Part shown: positions 1 to 35,182 of the stretch, piece by piece | Position numbering within the stretch: the first letter of the stretch is position 1 | Layout: every line of letters begins with the position of its first letter | From: a virus | Reading direction: 5' to 3' (one strand) | IMG/VR virus record: IMGVR_UViG_3300011583_000001 | Location: 1 to 35,182 of that record | DNA: 35,182 nucleotides | Translations under genes and position numbers: made by a program | Notes under the pieces: generated by a model | Seen by the model: only the letters and a program-made list of their open reading frames with translations | Told to the model about the DNA's origin: nothing | Databases searched by the model: none

Positions 1-63
1 AAATATACCAGAAGCAGGTGTATTTACTTGGTCTTCGGCATTTACAGTACTTTTAACATATAT
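1..63. repeat. Terminal direct repeat, copy 1 (identical to 35120..35182)
   Basis: Base-by-base comparison gives aaatataccagaagcaggtgtatttacttggtcttcggcatttacagtacttttaacatatat at both ends. Confidence 0.95.
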
Positions 64-939
64 ATTTTTTATATATCCATCAACAACTTTTTCCAACTTT
101 AAGCCAGAAAACCTATGCATATCATTTGTATTATCTAAATTATCAATTTCACAATTTCCGTCTAAATAAAGATTTTTAATTCGTACATTTGTATTTCCAT
201 TAACAACATCAGAACCTTTAACCAAATCAAATACTTGTGTTCCTTGTTTTCTCTTTATCCAAGAATAATTAAAGTCGATATTACAATTTGAGGGATAAAT
301 AATCGGCTCTGTAATTTCATAGATATTTGCATATGGGAATAAGCATTTATATCCTAGTGAAGTATATTCTTCAATTTGATTATTAATTTGTAAAGAAGAT
401 GTACCAGTTATTAGTTTCGATATTTCAGCCAATTGCGAATTAATTTCTTGAACTTGACCTTGTGATGCATAAGTAGTTAGATCCGCGGTTGCTATTACAT
501 TTTGTAATTCATCCTTAGTGTTTATAGCTGCAATATTGGCATTATTTAATTCTTCAGTAATAGTTGCTACATTATTGCTAGCTTGTTGTCCTTGCAGCAC
601 ACTTGCAACTACATTTATAGATATTGGGAATGTACTCATTTGCTTTGAATTAGTATCTGTCATTACTAATTCAAATTTTGCTTGTCCTATGGCTCTTGTG
701 CAATCAACAGGTAATTCTATATTAATTATATTACTTAATACATTTATTTTATCTCCTGATATAGTTACAACTGTATCATCTGCTTTAATCCAATTAACAG
801 TTAATATAACTCCTGTTAGGTCTGCTTGCATATCATTTTCAAATAGCATAGTTTTTAATAATATATTATCTCCTTGTTTACACTCTTTATATGTGTAGTC
901 TTGTTTATATGTGTCTATTTTGATATCTATTATTCTCAT
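1..939 (-). CDS. Tail fibre / receptor-binding protein, N-terminal 313 codons (BppU-like N domain plus coiled-coil linker); continues at the window end
   Basis: ATG at 939 lies 11 nt after AGGAGGT (951..957). My hand translation (MRIIDIKIDTYKQDYTYKECKQGDNILL...AIGQAKFELVMTDTNSKQMSTFPISINVVAS...) is open down to base 1. It is absent from the ORF track only because it has no stop in the window. Confidence 0.7.
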   Translation of the reverse strand, partial: MRIIDIKIDTYKQDYTYKECKQGDNILLKTMLFENDMQADLTGVILTVNWIKADDTVVTISGDKINVLSNIINIELPVDCTRAIGQAKFELVMTDTNSKQMSTFPISINVVASVLQGQQASNNVATITEELNNANIAAINTKDELQNVIATADLTTYASQGQVQEINSQLAEISKLITGTSSLQINNQIEEYTSLGYKCLFPYANIYEITEPIIYPSNCNIDFNYSWIKRKQGTQVFDLVKGSDVVNGNTNVRIKNLYLDGNCEIDNLDNTNDMHRFSGLKLEKVVDGYIKNIYVKSTVNAEDQVNTPASGIF

Positions 940-955
940 TTTTATCTATTACCTC

Positions 956-2860
956 CTATGCTACTATTGTTAAATTAACAGTTAATCTTTCGTTCAAATT
1001 GTGCCAAGTTTTGTTATTTACATCATATGCATTTAGAAAACCATAGATAAGTACCTTGCCATTTACTTTATCTATCTCTTGTACATATGCTCCTACTGAA
1101 CCAATCACGCCAAATGTAGAAGGCACATAGCTAGCTGTAGCTTCTGCAATGCTAACAGAAGCACTAATACGCTTATTCTTAAATTCTTCAGGTAATGTAA
1201 TCCATTTAGTAGAATATCCACTTCCACTTCCACTAAAAGAAGGCATTGCGAATGTAGTACTATAGTTTAAATGATGATATTCTCTTTTTGAAGTTCCTAC
1301 TTTATTATAAAACCCTGTAGCATCTACTCTAGTTAAAGAACCATCAGAGTTTTTCCATTCTGAGTAACTTCCTGTATGTTTAGCCACATCTCCACTCCTT
1401 CCACCGATAGCAAAGGCACCATCTTGCAAATTTATAGATACACTTTCATCTATAGAAGAAAGTATACCTGCCTTTATTAGATTGGCATTTAAAACACCTG
1501 TTGTTATAAGGGATGCATTTAATTTCCCAACTGTTATAAAATCTGCTACAATAGCACCATCCATAGTAATTGCAGTACCGTAAGGCCCATTTATACCTGT
1601 TGAACTATAACCAAAACCGCCCATATTCCAACGCCATACATTTACTGCAGTATTTACATCTGTTGTATCCATTATAAGTATCTCGTATGGATTCCCATTG
1701 TCATTTTGCCTTATAACTACGTTTCCACCCTTGCTACCTGTTATAAGACTTGTTGCATTTTCAATAGCCTTCTGATAATCGGATTTAACTTGTATTATTT
1801 CTTGTTTTACTTCTTGTATAGAATTATTAATAGAAGTCGCTAAGTTAGGTTTAAAACTACCTAATTCGATTTTTTCTATTCTATTAGTTATTAAACTTTT
1901 AACTATTTTTATTACTTTAGCTTTCAAATTTATATTTAGTTTTGAATGCTTAATAGTTACAGTGTCACCTAGATAAACTCTTTCTAGCACAGCATAATTT
2001 TTATATTCTTCTGTCTTGCTAAGTTCAATAAAATCTATCTTGTAATTAAATTCTGGTATATCTATTTTATTATTTTTCATATAATTAATTGCAGCTTCTC
2101 TAAGTTGTTCAATTGCAATGCTTTCTGTTATTCCTTTTTCTTCATCTATGCCTATATCAAATTCTTGAATTTTTATTTTAGGATGGGAATAATTATTAAT
2201 GTATGAACTATCTATATATTTTTCTGGTAATAGTAACCCGTCTCTTCCTTTTGGCATTAACCTTGTACATATACTATCTATATCAAGTGTTTCATCTATT
2301 TCTTTTATATTTTTACCATAAGCAACTAAAACACCTCTATCAAGCCCTCTTGACTGTAATAACTTAATAGTAAAGTTATCTCTTACTATTTCTCCACCCC
2401 AAGTATTTATTATTCCTTCTTTGCCCATTATAGCTTCAAGTGGATTCACTCTAATAAAATATCTTGTATTAATTTCTCCAACATCACCTGTAGAAATAAA
2501 TTTATGTGGATACTGTGTATGAGTTAATACCCAATCTAATGCACCATAACCTGTAGTTTCAGTAGGCCTTACATCTTCAAGTAAATTATCTATAAGGTCA
2601 TAAAATATATGCCTTGCATTTATCTTTATAGATGTCAACTTTTTAGTTTTATGGTAAATTCTAAATAATTGTCCATCTGCTTTAATTATGTTGTCTTCAA
2701 TTAAGTATTCCCACTTACCTCTATCATCTAATGCATATTCTAATTCTAATTCATATGATCCATTTAATTCTTCTTCAACGATTGCAGATAAAGGACTATC
2801 TAAAATTACTAATCCATTATTTTCAAAAATAGTTTCCTTACTGTTATAAACACAAATCAT
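956..2860 (-). CDS. Tail-associated lysin / prophage tail endopeptidase-like protein (Tal)
   Basis: The N-terminal region resembles the prophage-tail endopeptidase family (LVILDSPLSAIVEEELNGSYELELEY...ADGQLFRIY). It sits after Dit. I chose the ATG at 2860, preceded by GGAGGTGG; it overlaps the Dit stop as TAATG. Confidence 0.7.
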   Translation of the reverse strand: MICVYNSKETIFENNGLVILDSPLSAIVEEELNGSYELELEYALDDRGKWEYLIEDNIIKADGQLFRIYHKTKKLTSIKINARHIFYDLIDNLLEDVRPTETTGYGALDWVLTHTQYPHKFISTGDVGEINTRYFIRVNPLEAIMGKEGIINTWGGEIVRDNFTIKLLQSRGLDRGVLVAYGKNIKEIDETLDIDSICTRLMPKGRDGLLLPEKYIDSSYINNYSHPKIKIQEFDIGIDEEKGITESIAIEQLREAAINYMKNNKIDIPEFNYKIDFIELSKTEEYKNYAVLERVYLGDTVTIKHSKLNINLKAKVIKIVKSLITNRIEKIELGSFKPNLATSINNSIQEVKQEIIQVKSDYQKAIENATSLITGSKGGNVVIRQNDNGNPYEILIMDTTDVNTAVNVWRWNMGGFGYSSTGINGPYGTAITMDGAIVADFITVGKLNASLITTGVLNANLIKAGILSSIDESVSINLQDGAFAIGGRSGDVAKHTGSYSEWKNSDGSLTRVDATGFYNKVGTSKREYHHLNYSTTFAMPSFSGSGSGYSTKWITLPEEFKNKRISASVSIAEATASYVPSTFGVIGSVGAYVQEIDKVNGKVLIYGFLNAYDVNNKTWHNLNERLTVNLTIVA

Positions 2861-3558
2861 TATATCCACCTCCAACGTGGAATAATTTCTACTTTACTTA
2901 CATTACCTAACCAACTTATTGTATTAATTCCTGTATTCAGTTTTGGGAACTCTCCATTCATATTATTATTCATTAGTTTAGTATCTTTGTAACAATCTTT
3001 TAAATCACTATCAATTAAAACATAATCAATTATATCGTTAAGATATATAGTATTATTATTTATAATTAAACTTATATGACCACTTCCATATATTTTTATT
3101 AATGGATTAGAATCAAATTCAGTAGAATTAAATATTGTTGTATTAGTAGAATTTATAGAAATAATATTTTCTCCTGAAAATGACTTTTTAAAAGGCTTGC
3201 ACTCAAATACTATTTTACATTCATTAAAGAATTTAAATGTTTCTTCAAAACTAATTTTATTAATACACATTCCTTCATAGAAAACATCTGCTTCATCAGT
3301 AAAAAACAACTTGTTAATTCCAAATTTTCTATACAACCAACCATCTATAAGCCTAGAATATTTAGATACATCACTTTTTATATAACACTCTATCTCTATT
3401 TTTCTAGGTCCATATGAGCCATTGTCTATATATAAAGCTCCGTCTCTACCTGGTACCATTATTGTTTCAATATCTCTCTCAGGTGTATCGTATCTTCTAA
3501 CCTTTGTTACAACTAAATTAAATTCTTTAGAGCTTCTACCATTAAATATAAAATTCAT
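2860..3558 (-). CDS. Distal tail protein (Dit, siphovirus tail component)
   Basis: Position between tape measure and Tal, size 232 aa, and an N-terminus (FNGRSSKEFNLVV...PERDIETIMVPGRDG) typical of Dit. Confidence 0.65.
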   Translation of the reverse strand: MNFIFNGRSSKEFNLVVTKVRRYDTPERDIETIMVPGRDGALYIDNGSYGPRKIEIECYIKSDVSKYSRLIDGWLYRKFGINKLFFTDEADVFYEGMCINKISFEETFKFFNECKIVFECKPFKKSFSGENIISINSTNTTIFNSTEFDSNPLIKIYGSGHISLIINNNTIYLNDIIDYVLIDSDLKDCYKDTKLMNNNMNGEFPKLNTGINTISWLGNVSKVEIIPRWRWI

Positions 3559-3568
3559 TCTACACCTC

Positions 3569-5218
3569 CTAAATAGTTGTTAATCCTGTTTTCTTCATGT
3601 AAAAAGCTATTTCTTCCATAAGTGCTTCAATATCTTGCTCTCTATTGTTTTCAAAATGCTCTATATTTATAGAAAATCCACCATTGCGATTATTTTTATT
3701 TTCGTTTGAGATAATTTCTTTAATCTTTTCATACATACTATTTATAGGTATTACTGCTTCTGGTCCAGCTTCACCAACACCTTTTAGTCCATTAGGAGTA
3801 TTAAATAATGTAGGCTTATCAAATATTCCACCTTTTGCATACCAATCAACTTCTAATCTAGGCAACCCATTTTTTATCCAATCTAAAGGATTTACACTAG
3901 CATTTGACATCCTAAAGTGTGGCATTTTTAATTTAGGGAATTTCCATTGAAAGTTTAAAAATCCTTTAATCTTATCAATAACACCTTTTATTACATTCTT
4001 TGCAGCTTCAAATGGTTTTGACATAACATCTTTAATTTTTCCGAATACAGTTGATACAGTTGACATTATTGAATTAACTTTTTCACTTATACTATCTTTG
4101 ATGGCAGTGAATACAGTTGTTATCTTTTGCCACAATGCTTGTGCTCCAGCTTTTATTTTGTCCCAGTTCATATATAAAGCTATCCCTATTGCTATTAAAG
4201 CAGTAATTGCAATTATAACTAATCCAATTGGATTAGCCATTAATGCCGCATTTAAACCAATTTGAACACCAGTTGCAGTTGTAGTAAATGCAGTATAAGC
4301 AGCCATCAATCCATTTATAACGCTTATTATTTTTAATGCAATAAAAGCACCTAGTAAACCTCCCAATATAGGAATTAATATATTAGAATTGTCGACAATA
4401 AACATTATTGCACCTGAAATAAAATTGAAAACACTACCAACTACACTTTGTATTTGTGGCATGTTTTCTAAAACCCAATTAAGCATTTCTGTAAGTCTAG
4501 GCATCAACTCTGCAACAATTTTATCTTTTGTTGCTCCTAGACTAGACTTAACATCTGCTAATGTATCTCCAAACACAACTCCACTTGCTATCGCATCTTC
4601 TGACATTACAATTCCAAGTTCATCTGCTCGAAGTTTTAGTTCTTCCATGCCATCCGAACCTGCAGCTAGAAGTGGCTTTAATTCAGTATACGATTTACCT
4701 AACAAGTCATTACCTATACTGTTTTTTAATGCCCCCTCTTCCATGTCTGCCAAAGAATACATTACTTCTTCAAAGGCTTGTTCAGGTGTCATAGTGGAAA
4801 GCTGTTGCATGGATATACCTAGTTGTTCATATGCACTTTGAGATGCCTTACTTCCATTTTGTGCATCAATCATAGTATCAGATAATTTCTTCATGCCCAC
4901 TTCAAGTTTTTCAATATCTGCACCACTTTGTCCAGCTGCATATCCCCAACGTTGAAGATTTTCAACTCCTATACCTGTTCTAAGACTTAGCTTATCCCAT
5001 TTATCTGTAGTTTCAGCGGTTCCATTTGCCAATGCCATCAATCCACCGACTGCAGCAGTCGTCCCAGCTACTACAGCTGCTCCGATTTTTGCTCCTTTAT
5101 CAGCTACATCTTGTAGGCTTGTTTTACTCTTCTTGCCTTTTTCATCAACCTTCTTCAAAGATTCTATAGCCTTTTTATCTTCAATAAGTATTGTGCCGAA
5201 CAACCTAAACAGTTCCAT
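3569..5218 (-). CDS. Tail tape measure protein
   Basis: 549 aa, Ala/Gly-rich helical protein with a central hydrophobic block, located directly after the G/GT chaperones. Confidence 0.8.
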   Translation of the reverse strand: MELFRLFGTILIEDKKAIESLKKVDEKGKKSKTSLQDVADKGAKIGAAVVAGTTAAVGGLMALANGTAETTDKWDKLSLRTGIGVENLQRWGYAAGQSGADIEKLEVGMKKLSDTMIDAQNGSKASQSAYEQLGISMQQLSTMTPEQAFEEVMYSLADMEEGALKNSIGNDLLGKSYTELKPLLAAGSDGMEELKLRADELGIVMSEDAIASGVVFGDTLADVKSSLGATKDKIVAELMPRLTEMLNWVLENMPQIQSVVGSVFNFISGAIMFIVDNSNILIPILGGLLGAFIALKIISVINGLMAAYTAFTTTATGVQIGLNAALMANPIGLVIIAITALIAIGIALYMNWDKIKAGAQALWQKITTVFTAIKDSISEKVNSIMSTVSTVFGKIKDVMSKPFEAAKNVIKGVIDKIKGFLNFQWKFPKLKMPHFRMSNASVNPLDWIKNGLPRLEVDWYAKGGIFDKPTLFNTPNGLKGVGEAGPEAVIPINSMYEKIKEIISNENKNNRNGGFSINIEHFENNREQDIEALMEEIAFYMKKTGLTTI

Positions 5219-5546
5219 TATTTACATCTCCTTTCCTAAAATACTTTTCTATTTCTAAAATTTCACTCATTATTTCATCTTCACTTCTATTGTCTATTTT
5301 AATTTTTTTAGGTTTAACTTTCTCATAAAACTCTTCAAAACTTTCATAAGTTTTTTTATCGTATAATGGATATCTAGCTAACCACCAACGATAGTAATAT
5401 TCTTTAGTTTCTTCTTCTTGAGCCTTTACAATTAACTTTGTAGCACGTTTTAATGGCAGTTTTAATACATATTCTATATTCCCATATCTCTTTAGTAGCA
5501 AGTCCTCTATATACTCAATTTTGAGGTTGCTACCTACTTGAAAAAA
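5205..5546 (-). CDS. gpT-like extension of the tail assembly chaperone, reached by a -1 frameshift from the 5534..5845 frame
   Basis: The -1 frame from the slippery site reads QVGSNLKIEYIED with no stop, directly into the ORF listed at 5205..5501. Confidence 0.6.
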   Translation of the reverse strand, partial: FFQVGSNLKIEYIEDLLLKRYGNIEYVLKLPLKRATKLIVKAQEEETKEYYYRWWLARYPLYDKKTYESFEEFYEKVKPKKIKIDNRSEDEIMSEILEIEKYFRKGDVNNGTV

Positions 5547-5845
5547 TCCTTAAAATCATCATTATTGAATAATTCTGTAAAGAAGTCTTTTATCTGTTTA
5601 GGTTTATATTTCTTAACTACTTCAATTTCTTCATCTGTTATATTAGATATAAACTCAATAATCTGTTTATCAGCCTTGTATAATTTTTTAATAAATAATA
5701 GTGCAACTTGTGCTCCAACTTTTTCTTGTACCTTATCATTTTTAACTTTTGCTTTATCTAATAACTCATTTAGATCTAATTGTATATCCATAACATCTAT
5801 AATTTCACTCAACTTAAAAGTATCTTGTAATTCAAAACTTCTCAT
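5534..5845 (-). CDS. Tail assembly chaperone (gpG-like)
   Basis: Acidic 103-aa ORF between the major tail protein and the tape measure. It ends in a slippery heptamer. Confidence 0.65.
   Translation of the reverse strand: MRSFELQDTFKLSEIIDVMDIQLDLNELLDKAKVKNDKVQEKVGAQVALLFIKKLYKADKQIIEFISNITDEEIEVVKKYKPKQIKDFFTELFNNDDFKDFFK
5540..5546 (-). promoter_or_regulatory. -1 programmed ribosomal frameshift site T TTT TTC
   Basis: An X XXY YYZ heptamer in the correct zero frame (GAT TTT TTC AAG TAG), two codons before the G stop. Confidence 0.6.
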
Positions 5846-5889
5846 ATACTCCTCCTACTTATAAAAAAATAAGAGGGAAATTAATCCCT

Positions 5890-6405
5890 CTATGCTGCAA
5901 ATTCTACATTCCATGGTGGTGTGTCTCTACTTGTTTCATCATAACAAGCAGTAAATTCCAGTGACGGTACTACCTCATTCTTATCTTCTAATGTCCATTC
6001 AAGATTAGACATATTTAAAGCATCTTTAATATTAATAGTAACTGCTTTACCATCTTTAGTTTTTCCTACCCACTTAACATCATTGTAATCACCTTCTGCA
6101 ATTATAAGTGTAGATGTCATAGTGTTTTTAGTTGGTAATTCTACTACATCCGGCTTAATGCTCATACCTGGATAATATTTTGTCATGTCTGCGGCGGTGA
6201 AGAGCTCTAAGGCATTAACTGTTAACTTTGCTACTTCGGTGTCTATTACAATTCTACCTTTAACAGGTCCTCTGTCTCCATCAGCTTCGATATTTCTCAT
6301 TTCTCTTTCTACTACAAAAGCACTCCCACCACGTGTAAGACCTATTGGTGTACTTCCTACTGTTACAACTCCATAGCCTAATAAGATTTTATCTGCTGTT
6401 GCCAT
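5890..6405 (-). CDS. Major tail protein
   Basis: MATADKILLGYGVVTVGSTPIGLTRGGSAFVVE... The ATG at 6405 follows GAAAGGAAG. The longer track ORF would overlap the upstream gene. Confidence 0.7.
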   Translation of the reverse strand: MATADKILLGYGVVTVGSTPIGLTRGGSAFVVEREMRNIEADGDRGPVKGRIVIDTEVAKLTVNALELFTAADMTKYYPGMSIKPDVVELPTKNTMTSTLIIAEGDYNDVKWVGKTKDGKAVTINIKDALNMSNLEWTLEDKNEVVPSLEFTACYDETSRDTPPWNVEFAA

Positions 6406-6421
6406 TTTATCTACTTCCTTT

Positions 6422-6817
6422 CTATTTAAAGTATGCTCGTACCACATATCTAAGGTTAATAAGATGTGTAGTGACAAGCTCGTCAGGTGTTATATATTGT
6501 CTTTGTTCTCTATCGAAGTATAAGTTTAATTTATCTGTATTTATTATTCTTTGATTTAGTCCAGATGGTTGTGCTTGATTACCATTACCATCAATTAAAT
6601 CTGCTAAGTCTTCCATTCCTCTTACAGCCTTATTAACATCTTCATATATATCGATATTTACATACAAATCCTCACTGGGCATAGTATTTACTACACTTTC
6701 AACCTTATAAATGATATAAGGAAATACAGGTGATTTAGGTGCTTTATTGCGATACACTCTTGTATGTTTTGTTGCTAAATATGCTAATACTTCATCTGCT
6801 ACTAAGTTAATATTCAC
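6422..6817 (-). CDS. Tail completion / tail terminator-like protein
   Basis: Called from position only, immediately upstream of the major tail protein. Confidence 0.4.
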   Translation of the reverse strand: MNINLVADEVLAYLATKHTRVYRNKAPKSPVFPYIIYKVESVVNTMPSEDLYVNIDIYEDVNKAVRGMEDLADLIDGNGNQAQPSGLNQRIINTDKLNLYFDREQRQYITPDELVTTHLINLRYVVRAYFK

Positions 6818-6821
6818 ATTA

Positions 6822-7157
6822 TCACTCCTTCTTTCCTATTTCATCTAAGGCTTTTTTAATCATATCTTGTATAAGTTGTGCGTTTTTAACTACAACTGGC
6901 TTGATTGGATCATTGTTTCTTAATACAAAAGGTGCATAAAATATTTTAAATCCTATTTGTAAATCCTTTTCTTTTTTTCTTGCCCAATACCCTAATGATT
7001 TTTTTAATCTTCCTGTTCGTTTCGGTACATTAGTCCTTATTTCTTTAACTAAGTTTTGTCCTAAAATATTTAAAACTTTATATGGTGTTTCTTGAATTTT
7101 AACGCCAACGTTGTATATATTTGATTGAAATGTGAAGGGCTCACGTTTTCTAGCCAT
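6822..7157 (-). CDS. HK97 gp10-like head-tail joining protein
   Basis: VPKRTGRLKKSL motif plus position. Confidence 0.5.
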   Translation of the reverse strand: MARKREPFTFQSNIYNVGVKIQETPYKVLNILGQNLVKEIRTNVPKRTGRLKKSLGYWARKKEKDLQIGFKIFYAPFVLRNNDPIKPVVVKNAQLIQDMIKKALDEIGKKE

Positions 7158-7456
7158 TATACTTCGCTCCCAACATGAGAAGTTACTGTAAGCTCTGTCA
7201 CTTCACCTTTGTCATAAGTTCTAATTATTGAATATTCTTTGCCTTGATATTTTACTTTTTCATCATTGTTAAACTCAAATGAATTTATTTCAAATATCAA
7301 CTCTGGTTTTAAACCTACATTAGCAGCCTGATAAAATTCACTTTGCCTTACAGATTTTTTATTAGCAAATACTTGTCTATACACCATACTTTGAATAGGC
7401 TCACCATAGTCAATAACCTCGACCATATTCCCTATTTCAATTACTTCTTTCCACAT
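7157..7456 (-). CDS. Head closure / head-tail adaptor protein
   Basis: Size, position, and the motif FANKKSVRQSEFYQAANVGLKPELIFEI...YQGKEYSIIRT, typical of the head-tail joining family. Confidence 0.55.
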   Translation of the reverse strand: MWKEVIEIGNMVEVIDYGEPIQSMVYRQVFANKKSVRQSEFYQAANVGLKPELIFEINSFEFNNDEKVKYQGKEYSIIRTYDKGEVTELTVTSHVGSEV

Positions 7457-7740
7457 TAAACCACCTCAACTGTATACTCTTGTGATAATGTTAAATGTGT
7501 TTTTAGACTTATATAGGATGTCATGTATTTCTCACTGTCTTTATTATCAAGTCCAAAATTTGCTTTACAGTATAGGATTATCGCTCTTTTAATTAACATA
7601 TCTGTATCTAAAAGTTTATCTTCTAAAACACCACTTAGAATTAAATCAGCTTTAGCACTATCAATTAAATCTTCAATTTCTGTGTCTAATAGTGTAGTAG
7701 TTATTCTTAAGGTTTGTTTTATATCGTCTAATAGAGCCAT
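7456..7740 (-). CDS. gp6-like head-tail connector protein
   Basis: LDDIKQTLRITTTLLDTEIEDLIDSAKADL is a typical N-terminus for this family. The gene follows the capsid gene. Confidence 0.55.
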   Translation of the reverse strand: MALLDDIKQTLRITTTLLDTEIEDLIDSAKADLILSGVLEDKLLDTDMLIKRAIILYCKANFGLDNKDSEKYMTSYISLKTHLTLSQEYTVEVV

Positions 7741-7784
7741 TTAATCACCTCAAAAAGAAAAAGCGGTATAGTAACCGCTTTAAA

Positions 7785-9008
7785 TTATAATAATGTTTTT
7801 GTTATAGTAACTAAGGAATTTTTATCAACTACTTTACCATCAACTAACATGATAGCTTTAGTTACTTGATCGTCAGTATCGTTGTCCTCATACTTTTTAA
7901 GAGTTATGTTGTAGTTTGTATTTAAAACATAATCCTTAAAATTGAATAAGAAAGCTACAACTGTATCTGCTTCAACAGTTGCAGTTAAGTTAGGCATGTA
8001 CTCATTTAAGACTACTGTTCTGCCTAATAATGTTCTTTCAGGCTTACCAGCTATACCATAATTGATTCTAGCAATAGGCTGTTTTTGACTATCTACCATG
8101 CCTATAAATGACATGAATGTTTTCTTAGTCATGCACCATACTGCTTCGCTCTCATAAGCTAGCGGTAAAGCTGCTTCAGCATCTACTAATACCTGATAGG
8201 ATGCTTTTTCTGCAGCTGCAATATTAACATTTTGTCCCTCAACTACTGTTTCTTTTAAAATTCCTTTTGGTTGAGTAGTACCATCACCGTTGAATATTGA
8301 TTGTTCTAATGCTTTTGTCATAGCTTCGGTAATATTATTTATAATAGCAGCTTCAAACACTCCTAGAGTAGTTGTAGCAACTTCTAATGATACAGAAACT
8401 GCACATCTAAGCTTGAAATAATTAAAAGTAATAACTCCGGTAGTCTTTTTCTGTTTATCAGATGTAGAACCTTGACTTACCCATGTTGCCACTGGTTTGA
8501 CTGTAGATAATGGGATTGATAAACCACCTTTGTATGATGTTCTAGTTACAAGTGGCAAGATCATGCCTGTTGACTCTAATTTTTCAATTATTTTTTCTAA
8601 TACTGTTGTAGGTATTACTGAACCCACATCCCCAGTAACAGTATTTGTATCAATATTTAAAAATTGATTAGGAATTGCAGTTCCTTTTAATACATTGTTC
8701 ATAAACGCTTTTCTGTAGTCTAGGCTTGCAAACATATCATCATTTGCTACATTGTTAGTACTGTCTATTACTACTGTTCCCACTGGATTCACTCCTTTAT
8801 TTTCAAGATTAAGGGCTTTAAATTTATTCTCTAGTGCTGCTTTGTTCGCCATATGTTTAGCCTGTTCTTCCCATGCATTTTCCAATGTTTCAATTTCTAC
8901 AAGTTTAGCCTTACATTCTTCATCTGTTAAGTCATTAATTGTGCCTTCAATACTATTTTTAAGTGCAGCTAATTGTTCTAAGTAATCTTGTTTATTTTTA
9001 AATTTCAT
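7785..9008 (-). CDS. Major capsid protein, HK97 family, with an N-terminal coiled-coil delta domain
   Basis: About 400 aa after the ClpP-like protease. The N-terminal 100 aa are helical (scaffold-like). I chose the ATG at 9008, preceded by AGGTGG. Confidence 0.8.
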   Translation of the reverse strand: MKFKNKQDYLEQLAALKNSIEGTINDLTDEECKAKLVEIETLENAWEEQAKHMANKAALENKFKALNLENKGVNPVGTVVIDSTNNVANDDMFASLDYRKAFMNNVLKGTAIPNQFLNIDTNTVTGDVGSVIPTTVLEKIIEKLESTGMILPLVTRTSYKGGLSIPLSTVKPVATWVSQGSTSDKQKKTTGVITFNYFKLRCAVSVSLEVATTTLGVFEAAIINNITEAMTKALEQSIFNGDGTTQPKGILKETVVEGQNVNIAAAEKASYQVLVDAEAALPLAYESEAVWCMTKKTFMSFIGMVDSQKQPIARINYGIAGKPERTLLGRTVVLNEYMPNLTATVEADTVVAFLFNFKDYVLNTNYNITLKKYEDNDTDDQVTKAIMLVDGKVVDKNSLVTITKTLL

Positions 9009-9027
9009 TTTATATACCACCTTTAAA

Positions 9028-9693
9028 TTATATTTTTTTTAGTTTATTTAGTAATTTTTCTTTATTTGAATTATTCATTTTTTCATTTTGCATTTTTTCT
9101 ATAACTTCCTGTGGTATCATCCCATTGAATGAATTAAAAAAAGAACTGGTAGATGATGCTTGCTTTTCTTCAAACATTATTCCATCTATAAGTCCTCTAT
9201 CTAACGCTTGTTGAGCAGTTAACCACGTTTCGTCCGCCATCATTTTTAGTGCATCATTCATGCTCATACCACTTTTCGCAATATAAGCATTTGCTATAGT
9301 TTGATCAGCTACTTGTAATGTTTTTGATGTCTTGTCCATATCATCACTGTTGCCACTTGCATAAGTTGATACTTTATGACACATCATCATCGCCGTTGGA
9401 CTCATATAACAAGGCCCCGCCATAGCAATTACAGAACCTGCACTGTATGCACTTCCAACTACATTAATCCTAACATTACCTTTGCTGTAGCCACGAATAG
9501 CAGTGTAGATTTCACTACCTGCAGATATATCTCCACCACAGCTATTGATTTCGACTTCTAAATCTTCGTTTCCATTGACTGAACCCAAAATTTTATTTAC
9601 TTTACTAGGCGAGGTTGCTTCAATATCGAAATAGTCATAAATCCATTGTTGTCCACTAGTTATAATGGGCCCTTTTATATTTAACTTAGGCAT
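9028..9693 (-). CDS. ClpP-like (S14) prohead maturation protease
   Basis: INSCGGDISAGSEIYTAIRG...VVGSAYSAGSVIAMAG...MMCHKV matches the ClpP serine protease pattern. Confidence 0.8.
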   Translation of the reverse strand: MPKLNIKGPIITSGQQWIYDYFDIEATSPSKVNKILGSVNGNEDLEVEINSCGGDISAGSEIYTAIRGYSKGNVRINVVGSAYSAGSVIAMAGPCYMSPTAMMMCHKVSTYASGNSDDMDKTSKTLQVADQTIANAYIAKSGMSMNDALKMMADETWLTAQQALDRGLIDGIMFEEKQASSTSSFFNSFNGMIPQEVIEKMQNEKMNNSNKEKLLNKLKKI

Positions 9694-9695
9694 TA

Positions 9696-10862
9696 TTATT
9701 CACCCCCTTTCACAACTGCAGTGTCTAATCTACGTATAGGAACATCTCCACCTTCTACCGGTGCCAATCCTCCTAGTATATTTCTCCATTCATTTGGAGT
9801 TAAAGCTCCTCTATCAACCATTTGCAATAAATTCAATTTCGTTGACATACTTGCATATTGTAAATTACTAGCTTCAAAAATAATTGAGTTCCCAAAACCT
9901 CGTTCTCTCCTATTAAATAATTTTCTAGTATATTCTCCACTCATTTGCATTGCTAAAGGTTCGATTTCTGCTTCATAGTAAGAGTTCCAACCATCTTCTG
10001 TATAGTCAGATTGAACTATCTTACTGTTTGTACCAAAGAATGAATATATTCTTGAAGTTGTTCTATCCATTTGAATTGCATTAGGAACATAGTCATTAGG
10101 TGTAACTTGCTTTGCATCTACTTTCATATCAACACCAGCAGCACCACCAGCATTTTCGATAGATAAAAAATTATCTGTAAAATCTTGTGTTTGTTTTTTA
10201 ATATCATCTGGTCTTAGAGTTTGATTAAACTTAAGCAGCCACTTAATTACATTTGAATTTTTAATAGCTTTAACTATTCCTTGATCTGTAGTTGATACAA
10301 CTTCCATTAACGTTAATAAAGCTTCTCTAGGACTTTCTCCAAAGATATCGTTCTCGTTATAGTCTTGCCTTAAGTGTATTATATCTGTGTATGGATAAGT
10401 AACCATTTTCCCATTTCTCATAGTACATCTTAAAAATAATTCACCTTCACCATTATATAAAGCTTCTGCACTTAAGCAAGGTATAGGATACAATTCATTA
10501 GGGTACCCATTTTCATCACGATTTATATAAATAAAAGCATTGTTGTTAAGTTGTAATTGTGTTGTTACTTTCTCTTGTAACATTTGTCCTGTCATATATG
10601 GATTTGGTTCTTCTAAAATGAACCTCATATATACATCCGGATTAACTTTTAGATTAATTGAACCATCTTTATTAACTGTTTCTCTTATATGTTTTGCTAC
10701 TAACTTTCCCACTGCTTTTGCCTTTGGTCTTATACAAGCTCTAACAATATCACTCTTATATAGATTCCCATTCCACGTATAATATCCATTGCCTTTATCT
10801 GTTATCATTTCAAACCTTGTTTTTGCAGTGCTTTTATTCTTAAATATACTTAGTATTCCCAA
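9696..10862 (-). CDS. Portal protein, HK97 family
   Basis: 388 aa, between TerL and the protease. Confidence 0.8.
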   Translation of the reverse strand: MGILSIFKNKSTAKTRFEMITDKGNGYYTWNGNLYKSDIVRACIRPKAKAVGKLVAKHIRETVNKDGSINLKVNPDVYMRFILEEPNPYMTGQMLQEKVTTQLQLNNNAFIYINRDENGYPNELYPIPCLSAEALYNGEGELFLRCTMRNGKMVTYPYTDIIHLRQDYNENDIFGESPREALLTLMEVVSTTDQGIVKAIKNSNVIKWLLKFNQTLRPDDIKKQTQDFTDNFLSIENAGGAAGVDMKVDAKQVTPNDYVPNAIQMDRTTSRIYSFFGTNSKIVQSDYTEDGWNSYYEAEIEPLAMQMSGEYTRKLFNRRERGFGNSIIFEASNLQYASMSTKLNLLQMVDRGALTPNEWRNILGGLAPVEGGDVPIRRLDTAVVKGGE

Positions 10863-10875
10863 TTCTTCACCTCCT

Positions 10876-12561
10876 TTAAATTAAGTTGATGTAGTTCTCA
10901 TAGTTACGTTCTAAGCATATATAAGCATCTATTAAACTTGCTACACCATCTATTCTTCTTGTTGCTTTACTTGTTTTACATAGCTGTATATTGTCATTTC
11001 TATCAACATCTATTGCAGCATTGCTTAAATTCCACTTCAATATTGGATTATTATTATAATTAATTTTCTTTGCTGCTAGATCTGCTGCCATGTTCTTCAT
11101 AGGGCTTGACATTGTTTTCTTTCCTTGGATAACAGGTTCAGTTGATTCTTTACCAAAATTTTGTTGTAATTCATCAATTATATATTGGCTATTCCAACTA
11201 TCATAACCAATTTTATAAATGTAAATATCTAACTCGTTCTGTACTTCTAAGAACCAATCAGTAACATCTTTATAATTAATCTTATTACCCTCAGATACTC
11301 TCAGTAAATCTTGGTCTAGCCATAAATCATAAGGTATTTTATCAATCTTTGAACGTTCTTCAAGTAAATCAGCTGGCAACCAATACATTTGTTTTACATA
11401 TAAGGTTTCATCATCAAGAACTTTGAATATTATAGTTGCACAAGTTAAATCTGTAGTTGCACTAAGATCTAACCCTCCTATGCAATATCTAGGTTTTAAT
11501 TTTGATATATCAAATGTTGCTGTATTATTCAAATCTTCAAAGGTTAACCATGCTTCAGAAGAAGTTTCTCTAATATTAAACTCTTTACATACTAAATTTT
11601 TAACTAGCATTGAGTTTTGTTTTGCTTTTTCAACCTTAGCTTTTAATGTTGCTAAATTTTTAATGGTTCCTAGTCCTGGATTAGCTTTCTTCCAACAACT
11701 CTCATTTATCCACTCTTTACGATCATCTAACTCATAAATAAAAGCTATGAAATGCTCGTCATGGTAACCATTGACATCATCATAGCCATTAATAACTCTT
11801 TCAGCTTCATCATATTTTTGGTCGTATATATCTTCTCTAACTGTTCCAGCTGTAGAAGTAATATACACAAGAGGTTGTTCTCTAGCACTTACACCATCTG
11901 CCATTATGTCATATAATGCTTTTCCATTTTTCCATTGGTGTATTTCATCCATTAATACACAATGTATATTAAGTCCATCTAAAGTATCGCTATCACTTGC
12001 AAGCGGCTTAAATACTCCATCATTAAAATCACTATCTATTTCAGCTACTAATGGTCTAATTCTCTTTCGTAATGCTGGGGACTTTTTTATCATTCTTTTA
12101 GATTCAAGCCATATAATTTTTGATTGGTCTTTTTTAGTAGCAACTGCATATATTTCTGGTCCTGGTTCTCCATCTCCAACTTGCATATATAATCCAACGA
12201 TAGATGCAAGTAAAGATTTACCGTTTTTCTTTCCAACTATTAAAACAGATTCTCTATATTTTCTATTGCCTTCAATGTCAATAAATCCAAAAACTACAGC
12301 AAGATGTGCCTTTTCCCACAGCTCTAATCTAACCGGTTGTCCCCCAAATTTACCTTTACTATGTCTACAATAGTTCTCTGCAAATTCTAAAATATGATTT
12401 GCTCTTGAATTACTGTAATAATACTCACTATTGTTGTTATTTAATTGTGATACTATATGCTTATAAGTCTTATAAATCTTTTTAGAAACAACTTCTTTAC
12501 CACTTTTAATTAATTCCCAATAATCTAATATTGGATTATAATCCGCTGAGTATTTAATCAT
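10876..12561 (-). CDS. terL: Terminase large subunit
   Basis: 561 aa. Walker A-like VGKKNGKS, LMDEIH Walker B, and a C-terminal nuclease region. It overlaps terS. Confidence 0.85.
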   Translation of the reverse strand: MIKYSADYNPILDYWELIKSGKEVVSKKIYKTYKHIVSQLNNNNSEYYYSNSRANHILEFAENYCRHSKGKFGGQPVRLELWEKAHLAVVFGFIDIEGNRKYRESVLIVGKKNGKSLLASIVGLYMQVGDGEPGPEIYAVATKKDQSKIIWLESKRMIKKSPALRKRIRPLVAEIDSDFNDGVFKPLASDSDTLDGLNIHCVLMDEIHQWKNGKALYDIMADGVSAREQPLVYITSTAGTVREDIYDQKYDEAERVINGYDDVNGYHDEHFIAFIYELDDRKEWINESCWKKANPGLGTIKNLATLKAKVEKAKQNSMLVKNLVCKEFNIRETSSEAWLTFEDLNNTATFDISKLKPRYCIGGLDLSATTDLTCATIIFKVLDDETLYVKQMYWLPADLLEERSKIDKIPYDLWLDQDLLRVSEGNKINYKDVTDWFLEVQNELDIYIYKIGYDSWNSQYIIDELQQNFGKESTEPVIQGKKTMSSPMKNMAADLAAKKINYNNNPILKWNLSNAAIDVDRNDNIQLCKTSKATRRIDGVASLIDAYICLERNYENYINLI

Positions 12562-12943
12562 CCCTATTACCTACGAATTCATCAAACCCATCAGATACAT
12601 TTACCTCTTTTTCTTTAGGTAAAAAATCATTTAATGATTTCATTGCAGTTATATAATTTTTAACCATGGCATTATAAATTTCTACTTCTGGTGACTTCTT
12701 AGTTCCCCATTGATTTTCTCCATTTTGATATTCTGTAATCATTCCATTTTCATTTAATGTAGATTGTAAATCTCTTAAAGTCACTGCCATGAAAGCAGCA
12801 TTTTGAATTAATGACTCCACTGTCTTTTTTACATTTTTATCTAAGTCTTTGAAAAGGATACTAATTTTCTTTATCTCTTTTTTAATCTCTAAATCTTTTG
12901 CTATCTCTTTGCATTTATCTTTCGTGTTTTTTGCTTTTGCCAC
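12554..12943 (-). CDS. terS: Terminase small subunit (P27-like)
   Basis: 129 aa directly upstream of, and overlapping, terL. Helical and basic. Confidence 0.6.
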   Translation of the reverse strand: MAKAKNTKDKCKEIAKDLEIKKEIKKISILFKDLDKNVKKTVESLIQNAAFMAVTLRDLQSTLNENGMITEYQNGENQWGTKKSPEVEIYNAMVKNYITAMKSLNDFLPKEKEVNVSDGFDEFVGNRDD

Positions 12944-13102
12944 ATACTACACCACCCCTCTAAATTCTCCTGTGCGTTACACAAAAGTTCCCCGCCGGTC
13001 TTATCATATCTCTTATAAACATTGATAATAGGGGGGACTACTGCTATTAATAATATTATTATCTAGCAACATATATCACTTATTTTTTTTATAATAGCTT
13101 AT
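12944..13102. other. Non-coding, locally GC-richer spacer between HNH and terS; candidate cos/packaging site
   Basis: Contains cacccctc, ccccgccggtc and aggggggac in otherwise AT-rich DNA. HNH plus terminase phages usually carry cos at this position. Confidence 0.3.
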
Positions 13103-13414
13103 CTACTCCTTCTCTATTAACTCACCATTACAATCAAACATTACATCTTCTCTTATGTTATCTAAATATGAATAGTGAATATGATTATGACATTCTGTAC
13201 ATACATACATTAAGTTATCCCAACCAAGAGTTAAGTAAGCATCACTTATATTATCTGGTGTTATATATTCTTTATGGTGTAGTATGTTGCCAGGCACTAT
13301 CTTTCCCTTCTCCATACATCTTTCACATAATCCATTTACACTATTAATATAAGCCTTCCTACATTCTTTCCATGCTTTGCTATTATAAAAAGGTTTTGCA
13401 AATGCTTTAGCCAT
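13103..13414 (-). CDS. HNH endonuclease (packaging-associated)
   Basis: CERC...HHKEYITPDN...CTECHNHIH motif, adjacent to the terminase genes. Confidence 0.8.
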   Translation of the reverse strand: MAKAFAKPFYNSKAWKECRKAYINSVNGLCERCMEKGKIVPGNILHHKEYITPDNISDAYLTLGWDNLMYVCTECHNHIHYSYLDNIREDVMFDCNGELIEKE

Positions 13415-13419
13415 ATCTG

Positions 13420-13566
13420 TTACCTACATATTTTATTATTAATTTCTACAATCTCATATTTGCATGGAATAATAATAACTTTCTCTCCAGTTCTTTTGGA
13501 TAGCTCTTCTTCATCTTTAGATATTTGTTCATCACTTAAACTAACTAACGACTTTAAAATTATCAT
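13420..13566 (-). CDS. Hypothetical 48-aa protein (below the track cut-off)
   Basis: AGGAGGGG lies 5 nt before the ATG. Translation: MIILKSLVSLSDEQISKDEEELSKRTGEKVIIIPCKYEIVEINNKICR. Confidence 0.45.
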   Translation of the reverse strand: MIILKSLVSLSDEQISKDEEELSKRTGEKVIIIPCKYEIVEINNKICR

Positions 13567-13761
13567 ATTTACCCCTCCTTTTTATACGAATATTATATTA
13601 AATATTTTAATTATAGTTCGTATTTTTTCGTTTGAACGTTTCATTATCATGGAGAATCACACATTCATATTTTAAAATTACTTCTTCTATATGCATTTGT
13701 TTTTTTACTTTGAATGTTTATACTTTAATTTTTTAAACATTCATACTCTAAAAAAATAAAA

Positions 13762-14367
13762 TCACCTTAGAAAATCATCTAGTGACTTACTATATTGGTG
13801 ATATAAATCTCGATCTAAACCTATATATAATTTTGTTTCTTCTATGCTGCTATGACCTAACATTTCTTTTACTGCTACTATATTATTTTCACTTTCTAAA
13901 TATATTTTATAAGCATAAGTCTTACGCATACTATGAGCAGATATGTCTTGCAGTCCAAAATATTCTCCAGCTTCCTTAAGTGCATTGCTTACTGCCTGAA
14001 CACCTATATGCTGATTAATTCCTTTTCTACTCTGAAATACATATTCATAATCCTTTTTATCTTTAATATATTCTTTCAGTATAGCTGCTAATTTAGGTCT
14101 TATTTCTACTATTCTTGGTCTTCTGTTCTTTTCTCTTATGTTCTTTGAATTCTTTTTTTTACCTTCAAATATTTCAAACTCTTTTCTCTTTAGTGCTTCT
14201 CTTATATCTCTTACTTTAAGACTTACTAAATCTCCTGCTCTATATCCTGTTGTTATGCCTACAGTAAAAAGCACATAATTTCTATAACTCCTATATCTGA
14301 GATAATCTTGTACATCTTTTACTTTTTCAGCTGATTTAATAGGCTTAGAAGGTCTCTTTTTTATCAC
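13762..14367 (-). CDS. Small tyrosine recombinase (XerC/D-like; likely multimer resolution)
   Basis: Catalytic pattern R (YRAGDL), HSMRKT, LGHSS and the Y of TKLYIG. GTG start after AGGTGA. No arm-binding N domain. Confidence 0.8.
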   Translation of the reverse strand: MIKKRPSKPIKSAEKVKDVQDYLRYRSYRNYVLFTVGITTGYRAGDLVSLKVRDIREALKRKEFEIFEGKKKNSKNIREKNRRPRIVEIRPKLAAILKEYIKDKKDYEYVFQSRKGINQHIGVQAVSNALKEAGEYFGLQDISAHSMRKTYAYKIYLESENNIVAVKEMLGHSSIEETKLYIGLDRDLYHQYSKSLDDFLR

Positions 14368-14369
14368 AT

Positions 14370-14519
14370 TTACTTCACCTGCCTAATACTTCCACCATGT
14401 CCTCTTTTGTAAGAACTATGTCTCATAAGTTCCTCAATTTCTTTTTCAGTAAGCTTTTTCTTAGAGTGTTGCTTACTGTTACTCGATTGTTTACCTTTTA
14501 CTTTTTTATCTGCATCCAC
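14370..14519 (-). CDS. Hypothetical basic 49-aa protein
   Basis: GTG after GAGGTGAG. Lys-rich. The ORF ends 2 nt before the recombinase start. Confidence 0.3.
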   Translation of the reverse strand: MDADKKVKGKQSSNSKQHSKKKLTEKEIEELMRHSSYKRGHGGSIRQVK

Positions 14520-14542
14520 ACTCTCACCTCACTTATTTTCGC

Positions 14543-14577
14543 ATAAAAAAAGCACCTACAAAACTTGTAAGTGCTTT
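14543..14577 (-). terminator. Rho-independent terminator ending the early operon
   Basis: Stem aaagcacctac/gtaagtgcttt (1 mismatch) followed on the minus strand by TTTTTTT. Confidence 0.6.
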
Positions 14578-14672
14578 CTATATTATTTTAGAAAAGGGGT
14601 TTTTCATTTGTTCTCTATGATATTATCATAATATTAAAATATCAATTTGTCTGTATCATCTTTGTATCATCT

Positions 14673-15104
14673 TTATACTCTTTTTAGATAATTAGCATGT
14701 ATTCTTCTTACATGAACATAACTGTATCCTATTTCTGTAGCTATCTCTTTTAAGCTTTTGCCTTCAACCTCTTTAAGAAAAATAATCTTTTTCTCTAAAT
14801 TATTAAAACCATTTATTTTTGCATATATTTCTTTTAATGTATTTTCTTTTATTTTGAGTGTATCTATCTCTAAATACATATTATTTTCACATCTTCTAAG
14901 TGCATCAATCCAATATATAATATCTCTATGTTCTGGAGAACCTTTAGGCATACCATCATAAGTTATACTACTAACCTCAGAAGGACCTTTTTCTAAATTT
15001 TTAACTAATAACATTCTTTCTTCGTCTAATCCTCTTAATCTCATTTTAATTAGCTCTATGTCTTCTTTTAGTTCTTTACAGCTTTCTATAACTCGCTTAT
15101 CCAT
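14673..15104 (-). CDS. ArpU-family / sigma-70 region-4-like late transcription regulator
   Basis: The C-terminus EGKSLKEIATEIGYSYVHVRRIHANYLKRV is a sigma region-4-type HTH. About 140 aa, and the last gene of the early operon. Confidence 0.55.
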   Translation of the reverse strand: MDKRVIESCKELKEDIELIKMRLRGLDEERMLLVKNLEKGPSEVSSITYDGMPKGSPEHRDIIYWIDALRRCENNMYLEIDTLKIKENTLKEIYAKINGFNNLEKKIIFLKEVEGKSLKEIATEIGYSYVHVRRIHANYLKRV

Positions 15105-15121
15105 TTAATCCCTCCAGTTCA

Positions 15122-15469
15122 TTATTCTTTTACATCTACTTCTATTCCAGTTTTAATTATCCAACCTCTATTAATTAACTTGTCCTTATGTTCAAAATTA
15201 ATATCCTGGATAAGATTTTCTTCATCTAGTGTTGCTGCTTGTCTATTGCATTTCCATAAGATTAATATACAAATTTGTATTAAATCAAAGGTTTCTCGAG
15301 TTATCTCTTTTAGATCATGTAAACTCTTTGATTTTTTATAACTATTAATTGCTTCTACTACCTCTTTAAATTCCTCTTTTAACTTTTTATCTATGTCAAT
15401 AAACTCTATTTTCTCATTATCTATGTTTAGTCCCGAATTATTTTTTAGTACATGAAACATTAATTTCAT
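15122..15469 (-). CDS. Hypothetical protein (possibly a MazG-like all-alpha NTP pyrophosphohydrolase)
   Basis: EEFKEVVEA...ETFDLIQ gives an acidic helix pattern. The function is weakly supported. Confidence 0.5.
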   Translation of the reverse strand: MKLMFHVLKNNSGLNIDNEKIEFIDIDKKLKEEFKEVVEAINSYKKSKSLHDLKEITRETFDLIQICILILWKCNRQAATLDEENLIQDINFEHKDKLINRGWIIKTGIEVDVKE

Positions 15470-15493
15470 ACGTTTTACATCTCCTTTTTAATT

Positions 15494-15625
15494 TTAGTCT
15501 CGTTTTTCTAGCGGAGTACCATTCTTGCAATTTTCAAAGTGATGGCATTTATCACAACTCTTTAAATTAGCACAATCATTCATTTTTTTAAACCTTTTAT
15601 CCAATCCCTTATTCCAATTTTTCAA
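15494..15625 (-). CDS. Small Cys/His-rich hypothetical protein
   Basis: TTG 8 nt after GAAGGAG. Contains CANLKSCDKCHHFENC. Below the track cut-off. Confidence 0.3.
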   Translation of the reverse strand: MKNWNKGLDKRFKKMNDCANLKSCDKCHHFENCKNGTPLEKRD

Positions 15626-15655
15626 CTCAATCACTCCTTCTACAAATATCTGCAT

Positions 15656-16084
15656 TTATGGATTAATCTTTTTTAAAAATCCACTAAGCCATTCAGTAAA
15701 ATCTATTTCTTGTGGCTTACTTGGATAATTCCCTCTTCCCCAAGGCAAATACTTAGATGCAAAATATGTGAAACTATTTGAAGTCCATTTTGCATAGTAT
15801 AATGTATCAACTCTTTTGCCTATCCAGTATTCATCTTCACTTTCACAGTAATAGAACTTTATACTATCATCTTCATCTTTATTCTCCATATAAATAAGTA
15901 ACGTAGCCATTGCATTTACTGCTGTATCGAAATGTTCTCCGACTTCTTTGTAATCTTCTTTTCCTTGGCCATCTATATTTGCTGATAATACTTGAGATTG
16001 TAATATAGGTTTTAACTGCGATAATCCTGATATAGCATCTGTTAAACCTTCTTTACTAAATTTAAATACTTTAATACCATCCAT
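15656..16084 (-). CDS. Hypothetical protein; its N-terminal about 70 aa are paralogous to 17302..17526
   Basis: GIKVFKFSKEGLTDAISGLSQLKPILQSQVL aligns with DIKVIKLSEEELEESISGLTQLKPILQQMVL. Confidence 0.6.
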   Translation of the reverse strand: MDGIKVFKFSKEGLTDAISGLSQLKPILQSQVLSANIDGQGKEDYKEVGEHFDTAVNAMATLLIYMENKDEDDSIKFYYCESEDEYWIGKRVDTLYYAKWTSNSFTYFASKYLPWGRGNYPSKPQEIDFTEWLSGFLKKINP

Positions 16085-16127
16085 GTATTAACCCTCCTTT
16101 AATTTCACCCTGTTCTTGAATTATGAA

Positions 16128-16385
16128 TTAATCTTCGTCAATTTCTACTTGTCCTGACTCTTCTAACCATTTTTCTACACATTCTAAACAAGTGTAAGCT
16201 GATACTGCTCCATCATCAGTAAATCCACTTTCACATAATGCCTGTTCACCTTGTTTTATCTCTCTTTCACAAGATACACATCTATGATAATTTCTACATT
16301 TAACAACCTTCTCTTTATAATTTCTTATATCTTCGTCTAACCCATAAATGCCACTATCAATATATAAATCTTTATCATATTTCAT
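16128..16385 (-). CDS. Hypothetical zinc-ribbon protein
   Basis: CVSC...CLEC cysteine pairs. Confidence 0.55.
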   Translation of the reverse strand: MKYDKDLYIDSGIYGLDEDIRNYKEKVVKCRNYHRCVSCEREIKQGEQALCESGFTDDGAVSAYTCLECVEKWLEESGQVEIDED

Positions 16386-16413
16386 ACTTTATCTCCTTCA
16401 CAATTTCTACAAA

Positions 16414-16971
16414 CTACGAACATTCTTCTTGATTCCTAATCTCGCTCTCTATCAACTTTTTATAAGCCAAAAGATATTTTTGATTATTACCATAGTACAT
16501 ATGGATCAACCCTTCACATAAATCAATCCAATCTTTGTATTCTCCAAAATTAAATATCCAATAATGTCTTTCATTGTTTAACTCTGGTACATAACCACTT
16601 ATAAGATATTCTTTATACATATCAAGAATATGCCTTGACTTATCGGCACAACAACAACTACCTTCTCGCCTAATAATCAACTTTTCTATATTGCTTTTCA
16701 TGAAATTATAATTTAAATATAAAAATTTTATTGTACTTAAATTATTAATATCATGTGGTGCTGAACATATTTCAGTTACTACTATACCCAGTACTTGACT
16801 TAACTCCCAACTAACCATAACGTTAAATGTATCTAAATTCTCTATATCATATCCACTGTTTTTTAAATTGCTAATAATCTCAGCATAATTTGCTTTAACT
16901 TCGTTTTCATGATTTGATAATAATGATGAAAATATATTTTTTATAGCATCTTGAACCTTCTCTTTTCCCAT
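16414..16971 (-). CDS. Hypothetical protein
   Basis: 185-aa ORF in the operon, co-oriented with its neighbours. Confidence 0.55.
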   Translation of the reverse strand: MGKEKVQDAIKNIFSSLLSNHENEVKANYAEIISNLKNSGYDIENLDTFNVMVSWELSQVLGIVVTEICSAPHDINNLSTIKFLYLNYNFMKSNIEKLIIRREGSCCCADKSRHILDMYKEYLISGYVPELNNERHYWIFNFGEYKDWIDLCEGLIHMYYGNNQKYLLAYKKLIESEIRNQEECS

Positions 16972-16998
16972 TGATTGATTCCCCTTTCAAACTAAAAT

Positions 16999-17301
16999 CT
17001 AAATTAAGCTACCATCAATAAGCAATACCACATGTTTAAAAAGTTTTATTTTATTCTCAAAATCTTTTATAATATCCTCTTTAAACTTGAATAAAATTCC
17101 GCATTCTTCTGCTTCTATATATTTTTCTAATGCCATATCTTTAGTTATTTCTACTGGCTTTATATCACCATAAAACTGATTAAATTCTTCTTCGCTTCCA
17201 CCCTCTACTTCTCCTATATAGTGTTTTATTGCTTTCTCCTCTGATTCATCAGCTATAAGTGCATAAAATTGATACCCTTTATCAAATTCATAAAATTTCA
17301 T
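16999..17301 (-). CDS. Hypothetical acidic protein
   Basis: 100-aa ORF abutting the upstream gene (17301/17302). Confidence 0.55.
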   Translation of the reverse strand: MKFYEFDKGYQFYALIADESEEKAIKHYIGEVEGGSEEEFNQFYGDIKPVEITKDMALEKYIEAEECGILFKFKEDIIKDFENKIKLFKHVVLLIDGSLI

Positions 17302-17526
17302 TTACTCACCTTCCACCTTTCCCATATAAGCAAGAATAGTAACCATAGAATTTATTGCAATGTCAATATGCTGTCCTATTTCTCTAGAATCTTTTAAACC
17401 TTGTGCCATATTCATTCCATTACCTTTAAGAACCATTTGTTGTAATATAGGTTTTAACTGTGTCAACCCACTAATTGACTCCTCTAATTCCTCTTCACTT
17501 AATTTAATAACTTTTATATCTTCCAT
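17302..17526 (-). CDS. Hypothetical protein, paralogue of the 15656..16084 N-terminal domain
   Basis: I chose the ATG at 17526, which lies 8 nt after AAAGGAAG. Confidence 0.55.
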   Translation of the reverse strand: MEDIKVIKLSEEELEESISGLTQLKPILQQMVLKGNGMNMAQGLKDSREIGQHIDIAINSMVTILAYMGKVEGE

Positions 17527-17552
17527 TTTCACTACTTCCTTTCTTCTGGACC

Positions 17553-17706
17553 TCAACTCCTCATTACAACAGAGGGAGCGACTTTATTATATTTATATTC
17601 TAGGGGGCTAAAATGCTAACATAACTTTGTGATTAACTACTTTCACCTCACTTTTTATTTTTGGTTTTAGTAGTTAATACTTCCCTCTGTTCTAAACAAG
17701 AGTTGA
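17553..17706. other. Structured intergenic element with nested long-range inverted repeats
   Basis: tcaactc(17553-59)/gagttga(17700-06), aacagaggga(17568-77)/tccctctgtt(17682-91) and attaactact(17632-41)/agtagttaat(17669-78). Confidence 0.4.
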
Positions 17707-17726
17707 AGCCTATTTATTAAAATAAT

Positions 17727-18110
17727 TTAGAATGGACCATCATCACCATCATCTACTGGAGTATAATCATTATTACCTTGCCCTTGGTTCTTATTTCCCC
17801 ATTCAAGGAAACTTACTTCATCTGCTACTACCTCAGTAACATATCTTCTTCCTCCGTCTTTAGCTTCATAAGAACGAGTTTCAATTCTTCCAGCTACACT
17901 TAAAAGCTTACCTTTACTCATGTAATTGGCAGTACTTTCAGCTTGTTTACCCCACACTACTACTGGTATAAAATCAGCATCCGGTTGACCTTCTTTCTTG
18001 AATCTTCTGTTTACTGCTATAGTAAATGTTGTTACTGCAGTTCCTGTTCCTGGAGTAAACTTTAGCTCAGGTTCTCTAGTTAATCTTCCAATCAAAACAA
18101 CTTTATTCAT
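17727..18110 (-). CDS. ssb: Single-stranded DNA-binding protein
   Basis: MNKVVLIGRLTREPELKFT... OB fold and an acidic tail DDGDDGPF. The ATG at 18110 lies 8 nt after AGGTGG. Confidence 0.85.
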   Translation of the reverse strand: MNKVVLIGRLTREPELKFTPGTGTAVTTFTIAVNRRFKKEGQPDADFIPVVVWGKQAESTANYMSKGKLLSVAGRIETRSYEAKDGGRRYVTEVVADEVSFLEWGNKNQGQGNNDYTPVDDGDDGPF

Positions 18111-18111
18111 G

Positions 18112-18315
18112 CTACATACCACCTAATACTTTAATTTCTCCAGCTACAAAGCTAGATAGGAGAAAACACTCTTTATAGTTTTTGCCTTGGAATAAAACAA
18201 AATCATCATATATTCCTTCAACCTTAACTCTTTTGTTTACTATGCCTTTTCTGTCATTAACTCGTTTTGGTCTTATACTTACTGTCAATTCTTGTCCCTT
18301 TTCAAAATTAAACAT
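18112..18315 (-). CDS. Hypothetical protein
   Basis: AGGAGG 6 nt before the ATG. Confidence 0.55.
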   Translation of the reverse strand: MFNFEKGQELTVSIRPKRVNDRKGIVNKRVKVEGIYDDFVLFQGKNYKECFLLSSFVAGEIKVLGGM

Positions 18316-18325
18316 TGTAATCCTC

Positions 18326-19036
18326 CTATTTCAATCTATAATTATTGTTCATTCCCTTTATCTCCATTACATACCCTTTGCACATTTCATATATTCTACT
18401 TCCAACAGCTTCATCTCGTCTTAACAATTCGCCTACTGGATGCTCTGTGCTTATAACCATTGGTAGCCTATGAAGATATCTAAAATTTATCAATTCAAAC
18501 ATTATGTTAATATCACTTTCTGTTGTCTTGCCTTTGTACAAATCATCTATTAGCAGCACTTCTGCTTTTTGGTATTTATTTAGAGTCTTTTTATAATAAT
18601 CTTCATCAAGCATATTTTGTTTTAATGATGTAATTACATCTCGATAAGGCATATATACAACCCCTATAGACTTATCTTTTAATAGTTTATTAGCTAGAGC
18701 TAGGCTTAAATGAGTTTTCCCACACCCTGGATTACCACAAAGCATTATACTATTATTTCTATCAGCTCTTAATTTTTCAAATCTCATAAAATAATTTAGG
18801 GCCATTTCTTTCATAGTGTTAATGTCTTTATTCCATGTTTCAAAGTTTTTAAAAGTCTTATCTATATCATTTACACTAATACCACTAGACTCCCAAATAC
18901 GTTGTACTTTAGCCATTTCTCTGCATTTACAAGGCTTGTATATGTCATGTCCTCTATCATCTTTAGTTAAAATAAAGCCAGTGTCATCACATTTATTACA
19001 ATAAGCCTTCGGCTTCTGCTCTTGCTCTTTCTTCAT
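18326..19036 (-). CDS. DnaC/IstB-like helicase-loader ATPase with an N-terminal zinc finger
   Basis: Walker A GNPGCGKTH, Walker B LLIDDL, and CNKCDDTGF. I chose the ATG at 19036, which lies 7 nt after GGAGGA. Confidence 0.75.
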   Translation of the reverse strand: MKKEQEQKPKAYCNKCDDTGFILTKDDRGHDIYKPCKCREMAKVQRIWESSGISVNDIDKTFKNFETWNKDINTMKEMALNYFMRFEKLRADRNNSIMLCGNPGCGKTHLSLALANKLLKDKSIGVVYMPYRDVITSLKQNMLDEDYYKKTLNKYQKAEVLLIDDLYKGKTTESDINIMFELINFRYLHRLPMVISTEHPVGELLRRDEAVGSRIYEMCKGYVMEIKGMNNNYRLK

Positions 19037-19784
19037 CTGTGAGTCCTCCGAACCCTGTCTTAACATTGTATTGATTCTTGTCATTACATTGTTTATCCCC
19101 TCGAACTCCGTTACCATAACTATTACCTTCCTTTTTCAATGGAAATACACCTCTCCAACTATTTACAATTGATTGCTCTAATATTTTAACTTTTTCATCT
19201 TCTGTATGTGCTAACTTATCTAAATCCTTCAAAGTTAATTCTAAAGCTCTAGTTGTTAAAACTGCTTTAATTGCTTTTCTCATTTTAATGAAATCATATA
19301 ATGTATTTTTTAATTTTTCATTTTGGGTATACTTAGTTATTAATAAATCATACTCAATAACTTTTTCTTTTTTTATTTTATTTTTTTTATTATTAAGTGT
19401 ATTATTAATATCTTGTATATTCTCTTTGACTTTTTCGTCAATAGGGGTATTGACATTTTCGTCATGACCCCATGACTTTTTTGTCATGACCCCATGATTT
19501 TCAATCCATATATTCCGTTGTTCAATTTCTTTTGTGCCATCTTTATATTTAAATTCAATATCTACATATCCATTACTAGCTAAATGGCTTATCCAACGAC
19601 TAACTGTTTCTTTACTTACTCCATATAGTTCAGAGAAATATTGATTACTTGCCCAACAGTACCCTTTTTTATTTGCTAATGCTGTTATCTCACCATAAAT
19701 CAATTTTTCATTAGCTTTTAAATTTTTATCGTATCTCACATTTGCTGGGATTACTGCAAAATATGACTGATTAATATCTTCCAC
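18996..19784 (-). CDS. DnaD-like replisome organiser / phage replication initiator (N-terminal wHTH)
   Basis: FAVIPANVRYDKNLKANEKLIYGEITALANKKGYCWASNQYFSELYGVSKETVSRWI, followed by the loader gene. Confidence 0.6.
   Translation of the reverse strand: MEDINQSYFAVIPANVRYDKNLKANEKLIYGEITALANKKGYCWASNQYFSELYGVSKETVSRWISHLASNGYVDIEFKYKDGTKEIEQRNIWIENHGVMTKKSWGHDENVNTPIDEKVKENIQDINNTLNNKKNKIKKEKVIEYDLLITKYTQNEKLKNTLYDFIKMRKAIKAVLTTRALELTLKDLDKLAHTEDEKVKILEQSIVNSWRGVFPLKKEGNSYGNGVRGDKQCNDKNQYNVKTGFGGLTDEERARAEAEGLL
19461..19497. repeat. Direct repeat GTCATGACCCCATGA x2 (22-bp period) inside the organiser gene
   Basis: Copies at 19461-19475 and 19483-19497 are identical. Each starts with the palindrome GTCATGAC. 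Confidence 0.8.
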
Positions 19785-19788
19785 GCTC

Positions 19789-20103
19789 TCACCCCTTTAT
19801 TGCTTGCAGAAATAACTCTCTAGGATCTTGTCCTGTTTCTTCATAAATTTCTTTTGCTGCTTCATTTAAAGCTTCACTTGCATTTATCCCATTGAAATAT
19901 TTATTAACTGCTAATGTTAATGTCTTATCTAATAAATCCTTGCTATCCATCTTATTTTCTAAGTCAATCACCTTCCTAGAATAATTCCTAAAATCAAATT
20001 GATTTTCTTTATATTTTGTTGCTATTACAGTACATCTAGTAAAATCTAAGAGTTTCTTACTGTCATTAATAAACTCTGATAATCCATTATTATTACTTTT
20101 CAT
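19789..20103 (-). CDS. Hypothetical protein
   Basis: 104-aa ORF, translationally coupled (TAATG) to the upstream gene. Confidence 0.55.
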   Translation of the reverse strand: MKSNNNGLSEFINDSKKLLDFTRCTVIATKYKENQFDFRNYSRKVIDLENKMDSKDLLDKTLTLAVNKYFNGINASEALNEAAKEIYEETGQDPRELFLQAIKG

Positions 20104-20360
20104 TATTTTAAAACTAATTTCATTGGAATATAATTTATTTTATTTGCTGGATCATTAATTCTATTTTTAAAATCCTTGTTTCCCTTGTCTATTTTTTCAT
20201 CTAGTTTATTTATGTCATAGCCTATAGCCTGTACATTTTCATTATTTTCTTTCCTTGTGGCTCTTATTTCCCTTGTAGCACCTTCAATTTTATTTTTAAG
20301 GGTTATATATCCCATTATATTTAAAGTTGCTATTAAGCCTAAAATAATAGTATTTATCAT
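20103..20360 (-). CDS. Hypothetical protein with an N-terminal transmembrane helix
   Basis: MINTIILGLIATLNIMGYITL, followed by a charged helical region. Confidence 0.5.
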   Translation of the reverse strand: MINTIILGLIATLNIMGYITLKNKIEGATREIRATRKENNENVQAIGYDINKLDEKIDKGNKDFKNRINDPANKINYIPMKLVLK

Positions 20361-20363
20361 TAT

Positions 20364-20612
20364 TCATCTACTTCCTTTCTTTTTTGCTCTATATAGATTT
20401 TCTTGCTTATGAAATGCGTAGGCTGACATGAACTCATTATTATTACATTTTAGTATTTTTTCTAATTTTATTAATTTTGAATTAGATGGTATCCTGTCAG
20501 AGCATTCATATTTTCTTTGAGTTGTTTCTTTAACTCCTAACCTATTTGCAACTTCTTCACAGGTTAAACCTGCCTTTAATCTTAAAGTTCTAAAAGTTAT
20601 TTCCATAATCAA
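20364..20612 (-). CDS. Cro-like XRE-family HTH regulator
   Basis: LRLKAGLTCEEVANRLGVKETTQRKYE. It is the first gene of the early leftward operon and is divergent from the cI-like gene. Confidence 0.65.
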   Translation of the reverse strand: MIMEITFRTLRLKAGLTCEEVANRLGVKETTQRKYECSDRIPSNSKLIKLEKILKCNNNEFMSAYAFHKQENLYRAKKKGSR

Positions 20613-20629
20613 CCTCCCTTAAATTAATA

Positions 20630-20649
20630 ATATCACACTAGCGTGATAT
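20630..20649. promoter_or_regulatory. Operator-like inverted repeat ATATCAC-N6-GTGATAT
   Basis: Lies in the divergent cI/cro-like intergenic region. Confidence 0.5.
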
Positions 20650-20663
20650 GTCAACAATAATTT

Positions 20664-20678
20664 GTGATAAAAAATCAC
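20664..20678. promoter_or_regulatory. Operator-like inverted repeat GTGAT-aaaaa-ATCAC
   Basis: Uses the same half-site family as the two neighbouring sites. Confidence 0.45.
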
Positions 20679-20745
20679 TTAAATTTTACAATTAAGATAG
20701 ACTTATTTTAATATTTTTTATTATAAAACATATGTTCCGTTTTAA

Positions 20746-20765
20746 TTATCACACATGTGTGATAA
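20746..20765. promoter_or_regulatory. Operator-like perfect 20-bp palindrome TTATCACACATGTGTGATAA
   Basis: A perfect palindrome 27 nt upstream of the cI-like start. Confidence 0.55.
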
Positions 20766-20791
20766 AATTTAATTAATTTACAGGTGATTTT

Positions 20792-21160
20792 ATGGAGGAT
20801 ATTATGAAAGGATCTATTTTGAAAAAACTACGTAAGGATGCAGGGCTTACACAAAATGAATTAGGTGAAAAGCTTAAGTTAAGTCCTAGTACAATAAGAA
20901 TGATTGAGCTTGACGAACGCAAAGGTAATAGCCAAACACTTGCTAAAATTGCTAAATTTTTTAATGTTAGTGAGGATTATCTAGAAGGTAGAGAGTTGGA
21001 TGAAGAGGATTTGAAACTTAAGAATTTTCTTGAATTGTTGGTTAAAGAAAATATAATTACAGATACAAATAATATACCTGAAAATATTCAAACTATAATT
21101 ATGTATAATATTAAACAAGAATTAGACCGTATAATGAAAGAGACCTCAGAGGATAATTAA
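20792..21160 (+). CDS. cI-like XRE-family HTH repressor (no peptidase domain)
   Basis: LKKLRKDAGLTQNELGEKLKLSPSTIRMIE. One of the few plus-strand genes, and divergent from the cro-like gene. Confidence 0.65.
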   Translation: MEDIMKGSILKKLRKDAGLTQNELGEKLKLSPSTIRMIELDERKGNSQTLAKIAKFFNVSEDYLEGRELDEEDLKLKNFLELLVKENIITDTNNIPENIQTIIMYNIKQELDRIMKETSEDN

Positions 21161-21186
21161 CTCTGAGGTTTCTTTATTTTTTCTTT
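21143..21186 (+). terminator. Rho-independent terminator of the cI-like gene
   Basis: acctcagag/ctctgaggt 9-bp stem followed by ttctttatttttt. Confidence 0.7.
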
Positions 21187-21279
21187 TATATTTTCTTTTA
21201 TTTCGTTAAAATTTTCTTCTGTTAAAAGGCTTATGTTGTCTATTCCTTTAAGTTTAGTGATAAATTTATCTATATCCAT
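21157..21279 (-). CDS. 40-codon ORF with its own promoter, converging on the cI-like gene (AimX-like position)
   Basis: GAGGTG 5 nt before the ATG. Translation: MDIDKFITKLKGIDNISLLTEENFNEIKENIKEKIKKPQS. Whether it is translated or acts as an RNA is unknown. Confidence 0.4.
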   Translation of the reverse strand: MDIDKFITKLKGIDNISLLTEENFNEIKENIKEKIKKPQS

Positions 21280-21310
21280 CCCGTCACCTCTAACTATATA
21301 TTCTAGTTAT

Positions 21311-21339
21311 ATTATAGTATTTTAGGATAACTATTACAA
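21311..21339 (-). promoter_or_regulatory. Sigma-A-type promoter TTGTAA-17-TATAAT
   Basis: -35 at 21334-39 and -10 at 21311-16 on the minus strand. The inverted repeat TAACTA-N7-TAGTTA (21291-21309) lies just downstream. Confidence 0.55.
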
Positions 21340-21340
21340 T

Positions 21341-21381
21341 AAAAAAAATACGTTAATTCTTGTCGAATAACGTATTTTTGT
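21341..21381. terminator. Bidirectional rho-independent terminator
   Basis: aatacgtta/taacgtatt 9-bp stem flanked by an A8 tract and a T5-containing tract. Confidence 0.65.
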
Positions 21382-21395
21382 ATTTATTTTATCTT

Positions 21396-21566
21396 TTATA
21401 GTGGTGGTAATGTGCCCGGATCTGTGCTTAAATTTATTATTCTTAATGGTGGCAATGTACCTGGGTCTTTTCCAGCATAGTTTTTCAAATTAGATGTATT
21501 GCTAGATAATACAAGTGTTAAAGCTAATACTAACCCTAAGAATAATCCTGCTCTTTTTTTATTCAT
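21396..21566 (-). CDS. Secreted signalling pro-peptide (56 aa) carrying DPGTLPPL twice
   Basis: AAGGAG 8 nt before the ATG. Translation: MNKKRAGLFLGLVLALTLVLSSNTSNLKNYAGKDPGTLPPLRIINLSTDPGTLPPL. It starts 33 nt downstream of the receptor gene on the same strand. Confidence 0.7.
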   Translation of the reverse strand: MNKKRAGLFLGLVLALTLVLSSNTSNLKNYAGKDPGTLPPLRIINLSTDPGTLPPL

Positions 21567-21599
21567 TAAATCAACTCCTTTAACACTATTATATCACTT

Positions 21600-22844
21600 T
21601 TATACTTTTTGTGCTATTTTTATTACTTTATATAATAAATTTTTATCGTTTATGTGATTTATACATGACACAATTGTGCTATCTTGTATAAAATAATCAT
21701 ACCTATTTTTTAAATATACTATGAATTTAACTAAATCATCATCCATCTTATTTTCAATGCAATAATTTAAAATTTGTAAAACTAATTTGTTTTGAACTAT
21801 ATCATCATTTAAATCTTTAGCTAAGCTCATAGAAAAATTAAAACTATATTTTATACTTTCTATGTTATTTTCCTCTATGCTTAGTAAAAGCTTATTATAA
21901 TAGCAATTCAATATAAACTTCTTATTCTTACACCTACTTGTTAATTCAATTGATTTATTTATATACTTTTTAGCAAGTTCTATGTCACTCTTTAGATATA
22001 GATCTCCTATATCACTATAACTGTTTGCCATATATTCAATATTATTAATTTCACCACTTTTATTTATTATATTCTCATATATTTTTATTGCATCATCTTT
22101 ATTCCCTAACTCTCCTTTACATGTAGCTTGTAAAGAAAGAAAAAATAGCTCTGTTTCTTTATTGTTAAAAGAAATAATTGACTTTAGACAAACTTCACAA
22201 TCTTTGTATTGTTTAAGATGATAGTGAGCATTTGCAATATTTCCAAAAAAATTTTCTTTCTGTTCATTTGTAGCATTTTTGTGTACTTCGTTTGAAAATG
22301 ACTTTCCTATGCTAACCACTGCTCTATACTGATTCTGAATGAAATGTGCCCGTATTAAATAATTAAGTACCTCTATGCGGATATAATCTGTTAAGTTGTA
22401 ATTTAATAGCTTGTAACAATAATTGCATATTTCTTCATTATATTTATAAATATCTGTATTTAAGATCTCTAAAGTTTTAATTATAAATTCTATGGCTTCA
22501 TCACTATTCAAGTTAAAAATTATTTGATTTATTTCTTCAAAAATCGTATCTTCATTTTCACGTGTTTTTAATTTGTAAAGCGCATCATCTATTAATATAC
22601 TTGTCCACCCCATTAATAAATCTTCTGTTACTTCATAATCAAGTATTACGCATTTTTCTTTTATAATTTCATTTATTTTTTTGCATAATCTTTTAGCTAC
22701 TAGGTATGACATCTGTGTTTCGCCGTTTTCCAATCTTGAAACATTCTGTAAACCTTCGCATTTCAAATCCTTTTGCTTTAAACTCAGATCTGCTCGTATT
22801 TTTCTTAAAATGCTACCACTTATATGTTTATCCTCCAGACTCAT
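21600..22844 (-). CDS. RRNPP-type (AimR/PlcR-like) HTH plus TPR-like peptide receptor
   Basis: N-terminal XRE HTH and about 340 aa of repeated helix pairs. GGGAGGA ribosome-binding site. Confidence 0.7.
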   Translation of the reverse strand: MSLEDKHISGSILRKIRADLSLKQKDLKCEGLQNVSRLENGETQMSYLVAKRLCKKINEIIKEKCVILDYEVTEDLLMGWTSILIDDALYKLKTRENEDTIFEEINQIIFNLNSDEAIEFIIKTLEILNTDIYKYNEEICNYCYKLLNYNLTDYIRIEVLNYLIRAHFIQNQYRAVVSIGKSFSNEVHKNATNEQKENFFGNIANAHYHLKQYKDCEVCLKSIISFNNKETELFFLSLQATCKGELGNKDDAIKIYENIINKSGEINNIEYMANSYSDIGDLYLKSDIELAKKYINKSIELTSRCKNKKFILNCYYNKLLLSIEENNIESIKYSFNFSMSLAKDLNDDIVQNKLVLQILNYCIENKMDDDLVKFIVYLKNRYDYFIQDSTIVSCINHINDKNLLYKVIKIAQKV

Positions 22845-22869
22845 TTTATCCTCCCTTAAAAGAGAATAC

Positions 22870-22903
22870 TTTACAATACTAACATTTTATGTTATCATGC
22901 TAA
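22870..22903. promoter_or_regulatory. Overlapping divergent promoters: plus TTTACA-17-TGtTATCAT, minus TTAGCA-16-TAGTAT
   Basis: Hexamers read directly from the sequence. The two promoters occupy the same 34 bp on opposite strands. Confidence 0.45.
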
Positions 22904-22904
22904 T

Positions 22905-22977
22905 GGATGCGCAAGTATCCTCTTTGCCAGGTTAGAGTGTTAAGTTTAGCAGCTTACTCTAGCCTGGTTTTATTTTT
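22905..22977 (+). ncRNA. Candidate ~70-nt small RNA ending in an intrinsic terminator
   Basis: Extended -10 promoter upstream. 12-bp stem ccaggttagagt/actctagcctgg (1 mismatch) followed by ttttattttt. No credible ORF or ribosome-binding site. Confidence 0.4.
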
Positions 22978-22982
22978 AATAA

Positions 22983-23243
22983 TTAAAATCCACTCATTCC
23001 AGTTGTATCTAACTCTGTTTTATCTAACTCTATTTCTTTCTTTGTTTCTTCTTCATTTAAAATTTTATCAATCACTTCGTAGTTTACCTTTGGTATTTCT
23101 AAATTATTAATTTTTGCTTCGAGTAAATTTTTTATAGTGTTAGATTTGCTTCTACCACTCTCTAAGTATTCCCACATTTTATTTTCAATTGGATTATCTA
23201 GATTAAAATATAAACTTACTCTCTTTATATTTTTTTCAGACAT
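22983..23243 (-). CDS. parR: ParR-like ribbon-helix-helix centromere-binding protein
   Basis: KRVSLYFNLDNPIENKMWEYLES forms an N-terminal beta-strand plus helix. It is coupled to parM. Confidence 0.55.
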   Translation of the reverse strand: MSEKNIKRVSLYFNLDNPIENKMWEYLESGRSKSNTIKNLLEAKINNLEIPKVNYEVIDKILNEEETKKEIELDKTELDTTGMSGF

Positions 23244-23244
23244 T

Positions 23245-24093
23245 TTAGTCCCTCCATTGTGCTAGTGCTATTTTCTTATTTCCTGTTACGTTAGAAAAAA
23301 TCGGATTATCTAAAAAATTACAATTAGGCATATATTCTTTAAGTTCTTCTTTTAATTCAATGCATCCACCACCAGTTAAAAATATATCGAATGTATCTTT
23401 ATTTAGTTTTAGCTTTATAGCATTTAATATTGTTTCTACAAATAAATTTTTATCATCTTTAGTGTCTTTTATTATATCTTTTTTCATTAATCTTTCTATG
23501 TCTTCAGTGTTAAAGTTTTCTCCTGTGCTATTAACTCTAGTTTTTATACTATCATATAGATCAATTATTCCTTTATTTACTGTGAACTTCTTATCAAGTT
23601 TTTTATTTATGAAAGTACAAACATTTACTGTTCTTCCTCCAATATCTATTATTAAACAATCCTTAGTTCTACTTACATCATCTAAAGTATAATAGCTGCT
23701 AATACCTTCCCCTACAGTTGCAATTTTATTTATTTTTATCTTTCTTTCAATACCATTTACTACAAAATTAAATTCTTTATCCTCTAGATCCGCTTTGAAG
23801 TTATTAGTTATATTTAAGTTATCTAACGGCACTCCCAATACTATATTGAATTCATTATCATCTTTGGTTGAACTTTTAGCTATAGCATATAGTAAATTAG
23901 GTATATAATTCTTTTTGCTTTTATTAAATGTATTATCATATTCTCCTGTCCCCATTATAAAAGTTTCTCCATTGTATTCTAATATTTCCTCTCCTAATGG
24001 ATTGGCAGATATATCTTTTGTAAATGTAGATGGAAAACATATTCCCTCACTAGTCTTAATATTGTAATTTCCTAAATCAACTGTTAATATCAT
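23245..24093 (-). CDS. parM: ParM/Alp-type actin-like plasmid segregation ATPase
   Basis: VDLGNYNIKT (phosphate 1), IIDIGGRTVNV (phosphate 2) and FLTGGG (adenosine) motifs. Confidence 0.8.
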   Translation of the reverse strand: MILTVDLGNYNIKTSEGICFPSTFTKDISANPLGEEILEYNGETFIMGTGEYDNTFNKSKKNYIPNLLYAIAKSSTKDDNEFNIVLGVPLDNLNITNNFKADLEDKEFNFVVNGIERKIKINKIATVGEGISSYYTLDDVSRTKDCLIIDIGGRTVNVCTFINKKLDKKFTVNKGIIDLYDSIKTRVNSTGENFNTEDIERLMKKDIIKDTKDDKNLFVETILNAIKLKLNKDTFDIFLTGGGCIELKEELKEYMPNCNFLDNPIFSNVTGNKKIALAQWRD

Positions 24094-24123
24094 TTTTACT
24101 CCTCCTTAAATGAGTTATTTTAA

Positions 24124-24205
24124 TTATTTTTAACGTTATATTTATATTATATCATCATAACAAGATAAGTCAATGTTTATTTTTAACGTTATTTTTATGT
24201 TATAT
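24124..24205. repeat. parC-like pair of 29-bp direct repeats (27/29 identical) bracketing the parM promoter
   Basis: ttatttttaacgttatatttatattatat (24124-52) and ttatttttaacgttatttttatgttatat (24177-205). Confidence 0.6.
24146..24173 (-). promoter_or_regulatory. parMR promoter TTGACT-16-TATAAT
   Basis: Near-consensus hexamers. The -10 lies inside repeat 1. Confidence 0.6.
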
Positions 24206-24276
24206 AGTTGTATTTTGATGTTAAGTGTAATATAATCTATAGTATATTAATTCAATATAACTTATCTTATTTAATG

Positions 24277-24305
24277 TTGTATTGTGGAATAATATAGAAT
24301 ATAAT
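24277..24305 (+). promoter_or_regulatory. Candidate rep promoter TTGTAT-17-TATAAT
   Basis: Read directly from the sequence. It would give a leader of about 200 nt. Confidence 0.45.
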
Positions 24306-24324
24306 GAAATAAAAATGAATAGCA

Positions 24325-24416
24325 AAATCCCCTAGATTGTATCTGTTTGCCGACGTAACAATCTAGGGGAACCCAAAATATCTAAAGGATATTTATTTAT
24401 ACTATATACTTTTTAT
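24325..24416 (-). ncRNA. Candidate countertranscript antisense to the rep leader
   Basis: Minus-strand promoter TTGACT-16-TATAAT (24423-24450). 11-bp perfect stem cccctagattg/caatctagggg (24329-24369), followed on the minus strand by AUUUUG. Confidence 0.4.
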
Positions 24417-24422
24417 AGATTA

Positions 24423-24450
24423 ATTATACTATATTTAGTTACATAGTCAA
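24423..24450 (-). promoter_or_regulatory. Near-consensus promoter TTGACT-16-TATAAT pointing away from rep
   Basis: Hexamers read directly from the sequence. Confidence 0.55.
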
Positions 24451-24509
24451 TAGTAAAAAATCCTTCTTAGATATTGCGATATGCTATTACATCTAAGGAG
24501 GATTTTTAA

Positions 24510-25376
24510 ATGTCAAAAATTATAACCATTAATGATATCAATACTACTAAATTCTATCAAGTACCAAAATCATTTTTTCATAATCCGTTATATATTGATA
24601 TGAAGAACGAAAGTAAAATAGCATATTCTATATTAAGAGATCTATTAGAACTTTCTTTGAAAAATAATTGGGTTAATGATAATGGAGAAGTGTATGTAAA
24701 GTTAAGTAGGTATAAAATGATGAAATACCTTAATATAAAAGGTACTGCAAAATATGCTGAAGTTATGAAAGAACTTAATGAAAAAGGTTTGATAGTTAAA
24801 AAGAGAATAGGACTTAATAAGGTAGATGAAACTTATATATGTATTCCTGAAGAAATGTCTGTTATATATAATGATGAAGAATTATTAGTTGCCGATAACA
24901 AGGAAATGGATACTTCAGATGAAGATAATTCAAGGAGGTTTGAAAATAAAACCTCCGAAGGTTTGAAAATAAAACCTCCAAAGGTTTCAAAATCAAACCT
25001 TAAAAGGTTTCAAAAACAAACACATACTAAGACTAATATTACTAAGACTAATATTACTAAGACTAACAATACTACCCAGCAAGAACTTGCTTGTAGTGAA
25101 ATAGATACTTCTAATAAAGATTTAATAGAAAAAGAAACTCATTTAACACTAAGTCCTAATCAAATTAAGAAAGTAAGTAAGTGGGATATTAAAAAAACAG
25201 ATATATCTATAAAACTCTTTAAAAGAGAAAATGGCGAGTATTTTACTTTATTGGAGAAAATATATAGTGATAGTAGAAACTTTGCTCCTAATATGGCTAA
25301 AAAGGGAAAATTCCATAGTTATGAACAAAGAACCTATGATTTTGAGGAATTGGAATCAAAACTTTTGAAATATTAA
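24510..25376 (+). CDS. RepA_N-family plasmid replication initiator
   Basis: FYQVPKSFFHNPLYIDMKNESKIAYSILRDLLELSLKNNWVNDNGEVYVKLS is a typical RepA_N N-terminus. AAGGAGG ribosome-binding site. Confidence 0.8.
   Translation: MSKIITINDINTTKFYQVPKSFFHNPLYIDMKNESKIAYSILRDLLELSLKNNWVNDNGEVYVKLSRYKMMKYLNIKGTAKYAEVMKELNEKGLIVKKRIGLNKVDETYICIPEEMSVIYNDEELLVADNKEMDTSDEDNSRRFENKTSEGLKIKPPKVSKSNLKRFQKQTHTKTNITKTNITKTNNTTQQELACSEIDTSNKDLIEKETHLTLSPNQIKKVSKWDIKKTDISIKLFKRENGEYFTLLEKIYSDSRNFAPNMAKKGKFHSYEQRTYDFEELESKLLKY
24937..25028. repeat. Four tandem 23-bp iteron-like repeats (GGTTTGAAAATAAAACCTCCRAA, degenerating)
   Basis: Units at 24937, 24960, 24983 and 25006. Each contains GGTTT...AAACC. Confidence 0.8.
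25026..25070. repeat. Three tandem 15-bp repeats ACTAAGACTAATATT (encoding TKTNI repeats)
   Basis: 25026-40 and 25041-55 are identical. 25056-70 has 2 changes. Confidence 0.85.
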
Positions 25377-25385
25377 TACTTATTA

Positions 25386-25426
25386 GGGTACGCTATAACT
25401 TAAAAATTTATAGTATACCCTTTTTT
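25386..25426 (+). terminator. rep terminator
   Basis: gggtacgctataa/ttatagtataccc stem (1 mismatch, 1 GU pair) followed by tttttt. Confidence 0.6.
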
Positions 25427-25486
25427 AAGTTAATATTCTCAATTATGACAATTATAATTAAGAAAATATATACTAAAAAGAACAAA

Positions 25487-25510
25487 TAAAAAAGAGCAGC
25501 CTTGCTGCCC
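25487..25510 (-). terminator. Short GC hairpin plus T-run ending the accessory operon
   Basis: gcagc/gctgc stem followed on the minus strand by TCTTTTTT. Confidence 0.35.
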
Positions 25511-25684
25511 TTATAATATCATTCTAACTTTACCATCTTCATATTTGAACACTGCTCTTTCTCCATTGTTATCTTGAATACCTATAGAGGATCTATCTAA
25601 TAATGTTAGTTCCAATGAATTTATATTGAAGTTCTTATTGATGTATTCTAATACTTTATATTGTTCTACTGTTTCAACTTTCAT
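25511..25684 (-). CDS. Hypothetical 57-aa protein (below the track cut-off)
   Basis: MKVETVEQYKVLEYINKNFNINSLELTLLDRSSIGIQDNNGERAVFKYEDGKVRMIL. AGGAG lies upstream. Confidence 0.45.
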   Translation of the reverse strand: MKVETVEQYKVLEYINKNFNINSLELTLLDRSSIGIQDNNGERAVFKYEDGKVRMIL

Positions 25685-25726
25685 AATTAATTATTCTCCT
25701 TTCTATTTATTTATATTACGAACTAA

Positions 25727-25951
25727 TTACTTAAACCTTCTATATTTATCAAGAACAACAGAAAAATCAGATTCTTTTTTTATTCTACCTATAGGAAATA
25801 CTCTACCACAACCCATCTTTGGGCAACATAAAGAAATTTGATAATCAAATCTAGAACCTTCTCCTTCTCTAGAATCCCAATCACAACCATCAAAAGGAAC
25901 TTCTAATTCTAATTCAGAACCACATACAGGACATTTTAAATTATCATTCAT
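25727..25951 (-). CDS. Hypothetical zinc-ribbon protein
   Basis: CPVC...CCPKMGC. The ATG lies 8 nt after AGGAG. Confidence 0.55.
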   Translation of the reverse strand: MNDNLKCPVCGSELELEVPFDGCDWDSREGEGSRFDYQISLCCPKMGCGRVFPIGRIKKESDFSVVLDKYRRFK

Positions 25952-26013
25952 TCGATACACTCCTTCTTATTCATTTCACATTTCCTACAAACTCTTCTTG
26001 TAATACGACTTTA

Positions 26014-26334
26014 TCACTGAATTTTAACATCAATTATTTTTATTAGGTCTTCATCTATAACTTCAAATTTGAAGTCATAATAAACATCTTCCCAACCTTT
26101 ATCTTCATCACCTATCTCAATACAGTGAGAATATTCTTTAATAGATTCATCAGATAAGTACCATTCTTCATCTTCATTTGTAAGCTCTACATTGGTTTTA
26201 AAGTAACCATTAAGCTCTATGGTTAAATTAGTTAAATATGTTTCTTTCCCAATATATTTTTTTCTTAAGAATTCTAAAACATCTTCTTCATCAGCAATAT
26301 TAAATTCGACAACCTTTAATTTTTCCTTATTCAT
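26014..26334 (-). CDS. Hypothetical strongly acidic protein
   Basis: 106 aa, rich in D/E. AAAGGGG ribosome-binding site. Confidence 0.55.
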   Translation of the reverse strand: MNKEKLKVVEFNIADEEDVLEFLRKKYIGKETYLTNLTIELNGYFKTNVELTNEDEEWYLSDESIKEYSHCIEIGDEDKGWEDVYYDFKFEVIDEDLIKIIDVKIQ

Positions 26335-26353
26335 AAACTCGCCCCTTTAATAT

Positions 26354-26569
26354 TTATTTTATATTTGCTTCTTTTAGATCTTCCTCGTAACATTCATCCC
26401 ATTCATTGTTGGGAGTATCATTAAGAATATTTTCTAATGCTTCTATTTGCTCATTTATAGCTTTTTCTCTCCAATCATATTTCCACTTAGTAATATGATT
26501 TAGCTTATTATATTTTTCTTGCATTTCATATAAATAATTTAATTTAGCTTTAATCCTATCTTCCATCAT
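26354..26569 (-). CDS. Hypothetical helical protein
   Basis: 71-aa ORF in the operon. Confidence 0.5.
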   Translation of the reverse strand: MMEDRIKAKLNYLYEMQEKYNKLNHITKWKYDWREKAINEQIEALENILNDTPNNEWDECYEEDLKEANIK

Positions 26570-26582
26570 AATTCCATCCTTC

Positions 26583-26795
26583 CTATTTAAATAACTTCTT
26601 TAATAAATCAAAAATACTAAAACTGGTCTTGTTATATATTTTGTTGTAGGCTGCTTTCTTAGGGTTCTTGATCCATCCCATACCTTTCTTTCCGTATCCT
26701 GGTATAATGGCCTTTTTTACTTTTCTTTTCATTTTTCCTGTTGTCCTGGCTTTAATAGATTTTTTAATTGAAGGTTTTCTCATTCCTATCTTCAT
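26583..26795 (-). CDS. Hypothetical highly basic protein
   Basis: I chose the ATG at 26795, which lies 5 nt after GAGGAGGA. Contains KARTTGKMKRKVKKAIIPGYGKKGMGWIKNPKKAAYNKIY. Confidence 0.5.
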   Translation of the reverse strand: MKIGMRKPSIKKSIKARTTGKMKRKVKKAIIPGYGKKGMGWIKNPKKAAYNKIYNKTSFSIFDLLKKLFK

Positions 26796-27396
26796 TAATA
26801 TCCTCCTCATACCTCTTGGCTAATTTATAAAAAGTAGTTCTTTTTAATTCTAATTGCTCCATGCACTCTTTAGCTGTTATGCTCCCACTCTTCCACTGTA
26901 CATAATACATTTCCCACAATGTAGGATATGTAGCCTTTGGTCTTCCTAAGTGCTTACCTTTTTCTTTAGCTAATTTAATCCCCTCAGCCTGTCGTTTCTT
27001 AATCTTAATTCTTTCTTTTTCAGCCATGTAACTTAGTAATTCAAATACTATATTACTTATTAATGATTTTTCTAGATCACCTTTGTTGGTAGTATTAAGA
27101 ATAGGAGTGTCTAAGACTACAATGTCTATATCCATTTTAATTAAAGAATTCCATTCTTCTTTAATCATATCCATATTTCTTCCTAATCTGTCTAATTCTT
27201 TTATAATAAGTGTATCTCCAGGCCTTAATAATTGTTCTTTTAAAGTTATATATCCATCCCTCTTGAAATCCTTGCCACTTTGTTTATCTTTTATAATATC
27301 TCTTCCATCAACACCATATTCTTTTAATGCTTCTATCTGTCTATCTAAATTTTGTTCTTTTGTACTCACTCTAGCGTATCCATAAATTTTATTCAA
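26764..27396 (-). CDS. Serine recombinase (resolvase/invertase family) with a C-terminal HTH
   Basis: NKIYGYARVSTKEQNLDRQ holds the catalytic Ser motif. I chose the TTG at 27396, which lies 8 nt after GAGGTGA. Confidence 0.8.
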   Translation of the reverse strand: MNKIYGYARVSTKEQNLDRQIEALKEYGVDGRDIIKDKQSGKDFKRDGYITLKEQLLRPGDTLIIKELDRLGRNMDMIKEEWNSLIKMDIDIVVLDTPILNTTNKGDLEKSLISNIVFELLSYMAEKERIKIKKRQAEGIKLAKEKGKHLGRPKATYPTLWEMYYVQWKSGSITAKECMEQLELKRTTFYKLAKRYEEDINEDRNEKTFN

Positions 27397-27516
27397 AAAC
27401 CAATTCACCTCTCTTATATTTTAATTATATCATTTATATTCATAAATGTATATAATTATTTACGAATATATTCAGCATTATTTTTGAACCTTTGCGAATA
27501 TTTTTGCATCTTAATT

Positions 27517-29904
27517 CTATCTGAAATGGAATATTTCTAAAAGTACACCTTTATGTACAAAAATAGGACCATCTCTATGTGGTCCTATTGGCTTAGGTAA
27601 TTTTGTTATAAATGTACTATACCCTTTGCTATATTGAATTATATTTAAGCTAGAGAACTCTTCCATGTCCTTTAAATCTTCATATTCATAAGTGCCATCT
27701 AATTCATCTTTGAAATACTCATAATCCTCTTTTATGGTTCCCTTCAACAGCATGAATGAAGCACCAGCACCTTTAAGACTATAAATTGTTTTCTTATCTA
27801 ATTGATCTAAATATTGCCCTGCTAAAACAAATTTCATACCAAACTTTCTAGTTTGAGTTAATATGTTCTCCATATATCTTTCTGCAGTTTTAGTCTGGCT
27901 TATTTCATCCACGATAATATGTGTTCTCTTAGATCTATCAGATAACTCTCCTCTTAGTTCACATGCCAACCAACATTTGGTTACAATAAATGTAGTTATA
28001 ACATTCTTTACATAATTCTTAAATTTACTTTGTGGCATACTTATTAAAACAACCTTACCTTCTTCCATTGCATCAACGAAGTTTATATTATTATTAGGTT
28101 TTTTATTGAACATCTTTTTTAAATAAAAATCTCTTTTCAATAATGTTATCCTATCTAATATTCCTTCAATTTTACTATCCCTGGTTCCTATCTTCTGAGC
28201 CGGGCAATCATTCCTAGGTTTACTCCATTCATCAAGTTCTTCTAATGTTAATATTTCCTCTTCAAACTCTTCTCTTAATTCATCTGGAATCTTTTCAATT
28301 ATATTTTCTCTGTATTTGTAATCTTGTAAACATCTTATTACATCTTTGAAGGTAGCATCTTCATTTAAATATACTATATCTGTACAAGCACATAGATAAC
28401 GCTCCATCTTTGGAGATAGTGGCTCACCACTTTCATTAATTGAATTAACTAGTTCTATAGTTAATTGTGTTTTCTTATTGGCTAACTGCTGCTTTTCAAA
28501 CCAACTCATTGTTGGACTAAATTTAATTTCATTGTATGCTAATGCTTGTAATCCTTCTTGGGTACTAAAATCTAATACTATTAAATCCTCCTTATTTACT
28601 ACTTTTTCTATAGCTTTACTTGCCTCATTGTTTCTAATAAAATCTAAGTGTACTAAACTCTCTTTTCTTTTCAAACAATCATTTGCATAGTTGCATATAA
28701 AGGTTGTTTTCCCTCCTCCTTGCCTTCCTAGCAACATTAAAGGTAAATTACCTATCTCTTTATGATCCTCTATATAAGCATTTATTTTAGTACCTCTATA
28801 TTTATTTATCCCTAAGTTTATATACCCTTCTCTTAGTTCATTTGGTACCTTATTCTCCTCTGTTTTAATATGATTAATTCCATGTTGGGCAAGTAATGTT
28901 CTTCCTGGTACTTGTATAAGGTTACTTGCTTCATCAGTACTTAAAACACTACTCTTTGTATTAAGATTACTATCTTCTAATTTAAAAGGCTTACATCTAT
29001 CATATTTAAGTTCGTTGTCTTCATCTAGGGTTCTAAAGGCCTGGCATACTGTAACTGCATTGTTAAATTTCCTTGTTTTATCCTTTGATTCACTAGCTAT
29101 AGCTATTTGAGTAGGTAATATAGTTAATTCCTTTTTCTTCTTTGTACTGGTACTTAATTCTCCTTGTTGCTCTAAAACTCCCATTACTGCACTATAGAGG
29201 CTTTGTTTTTCATCTAGCACCTTTCCACCTAAAAAATCATTTAATACTTCTAAGACTCCATCTATCATACTTAGTAATGTTGTTATAGTAACTTTTGCTA
29301 TATGCCCAGGGGATAACGTTGACTTATCTACACTTTTATTTTTCTTTATTTTATCCATTATTTCTTCATATCTATCTATCCAGCCTAATTGACTACAAGG
29401 CATAAAGTTATACATTAATGTTAATCTATCATCATCCTTCATTATGTCCATCACACTTAAGATGCTATTAAGTGGCTCATTGCTTTTCTTGTCTACTGCT
29501 AGGCTTAGAGCATCCTCTTTTTTATAGGATAGCTGATAAAATTCACATTCTTGGGATATTTCTTTAATTGGTTTATCTAATACATTTACAGTTGCCTTAT
29601 TCCATATTTCCTTAATTTTTTCTAATATTATATTTACGTAAGGTTTAGGTACTAAAAAATAGAAGTTAGCATTATCTTTATCAATATCTATTACATAACT
29701 TATTTTAAAATCTGTTTCAAAGAATAACTTCTTTTGCTCTTTTCTTATCCTTTTAGTTATGGATCTATAAGTATGAGCTATAGCTTTTGCTATATTACTG
29801 CTATTATAGTTTCTTATGCTCTTATGTGGAGTTACTTGAATATAAACATATTTAGGTTTTATTAATTCAAAATATTTACCTAGCTTCATACTCCTTTCTT
29901 TCAA
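27517..29904 (-). CDS. 795-aa P-loop NTPase of the FtsK/HerA-VirB4/VirD4 type
   Basis: Walker A LLGRQGGGKTTF near residue 400, Walker B THIIVDEIS near residue 690, then TQTRKFGMKFVLAGQYLDQL. TTG start 8 nt after AGGTGG, abutting the upstream stop. Confidence 0.65.
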   Translation of the reverse strand: MKERSMKLGKYFELIKPKYVYIQVTPHKSIRNYNSSNIAKAIAHTYRSITKRIRKEQKKLFFETDFKISYVIDIDKDNANFYFLVPKPYVNIILEKIKEIWNKATVNVLDKPIKEISQECEFYQLSYKKEDALSLAVDKKSNEPLNSILSVMDIMKDDDRLTLMYNFMPCSQLGWIDRYEEIMDKIKKNKSVDKSTLSPGHIAKVTITTLLSMIDGVLEVLNDFLGGKVLDEKQSLYSAVMGVLEQQGELSTSTKKKKELTILPTQIAIASESKDKTRKFNNAVTVCQAFRTLDEDNELKYDRCKPFKLEDSNLNTKSSVLSTDEASNLIQVPGRTLLAQHGINHIKTEENKVPNELREGYINLGINKYRGTKINAYIEDHKEIGNLPLMLLGRQGGGKTTFICNYANDCLKRKESLVHLDFIRNNEASKAIEKVVNKEDLIVLDFSTQEGLQALAYNEIKFSPTMSWFEKQQLANKKTQLTIELVNSINESGEPLSPKMERYLCACTDIVYLNEDATFKDVIRCLQDYKYRENIIEKIPDELREEFEEEILTLEELDEWSKPRNDCPAQKIGTRDSKIEGILDRITLLKRDFYLKKMFNKKPNNNINFVDAMEEGKVVLISMPQSKFKNYVKNVITTFIVTKCWLACELRGELSDRSKRTHIIVDEISQTKTAERYMENILTQTRKFGMKFVLAGQYLDQLDKKTIYSLKGAGASFMLLKGTIKEDYEYFKDELDGTYEYEDLKDMEEFSSLNIIQYSKGYSTFITKLPKPIGPHRDGPIFVHKGVLLEIFHFR

Positions 29905-30087
29905 TTAAATCGCCACCTTTAAGCATTGTAAAATAAAATATACTACAAAAGATACACTTACATATTTACCAGCTTTTTTCATTCCTGCTATATATAATAT
30001 CAATGCAATAATAGCTACAGATAATGTTATCCAGTATGAATTATCTATAATACCTAAAGCTAATGTTTTAAAAAATTCTCTAATCAT
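29905..30087 (-). CDS. 60-aa protein with two hydrophobic helices (VirB3-like topology)
   Basis: WITLSVAIIALILYIAG and VSVSFVVYFILQCL separated by MKKAGK. GGAGG ribosome-binding site. Confidence 0.55.
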   Translation of the reverse strand: MIREFFKTLALGIIDNSYWITLSVAIIALILYIAGMKKAGKYVSVSFVVYFILQCLKVAI

Positions 30088-30101
30088 ATTGAATACCTCC
30101 C

Positions 30102-30569
30102 CTACTTTGCAAATGTTTCTTGAACTGTATCAAAGGCCCAAGGCATTATATAAAGAGTTGCAAAAGCTAAAACATACTTTATTATTATTTTACCTATATT
30201 GCCCATATTATCTCCACCACGAGTAACTTCTTTCCCAACTTCAAGGCATCCCTTAATTAAACATACCCAATACATACCTACTCTAACTATATCCAAAAAT
30301 TTTCTTCCAAGTGCATTTATAGGTTCTGTTCCTGTTGCGTATGCTATTTGTGAATTGCCAAGTAAAACTCCTAATAATATACCTAAAATAATAGTTAAGC
30401 ATTTATAAGTATTTGGATTTAATCTTCCTATCTCAAAATCCAAGTCATTAATCATTTTAATTTCTGCTAGATTTAATTCACCATTTCTATAAGATCTATA
30501 TTGTTCAAAAGTCATTCCTACTTCAATATTAGATTTTTCTATTAAGCAATTAATTAAATTTCTTTTCAT
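30102..30569 (-). CDS. Membrane protein with a signal-anchor and two further helices (VirB2/TrbC-like topology)
   Basis: CLTIILGILLGVLLGNSQIAYATG, then VGMYWVCLIKGCL and IIIKYVLAFATLYIMPWAF. I prefer the second ATG (30569), after GGAGG. Confidence 0.5.
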   Translation of the reverse strand: MKRNLINCLIEKSNIEVGMTFEQYRSYRNGELNLAEIKMINDLDFEIGRLNPNTYKCLTIILGILLGVLLGNSQIAYATGTEPINALGRKFLDIVRVGMYWVCLIKGCLEVGKEVTRGGDNMGNIGKIIIKYVLAFATLYIMPWAFDTVQETFAK

Positions 30570-30639
30570 AATCTCCTCCATGAATAAAATTAATTTTTAA
30601 GGGTAAACTATTAATAAAATTTATCGGAGGTGTTTCTTA

Positions 30640-30702
30640 ATGAGTATTTGGGCCTTTGTTGGTATATATGCATTATTAGAAGTTGCTGTAAGATTAATGT
30701 AA
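30640..30702 (+). CDS. 20-aa hydrophobic peptide ORF (MSIWAFVGIYALLEVAVRLM)
   Basis: GGAGGTG 7 nt before the ATG. A plus-strand island with its own terminator. Confidence 0.35.
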   Translation: MSIWAFVGIYALLEVAVRLM

Positions 30703-30799
30703 ATTATTTGTTAATATATATGATTTATCTTCTAAATTAGTAATCTTTTTATATACTCGTGCATATACTTGTAGTGTACAACGTAACGTACAAGTTATT

Positions 30800-30839
30800 T
30801 AGCCTTAGTCTAGCTATCTAGATTACAGGCTATTTTTTT
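30800..30839 (+). terminator. Rho-independent terminator of the small plus-strand unit
   Basis: Long imperfect hairpin tagcct...aggcta with an inner tctag/ctaga stem, followed by ttttttt. Confidence 0.6.
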
Positions 30840-30868
30840 ATGAATTAATCCATATGTGTCCATTGTAG

Positions 30869-31045
30869 TCATTCAATATCTTCAAATTCTTCATCATCTA
30901 GTACTGAAATAGGAATTACTCCTTTTAAAATATCTTTTATAGTTGCTGCTGGATTAGAAAAAACTAATAATTTCTGATATAACTCTAAATCTTCCACACT
31001 AGTTTTTTTGAATTCTAAAACTATTCTCAGCCTTTCATTTGCCAT
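30869..31045 (-). CDS. Hypothetical 58-aa protein (possible ribbon-helix-helix) with an acidic tail
   Basis: MANERLRIVLEFKK... The ATG lies 7 nt after GGAGGG. Confidence 0.45.
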   Translation of the reverse strand: MANERLRIVLEFKKTSVEDLELYQKLLVFSNPAATIKDILKGVIPISVLDDEEFEDIE

Positions 31046-31134
31046 TCCTTTTCCCTCCATTATATCCTTTAGTATTTATAATATATATTATGCAACTATG
31101 TATATTTGTGTTACCATTGTAGACTTAAATTTTT

Positions 31135-31174
31135 ATAAAAAAATAAAGGGTAGCAAGTTTTATCTTACTACCCT
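31135..31174 (-). terminator. Terminator after the endolysin gene
   Basis: agggtagcaag/cttactaccct stem (1 mismatch) followed on the minus strand by TTATTTTTTT. Confidence 0.6.
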
Positions 31175-31182
31175 CTAAAATC

Positions 31183-32040
31183 TTATTTTAAATGTTCATA
31201 TACTGCCTGTGCAGTTTCATTTCTTCCTGGACCATAATAGTGCTTACTAGCTTTCATATCTTTTAATCCTCCGCCGATAGCATGTACTGAAGTACCTCTG
31301 ATAAATCCTTTACCATATTCCACATCATCCACACATATAGAGTCCTCCTTTTTAGCATTAAGAACTCTATTGAAGAACTCTGCTGTAACCTGATCTGCAG
31401 TGCCTTTCTTATATACTATAACATTTCTATACTTCTTAACATTAACAGTATTGTTATTAGTCTTAATAGCAATTCCAAAATGCTTTAATACGCCATGAGC
31501 TATTACTACCCCATTCCTCTTTTGCTCTGCTACTGTATCCGCTATTTGAACATCTTTTTTATTATCTAAGAAACATACCTCTACTATTATTGCATCCATA
31601 CTAGTGTATTTTATAACATAGTAGTAATCTTTATTATCGCTACCTTTCTTTTCATACACCTTTTTTTGTTGTCCTAATTTAACAGCCATTTCATCAAGGA
31701 TGGTATTTGCAAGTGCTTGACCTTTACCTCTGTAAATAGAATGTATTCCCTCTGCTCTATCTCCTCCACCGGCATTATGGTGTATAGATACAAAAACAAT
31801 CTCTGCCCCTGGATATTGTTGTGCTATTTTATTAGCAAATTGAACTCTTGCTTCAAGGCTCATAGCTACATCTGTAGTCCTAGTTATAAATACTTTAATT
31901 CCATGCCTTTCTGCTTCTGCTTTAAGTGCTAAAGCAGTATTAAGATTAGCAACTTTTTCAACTATACCATTACCTACGGCTCCTGGATCACTTCCACCAT
32001 GTCCAACATCAATAATTAATATTTTTAAATTTTTACTCAT
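31183..32040 (-). CDS. Endolysin: N-acetylmuramoyl-L-alanine amidase (Amidase_3-type) plus a C-terminal binding domain
   Basis: LIIDVGHGGSDPGAVGNG...VSIHHNAGGG...VEVCFLDN. Confidence 0.8.
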   Translation of the reverse strand: MSKNLKILIIDVGHGGSDPGAVGNGIVEKVANLNTALALKAEAERHGIKVFITRTTDVAMSLEARVQFANKIAQQYPGAEIVFVSIHHNAGGGDRAEGIHSIYRGKGQALANTILDEMAVKLGQQKKVYEKKGSDNKDYYYVIKYTSMDAIIVEVCFLDNKKDVQIADTVAEQKRNGVVIAHGVLKHFGIAIKTNNNTVNVKKYRNVIVYKKGTADQVTAEFFNRVLNAKKEDSICVDDVEYGKGFIRGTSVHAIGGGLKDMKASKHYYGPGRNETAQAVYEHLK

Positions 32041-32100
32041 AACCTATTCCTCCTTAAATTTAGATAAAATAAAAGAGTAGGATCACTCCCACTCTGTAAA

Positions 32101-32517
32101 CTAATTATTTAATTCTTTCTTTTCTCCATCCTTAAGTTGTGCTAATGCATCTTTTATCTTCTCTGGTATAGGTAATCCAAGTCCAGCACAATTCTCTAAT
32201 AGGCTAATTCCCTCATTGGCAATATAAAAGTAACACACCAATGTTCTAAATACCCAGGTACCCGTATTAAGCAATCTATCTAACATTACTGCAACTATTA
32301 GAACTACAAATATAACTGCTTTTCTTGCTATACCTCTTAAGCCTATGTCTGAACTTACTTCCTTGTTAATCCATGCTCTTAATAAGCCCGTAGCATAGTC
32401 TAATGCCATAAAGAGTATCAATACCACTATTGCAGTGTCCCATGTTCCTAATAGCCACGTTACACCTGTTCCTAAAGTCATTATCATTAGTTTAATGTAG
32501 TTTAATATTTTATCCAT
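32101..32517 (-). CDS. Holin (holin-4 / TcdE-like family)
   Basis: 138 aa, multi-TM. DYATGLLRAWINKEVSSDIGLRGIARKAVIF motif. Directly upstream of the endolysin gene. Confidence 0.75.
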   Translation of the reverse strand: MDKILNYIKLMIMTLGTGVTWLLGTWDTAIVVLILFMALDYATGLLRAWINKEVSSDIGLRGIARKAVIFVVLIVAVMLDRLLNTGTWVFRTLVCYFYIANEGISLLENCAGLGLPIPEKIKDALAQLKDGEKKELNN

Positions 32518-32544
32518 ATTACACCTTCCTTTTTCATTTTTTAA

Positions 32545-32577
32545 TATAAAAAAGAGACTAGATTTCTCTAATCTCTT
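32545..32577 (-). terminator. Terminator after the Wzy-like gene
   Basis: aagagactaga/tctaatctctt stem (1 mismatch), tttc loop, then TTTTTT on the minus strand. Confidence 0.55.
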
Positions 32578-32604
32578 AAGATCTATTTAGTTCGTAATAT
32601 CATT

Positions 32605-33879
32605 CTATTGTAAACTTTTGTTCTTATAAATTTCTAATGTGGATATATACCATCCTGCTAAAACTAAGCCTAAAAAAGTAGAAGATATTGCTTCTAGAAA
32701 CACATGACCTCCTAATAAACTAAAAATCAAAAGAACTATAGTGGCAACAAAATACGGTTTACATTGCCTATGTCTACGATATCTAAAATTAAAACATAAT
32801 TTTTTAATAACATATCCATAAGTCAATGATACTCCTATAATTCCATATGAATAAAAGATATCAAATAGATCTAGTTCTATAGGTCTTACTTCATTTAAGC
32901 CTTGTCCCCAAATTACTGCAATGCCATTGTGTATATTAAAATATCCACTACCAAATATACCTTTAAATATATTGAAGTCATTAAAAAATATATCTGTGCC
33001 TGTTTCTAATAGCCAGTTTCTCCCACTAAGTAAATAACTTACTAAATCTCTGTTTTCAAATAAATGCTTCTGTCTTCCGATTAATTCACTAATATATCCT
33101 CTATTTATTAAACTATCAAATTCATTATTTATTAATATAAATACACCTAAAATTGTTACAATCATAAATATGGAATATAAATATACTAATCTCCTCAAAG
33201 TTAGCTTTCGGGGTTTAAAGTGTATATTCATAGCTATGTATATAATAGGTATAAAAATCAAGAATATTAAACTCGATTTTGTTCCTAATAAAACCATAGG
33301 ATATACAATAGCTATATTAATAAATAACCATCTAATTTTACTTTTTGAATTTATTAAATTATCAAAAGCAAATACAAATAATACTATTAATGCAACGTTA
33401 ATTGAATTCAATGATAAGAAGGTTGATTTAAATCCTAATGATATATTTGCATAGCTAGTTTCCCCAATCTTTAAAACATAAGATATTAAAAATAAAAATG
33501 GTGTATAATAAAGATTGTTTAATATTATTTTATTAACATTACCTAGAGTGAATTTATTATTAATATATAAGCTCTTAATGGATTTAAATATTAATATATA
33601 ATAAATAGCCTTAAGTATCATTCTAGAGTCAAATATTATTCCATTTATATTTGATTTTACCATAAATGATATTGCTGCATTTAATATTAGAAATAAAGCC
33701 ATAAATATAACTAAATTAATTTCATCTCTCTTGTATTTAATTATAATTAATACACTTAATATAATAATTAATATCCTATAAACCTCACCTATAGGAAGTT
33801 TAACCCATATTCCATTTATAAAATCAATTAAAATTGTTATGGATAACAAATTATATAAAACTTTTCCGTATTTACTCAT
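32605..33879 (-). CDS. Polytopic membrane protein, O-antigen ligase/polymerase (Wzy)-like
   Basis: About 10 or more hydrophobic helices and a large loop region. The ATG at 33879 follows GGAGGG. It has its own promoter and terminator. Confidence 0.5.
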   Translation of the reverse strand: MSKYGKVLYNLLSITILIDFINGIWVKLPIGEVYRILIIILSVLIIIKYKRDEINLVIFMALFLILNAAISFMVKSNINGIIFDSRMILKAIYYILIFKSIKSLYINNKFTLGNVNKIILNNLYYTPFLFLISYVLKIGETSYANISLGFKSTFLSLNSINVALIVLFVFAFDNLINSKSKIRWLFINIAIVYPMVLLGTKSSLIFLIFIPIIYIAMNIHFKPRKLTLRRLVYLYSIFMIVTILGVFILINNEFDSLINRGYISELIGRQKHLFENRDLVSYLLSGRNWLLETGTDIFFNDFNIFKGIFGSGYFNIHNGIAVIWGQGLNEVRPIELDLFDIFYSYGIIGVSLTYGYVIKKLCFNFRYRRHRQCKPYFVATIVLLIFSLLGGHVFLEAISSTFLGLVLAGWYISTLEIYKNKSLQ

Positions 33880-33910
33880 TTCACCCTCCAATAAAAACTA
33901 TTGCTATATA

Positions 33911-33938
33911 ATAGTAACATTTTCGAGAAAAATTTCAA
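33911..33938 (-). promoter_or_regulatory. Promoter TTGAAA-16-(TGt)TACTAT for the Wzy-like gene
   Basis: Hexamers and the extended -10 TG read directly from the sequence. Confidence 0.45.
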
Positions 33939-33985
33939 TACTAAATTCTATTGTAACTATTAATTACATCCACTTTACAATAATA

Positions 33986-35182
33986 CTATATTGCTTTAAA
34001 TCTAATCCTAACAACGTGATTATTATTTGTTACATAAGGTTTTATTCCACCACCACTTGATATCTCACAATAGGCAGTTGTTCCATTGGTAATATAATCA
34101 AACCTTAACAATGCAGATGGTCTAAAGCCAACTGGAAGTACACAGCAATCAGTTCCTAAAGTTCCACTATTTGCTATAATATCTACATTTACATACCCTT
34201 CACTATCCCTATAGTATGTTCCCGTAGTGTTAGTAACCCATGCGTTTAGTGGTGTTATATTTACAAGTGATGTAGGTTGTTTTAATTTTACATCATAGCT
34301 AGGGTTTCCAGATTCATAAAAATCAGTTGTTGAATTGTCATGTAAATTTGGGAAATATACTTTATTCTTAGTTCCACTTATAACTGAAAGACCATATTTT
34401 TGTAATTTAACATCCCTATTATCCCAACATTCAACTTGACCTATTTTTGAGCCCACATTCTGATTTAACATTATTCCAGAACCATAAACATTATTTGAAA
34501 TATTATTGTTCCAACACTTAACATTATCACCTACATCAACCTTACAATTCATATCTGACCATATTCCAGAAACATAACTTTCGTAAAAGTCACAAAAATC
34601 AATTTTACAATCCAGACTATTTGTGAACACAATACCATGCCCTCCTGTATTTCCTTTGGATTTTCCATTAATTAACTTACATCGGTTAGCGGTATCAACT
34701 TTAATATTATTTCTTTTGTTTGTTTCTACAATAAAATTAATAATTTGAACGTCATTACTTCCCACAATAGTCACACCTTCGTAGTCATTATCCTTCGCAT
34801 TGATATTTGTAAATAGCCCTCTGTGTGCAGGAAATCCAACATGACCAAAGTTTACACCACTATATTTAGAATATGAGGATATAAAATTCCCACCAGAACA
34901 ATCTTCTCCATTTATACTTATATTTGAATATCCATTATTATCCGATGTTAGATTCCAAAACTCACTTCCATCGCATTTATTAGAACTTATTCCACTTCCT
35001 AAATTGTAAGAAGTTTTTGATTTATCAATTCTAACTTTGGAATTGCTAACGAATATGGCTGTTCCTTTATTGTTTTTACCATCTAAATACTCTGCAATTA
35101 TATTTATACAGTCTTTAAAAAATATACCAGAAGCAGGTGTATTTACTTGGTCTTCGGCATTTACAGTACTTTTAACATATAT
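33986..35182 (-). CDS. Tail fibre / receptor-binding protein, C-terminal part (parallel beta-helix, pectate-lyase/depolymerase-like); the last 63 nt duplicate 1..63
   Basis: The frame is open from 35182 down to the stop at 33986 (checked by hand). It contains repetitive N/G/S-rich beta-helix rungs (GGHGIVFTNSLDCKIDFCDFY, NNISNNVYGSGIMLNQN). Joined to 1..939 it gives a 690-aa protein. Confidence 0.7.
   Translation of the reverse strand: MYVKSTVNAEDQVNTPASGIFFKDCINIIAEYLDGKNNKGTAIFVSNSKVRIDKSKTSYNLGSGISSNKCDGSEFWNLTSDNNGYSNISINGEDCSGGNFISSYSKYSGVNFGHVGFPAHRGLFTNINAKDNDYEGVTIVGSNDVQIINFIVETNKRNNIKVDTANRCKLINGKSKGNTGGHGIVFTNSLDCKIDFCDFYESYVSGIWSDMNCKVDVGDNVKCWNNNISNNVYGSGIMLNQNVGSKIGQVECWDNRDVKLQKYGLSVISGTKNKVYFPNLHDNSTTDFYESGNPSYDVKLKQPTSLVNITPLNAWVTNTTGTYYRDSEGYVNVDIIANSGTLGTDCCVLPVGFRPSALLRFDYITNGTTAYCEISSGGGIKPYVTNNNHVVRIRFKAI
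35120..35182. repeat. Terminal direct repeat, copy 2
   Basis: Identical to 1..63. Confidence 0.95.

Follow-up and report, generated by a model that had tools for sequence, protein, structure and literature searches.

A putative RRNPP-type peptide communication module with a duplicated octapeptide motif beside the immunity switch of a Clostridial phage-plasmid

Experimental proof of peptide-guided lysis/lysogeny decisions exists only for the AimR systems of Bacillus phages. In the extended arbitrium (Kabel et al., 2025; bioRxiv 10.1101/2025.11.23.689978), five genes are arranged as aimR-aimP-aimX / aimC-aimL. AimX is a protein of 29-80 aa, the gene for which sometimes overlaps aimC, and AimC has 80-140 aa and lacks an autocleavage domain; examples are found in phi106, Wbeta, a Waukesha92-like phage-plasmid and vB_BanS_Athena. 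Pairs of a non-AimR receptor and a pro-peptide have been reported in phages and prophages of Firmicutes, Clostridium included, using RRNPP_detector (Bernard et al.), with 384 viral candidates in 26 families (PMC10075063; bioRxiv 10.1101/2021.07.15.452460). The configuration 'RRNPP QSS - divergent c1 repressor - operon' was described in the same work (PMC10075063).

The window studied here, i.e. the whole stretch of 35,182 nt that was analysed, has a 63-bp exact terminal overlap and hence represents a circle of 35,119 bp. It includes phage genes for TerL, the portal, major head, tape measure and tail proteins, and an endolysin, together with plasmid-type genes for ParM/ALP (23245..24093, - strand) and a DnaD-like replication protein (rep; 24510..25376, + strand), both assigned by domain match, and for a small serine resolvase. 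No integrase was found among the scanned ORFs, which represent a part of the ORFs of the window. The element is a phage-plasmid, as it is circular and combines phage structural genes with those for ParM, Rep and the resolvase. Its host is probably a low-GC Clostridium-like anaerobe, and the contigs related to the window are classed as viral in IMG/VR. For comparison, 13 related loci on other contigs were used, which make up a set of 14 loci together with the window, eleven of them close and three distant (L016, L017 and L018).

In every locus that was long enough, genes for a receptor and a peptide and a 40-aa ORF face a short HTH repressor gene and a cro-like gene, which are followed by replication/Rha genes. 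This five-gene layout with its promoters and terminators matches the order of the extended arbitrium. An earlier description of the window, made without database searches (the sequence-only reading), had placed the receptor-peptide cassette between a cI/cro-like switch and a parMR/rep module, and the HTH_3, HTH, ParM/ALP and DnaD-like genes that make up this setting were all confirmed. On balance, the ~35.1-kb circular Clostridial phage-plasmid probably encodes an RRNPP-type peptide communication module that is wired to its lysis/lysogeny switch; we infer the control of lysis/lysogeny from the gene layout alone.

The receptor gene lies at 21600..22844 on the - strand, and ORF translation confirmed its product of 414 aa, which combines an XRE-type HTH at about residues 8-64 with some nine TPR-like repeats. 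An XRE-type HTH is present in all RRNPP(A) receptors except Rap. No Pfam match at E<1 was obtained for the HTH of the window receptor; the domain is backed by an hhalign comparison of the receptor family with the adjoining cI-like HTH_3 family (probability 83%, E 9e-6, residues 8-84) and by HTH_3 matches in 16 of the 32 wider receptor relatives. Pfam TPR matches in the window receptor were sub-threshold only (TPR_12, 23 bits against a cut-off of 30), and TPR_12 was matched in 28/32 of the wider relatives. The AlphaFold2 model of the receptor (pLDDT 88) is all-helical, with 18 helices after the N-terminal domain that correspond to about nine repeat pairs, as compared with the 5-9 TPR-like repeats in the superhelical domain of RRNPP(A) receptors. 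Foldseek matched this model to Rap of phi3T, PlcR-PapR, Rap of pLS20 and RapF/RapJ with E values of 1e-5 to 3e-4, and it also fits the TPR fold of LGN. A profile of the 32-member receptor family reached, among solved structures, NprR at E 1e-11 (designed consensus TPR proteins outscore NprR with the same profile), RapH at 4e-10 and RapF/RapJ at about 1e-8. Searches of the PDB by phmmer/hmmsearch with the receptor alone or the close family gave generic TPR matches only, and a BFVD fold search with the receptor gave giant-virus TPR proteins only. The HTH plus TPR-like architecture proposed in the sequence-only reading has stood up to these profile and structure-prediction comparisons.

The cassette had also been called arbitrium-like, which holds for the gene layout and the DPG motif of the peptide but not for the receptor. 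Identity of the receptor with AimR was rejected, as the window protein gave no match at E<=1 to Pfam AimR (PF22871), for which AimR of phi3T scored 1e-116 as a positive control. Alignment of the receptor family with two AimRs by hhalign gave probabilities of 1.2% and 0.4%, and the family HMM scored AimRs at E above 5e3, as compared with 1e-11 for NprR. PF22871 was absent among the 25 families listed, out of 32, for the wider receptor relatives. By sequence comparison, the receptor appears closest to NprR and Rap and not to AimR, and receptor and peptide appear to form a new family, the receptors of which are unrelated in sequence to AimR.

Megablast and tblastn searches with the region and with the receptor gave no match in 50,697 sequenced phage records and 72,556 plasmid records. 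No NCBIfam or PHROG family was found for either the receptor or the pro-peptide, and no Pfam family for the receptor. Nothing was found with the close-family receptor profile in genome contigs and metagenome contigs, or in scans of viral contigs with P0014 and P0017. The only named NCBI homologue of the receptor is a 58% identical, unannotated 'hypothetical protein [Clostridium sp.]'.

The pro-peptide gene (21396..21566, - strand) begins 33 nt after the receptor stop and encodes 56 aa, with AAGGAG located 8 nt before the ATG, as had been noticed earlier. The signals between the two genes (21575..21596, - strand) are an extended -10 composed of TG at 21595-21596 and TATAAT at 21588-21593, and the RBS AAGGAG at 21575-21580, and the TGnTATAAT and RBS ahead of the pro-peptide are kept in 14/14 loci, even with receptors that are 30-39% identical. 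All 14 loci have a small ORF after the receptor stop, and their receptors are 30-73% identical to the window receptor. The gap between stop and ORF is exactly 33 nt in each of the eleven close loci and widens to 45-51 nt in the distant three. This recurrence exceeds chance, and the pair of receptor and pro-peptide is conserved in the 13 related loci. The pro-peptides of the 14 loci share an N-terminal K/R cluster (KKR in the window), a hydrophobic stretch of 15-17 residues and a conserved C-terminal motif, and, judged from sequence alone, the pro-peptide is predicted to be secreted by a Sec-type route. The assignment of receptor and pro-peptide as an RRNPP-type pair is supported by the HTH, the predicted nine-repeat TPR fold, the conserved Sec-type pro-peptide and the covariation of peptide and receptor.

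The octapeptide DPGTLPPL occurs twice in the window pro-peptide, copy 1 at residues 34-41 (21444-21467, - strand) and copy 2 at residues 49-56, which is the extreme C-terminus (21399-21422, - strand). The DNA of the two copies differs at 5/24 nt, and all five differences are synonymous. About 29% of random single-base changes in the codons concerned would be synonymous, which gives, for the window by itself, a p of about 0.002 for five out of five by chance and is in line with the earlier claim that the peptide rather than the DNA is conserved between the copies. In the seven loci with peptide-identical copies, 14 codon differences were counted between the copies, of which 14 are synonymous and none non-synonymous. 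This calculation points clearly to purifying selection acting on both motif copies. A search with the pro-peptide profile yielded only 17 protein clusters in 5.8 billion, and two motif copies are present in 16 of them. Five octapeptides were found as identical pairs, namely DPGTLPPL, DPGTPPPL, DQGTPPPL, DPGTPTPL and DPGTFPPV. The peptide type tracks the clades of a neighbour-joining tree of the receptors in what is a small sample (14 loci, 17 peptide clusters), and the octapeptide variants thus map onto receptor clades as expected for covariation.

A two-copy pro-peptide had been put forward as a novelty, which is contradicted by published data. Multi-copy pro-peptides, with up to six copies, are found in AimR, NprR, PlcR and Rap systems (PMC9765709), and intragenic autoinducer duplications were described for Phr and NprX (PMC5199041). 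The processing of internal peptide copies has been called 'a fascinating mystery' (PMC9765709). Standard maturation of a C-terminal peptide involves a single N-terminal cut (PMC9765709), and release of an internal copy would require an additional C-terminal cut by some protease. The single cut would favour the C-terminal copy as the sole signal, with the internal copy being a duplication remnant, a spacer or processing element, or a specificity-shift intermediate (Even-Tov model). This would also fit the clade of L003, L006, L007, L010 and L011, in which copy 2 is conserved as DPGGLPPL and copy 1 varies (e.g. DSGTLQPI), and the most distant relative, L018, which has a single, non-terminal motif; therefore, copy 1 is not universally required. 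However, the copies are peptide-identical in the window clade and in four other lineages with up to 5/24 synonymous differences, and both copies have changed to the same new sequence across lineages. Identical copies despite DNA differences would require that copy 1 is under selection or is repeatedly gene-converted, and a signal confined to the C-terminal copy appears unlikely.

The DPG start of the octapeptide resembles those of mature AimP peptides, DPPVGM in phi106 and ...TDPGGGW in phage Athena, and a 'widespread DPG motif' of mature peptides has been described (PMC12700828). As some RiPP precursors characteristically repeat their core peptide, the 56-aa ORF might instead encode a multi-core RiPP precursor, or another small secreted or membrane protein that is not a signal, and the TPR protein would then be an orphan regulator. 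The adjacent genes include none for a modifying enzyme or transporter, RiPPs do not typically carry an N-terminal Sec-type signal, and the strict pairing and covariation with a receptor of RRNPP fold fit a cognate pair, so that this explanation is highly improbable.

The pro-peptide gene is followed by a bidirectional intrinsic terminator (21336..21379), in which a hairpin (21344-21379) is flanked by an A-run and a T-run. Its folding energies are -12.3 and -11.9 kcal/mol for the two strands, and it shows compensatory stem changes and a conserved loop TTCGACAA across loci, as expected for the terminator that had been recognised in the sequence-only reading. The cassette was, however, taken to end there, and three parts were overlooked: a conserved 40-aa ORF downstream, the hairpin at the stop codons which this ORF shares with the repressor gene, and a candidate small RNA upstream of the receptor gene.

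The 40-aa ORF (MDIDKFITKLKGIDNISLLTEENFNEIKENIKEKIKKPQS; 21157..21279, - strand) is in the aimX position and is present in 14/14 loci, with lengths of 39-45 aa (in L010 and L011 it was recognised by translation) and differences of 42/28/63 by codon position. It is preceded by a promoter-like site, TTGTAA-17-TATAAT (21311..21339, - strand), both hexamers of which are conserved in 10 aligned loci. This promoter is near consensus and may therefore not need an activator. A similar pair of hexamers can be recognised by eye in L016 and L017. The stop codon of the 40-aa ORF overlaps that of the repressor gene in the palindrome TTAA (21157-21160), and a hairpin (ACCTCAGAG...CTCTGAGGT; 21140..21172) extends across the convergent stops. 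This hairpin folds at -12 to -30 kcal/mol in 12/12 tested loci, with stem sequences that differ, and is probably a bidirectional terminator. Its presence at the repressor junction speaks for a protein, and against an antisense RNA, as the active form of the 40-aa product. No similarity of the 40-aa protein was detected to the AimX candidate of Athena (gp7), the sole AimX compared, or to any sequenced phage by tblastn, and it has no NCBIfam match. A SinI/SinR-style mimicry of the repressor C-terminus was considered from a resemblance by eye (FLELL... and FLEEL...) and found to be unsupported, as comparison of the 40-aa family with the C-terminal region of the repressor gave E 3.5 by BLASTP and 0.4% by hhalign. 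These values speak neither for nor against a SinI/SinR-like binding by which the 40-aa protein would block oligomerisation of the repressor.

The convergent gene (20792..21160, + strand) encodes a cI-like (AimC-like) repressor of 122 aa, or 118 aa from the ATG at 20804, with a single HTH_3 domain and no autocleavage domain. The divergent gene (20364..20612, - strand) encodes a cro-like (AimL-like) HTH protein of 80-82 aa with a likely start at ATG 20606 (80 aa), beyond which lie genes for a DnaC-like loader and other replication proteins. The switch region between the two genes (20630..20765) contains blocks conserved across the aligned loci. It includes an operator-like palindrome TTATCACA-CATG-TGTGATAA at 20746-20765, another, ATATCACACTAGCGTGATAT, at 20630-20649 within the cro-like promoter TTGACA-16-TATTAT, and a LexA-box-like sequence GGAACATATGTTT at 20726-20738. 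By itself, the LexA-like pattern lacks significance in the window, with 2 occurrences against 3.7 expected; this otherwise weak element is worth noting because its position is conserved across loci.

A genuine RRNPP quorum system could alternatively act on the plasmid itself, through its replication, copy number or partition, or on the host, for example on sporulation. PrgX, TraA, Rap of pLS20 and the Clostridial Qsr/Qss systems are precedents. In most relatives, rep lies directly upstream of the receptor gene on the same strand, ParM/ParR genes are adjacent, and the conserved candidate small RNA is located between rep/par and the receptor gene; RRNPP systems borne by Clostridial prophages have been linked to sporulation (PMC10075063). 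Against this, rep is swapped for unrelated types (DnaA_N, DnaB_2, RepA_N, HTH_36) and is sited elsewhere in the window and L001, whereas the 40-aa ORF, the repressor gene and the cro-like gene invariably follow directly downstream in co-linear order. Among the Pfam labels given to adjoining genes, neither a spo0E nor an abrB homologue was noticed. A plasmid or host output is thus considered rather improbable, and control of the phage switch is preferred.

Upstream of the receptor gene and divergent from it, a promoter-like site TTTACA-17-TATCAT with a TG extension (22870..22898, + strand) has 10/12 consensus matches, and both hexamers fall in conserved blocks of 12 aligned loci. It would drive a candidate small RNA of ~75 nt (22905..22977, + strand), which comprises hairpin 1, GGATGC-GCAA-GTATCC (22905-22920), hairpin 2, CCAGGTTAGAG...CTCTAGCCTGG (22927-22967), and a U-run (22968-22977), all on the + strand. 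The folding energy of this region is -31.2 kcal/mol (z -5.8) for the + strand, as compared with -18.3 kcal/mol (z -2.9) for the - strand. RNAalifold over 12 loci gave 19 pairs, 12 with compensatory changes, and the G-U pairs are valid only on the + strand. The candidate has no Rfam match; its two-hairpin layout is also present in the distant loci L016 and L017.

The same segment in most loci reads as a 6-N4-6 palindrome, GAATAC-TTAC-GTATTC, which was considered as a PlcR-box-like operator (GAATAC-N4-GTATTC) and then set aside. As DNA, its window version (GGATGC/GTATCC) is imperfect, but as RNA it pairs through G-U, so that hairpin 1 of the small RNA is the better reading. The palindrome has no second copy in the window, where 1.8 matches would be expected by chance, and it is replaced by other sequences in L016 and L017. 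AATAC/GTATT arms common to this palindrome and the peptide-gene terminator were likewise dropped as an operator, as L016, L017 and L018 show no correspondence. The locus comparison identified no operator for the receptor.

We infer export, processing and import of the peptide, an operator for the receptor, the polarity of the peptide effect and an antirepressor role of the 40-aa protein, and the module would then work as follows. Sec would export the 56-aa pre-pro-peptide, and trimming outside the cell would set free a peptide that begins with DPG, in all likelihood the octapeptide DPGTLPPL, from the internal and the C-terminal copy alike, giving two identical signals per translation of the pro-peptide. 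The peptide would be re-imported, for which the RRNPP(A) superfamily uses Opp, and bind to the concave face of the nine-repeat TPR domain. The HTH-TPR receptor would control transcription of the 40-aa ORF directly downstream, which by position and size may be the counterpart of the AimX antirepressor of the extended arbitrium. The 40-aa protein would put the short cI-like repressor, the counterpart of AimC, out of action and so de-repress the cro-like early-lytic/replication operon, the counterpart of AimL. At high peptide, with many related phages nearby, the 40-aa ORF would be off and the plasmid-prophage state would be favoured.

As the receptor is not an AimR, AimR polarity, in which the apo-receptor activates aimX and the peptide inactivates the receptor by releasing it from DNA, cannot simply be transferred; the polarity of NprR and PlcR is opposite to that of AimR. 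With an NprR/PlcR-like polarity, the peptide-bound receptor would be the form that binds DNA. It would then either shut down the promoter of the 40-aa ORF or act at the upstream palindrome, where it would autoregulate and silence the divergent small RNA. NprR and Rap are the nearest solved relatives in the profile search, the 40-aa ORF promoter looks constitutive, and the 6-N4-6 palindrome upstream of the receptor gene has PlcR-box-like geometry; yet in the window this palindrome, unique there and replaced in L016 and L017, is more simply explained as a small-RNA hairpin. An NprR/PlcR-like polarity is regarded as unlikely.

If the preferred reading, a peptide module wired to the lysis/lysogeny switch, is true, the five-gene circuit runs with another receptor family in Clostridial phage-plasmids, which are poorly understood vehicles of gene transfer. 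A module working as proposed would mean that the sensor (receptor and peptide) and the switch (small antirepressor, short repressor and cro-like gene) are units that can be exchanged. The 17 peptide clusters, five identical-pair octapeptides and one diverged-copy clade constitute a small natural series, which could serve to test the evolution of duplicated pheromones and the processing of internal copies. A synthetic octapeptide that biases phage-plasmids towards or away from lysis would, if effective, be a useful tool. As a tentative and less probable joint interpretation, NprR/Rap-like (clan B) receptors may have been wired to an AimX-AimC-AimL-type switch with DPG-initiated peptides, and arbitrium-type decisions would have arisen outside Bacillus through module exchange or convergence. 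The two-copy pro-peptide might then be stable and selected rather than transient, the identical-copy clades being double-dose 'chatterers' and the diverged-copy clade a live specificity-shift intermediate or a two-signal emitter, and the divergent small RNA might form a third regulatory layer acting on receptor expression.

Among known systems, PlcR-PapR was matched by Foldseek (2qfc and 3u3w; E 5e-5 to 1e-4, 17-18% identity, about 360 columns) and resembles the window pair in its HTH, its downstream pro-peptide with a C-terminal active peptide and the 6-N4-6 geometry of its palindromic box. However, PlcR has five TPRs as compared with about nine in the window receptor model, and it was not among the best 60 profile matches of the receptor family. 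The best profile and fold matches are NprR-NprX, Rap-Phr and QssR ('clan B', the non-degenerate nine-TPR RRNPPA receptors; PMC12700828). NprR has the HTH plus nine-repeat architecture of the window receptor, a pro-peptide with a Sec-type signal lies directly downstream in the NprR/Rap systems, and mature-peptide duplication is common in NprX and Phr. Identity of NprR/Rap with the window receptor is 12-18%, the window motif DPGTxPP[LV] is unlike NprX or Phr peptides, and the genes beside the window cassette are those of a phage immunity switch instead of a protease or sporulation target. The extended arbitrium differs in its receptor, of which the window receptor is not a homologue, while the window probably has a Clostridium-like host and has an octapeptide motif that is present twice. 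The LexA-like box lies upstream of the AimX-like ORF in the extended arbitrium and in the repressor/cro intergenic region in the window, and Athena AimC resembles the window repressor in the HTH only (36% over 64 aa). The order and orientation of the five genes are nevertheless equal to those in the window, phage Athena having the same gene order but with a true AimR, and the spacing of receptor and peptide genes is 33 nt in the window and 30 nt in phi3T. In both, the peptide starts with DP(G), its gene is followed by a terminator and then by a very small ORF overlapping a convergent gene for a short HTH repressor, a divergent cro-like gene precedes replication/Rha genes, and the module is also carried on phage-plasmids.

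The sequence-only reading had proposed that a minus-strand ORF at 21600..22844 encodes a receptor with the HTH plus TPR layout of the RRNPP proteins. The ORF is present and encodes 414 aa. Searches with the single sequence gave sub-threshold TPR matches and no HTH match in Pfam, zero matches in PHROGs and NCBIfam, and a weak match to LGN as the only one in the PDB (phmmer). A protein search of 5.8 billion clusters revealed ten full-length relatives sharing 57–99% identity; the only named NCBI homologue, P0008, is 58% identical and is annotated 'hypothetical protein [Clostridium sp.]'. An alignment of the receptor with nine of the ten relatives (A1; 57–73% identical) was used to obtain an AlphaFold2 model (pLDDT 88, pTM 0.75), which includes a small helical N-terminal domain followed by 18 helices that form approximately nine TPR-like pairs. 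The top PDB match of the model by Foldseek is Rap of phage phi3T (E 1e-5), and the 65 matches below 1e-3 include PlcR-PapR, Rap of pLS20, RapF and RapJ, as well as LGN and other eukaryotic TPR proteins.

When 1.84 billion representatives were searched exhaustively with an HMM, 336 proteins scored below 1e-3, of which ~45, each 395–450 aa, matched end to end. A wider alignment of 32 members (A2) was drawn from these, and Pfam detects HTH_3 in 16 and TPR_12 in 28 of them. Among solved receptors, the A2 profile matched NprR (E 1e-11), RapH (4e-10), RapF and RapJ (~1e-8), and Rap of both pLS20 and phi3T; designed consensus TPR proteins outscore NprR with the same profile. The N-terminal domain of the receptor aligned with the HTH_3 family of the neighbouring cI-like repressor at 83% probability. 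Together, the TPR fold, the profile matches and the HTH_3 alignment indicate that the 414-aa protein is an HTH plus nine-TPR receptor of the RRNPP type, and the profile-HMM and structure comparisons with NprR, Rap and PlcR thus bear out the proposed layout.

Membership of the AimR family was rejected, as three comparisons failed. The Pfam AimR family (PF22871), which scores phi3T AimR at 1e-116 as a positive control, gave no match to the window receptor at E<=1 and does not appear in the list of families matched by A2 members. Comparison of A2 by hhalign with two true AimRs, from phi3T and the B. anthracis phage Athena, gave probabilities of 1.2% and 0.4%, and the A2 HMM scored AimRs at E above 5e3, as compared with 1e-11 for NprR at the same database size. 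A structural phylogeny of RRNPPA receptors places NprR, Rap and QssR in a non-degenerate nine-TPR 'clan B', Clostridia included, and AimR in a degenerate 'clan C' (PMC12700828). Our data point to clan B for the window receptor.

The predicted small downstream ORF (56 aa; 21396..21566, minus strand) was also found, starting 33 nt past the receptor stop with AAGGAG 8 nt before the ATG. The pro-peptide, MNKKRAGLFLGLVLALTLVLSSNTSNLKNYAGKDPGTLPPLRIINLSTDPGTLPPL, has a basic N-terminus followed by a hydrophobic stretch of 15–17 residues, and carries DPGTLPPL at residues 34–41 and again at 49–56. As reported from the sequence, the DNA of the two copies shows five differences in 24 positions, each of them synonymous; given that ~29% of single-base changes in those codons are synonymous, p is ~0.002 for the window alone.

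The receptor/pro-peptide pair is retained in related elements. Among the loci compared (the window, close relatives L001–L011 and distant loci L016, L017 and L018 with receptor identities of 39%, 39% and 30%), a pro-peptide ORF of 51–59 aa follows the receptor stop in 14/14, window included, at a spacing of 33 nt in the close family and 45–51 nt in the distant loci, and a conserved TGnTATAAT and RBS precede the ORF in each of the 14. The pro-peptide profile recovered only 17 clusters from the whole protein collection, 16 with two motif copies. Five different octapeptides occur as identical pairs: DPGTLPPL (window, L001), DPGTPPPL (L002, L005, P0176, P0188, P0189), DQGTPPPL (L009), DPGTPTPL (L016) and DPGTFPPV (L017). 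Codon differences between the copies in these loci amount to 14 synonymous and 0 non-synonymous, some of these comparisons being interdependent. The two copies match exactly as DNA in L009 and L017, which suggests recent gene conversion between them.

In a second clade, the C-terminal copy is kept as DPGGLPPL or DPGTLPL and copy 1 has drifted to DSGTLQPI, DLGTLSPI, DSDTLQPI or DSDTLPRI. P0178 pairs DPGTLPPL with DPGTLPL, the L008 type has EPGTQSAL with EPGTGGAI, and the most distant locus has a single motif, VDPGDLPPIAP. Peptide type agrees with the neighbour-joining tree of the receptors, as expected for cognate receptor-peptide pairs, and covariation of octapeptide and receptor was thereby observed. 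We conclude that the pro-peptide is genuine and has evolved together with its receptor.

The receptors of P0178 and L007 are nearly identical and fall in one 90%-identity cluster (P0008/P0165), whereas copy 1 and the spacer of their pro-peptides are wholly different (DPGTLPPL-NMEIYGTS versus DSDTLQPI-LGKS), with the C-terminal DPGTLPL in common. This contrast suggests recombination or gene conversion inside the pro-peptide gene.

The terminator hairpin after the peptide gene (21344-21379, flanked by an A-run and a T-run) is as stable on one strand as on the other (-12.3 and -11.9 kcal/mol), in agreement with a bidirectional terminator. Its loop TTCGACAA and outer stem arms are conserved even at 38% receptor identity, which exceeds the needs of a terminator, and the hairpin could double as a protein-binding site. 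The cassette had been taken to end here; it runs on into a conserved promoter (TTGTAA-17-TATAAT; 21311..21339, minus strand) and a conserved 40-aa ORF with its own RBS (21157..21279, minus strand). Counterparts of 39–45 aa are present in 14/14 loci, those in L010 and L011 having been found by translation, and differences at codon positions 1/2/3 (42/28/63) give a mild coding signature.

Within the palindrome TTAA, the stop of the 40-aa ORF overlaps that of a convergent gene, which encodes a 122-aa HTH_3 repressor. A hairpin at 21140-21172 spans both stops inside the last codons of the two genes and constrains both C-termini; it is stable in 12/12 loci tested (-12 to -30 kcal/mol) with stem sequences that vary by locus, and it probably terminates transcription both ways, insulating the two transcripts. 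The repressor gene and the gene for an 80-aa cro-like HTH protein are divergent, and replication genes follow the latter. The intergenic region between repressor and cro-like genes includes palindromes of the type TTATCACA-N4-TGTGATAA, one of them inside the cro-like promoter. A LexA (Cheo-box)-like GGAACATATGTTT also lies between these genes at 20726-20738 and is CCGAACATATGTTTT in several relatives, its position being conserved; the pattern on its own is not significant in the window. Through such a box, a repressor devoid of an autocleavage domain could come under SOS control.

Upstream of the receptor, a conserved block (22870-22977, plus strand) is best read, as a lead, as a divergent small-RNA gene of ~75 nt, with a TG-extended -10 promoter (22870-22898), a short hairpin (22905-22920), and a long hairpin and U-run (22927-22977). 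The folding energy is -31.2 kcal/mol (z -5.8) on the plus strand versus -18.3 on the other. Compensatory changes affect 12/19 pairs and strand-specific G-U pairs occur (12 loci), and the two-hairpin layout is kept in distant loci; Rfam gave zero matches for the candidate. Its promoter overlaps the sole possible site of the receptor promoter, and hence the candidate RNA may compete with expression of the receptor, or may be antisense to the leader RNA of the receptor gene.

An exact terminal overlap of 63 bp (1-63 = 35120-35182) shows the window to be a complete element, a circle of 35,119 bp with a GC content of 29%. It carries a siphovirus-type structural gene set and an endolysin together with ParM/ALP, a DnaD-like rep gene and a small serine resolvase; an 86-aa ORF is a possible ParR gene (RHH_1 is weak in its L001 counterpart), and no integrase was found among the ORFs scanned. 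The large terminase shares 68% identity with its counterpart in Terrisporobacter phage TPDSL_ph2, and IMG/VR classes the relatives as viral. A 795-aa protein encoded beside the resolvase gene (27517-29904, minus strand) belongs to PHROG 5156, of unknown function, with a faint AAA_14 match in relatives, and the two genes are also paired in L001, L002 and L005. The rep gene beside the module varies among L002–L010 (DnaA_N, DnaB_2, RepA_N or HTH_36 types), lying about 150–1200 nt upstream of the receptor, and is elsewhere in L001 and the window (24510-25376). Receptor, peptide gene, 40-aa ORF, repressor and cro-like gene are co-linear throughout the relatives, and the exchange of rep types beside them points to modular shuffling of the replicon.

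In the mechanism with the best support, the pro-peptide would be exported by Sec and trimmed outside the cell to give a DPG-initiated peptide from both copies, which would be imported and bound in the TPR groove of the receptor. The receptor would then control the 40-aa ORF, whose product would antagonise the short repressor. Support for the receptor-peptide part is good, and that part is very probable; judged from the layout, control of the 40-aa ORF by the receptor and an antirepressor role for its product are somewhat likely. The receptor might follow either of two polarities, that of AimR, an activator in the apo form, or that of NprR and PlcR, which act when bound to peptide. An activator seems unnecessary for the promoter of the 40-aa ORF, given its apparent strength, and a search for a receptor operator identified none.

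In the 'extended arbitrium' module, which a 2025 study reports for about 75% of Bacillus arbitrium systems, aimR-aimP-aimX is convergent with aimC, and aimC is divergent from aimL; AimX is an antirepressor of 29–80 aa sometimes overlapping aimC, AimC an HTH repressor of 80–140 aa without an autocleavage domain, and AimL is cro-like (bioRxiv 10.1101/2025.11.23.689978). A Waukesha92-like phage-plasmid is among these systems (bioRxiv 10.1101/2025.11.23.689978). The window has the same layout with a receptor that is not an AimR, and Athena has the same gene order as the window, but with a true AimR. The best Athena match of the window repressor is gp4 (42% over 93% of length), not gp8 at the AimC position; in the region 3489-4010 of vB_BanS_Athena, gp4 faces a convergent 54-aa ORF (gp3) beside the integrase, and gp4 and gp3 may form a second small-ORF/repressor pair.

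The Athena AimP ends in ...TDPGGGW, the mature phi106 peptide is DPPVGM (bioRxiv 10.1101/2025.11.23.689978), and a DPG motif reportedly occurs widely among AimP peptides (PMC12700828); thus, the window and arbitrium peptides have a DP(G) start in common, whereas common ancestry of the receptors is not detectable by sequence. The term 'arbitrium-like' therefore holds for layout and peptide start and not for AimR kinship. Computational catalogues of phages and prophages already list non-AimR RRNPP pairs with a divergent c1 repressor next to them (PMC10075063), the candidates falling in 26 viral families. The two-copy pro-peptide had been considered novel, but intragenic peptide duplications are documented for Phr and NprX with an evolutionary model (PMC5199041), and that argument falls. 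All that the sequence-only reading described in the sequence was confirmed, and its interpretation is partly supported. The cassette is a new, uncurated receptor/peptide family for RRNPP phage communication in the extended-arbitrium layout, and not a new kind of system. As a neat natural series, the family lends itself to work on pheromone duplication; it also carries arbitrium-like circuitry into Clostridial phage-plasmids.

What the first reader, a model, noticed from the sequence alone, without database searches (positions are those of the whole stretch)
27517..30581. Orphan three-gene module resembling VirB2/VirB3/VirB4 inside a tailed phage-plasmid
Seen in the sequence: three tightly coupled minus-strand genes. 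The first (30102..30569) encodes a protein with a roughly 60-aa soluble N-terminus and a signal-anchor ending in AYATG. Two hydrophobic helices follow, separated by a charged loop. The second (29905..30087) is a 60-aa protein with two helices. The third (27517..29904) is a 795-aa P-loop NTPase whose TTG start abuts the preceding stop. It has a Walker A (GRQGGGKTT) around residue 400 and a Walker B (IIVDEIS) around residue 690. Then comes TRKFGMKFVLAGQYLDQL, the ARK-x-G...TQ-like motif seen in VirB4/VirD4/FtsK-HerA ATPases. Established knowledge: the order pilin-like VirB2, small VirB3, roughly 800-aa VirB4 is the conserved core synteny of type IV secretion systems. Seen: I could find no relaxase, VirB6/VirB8-like protein, coupling protein or cell-wall hydrolase nearby, and the phage already has its own TerL. 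Inference: the module is either a remnant or minimal DNA/protein translocation device, or a membrane-coupled ATPase system with another role such as exclusion or defence. Conjugation-type genes are unusual cargo for a tailed phage-plasmid. A serine recombinase gene and a set of small unknown ORFs flank the module, which suggests an acquired accessory island.
Basis: partly seen in the sequence, partly recalled or inferred. Interest (0 to 1): 0.7.

Follow-up and report, generated by a model that had tools for sequence, protein, structure and literature searches.

The report
Phage-borne minimal VirB2/VirB4-like membrane ATPase cassette
The three genes are real and belong to a four-gene cassette (small DNA-binding-type protein, pilin-like protein, tiny membrane protein, VirB4-fold ATPase) that is common in viruses of Bacillus and Clostridium, was already noticed in the model phages SPP1 and SPO1, and still has no known function.

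Summary
Three tightly coupled minus-strand genes encode a prepilin-like membrane protein (30102-30569), a 60-aa two-helix membrane protein (29905-30087) and a large P-loop ATPase (27517-29889/29904).

The ATPase matches no VirB4 sequence model. Its predicted fold, however, matches R388 TrwK/VirB4 best, and the N-terminal domain modelled alone matches only VirB4. The pilin-like protein links to TrbC/VirB2 weakly. The 60-aa protein is "VirB3-like" only by size, topology and position.

The module is not an orphan, a remnant or unusual cargo.
- The ATPase is PHROG 5156, homologous over its full length to SPP1 gp32 and SPO1 gp27.4.
- In 61 related loci the order pilin-like, small membrane protein, ATPase is conserved.
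- A small ParR-position gene (here 30869-31045) almost always precedes the trio, often directly after ParM or TubZ partition genes.
- Almost all hosts named in phage and plasmid records are endospore-forming Firmicutes.

The window is a complete 35.1-kb genome. No relaxase, coupling protein, VirB6 or VirB8 was recognised among the ORFs screened.

Published work shows the SPP1 and 0305phi8-36 versions are dispensable in the laboratory and proposes a translocon of unknown role. Verdict: a new Clostridium member of a known, uncharacterised phage cassette.

The parts
31144..31177 (-). Intrinsic-terminator-like hairpin (14-bp stem plus T run) after the endolysin gene. It marks the upstream boundary of the cassette.
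   Evidence: sequence
30869..31045 (-). 58-aa conserved small protein (MANERLRIVLEF...). It is a homologue of the genes that sit in the ParR position after ParM in related loci. A ribbon-helix-helix DNA-binding fold is inferred but not confirmed. It is either the regulator of the cassette or its DNA adaptor.
   Evidence: Direct phmmer hits to ParM-adjacent genes (L027 3.8e-11, L009 3.3e-7) and to a TubZ-adjacent gene (L022 6.6e-10). With iteration the family is found in 45-55 of 61 loci, just upstream of the pilin-like gene. No Pfam or PHROG hit.
30582..30868 (-). 287-nt non-coding leader between the small gene and the pilin-like gene. It is a possible promoter or operator region. A CACCUCC stretch could pair with the downstream GGAGGAG ribosome-binding site. 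No known RNA family matched.
   Evidence: fold z-score only -1.7; weak
30102..30569 (-). 155-aa prepilin-like membrane protein. It has a long leader, a signal-peptidase-type site (IAYA|TG), and a mature part of about 80 aa with two hydrophobic helices and a charged loop. It is VirB2/TrbC-like.
   Evidence: PF04956 hits in 6 of 21 family members, none for this protein itself. The distant subgroup carries PF04956 and the name 'TrbC/VirB2 family'. hhalign of the core group against the TrbC-positive group gave E 8.4e-4 over the whole mature part.
29905..30087 (-). 60-aa two-helix membrane protein in the VirB3 position, with the conserved motif SYWIxL...LYIxGxKKAGKYV.
   Evidence: The family was found in 46 of 61 loci, always between the pilin-like gene and the ATPase. 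No VirB3, PrgI or TcpE profile hit.
27517..29904 (-). VirB4-fold P-loop ATPase with no transmembrane segment. It is 790 aa from the likely ATG at 29889; the ORF extends to TTG 29904. It has a VirB4-like N-terminal domain (about residues 1-350) and a RecA-like C-terminal domain, with Walker A at 393-400, Walker B at 663-669 and RK at 686-687.

Best explanation
What it is (shown): the Clostridium phage-plasmid version of a conserved, self-contained accessory cassette carried by phages of endospore-forming Firmicutes. Known counterparts are SPP1 genes 31, 31.1, 31.2 and 32, SPO1 gene 27.4 with its neighbours, and 0305phi8-36 orf201. The cassette derives from the inner-membrane core of type IV secretion systems.

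How it most likely works (inferred):
- The soluble VirB4-fold ATPase forms an oligomer. It docks on the cytoplasmic face of the membrane through the 60-aa two-helix protein, as VirB4 docks on VirB3.
- The 155-aa protein inserts into the membrane and signal peptidase removes its long leader after IAYA.
- ATP hydrolysis extracts and assembles the mature two-helix subunit into a short filament or conduit. This is the known job of VirB4 with VirB2.
- The small ParR-position protein either represses the operon or binds phage DNA and presents it to the machine.

Probable role (speculative): handling of the phage or plasmid genome at the membrane. This could mean transfer or anchoring during asymmetric division and sporulation, or contact-dependent transfer between cells. 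The reasons are the near-restriction of the cassette to phages of spore-formers and its constant linkage to DNA-segregation genes.
For: Identity and homology:
- Full-length match to phrog_5156, E 4e-118.
- Homologous to SPP1 gp32 at hhalign probability 100, E 1.7e-50, over 742 columns.
- Homologous to SPO1 gp27.4 at E 4e-27.

Fold:
- The full-length AF2 model (pLDDT 78) matches TrwK/VirB4 first (E 1e-14). HerA (1e-10) and TrwB (3e-9) follow.
- The N-terminal-domain model (pLDDT 88) matches only TrwK/VirB4 at probability >=0.97.
- The same N-terminal domain occurs in Bacillus phages JL, Slash and G.

Pilin-like protein:
- Conserved leader, small-x-small site and two helices.
- PF04956 signals.
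- 2-3 tandem paralogues in L025/L026, as expected of a structural subunit.

Operon conservation: the pilin-like family is in 57 of 61 loci and the small membrane protein in 46 of 61, always in the same order and strand.

Linkage to segregation genes:
- ParM lies within 4 kb in 35 of 61 loci.
- TubZ is adjacent in 3 of 61.
- The ParR-position protein is present in 45-55 of 61.

Host distribution:
- All but one of the 79 and 146 phage records hit are from Bacillus, Geobacillus, Lysinibacillus, Alicyclobacillus, Brevibacillus, Clostridium or Terrisporobacter.
- The TerL control finds 478 Streptococcus, 283 Staphylococcus, 154 Lactococcus and 146 Enterococcus phage records in the same collection.

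Literature:
- SPP1 genes 31.2 and 32 are non-essential and transcribed early. A 'trans-membrane translocon' was proposed (PMC6316719).
- Deleting the 0305phi8-36 operon gives no laboratory growth defect (PMC3357382).

The role of VirB4 in dislocating VirB2 pilin and assembling the pilus is from my own knowledge of the T4SS literature.
Against: - No VirB4 sequence model matches the ATPase. Profile searches against PDB sequences give only weak P-loop matches: DptH 2.6e-4, TrwB 0.012, VirB4 2.6.
- hhalign to pCW3 TcpF, TcpD and TcpE is not significant.
- TM-scores to VirB4 are modest (0.3-0.42). I could not see which residues Foldseek aligned.
- The window's own pilin-like protein has no Pfam hit. 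The link between the core group and TrbC is weak (probability 24%).
- The 60-aa protein has no VirB3 signal.
- No VirB6-like channel protein is present, so a filament or conduit may not form.
- The sporulation link rests on host distribution alone. Paenibacillus phages lack the cassette. A few MAG contigs are binned as Cetobacterium, Brachyspira or Coprobacillaceae. Spo0A boxes are not enriched.
- No centromere-like repeat array was found next to the small gene.
- No experiment assigns any function to the cassette.
Confidence: 0.5

Rival explanations
1. Superinfection exclusion or defence. The membrane proteins and the ATPase would be made early or from the prophage. They would block or reverse DNA entry by competing phages or plasmids at the cytoplasmic membrane.
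For: - The cassette is non-essential and transcribed early in SPP1.
- It sits in the accessory region between the lysis and lysogeny modules, where such genes are common.
- The P-loop domain resembles PADLOC mad8 (E 4.8e-12) and DptH and HerA of defence systems.
Against: - The mad8, DptH and HerA similarity covers only the shared ATPase domain, whereas the N-terminal domain is VirB4-like.
- No nuclease or other effector gene is conserved with the cassette.
- The constant linkage to ParM, TubZ and ParR-type genes and the restriction to spore-former phages are not explained.
- Known exclusion proteins (own knowledge) are small membrane proteins without an 800-aa motor and a pilin.
Confidence: 0.15
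2. A working, very reduced conjugation system. The cassette would transfer the phage-plasmid itself between cells. The adjacent serine recombinase, or host or co-resident elements, would supply DNA processing.
For: - The components are T4SS-type.
- In SPO1 and 0305phi8-36 the ATPase is followed by a Replic_Relax/MobC-like putative relaxase.
- Pathria et al. proposed virion-independent spread (PMC3357382).
- A distant two-gene version sits on the large C. botulinum toxin plasmids, which are conjugative.
Against: - The window is a complete 35.1-kb genome. Among the ORFs screened, none matched a relaxase, a coupling protein with membrane anchor, VirB6, VirB8 or a dedicated hydrolase. The structural genes and a few small ORFs were not screened, and the 428-aa polytopic membrane protein upstream of the holin has no database match at all.
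- The recombinase flank is present in only 2 of 61 loci and Replic_Relax only in SPO1.
- pCLK and pCLJ carry separate TraG/TraK-like genes elsewhere.
- MOB-suite of the 38 plasmids that carry a homologue non-mobilizable.
Confidence: 0.1
3. The ATPase is a coupling-protein or FtsK-type double-stranded-DNA pump, as existing annotations say ('TraD/VirD4', 'type IV secretion system DNA-binding domain'). The small proteins would be only its membrane anchors, with no pilin function.
For: - Pfam TrwB_AAD_bind scores 22.3 bits against a cutoff of 20.5, at residues 616-713.
- TraD gives a weak hit.
- TrwB is the second-best solved structure by profile, with good superposition of the C-terminal domain (TMt 0.55-0.61).
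- HHpred results reported for SPP1 gp32.
Against: - The ATPase has no N-terminal transmembrane helices.
- The 350-residue N-terminal domain matches VirB4 and nothing else.
- The best full-length matches are VirB4.
- The TrwB match covers only the Walker B / RK-Q region, which is shared by the whole VirB4/VirD4/HerA clade.
Confidence: 0.1
4. Decaying remnant of a conjugative T4SS captured by the phage-plasmid and no longer functional.
For: Only three T4SS-like genes are present and the rest of the system is missing.
Against: - The same minimal set is intact in 61 loci at 20-75% ATPase identity, with invariant catalytic residues and tight gene coupling.
- It occurs in strictly lytic phages with compact genomes.
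- The pilin-like gene is duplicated in some relatives.
- There are no frameshifts or stops in the window.
Confidence: 0.03

Closest known systems
SPP1 early genes 31, 31.1, 31.2 and 32 (Godinho et al. 2018, PMC6316719); also Geobacillus phage GBK2 and phrog_5156
   Same: - The ATPase is homologous over its full length (hhalign E 1.7e-50).
- The gene order is the same: a small soluble protein, a membrane protein with a leader and hydrophobic helices, a 2-TM protein, then the ATPase.
- The cassette sits just after the lysis genes.
- The authors proposed a membrane translocon and showed that genes 31.2 and 32 are non-essential.
   Different: - ATPase identity is only about 22%.
- The small proteins are too diverged for profile detection.
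- SPP1 is strictly lytic, whereas this element is a RepA_N/ParM phage-plasmid.
- The paper reported similarity to TrwB, VirB4 and FtsK only for the C-terminus. The VirB4-like N-terminal domain and the TrbC link are added here.
'DNA translocation operon' of Bacillus phage 0305phi8-36 and SPO1 gp27.3-gp27.9 (Pathria et al. 2012, PMC3357382)
   Same: - SPO1 gp27.4 belongs to the same ATPase family (E 4e-27).
- A ParM/MreB-like gene (gp27.9) and small membrane proteins lie next to it.
- Deleting the operon in 0305phi8-36 gave no laboratory phenotype.
   Different: - Those phages add a Replic_Relax/MobC-like putative relaxase (gp27.3, Pfam E 2.9e-12) and, in 0305phi8-36, a VirB6-like protein. Neither is present here.
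- The authors called the ATPase a coupling protein.
VirB2-VirB3-VirB4 core of bacterial type IV secretion systems (R388 TrwL/TrwM/TrwK; pCW3 TcpD-TcpE-TcpF in Clostridium)
   Same: - The gene order is pilin-like, small membrane protein, then an ATPase of about 800 aa (pCW3 layout).
- The ATPase has a VirB4-type two-domain fold.
- The prepilin has a TrbC/VirB2-type anatomy.
   Different: - No sequence-model membership for the ATPase or the 60-aa protein.
- No VirB6, VirB8, VirB1-type hydrolase, coupling protein or relaxase was recognised in the genome.
- The cassette is carried by tailed phages and is linked to ParR/ParM/TubZ genes.
Archaeal Ced/Ted DNA-import systems (VirB2-like pilin CedA1, VirB6-like CedA, VirB4/HerA-like CedB). 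This comparison rests on my own knowledge and was not tested here.
   Same: It is a precedent for a very reduced T4SS-derived machine, built around a VirB2-like subunit and a VirB4-like ATPase, that moves DNA without a relaxase or coupling protein.
   Different: - It is archaeal and chromosomal.
- It includes a polytopic VirB6-like channel protein, which is missing here.
- No sequence comparison was made.

Membership tests
VirB4 (T4SS ATPase) | Significant match to VirB4 sequence models (Pfam CagE_TrbE_VirB or AAA_10; NCBIfam VirB4 families) or to VirB4 sequences | tested here: not met
   - No such Pfam or NCBIfam hit.
- Family profile against the Thermoanaerobacter VirB4 sequence: E 2.6.
- hhalign against pCW3 TcpF: probability 4%.
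VirB4 (T4SS ATPase) | Two-domain architecture: a VirB4-specific N-terminal domain plus a RecA-like C-terminal ATPase domain, with no transmembrane helix | tested here: met
   - Full-length model: the ten best PDB hits are all TrwK/VirB4, E 1e-14 to 6e-11.
- N-terminal-domain model: the seven hits at E<1e-3 are all TrwK/VirB4, with TMq 0.35-0.42.
- No hydrophobic segment.
- Caveat: TM-scores are modest and the aligned residue ranges were not visible.
VirB4 (T4SS ATPase) | Walker A, Walker B and the RK...Q motif of the VirB4/VirD4 clade | tested here: met
   - G393-T400, D666/E667, R686/K687 and Q701 are invariant or nearly invariant.
- They align to TrwB 'KGRKAGLRVVAGLQS'.
VirB4 (T4SS ATPase) | Encoded together with the other mating-pair-formation genes (VirB6, VirB8, hydrolase) and usually a coupling protein and relaxase | tested here: not met
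   - The genome is complete at 35.1 kb.
- Pfam scans of about 30 ORFs, plus the precomputed Pfam hits in L021, show none of these genes.
- Only the phage endolysin is nearby.
TrbC/VirB2 pilin (PF04956) | Match to PF04956 at or above the gathering score | tested here: not met
   - The window protein has no hit.
- Close-group relatives are sub-threshold: L007 2.9e-4 at 21.4 bits against a cutoff of 27.9, and L013 0.012.
- The distant pCLK-type subgroup carries PF04956.
- hhalign of the core group against that subgroup: E 8.4e-4, probability 24%.
TrbC/VirB2 pilin (PF04956) | Long leader, signal-peptidase site, and a mature part of about 70-80 aa with two hydrophobic helices and a short charged loop | tested here: met
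   Hydropathy analysis and alignment. A small-x-small site is conserved at the end of the first hydrophobic segment, and a Pro is invariant in helix 2. Cleavage itself was not tested.
TrbC/VirB2 pilin (PF04956) | Polymerises into a pilus or conduit | not testable with these tools
   Needs microscopy or biochemistry. Tandem paralogues in L025/L026 are only suggestive.
VirB3 / PrgI / TcpE | Profile similarity to VirB3-type proteins | tested here: not met
   - No VirB3, PrgI or TcpE Pfam hit in 14 family members.
- hhalign against TcpE: probability 0.4%.
VirB3 / PrgI / TcpE | Small membrane protein encoded directly upstream of, and binding, the VirB4 N-terminal domain | tested here: inconclusive
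   Position and two-helix topology fit in 46 of 61 loci.
SPP1 gp31-gp32 / SPO1 gp27.4 phage cassette (phrog_5156) | ATPase homologous over its full length to gp32 and gp27.4 | tested here: met
   - phrog_5156 E 4e-118.
- hhalign against gp32: probability 100, E 1.7e-50.
- tblastn to SPO1: E 4e-27 at 90% coverage.
SPP1 gp31-gp32 / SPO1 gp27.4 phage cassette (phrog_5156) | ATPase preceded by a small soluble protein and membrane proteins in the same order | tested here: met
   The order and topologies are the same in SPP1 and in 46-57 of 61 loci. Sequence homology of the two membrane proteins to SPP1 gp31.1 and gp31.2 is not detectable.
Type IV coupling protein (VirD4/TraG/TraD/TrwB) | N-terminal transmembrane anchor plus a nucleotide-binding domain, with no VirB4-type N-terminal domain | tested here: not met
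   - No TM segment.
- The N-terminal domain is VirB4-like.
- Only a local TrwB_AAD_bind hit at 616-713.
Anti-phage defence ATPases (MADS mad8; HerA/DptH-type) | Full-length match and co-occurrence with the partner genes of the system | tested here: not met
   - The mad8 hit covers only residues 388-750.
- The two small proteins gave no PADLOC hit, and no nuclease, Sir2 or methylase partner is conserved across the related loci.

The most novel reading that the evidence does not exclude
The cassette is a virus-encoded, minimal T4SS-derived DNA conduit specific to endospore-forming hosts. The ParR-like protein marks the phage or plasmid genome. ParM or TubZ filaments bring the genome to the pole. 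The VirB4-like motor, with its pilin-like and 2-TM partners, then carries or tethers it across or at the asymmetric septum (or into a neighbouring cell). This would ensure that lytic phages and plasmid prophages alike are carried into spores, a dedicated viral 'virospore' entry machine.
Probability: 0.15. Interest if true: 0.85.

Novelty: new member of a known kind. Interest (0 to 1): 0.45.

Why it matters
The cassette is widespread. It has 276 representative clusters at E<=1e-30 and occurs in well over a hundred sequenced Bacillus and Clostridium phages, in many clostridial phage-plasmids, and in a two-gene form on botulinum-toxin plasmids. It sits in two of the best-studied Gram-positive phages, SPP1 and SPO1, yet its function has been open since at least 2012.

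This work adds four points:
- The ATPase carries a VirB4-type N-terminal domain.
- Its partner is TrbC/VirB2-like.
- A ParR-type gene belongs to the unit.
- The cassette tracks spore-forming hosts and partition genes.

Together these turn a vague 'putative translocon' into testable hypotheses in tractable systems (B. subtilis with SPP1 or SPO1). The hypotheses are spore entrapment, plasmid-prophage inheritance through sporulation, virion-independent genome transfer, and exclusion.

If the cassette moves DNA, it would be a new route of phage persistence or spread, and a minimal model for how VirB4 works with VirB2.

Tried and rejected
- **Near-identical DNA in the phage and plasmid collections:** none found. 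The closest phage is Terrisporobacter TPDSL_ph2 (TerL 68%, ATPase 34%).
- **Single-sequence search of the PDB:** nothing.
- **hhalign of the three families against pCW3 TcpF, TcpD and TcpE:** not significant.
- **hhalign of the two small-protein families against SPP1 gp31.1 and gp31.2:** not significant.
- **Pfam, NCBIfam, PHROG and PADLOC on the two small membrane proteins and the 58-aa protein:** no informative hit. The ribbon-helix-helix assignment therefore stays an inference.
- **Centromere or iteron-like repeats around the small gene:** only weak two-copy matches in AT-rich DNA.
- **Rfam scan of 26000-32500:** nothing near threshold. The leader fold z-score is -1.7.
- **Spo0A boxes:** 2 observed against 0.9 expected, not significant.
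- **Cluster look-up of ten distant representatives for taxonomy:** all were unnamed metagenome sequences.
- **The conjugative C. botulinum plasmids as a functional clue:** they carry separate TraG/TraK-like genes, so they are uninformative.
- **Compositional evidence for recent acquisition:** none.

Full report
**1. The observation**

The three minus-strand ORFs are present as described.

The first gene starts at ATG 30569, behind a GGAGGAG ribosome-binding site, and encodes 155 aa. Its product has these parts:
- a hydrophilic N-terminus of about 55 residues;
- a hydrophobic segment ending in IAYA/TG;
- two hydrophobic helices separated by the charged loop KEVTRGGDNMGN.

The second gene (29905-30087) encodes a 60-aa protein with two hydrophobic helices joined by KKAGK.

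The third ORF (27517-29904) carries these motifs:
- Walker A, GRQGGGKT, at residue 393;
- Walker B, IIVDEIS, at residues 663-669;
- TRKFGMKF starting at residue 685.

R686, K687 and Q701 are invariant in relatives.

Four small corrections apply.
- The ATPase probably starts at ATG 29889 (RBS AAAGGAG), not at the abutting TTG.
- Walker B is near residue 666, not 690.
- The Amidase_3 endolysin and a holin lie immediately upstream and are closed off by a strong terminator-like hairpin.
- A fourth conserved gene, encoding 58 aa at 30869-31045, belongs to the unit.

The window's first 63 bases repeat at its end. It is therefore a complete 35.1-kb genome, circular or terminally redundant. It carries:
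- TerL, tail genes and a lysis cassette;
- RepA_N, and ParM with a small partner gene;
- a small tyrosine recombinase and a serine recombinase.

This fits a phage-plasmid. The same ATPase sequence is on an NCBI contig, GCA_032080425.1. The GC content of the module equals that of the genome.

**2. What the ATPase is**

Sequence libraries give little. The hits are:
- Pfam: a local TrwB_AAD_bind hit (22.3 bits, residues 616-713) and AAA_14;
- NCBIfam: a weak TraD hit;
- PADLOC: mad8, over the P-loop half only.

PHROGs, in contrast, gives a full-length match to phrog_5156, of unknown function, at E 4e-118.

The family is large.
- tblastn finds it in 79 phage records and 38 plasmids.
- The protein database holds 672 relatives at E<=1e-5.
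- A profile search of 1.8 billion representative proteins gives 276 hits at E<=1e-30.

An AlphaFold2 model of the whole protein has pLDDT 78. Its best PDB matches are ranked as follows:

| PDB match | Foldseek E-value |
|---|---|
| R388 TrwK/VirB4 (the ten best matches, near full-length alignment) | 1e-14 to 6e-11 |
| HerA | about 1e-10 |
| TrwB | about 3e-9 |
| VirB4 C-terminal domain, Thermoanaerobacter | 2e-8 |

All of these proteins share the ATPase domain. I therefore modelled residues 1-350 alone with a deeper alignment (pLDDT 88). Its only PDB matches at E<1e-3 and probability >=0.97 are seven TrwK/VirB4 chains, with TMq 0.35-0.42. Of the remaining matches, only one further TrwK chain (probability 0.72) and a few scattered unrelated folds exceed probability 0.5. 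In the viral structure library the same domain appears in Bacillus phages JL, Slash and G.

The protein has no hydrophobic segment.

So the protein is VirB4-like in architecture and fold. It lies outside every VirB4 sequence model.

**3. The two small proteins**

The 155-aa protein has few close relatives. I aligned it with the proteins encoded at the same position in related loci. The alignment shows three conserved features:
- a small-x-small site at the end of the first hydrophobic segment;
- two hydrophobic helices;
- an invariant proline.

Evidence for a TrbC/VirB2 link is as follows.
- Six of 21 aligned proteins hit Pfam TrbC/VirB2 (best E 1.8e-6), and three hit T4SS_pilin.
- Two of the TrbC hits are from the close Clostridium group. 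L007 scores 2.9e-4 and covers model positions 9-97 of 98; L013 scores 0.012. Both are below the gathering score.
- The window protein itself gives no hit.
- The distant subgroup, found on C. botulinum and C. sporogenes plasmids, carries PF04956 and the name 'TrbC/VirB2 family protein'.
- A profile-profile comparison of the core group with that subgroup aligns the whole mature region at E 8.4e-4 but only 24% probability.

I rate the VirB2 likeness as probable. It also rests on the equivalent position next to homologous ATPases.

The 60-aa protein forms a clear family, with the motif SYWIxL...LYIxGxKKAGKYV. It shows no similarity to VirB3, PrgI or TcpE. Only its size, topology and position resemble VirB3.

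**4. Co-occurrence and context**

I collected 61 loci holding an ATPase homologue. HMMs of the two small families gave these counts:
- pilin-like gene in 57 of 61 loci;
- 2-TM gene in 46 of 61 loci.

The order is always pilin-like, then 2-TM, then ATPase, on one strand, with overlapping or near-abutting genes. The loci without the 2-TM gene are mostly the distant group (D6E, pCLK, SPO1, SPP1). In D6E-type phages and pCLK-type plasmids the pilin-like gene abuts the ATPase directly. In SPO1 and SPP1 other small membrane proteins occupy the slot.

Two relatives carry two or three tandem copies of the pilin-like gene.

The 58-aa gene upstream has direct phmmer hits to genes that follow ParM in the ParR position: L027 at 3.8e-11 and L009 at 3.3e-7. 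It also hits a gene that follows TubR-TubZ, L022 at 6.6e-10. With iteration its family is found in 45-55 of 61 loci, always just upstream of the pilin-like gene.

Counts for the neighbouring genes:
- a ParM-like gene lies within 4 kb in 35 of 61 loci, usually directly upstream;
- TubZ is adjacent in 3 loci;
- a serine recombinase follows the ATPase in only 2 loci;
- a Replic_Relax protein follows it only in SPO1.

In this window ParM and its partner lie 3.4 kb downstream, beyond the RepA_N gene.

**5. Absence of the rest of a T4SS**

The genome is complete. Pfam scans of about 30 of its ORFs, plus the precomputed hits for the NCBI twin contig, show no relaxase, coupling protein, VirB6, VirB8 or dedicated hydrolase.

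**6. What is already known**

The family is not new.
- hhalign gives probability 100 and E 1.7e-50 against SPP1 gp32 over 742 columns.
- SPP1 has the same layout: gene 31 (small soluble protein), 31.1 (leader plus hydrophobic helices), 31.2 (2 TM) and 32.

Godinho et al. 2018 (PMC6316719) report four things:
- genes 31.2 and 32 are non-essential;
- the genes lie in the early PE5 transcription unit;
- the C-terminus of gp32 resembles TrwB, VirB4 and FtsK in HHpred;

Pathria et al. 2012 (PMC3357382) described a 'DNA translocation operon' in Bacillus phage 0305phi8-36. Its parts are a putative relaxase, a 'coupling ATPase' equal to SPO1 gp27.4, a VirB6-like protein and an MreB/ParM-like protein. 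Deleting it caused no growth defect.

I found no later functional study. A 2026 paper mentions SPO1's ParM-like gene 27.9 in connection with phage entrapment in spores (PMC12991052).

**7. Host distribution**

With the window ATPase as query, all 79 phage records come from Bacillus, Lysinibacillus, Geobacillus (including deep-sea thermophilic phages), Clostridium or Terrisporobacter.

With SPO1 gp27.4 as query, 145 of 146 records come from Bacillus, Geobacillus, Lysinibacillus, Alicyclobacillus, Brevibacillus or Clostridium. The exception is one Microcystis record.

As a control I searched with the window's TerL. It finds 2,781 records in the same collection, including 478 Streptococcus, 283 Staphylococcus, 154 Lactococcus, 146 Enterococcus and 110 Paenibacillus phages. 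The cassette is therefore absent from a very large sample of phages of non-sporulating Firmicutes that share the same structural gene pool.

The exceptions and caveats are:
- Paenibacillus phages lack the cassette even though their hosts sporulate;
- a few MAG contigs are binned as Cetobacterium, Brachyspira or Coprobacillaceae;
- one plasmid hit is from Methylomagnum;
- no phylogenetic correction was made.

**8. Mechanism**

Shown:
- a VirB4-fold, membrane-anchor-less ATPase;
- a prepilin-like protein and a 2-TM protein co-transcribed with it;
- a ParR-type small protein upstream;
- conservation of the unit;
- dispensability in the laboratory (from the literature).

Inferred: the ATPase oligomer docks on the membrane through the small protein. 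It uses ATP to extract and assemble the processed pilin-like subunit, which is the established role of VirB4 with VirB2 (own knowledge). This would build a minimal filament or conduit.

Speculative: the substrate is the phage or plasmid genome, selected by the ParR-type protein. The pay-off would be carriage into spores or contact-dependent transfer. This reading explains four facts:
- the spore-former restriction;
- the linkage to partition genes;
- the presence of the cassette in both lytic and plasmid-prophage lifestyles;
- the lack of a vegetative phenotype.

It has no direct support. Spo0A boxes are not enriched. No centromere-like repeats were found.

Rivals:
- Superinfection exclusion or defence fits the early, non-essential, membrane-located character. 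It does not explain the VirB4 N-terminal domain, the pilin or the partition linkage.
- True conjugation lacks most required genes.
- A coupling-protein or FtsK-type pump is contradicted by the N-terminal domain and the missing membrane anchor.
- A decaying remnant is contradicted by conservation across 61 loci.

**9. Verdict**

The module is not an orphan, an unusual cargo or an acquired island. It is a standard accessory cassette of phages of Bacillus and Clostridium, already flagged in SPP1, SPO1 and 0305phi8-36. This window adds a new clostridial phage-plasmid member.

The interest lies in the unresolved function of a widespread cassette, and in the sharper hypotheses that the fold, context and host data now allow.

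Noticed in passing
window 21396-22844 (-), with 20364-21160: An RRNPP-type communication pair sits beside the cI/cro-like switch. A 414-aa protein with an N-terminal HTH and TPR repeats (21600-22844) is followed by a 56-aa ORF (21396-21566). That ORF has a signal peptide and a duplicated C-terminal DPGTLPPL motif, so it is a candidate secreted signalling pro-peptide. The arrangement looks like an arbitrium-like lysis-lysogeny or plasmid-control system.
   Followed up: partly
window 1-63 and 35120-35182: The first 63 bases are repeated exactly at the end of the window. The window is therefore a complete 35,119-bp genome, circular or terminally redundant. The NCBI contig that carries the identical ATPase is 32.6 kb.
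   Followed up: yes
window 24936-25074 (inside repA, 24510-25376 +): Two tandem repeat arrays lie inside the RepA_N gene: 23 nt x 3.5 copies at 91% identity and 15 nt x 3.3 copies at 94% identity. They are probably iterons or the origin, as in other RepA_N replicons. The 15-nt array encodes the TKTNI repeats in the protein.
   Followed up: no
window 32605-33891 (-): A 428-aa polytopic membrane protein lies upstream of the holin, in the most AT-rich part of the genome (GC 0.21). It has no Pfam, NCBIfam or PHROG match. It may be a surface-polysaccharide polymerase or ligase-type lysogenic-conversion gene. It is not conserved next to the cassette in other loci.
   Followed up: partly
window 30582-30640 (-): A CACCUCC stretch about 50 nt upstream of the pilin-like gene's GGAGGAG ribosome-binding site pairs with that site in both the MFE and centroid folds. 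This could be a translational control element. The whole-leader fold z-score is only -1.7 and no Rfam family matched.
   Followed up: partly
L025 624-1628 and L026 2488-4655: Relatives of the cassette carry two or three tandem copies of the 146-aa pilin-like gene. In L026 a 52-aa ORF is called upstream of two of the three copies, and L025 shows one such ORF at its start. This suggests major and minor subunits or subunit variation.
   Followed up: no
L022 5434-6786, L039, L040: In some Clostridium phage-plasmid relatives a TubR-TubZ (tubulin-type) partition pair replaces ParM directly upstream of the cassette. The ParR-like small gene is still kept between TubZ and the pilin-like gene.
   Followed up: partly
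L019 7358-8002 (also L058): On contigs binned as Cetobacterium, an extra 214-aa secreted protein with a signal peptide is inserted between the small membrane protein and the ATPase. Its function is unknown. The taxonomic assignment comes from a MAG and may be unreliable.
   Followed up: no
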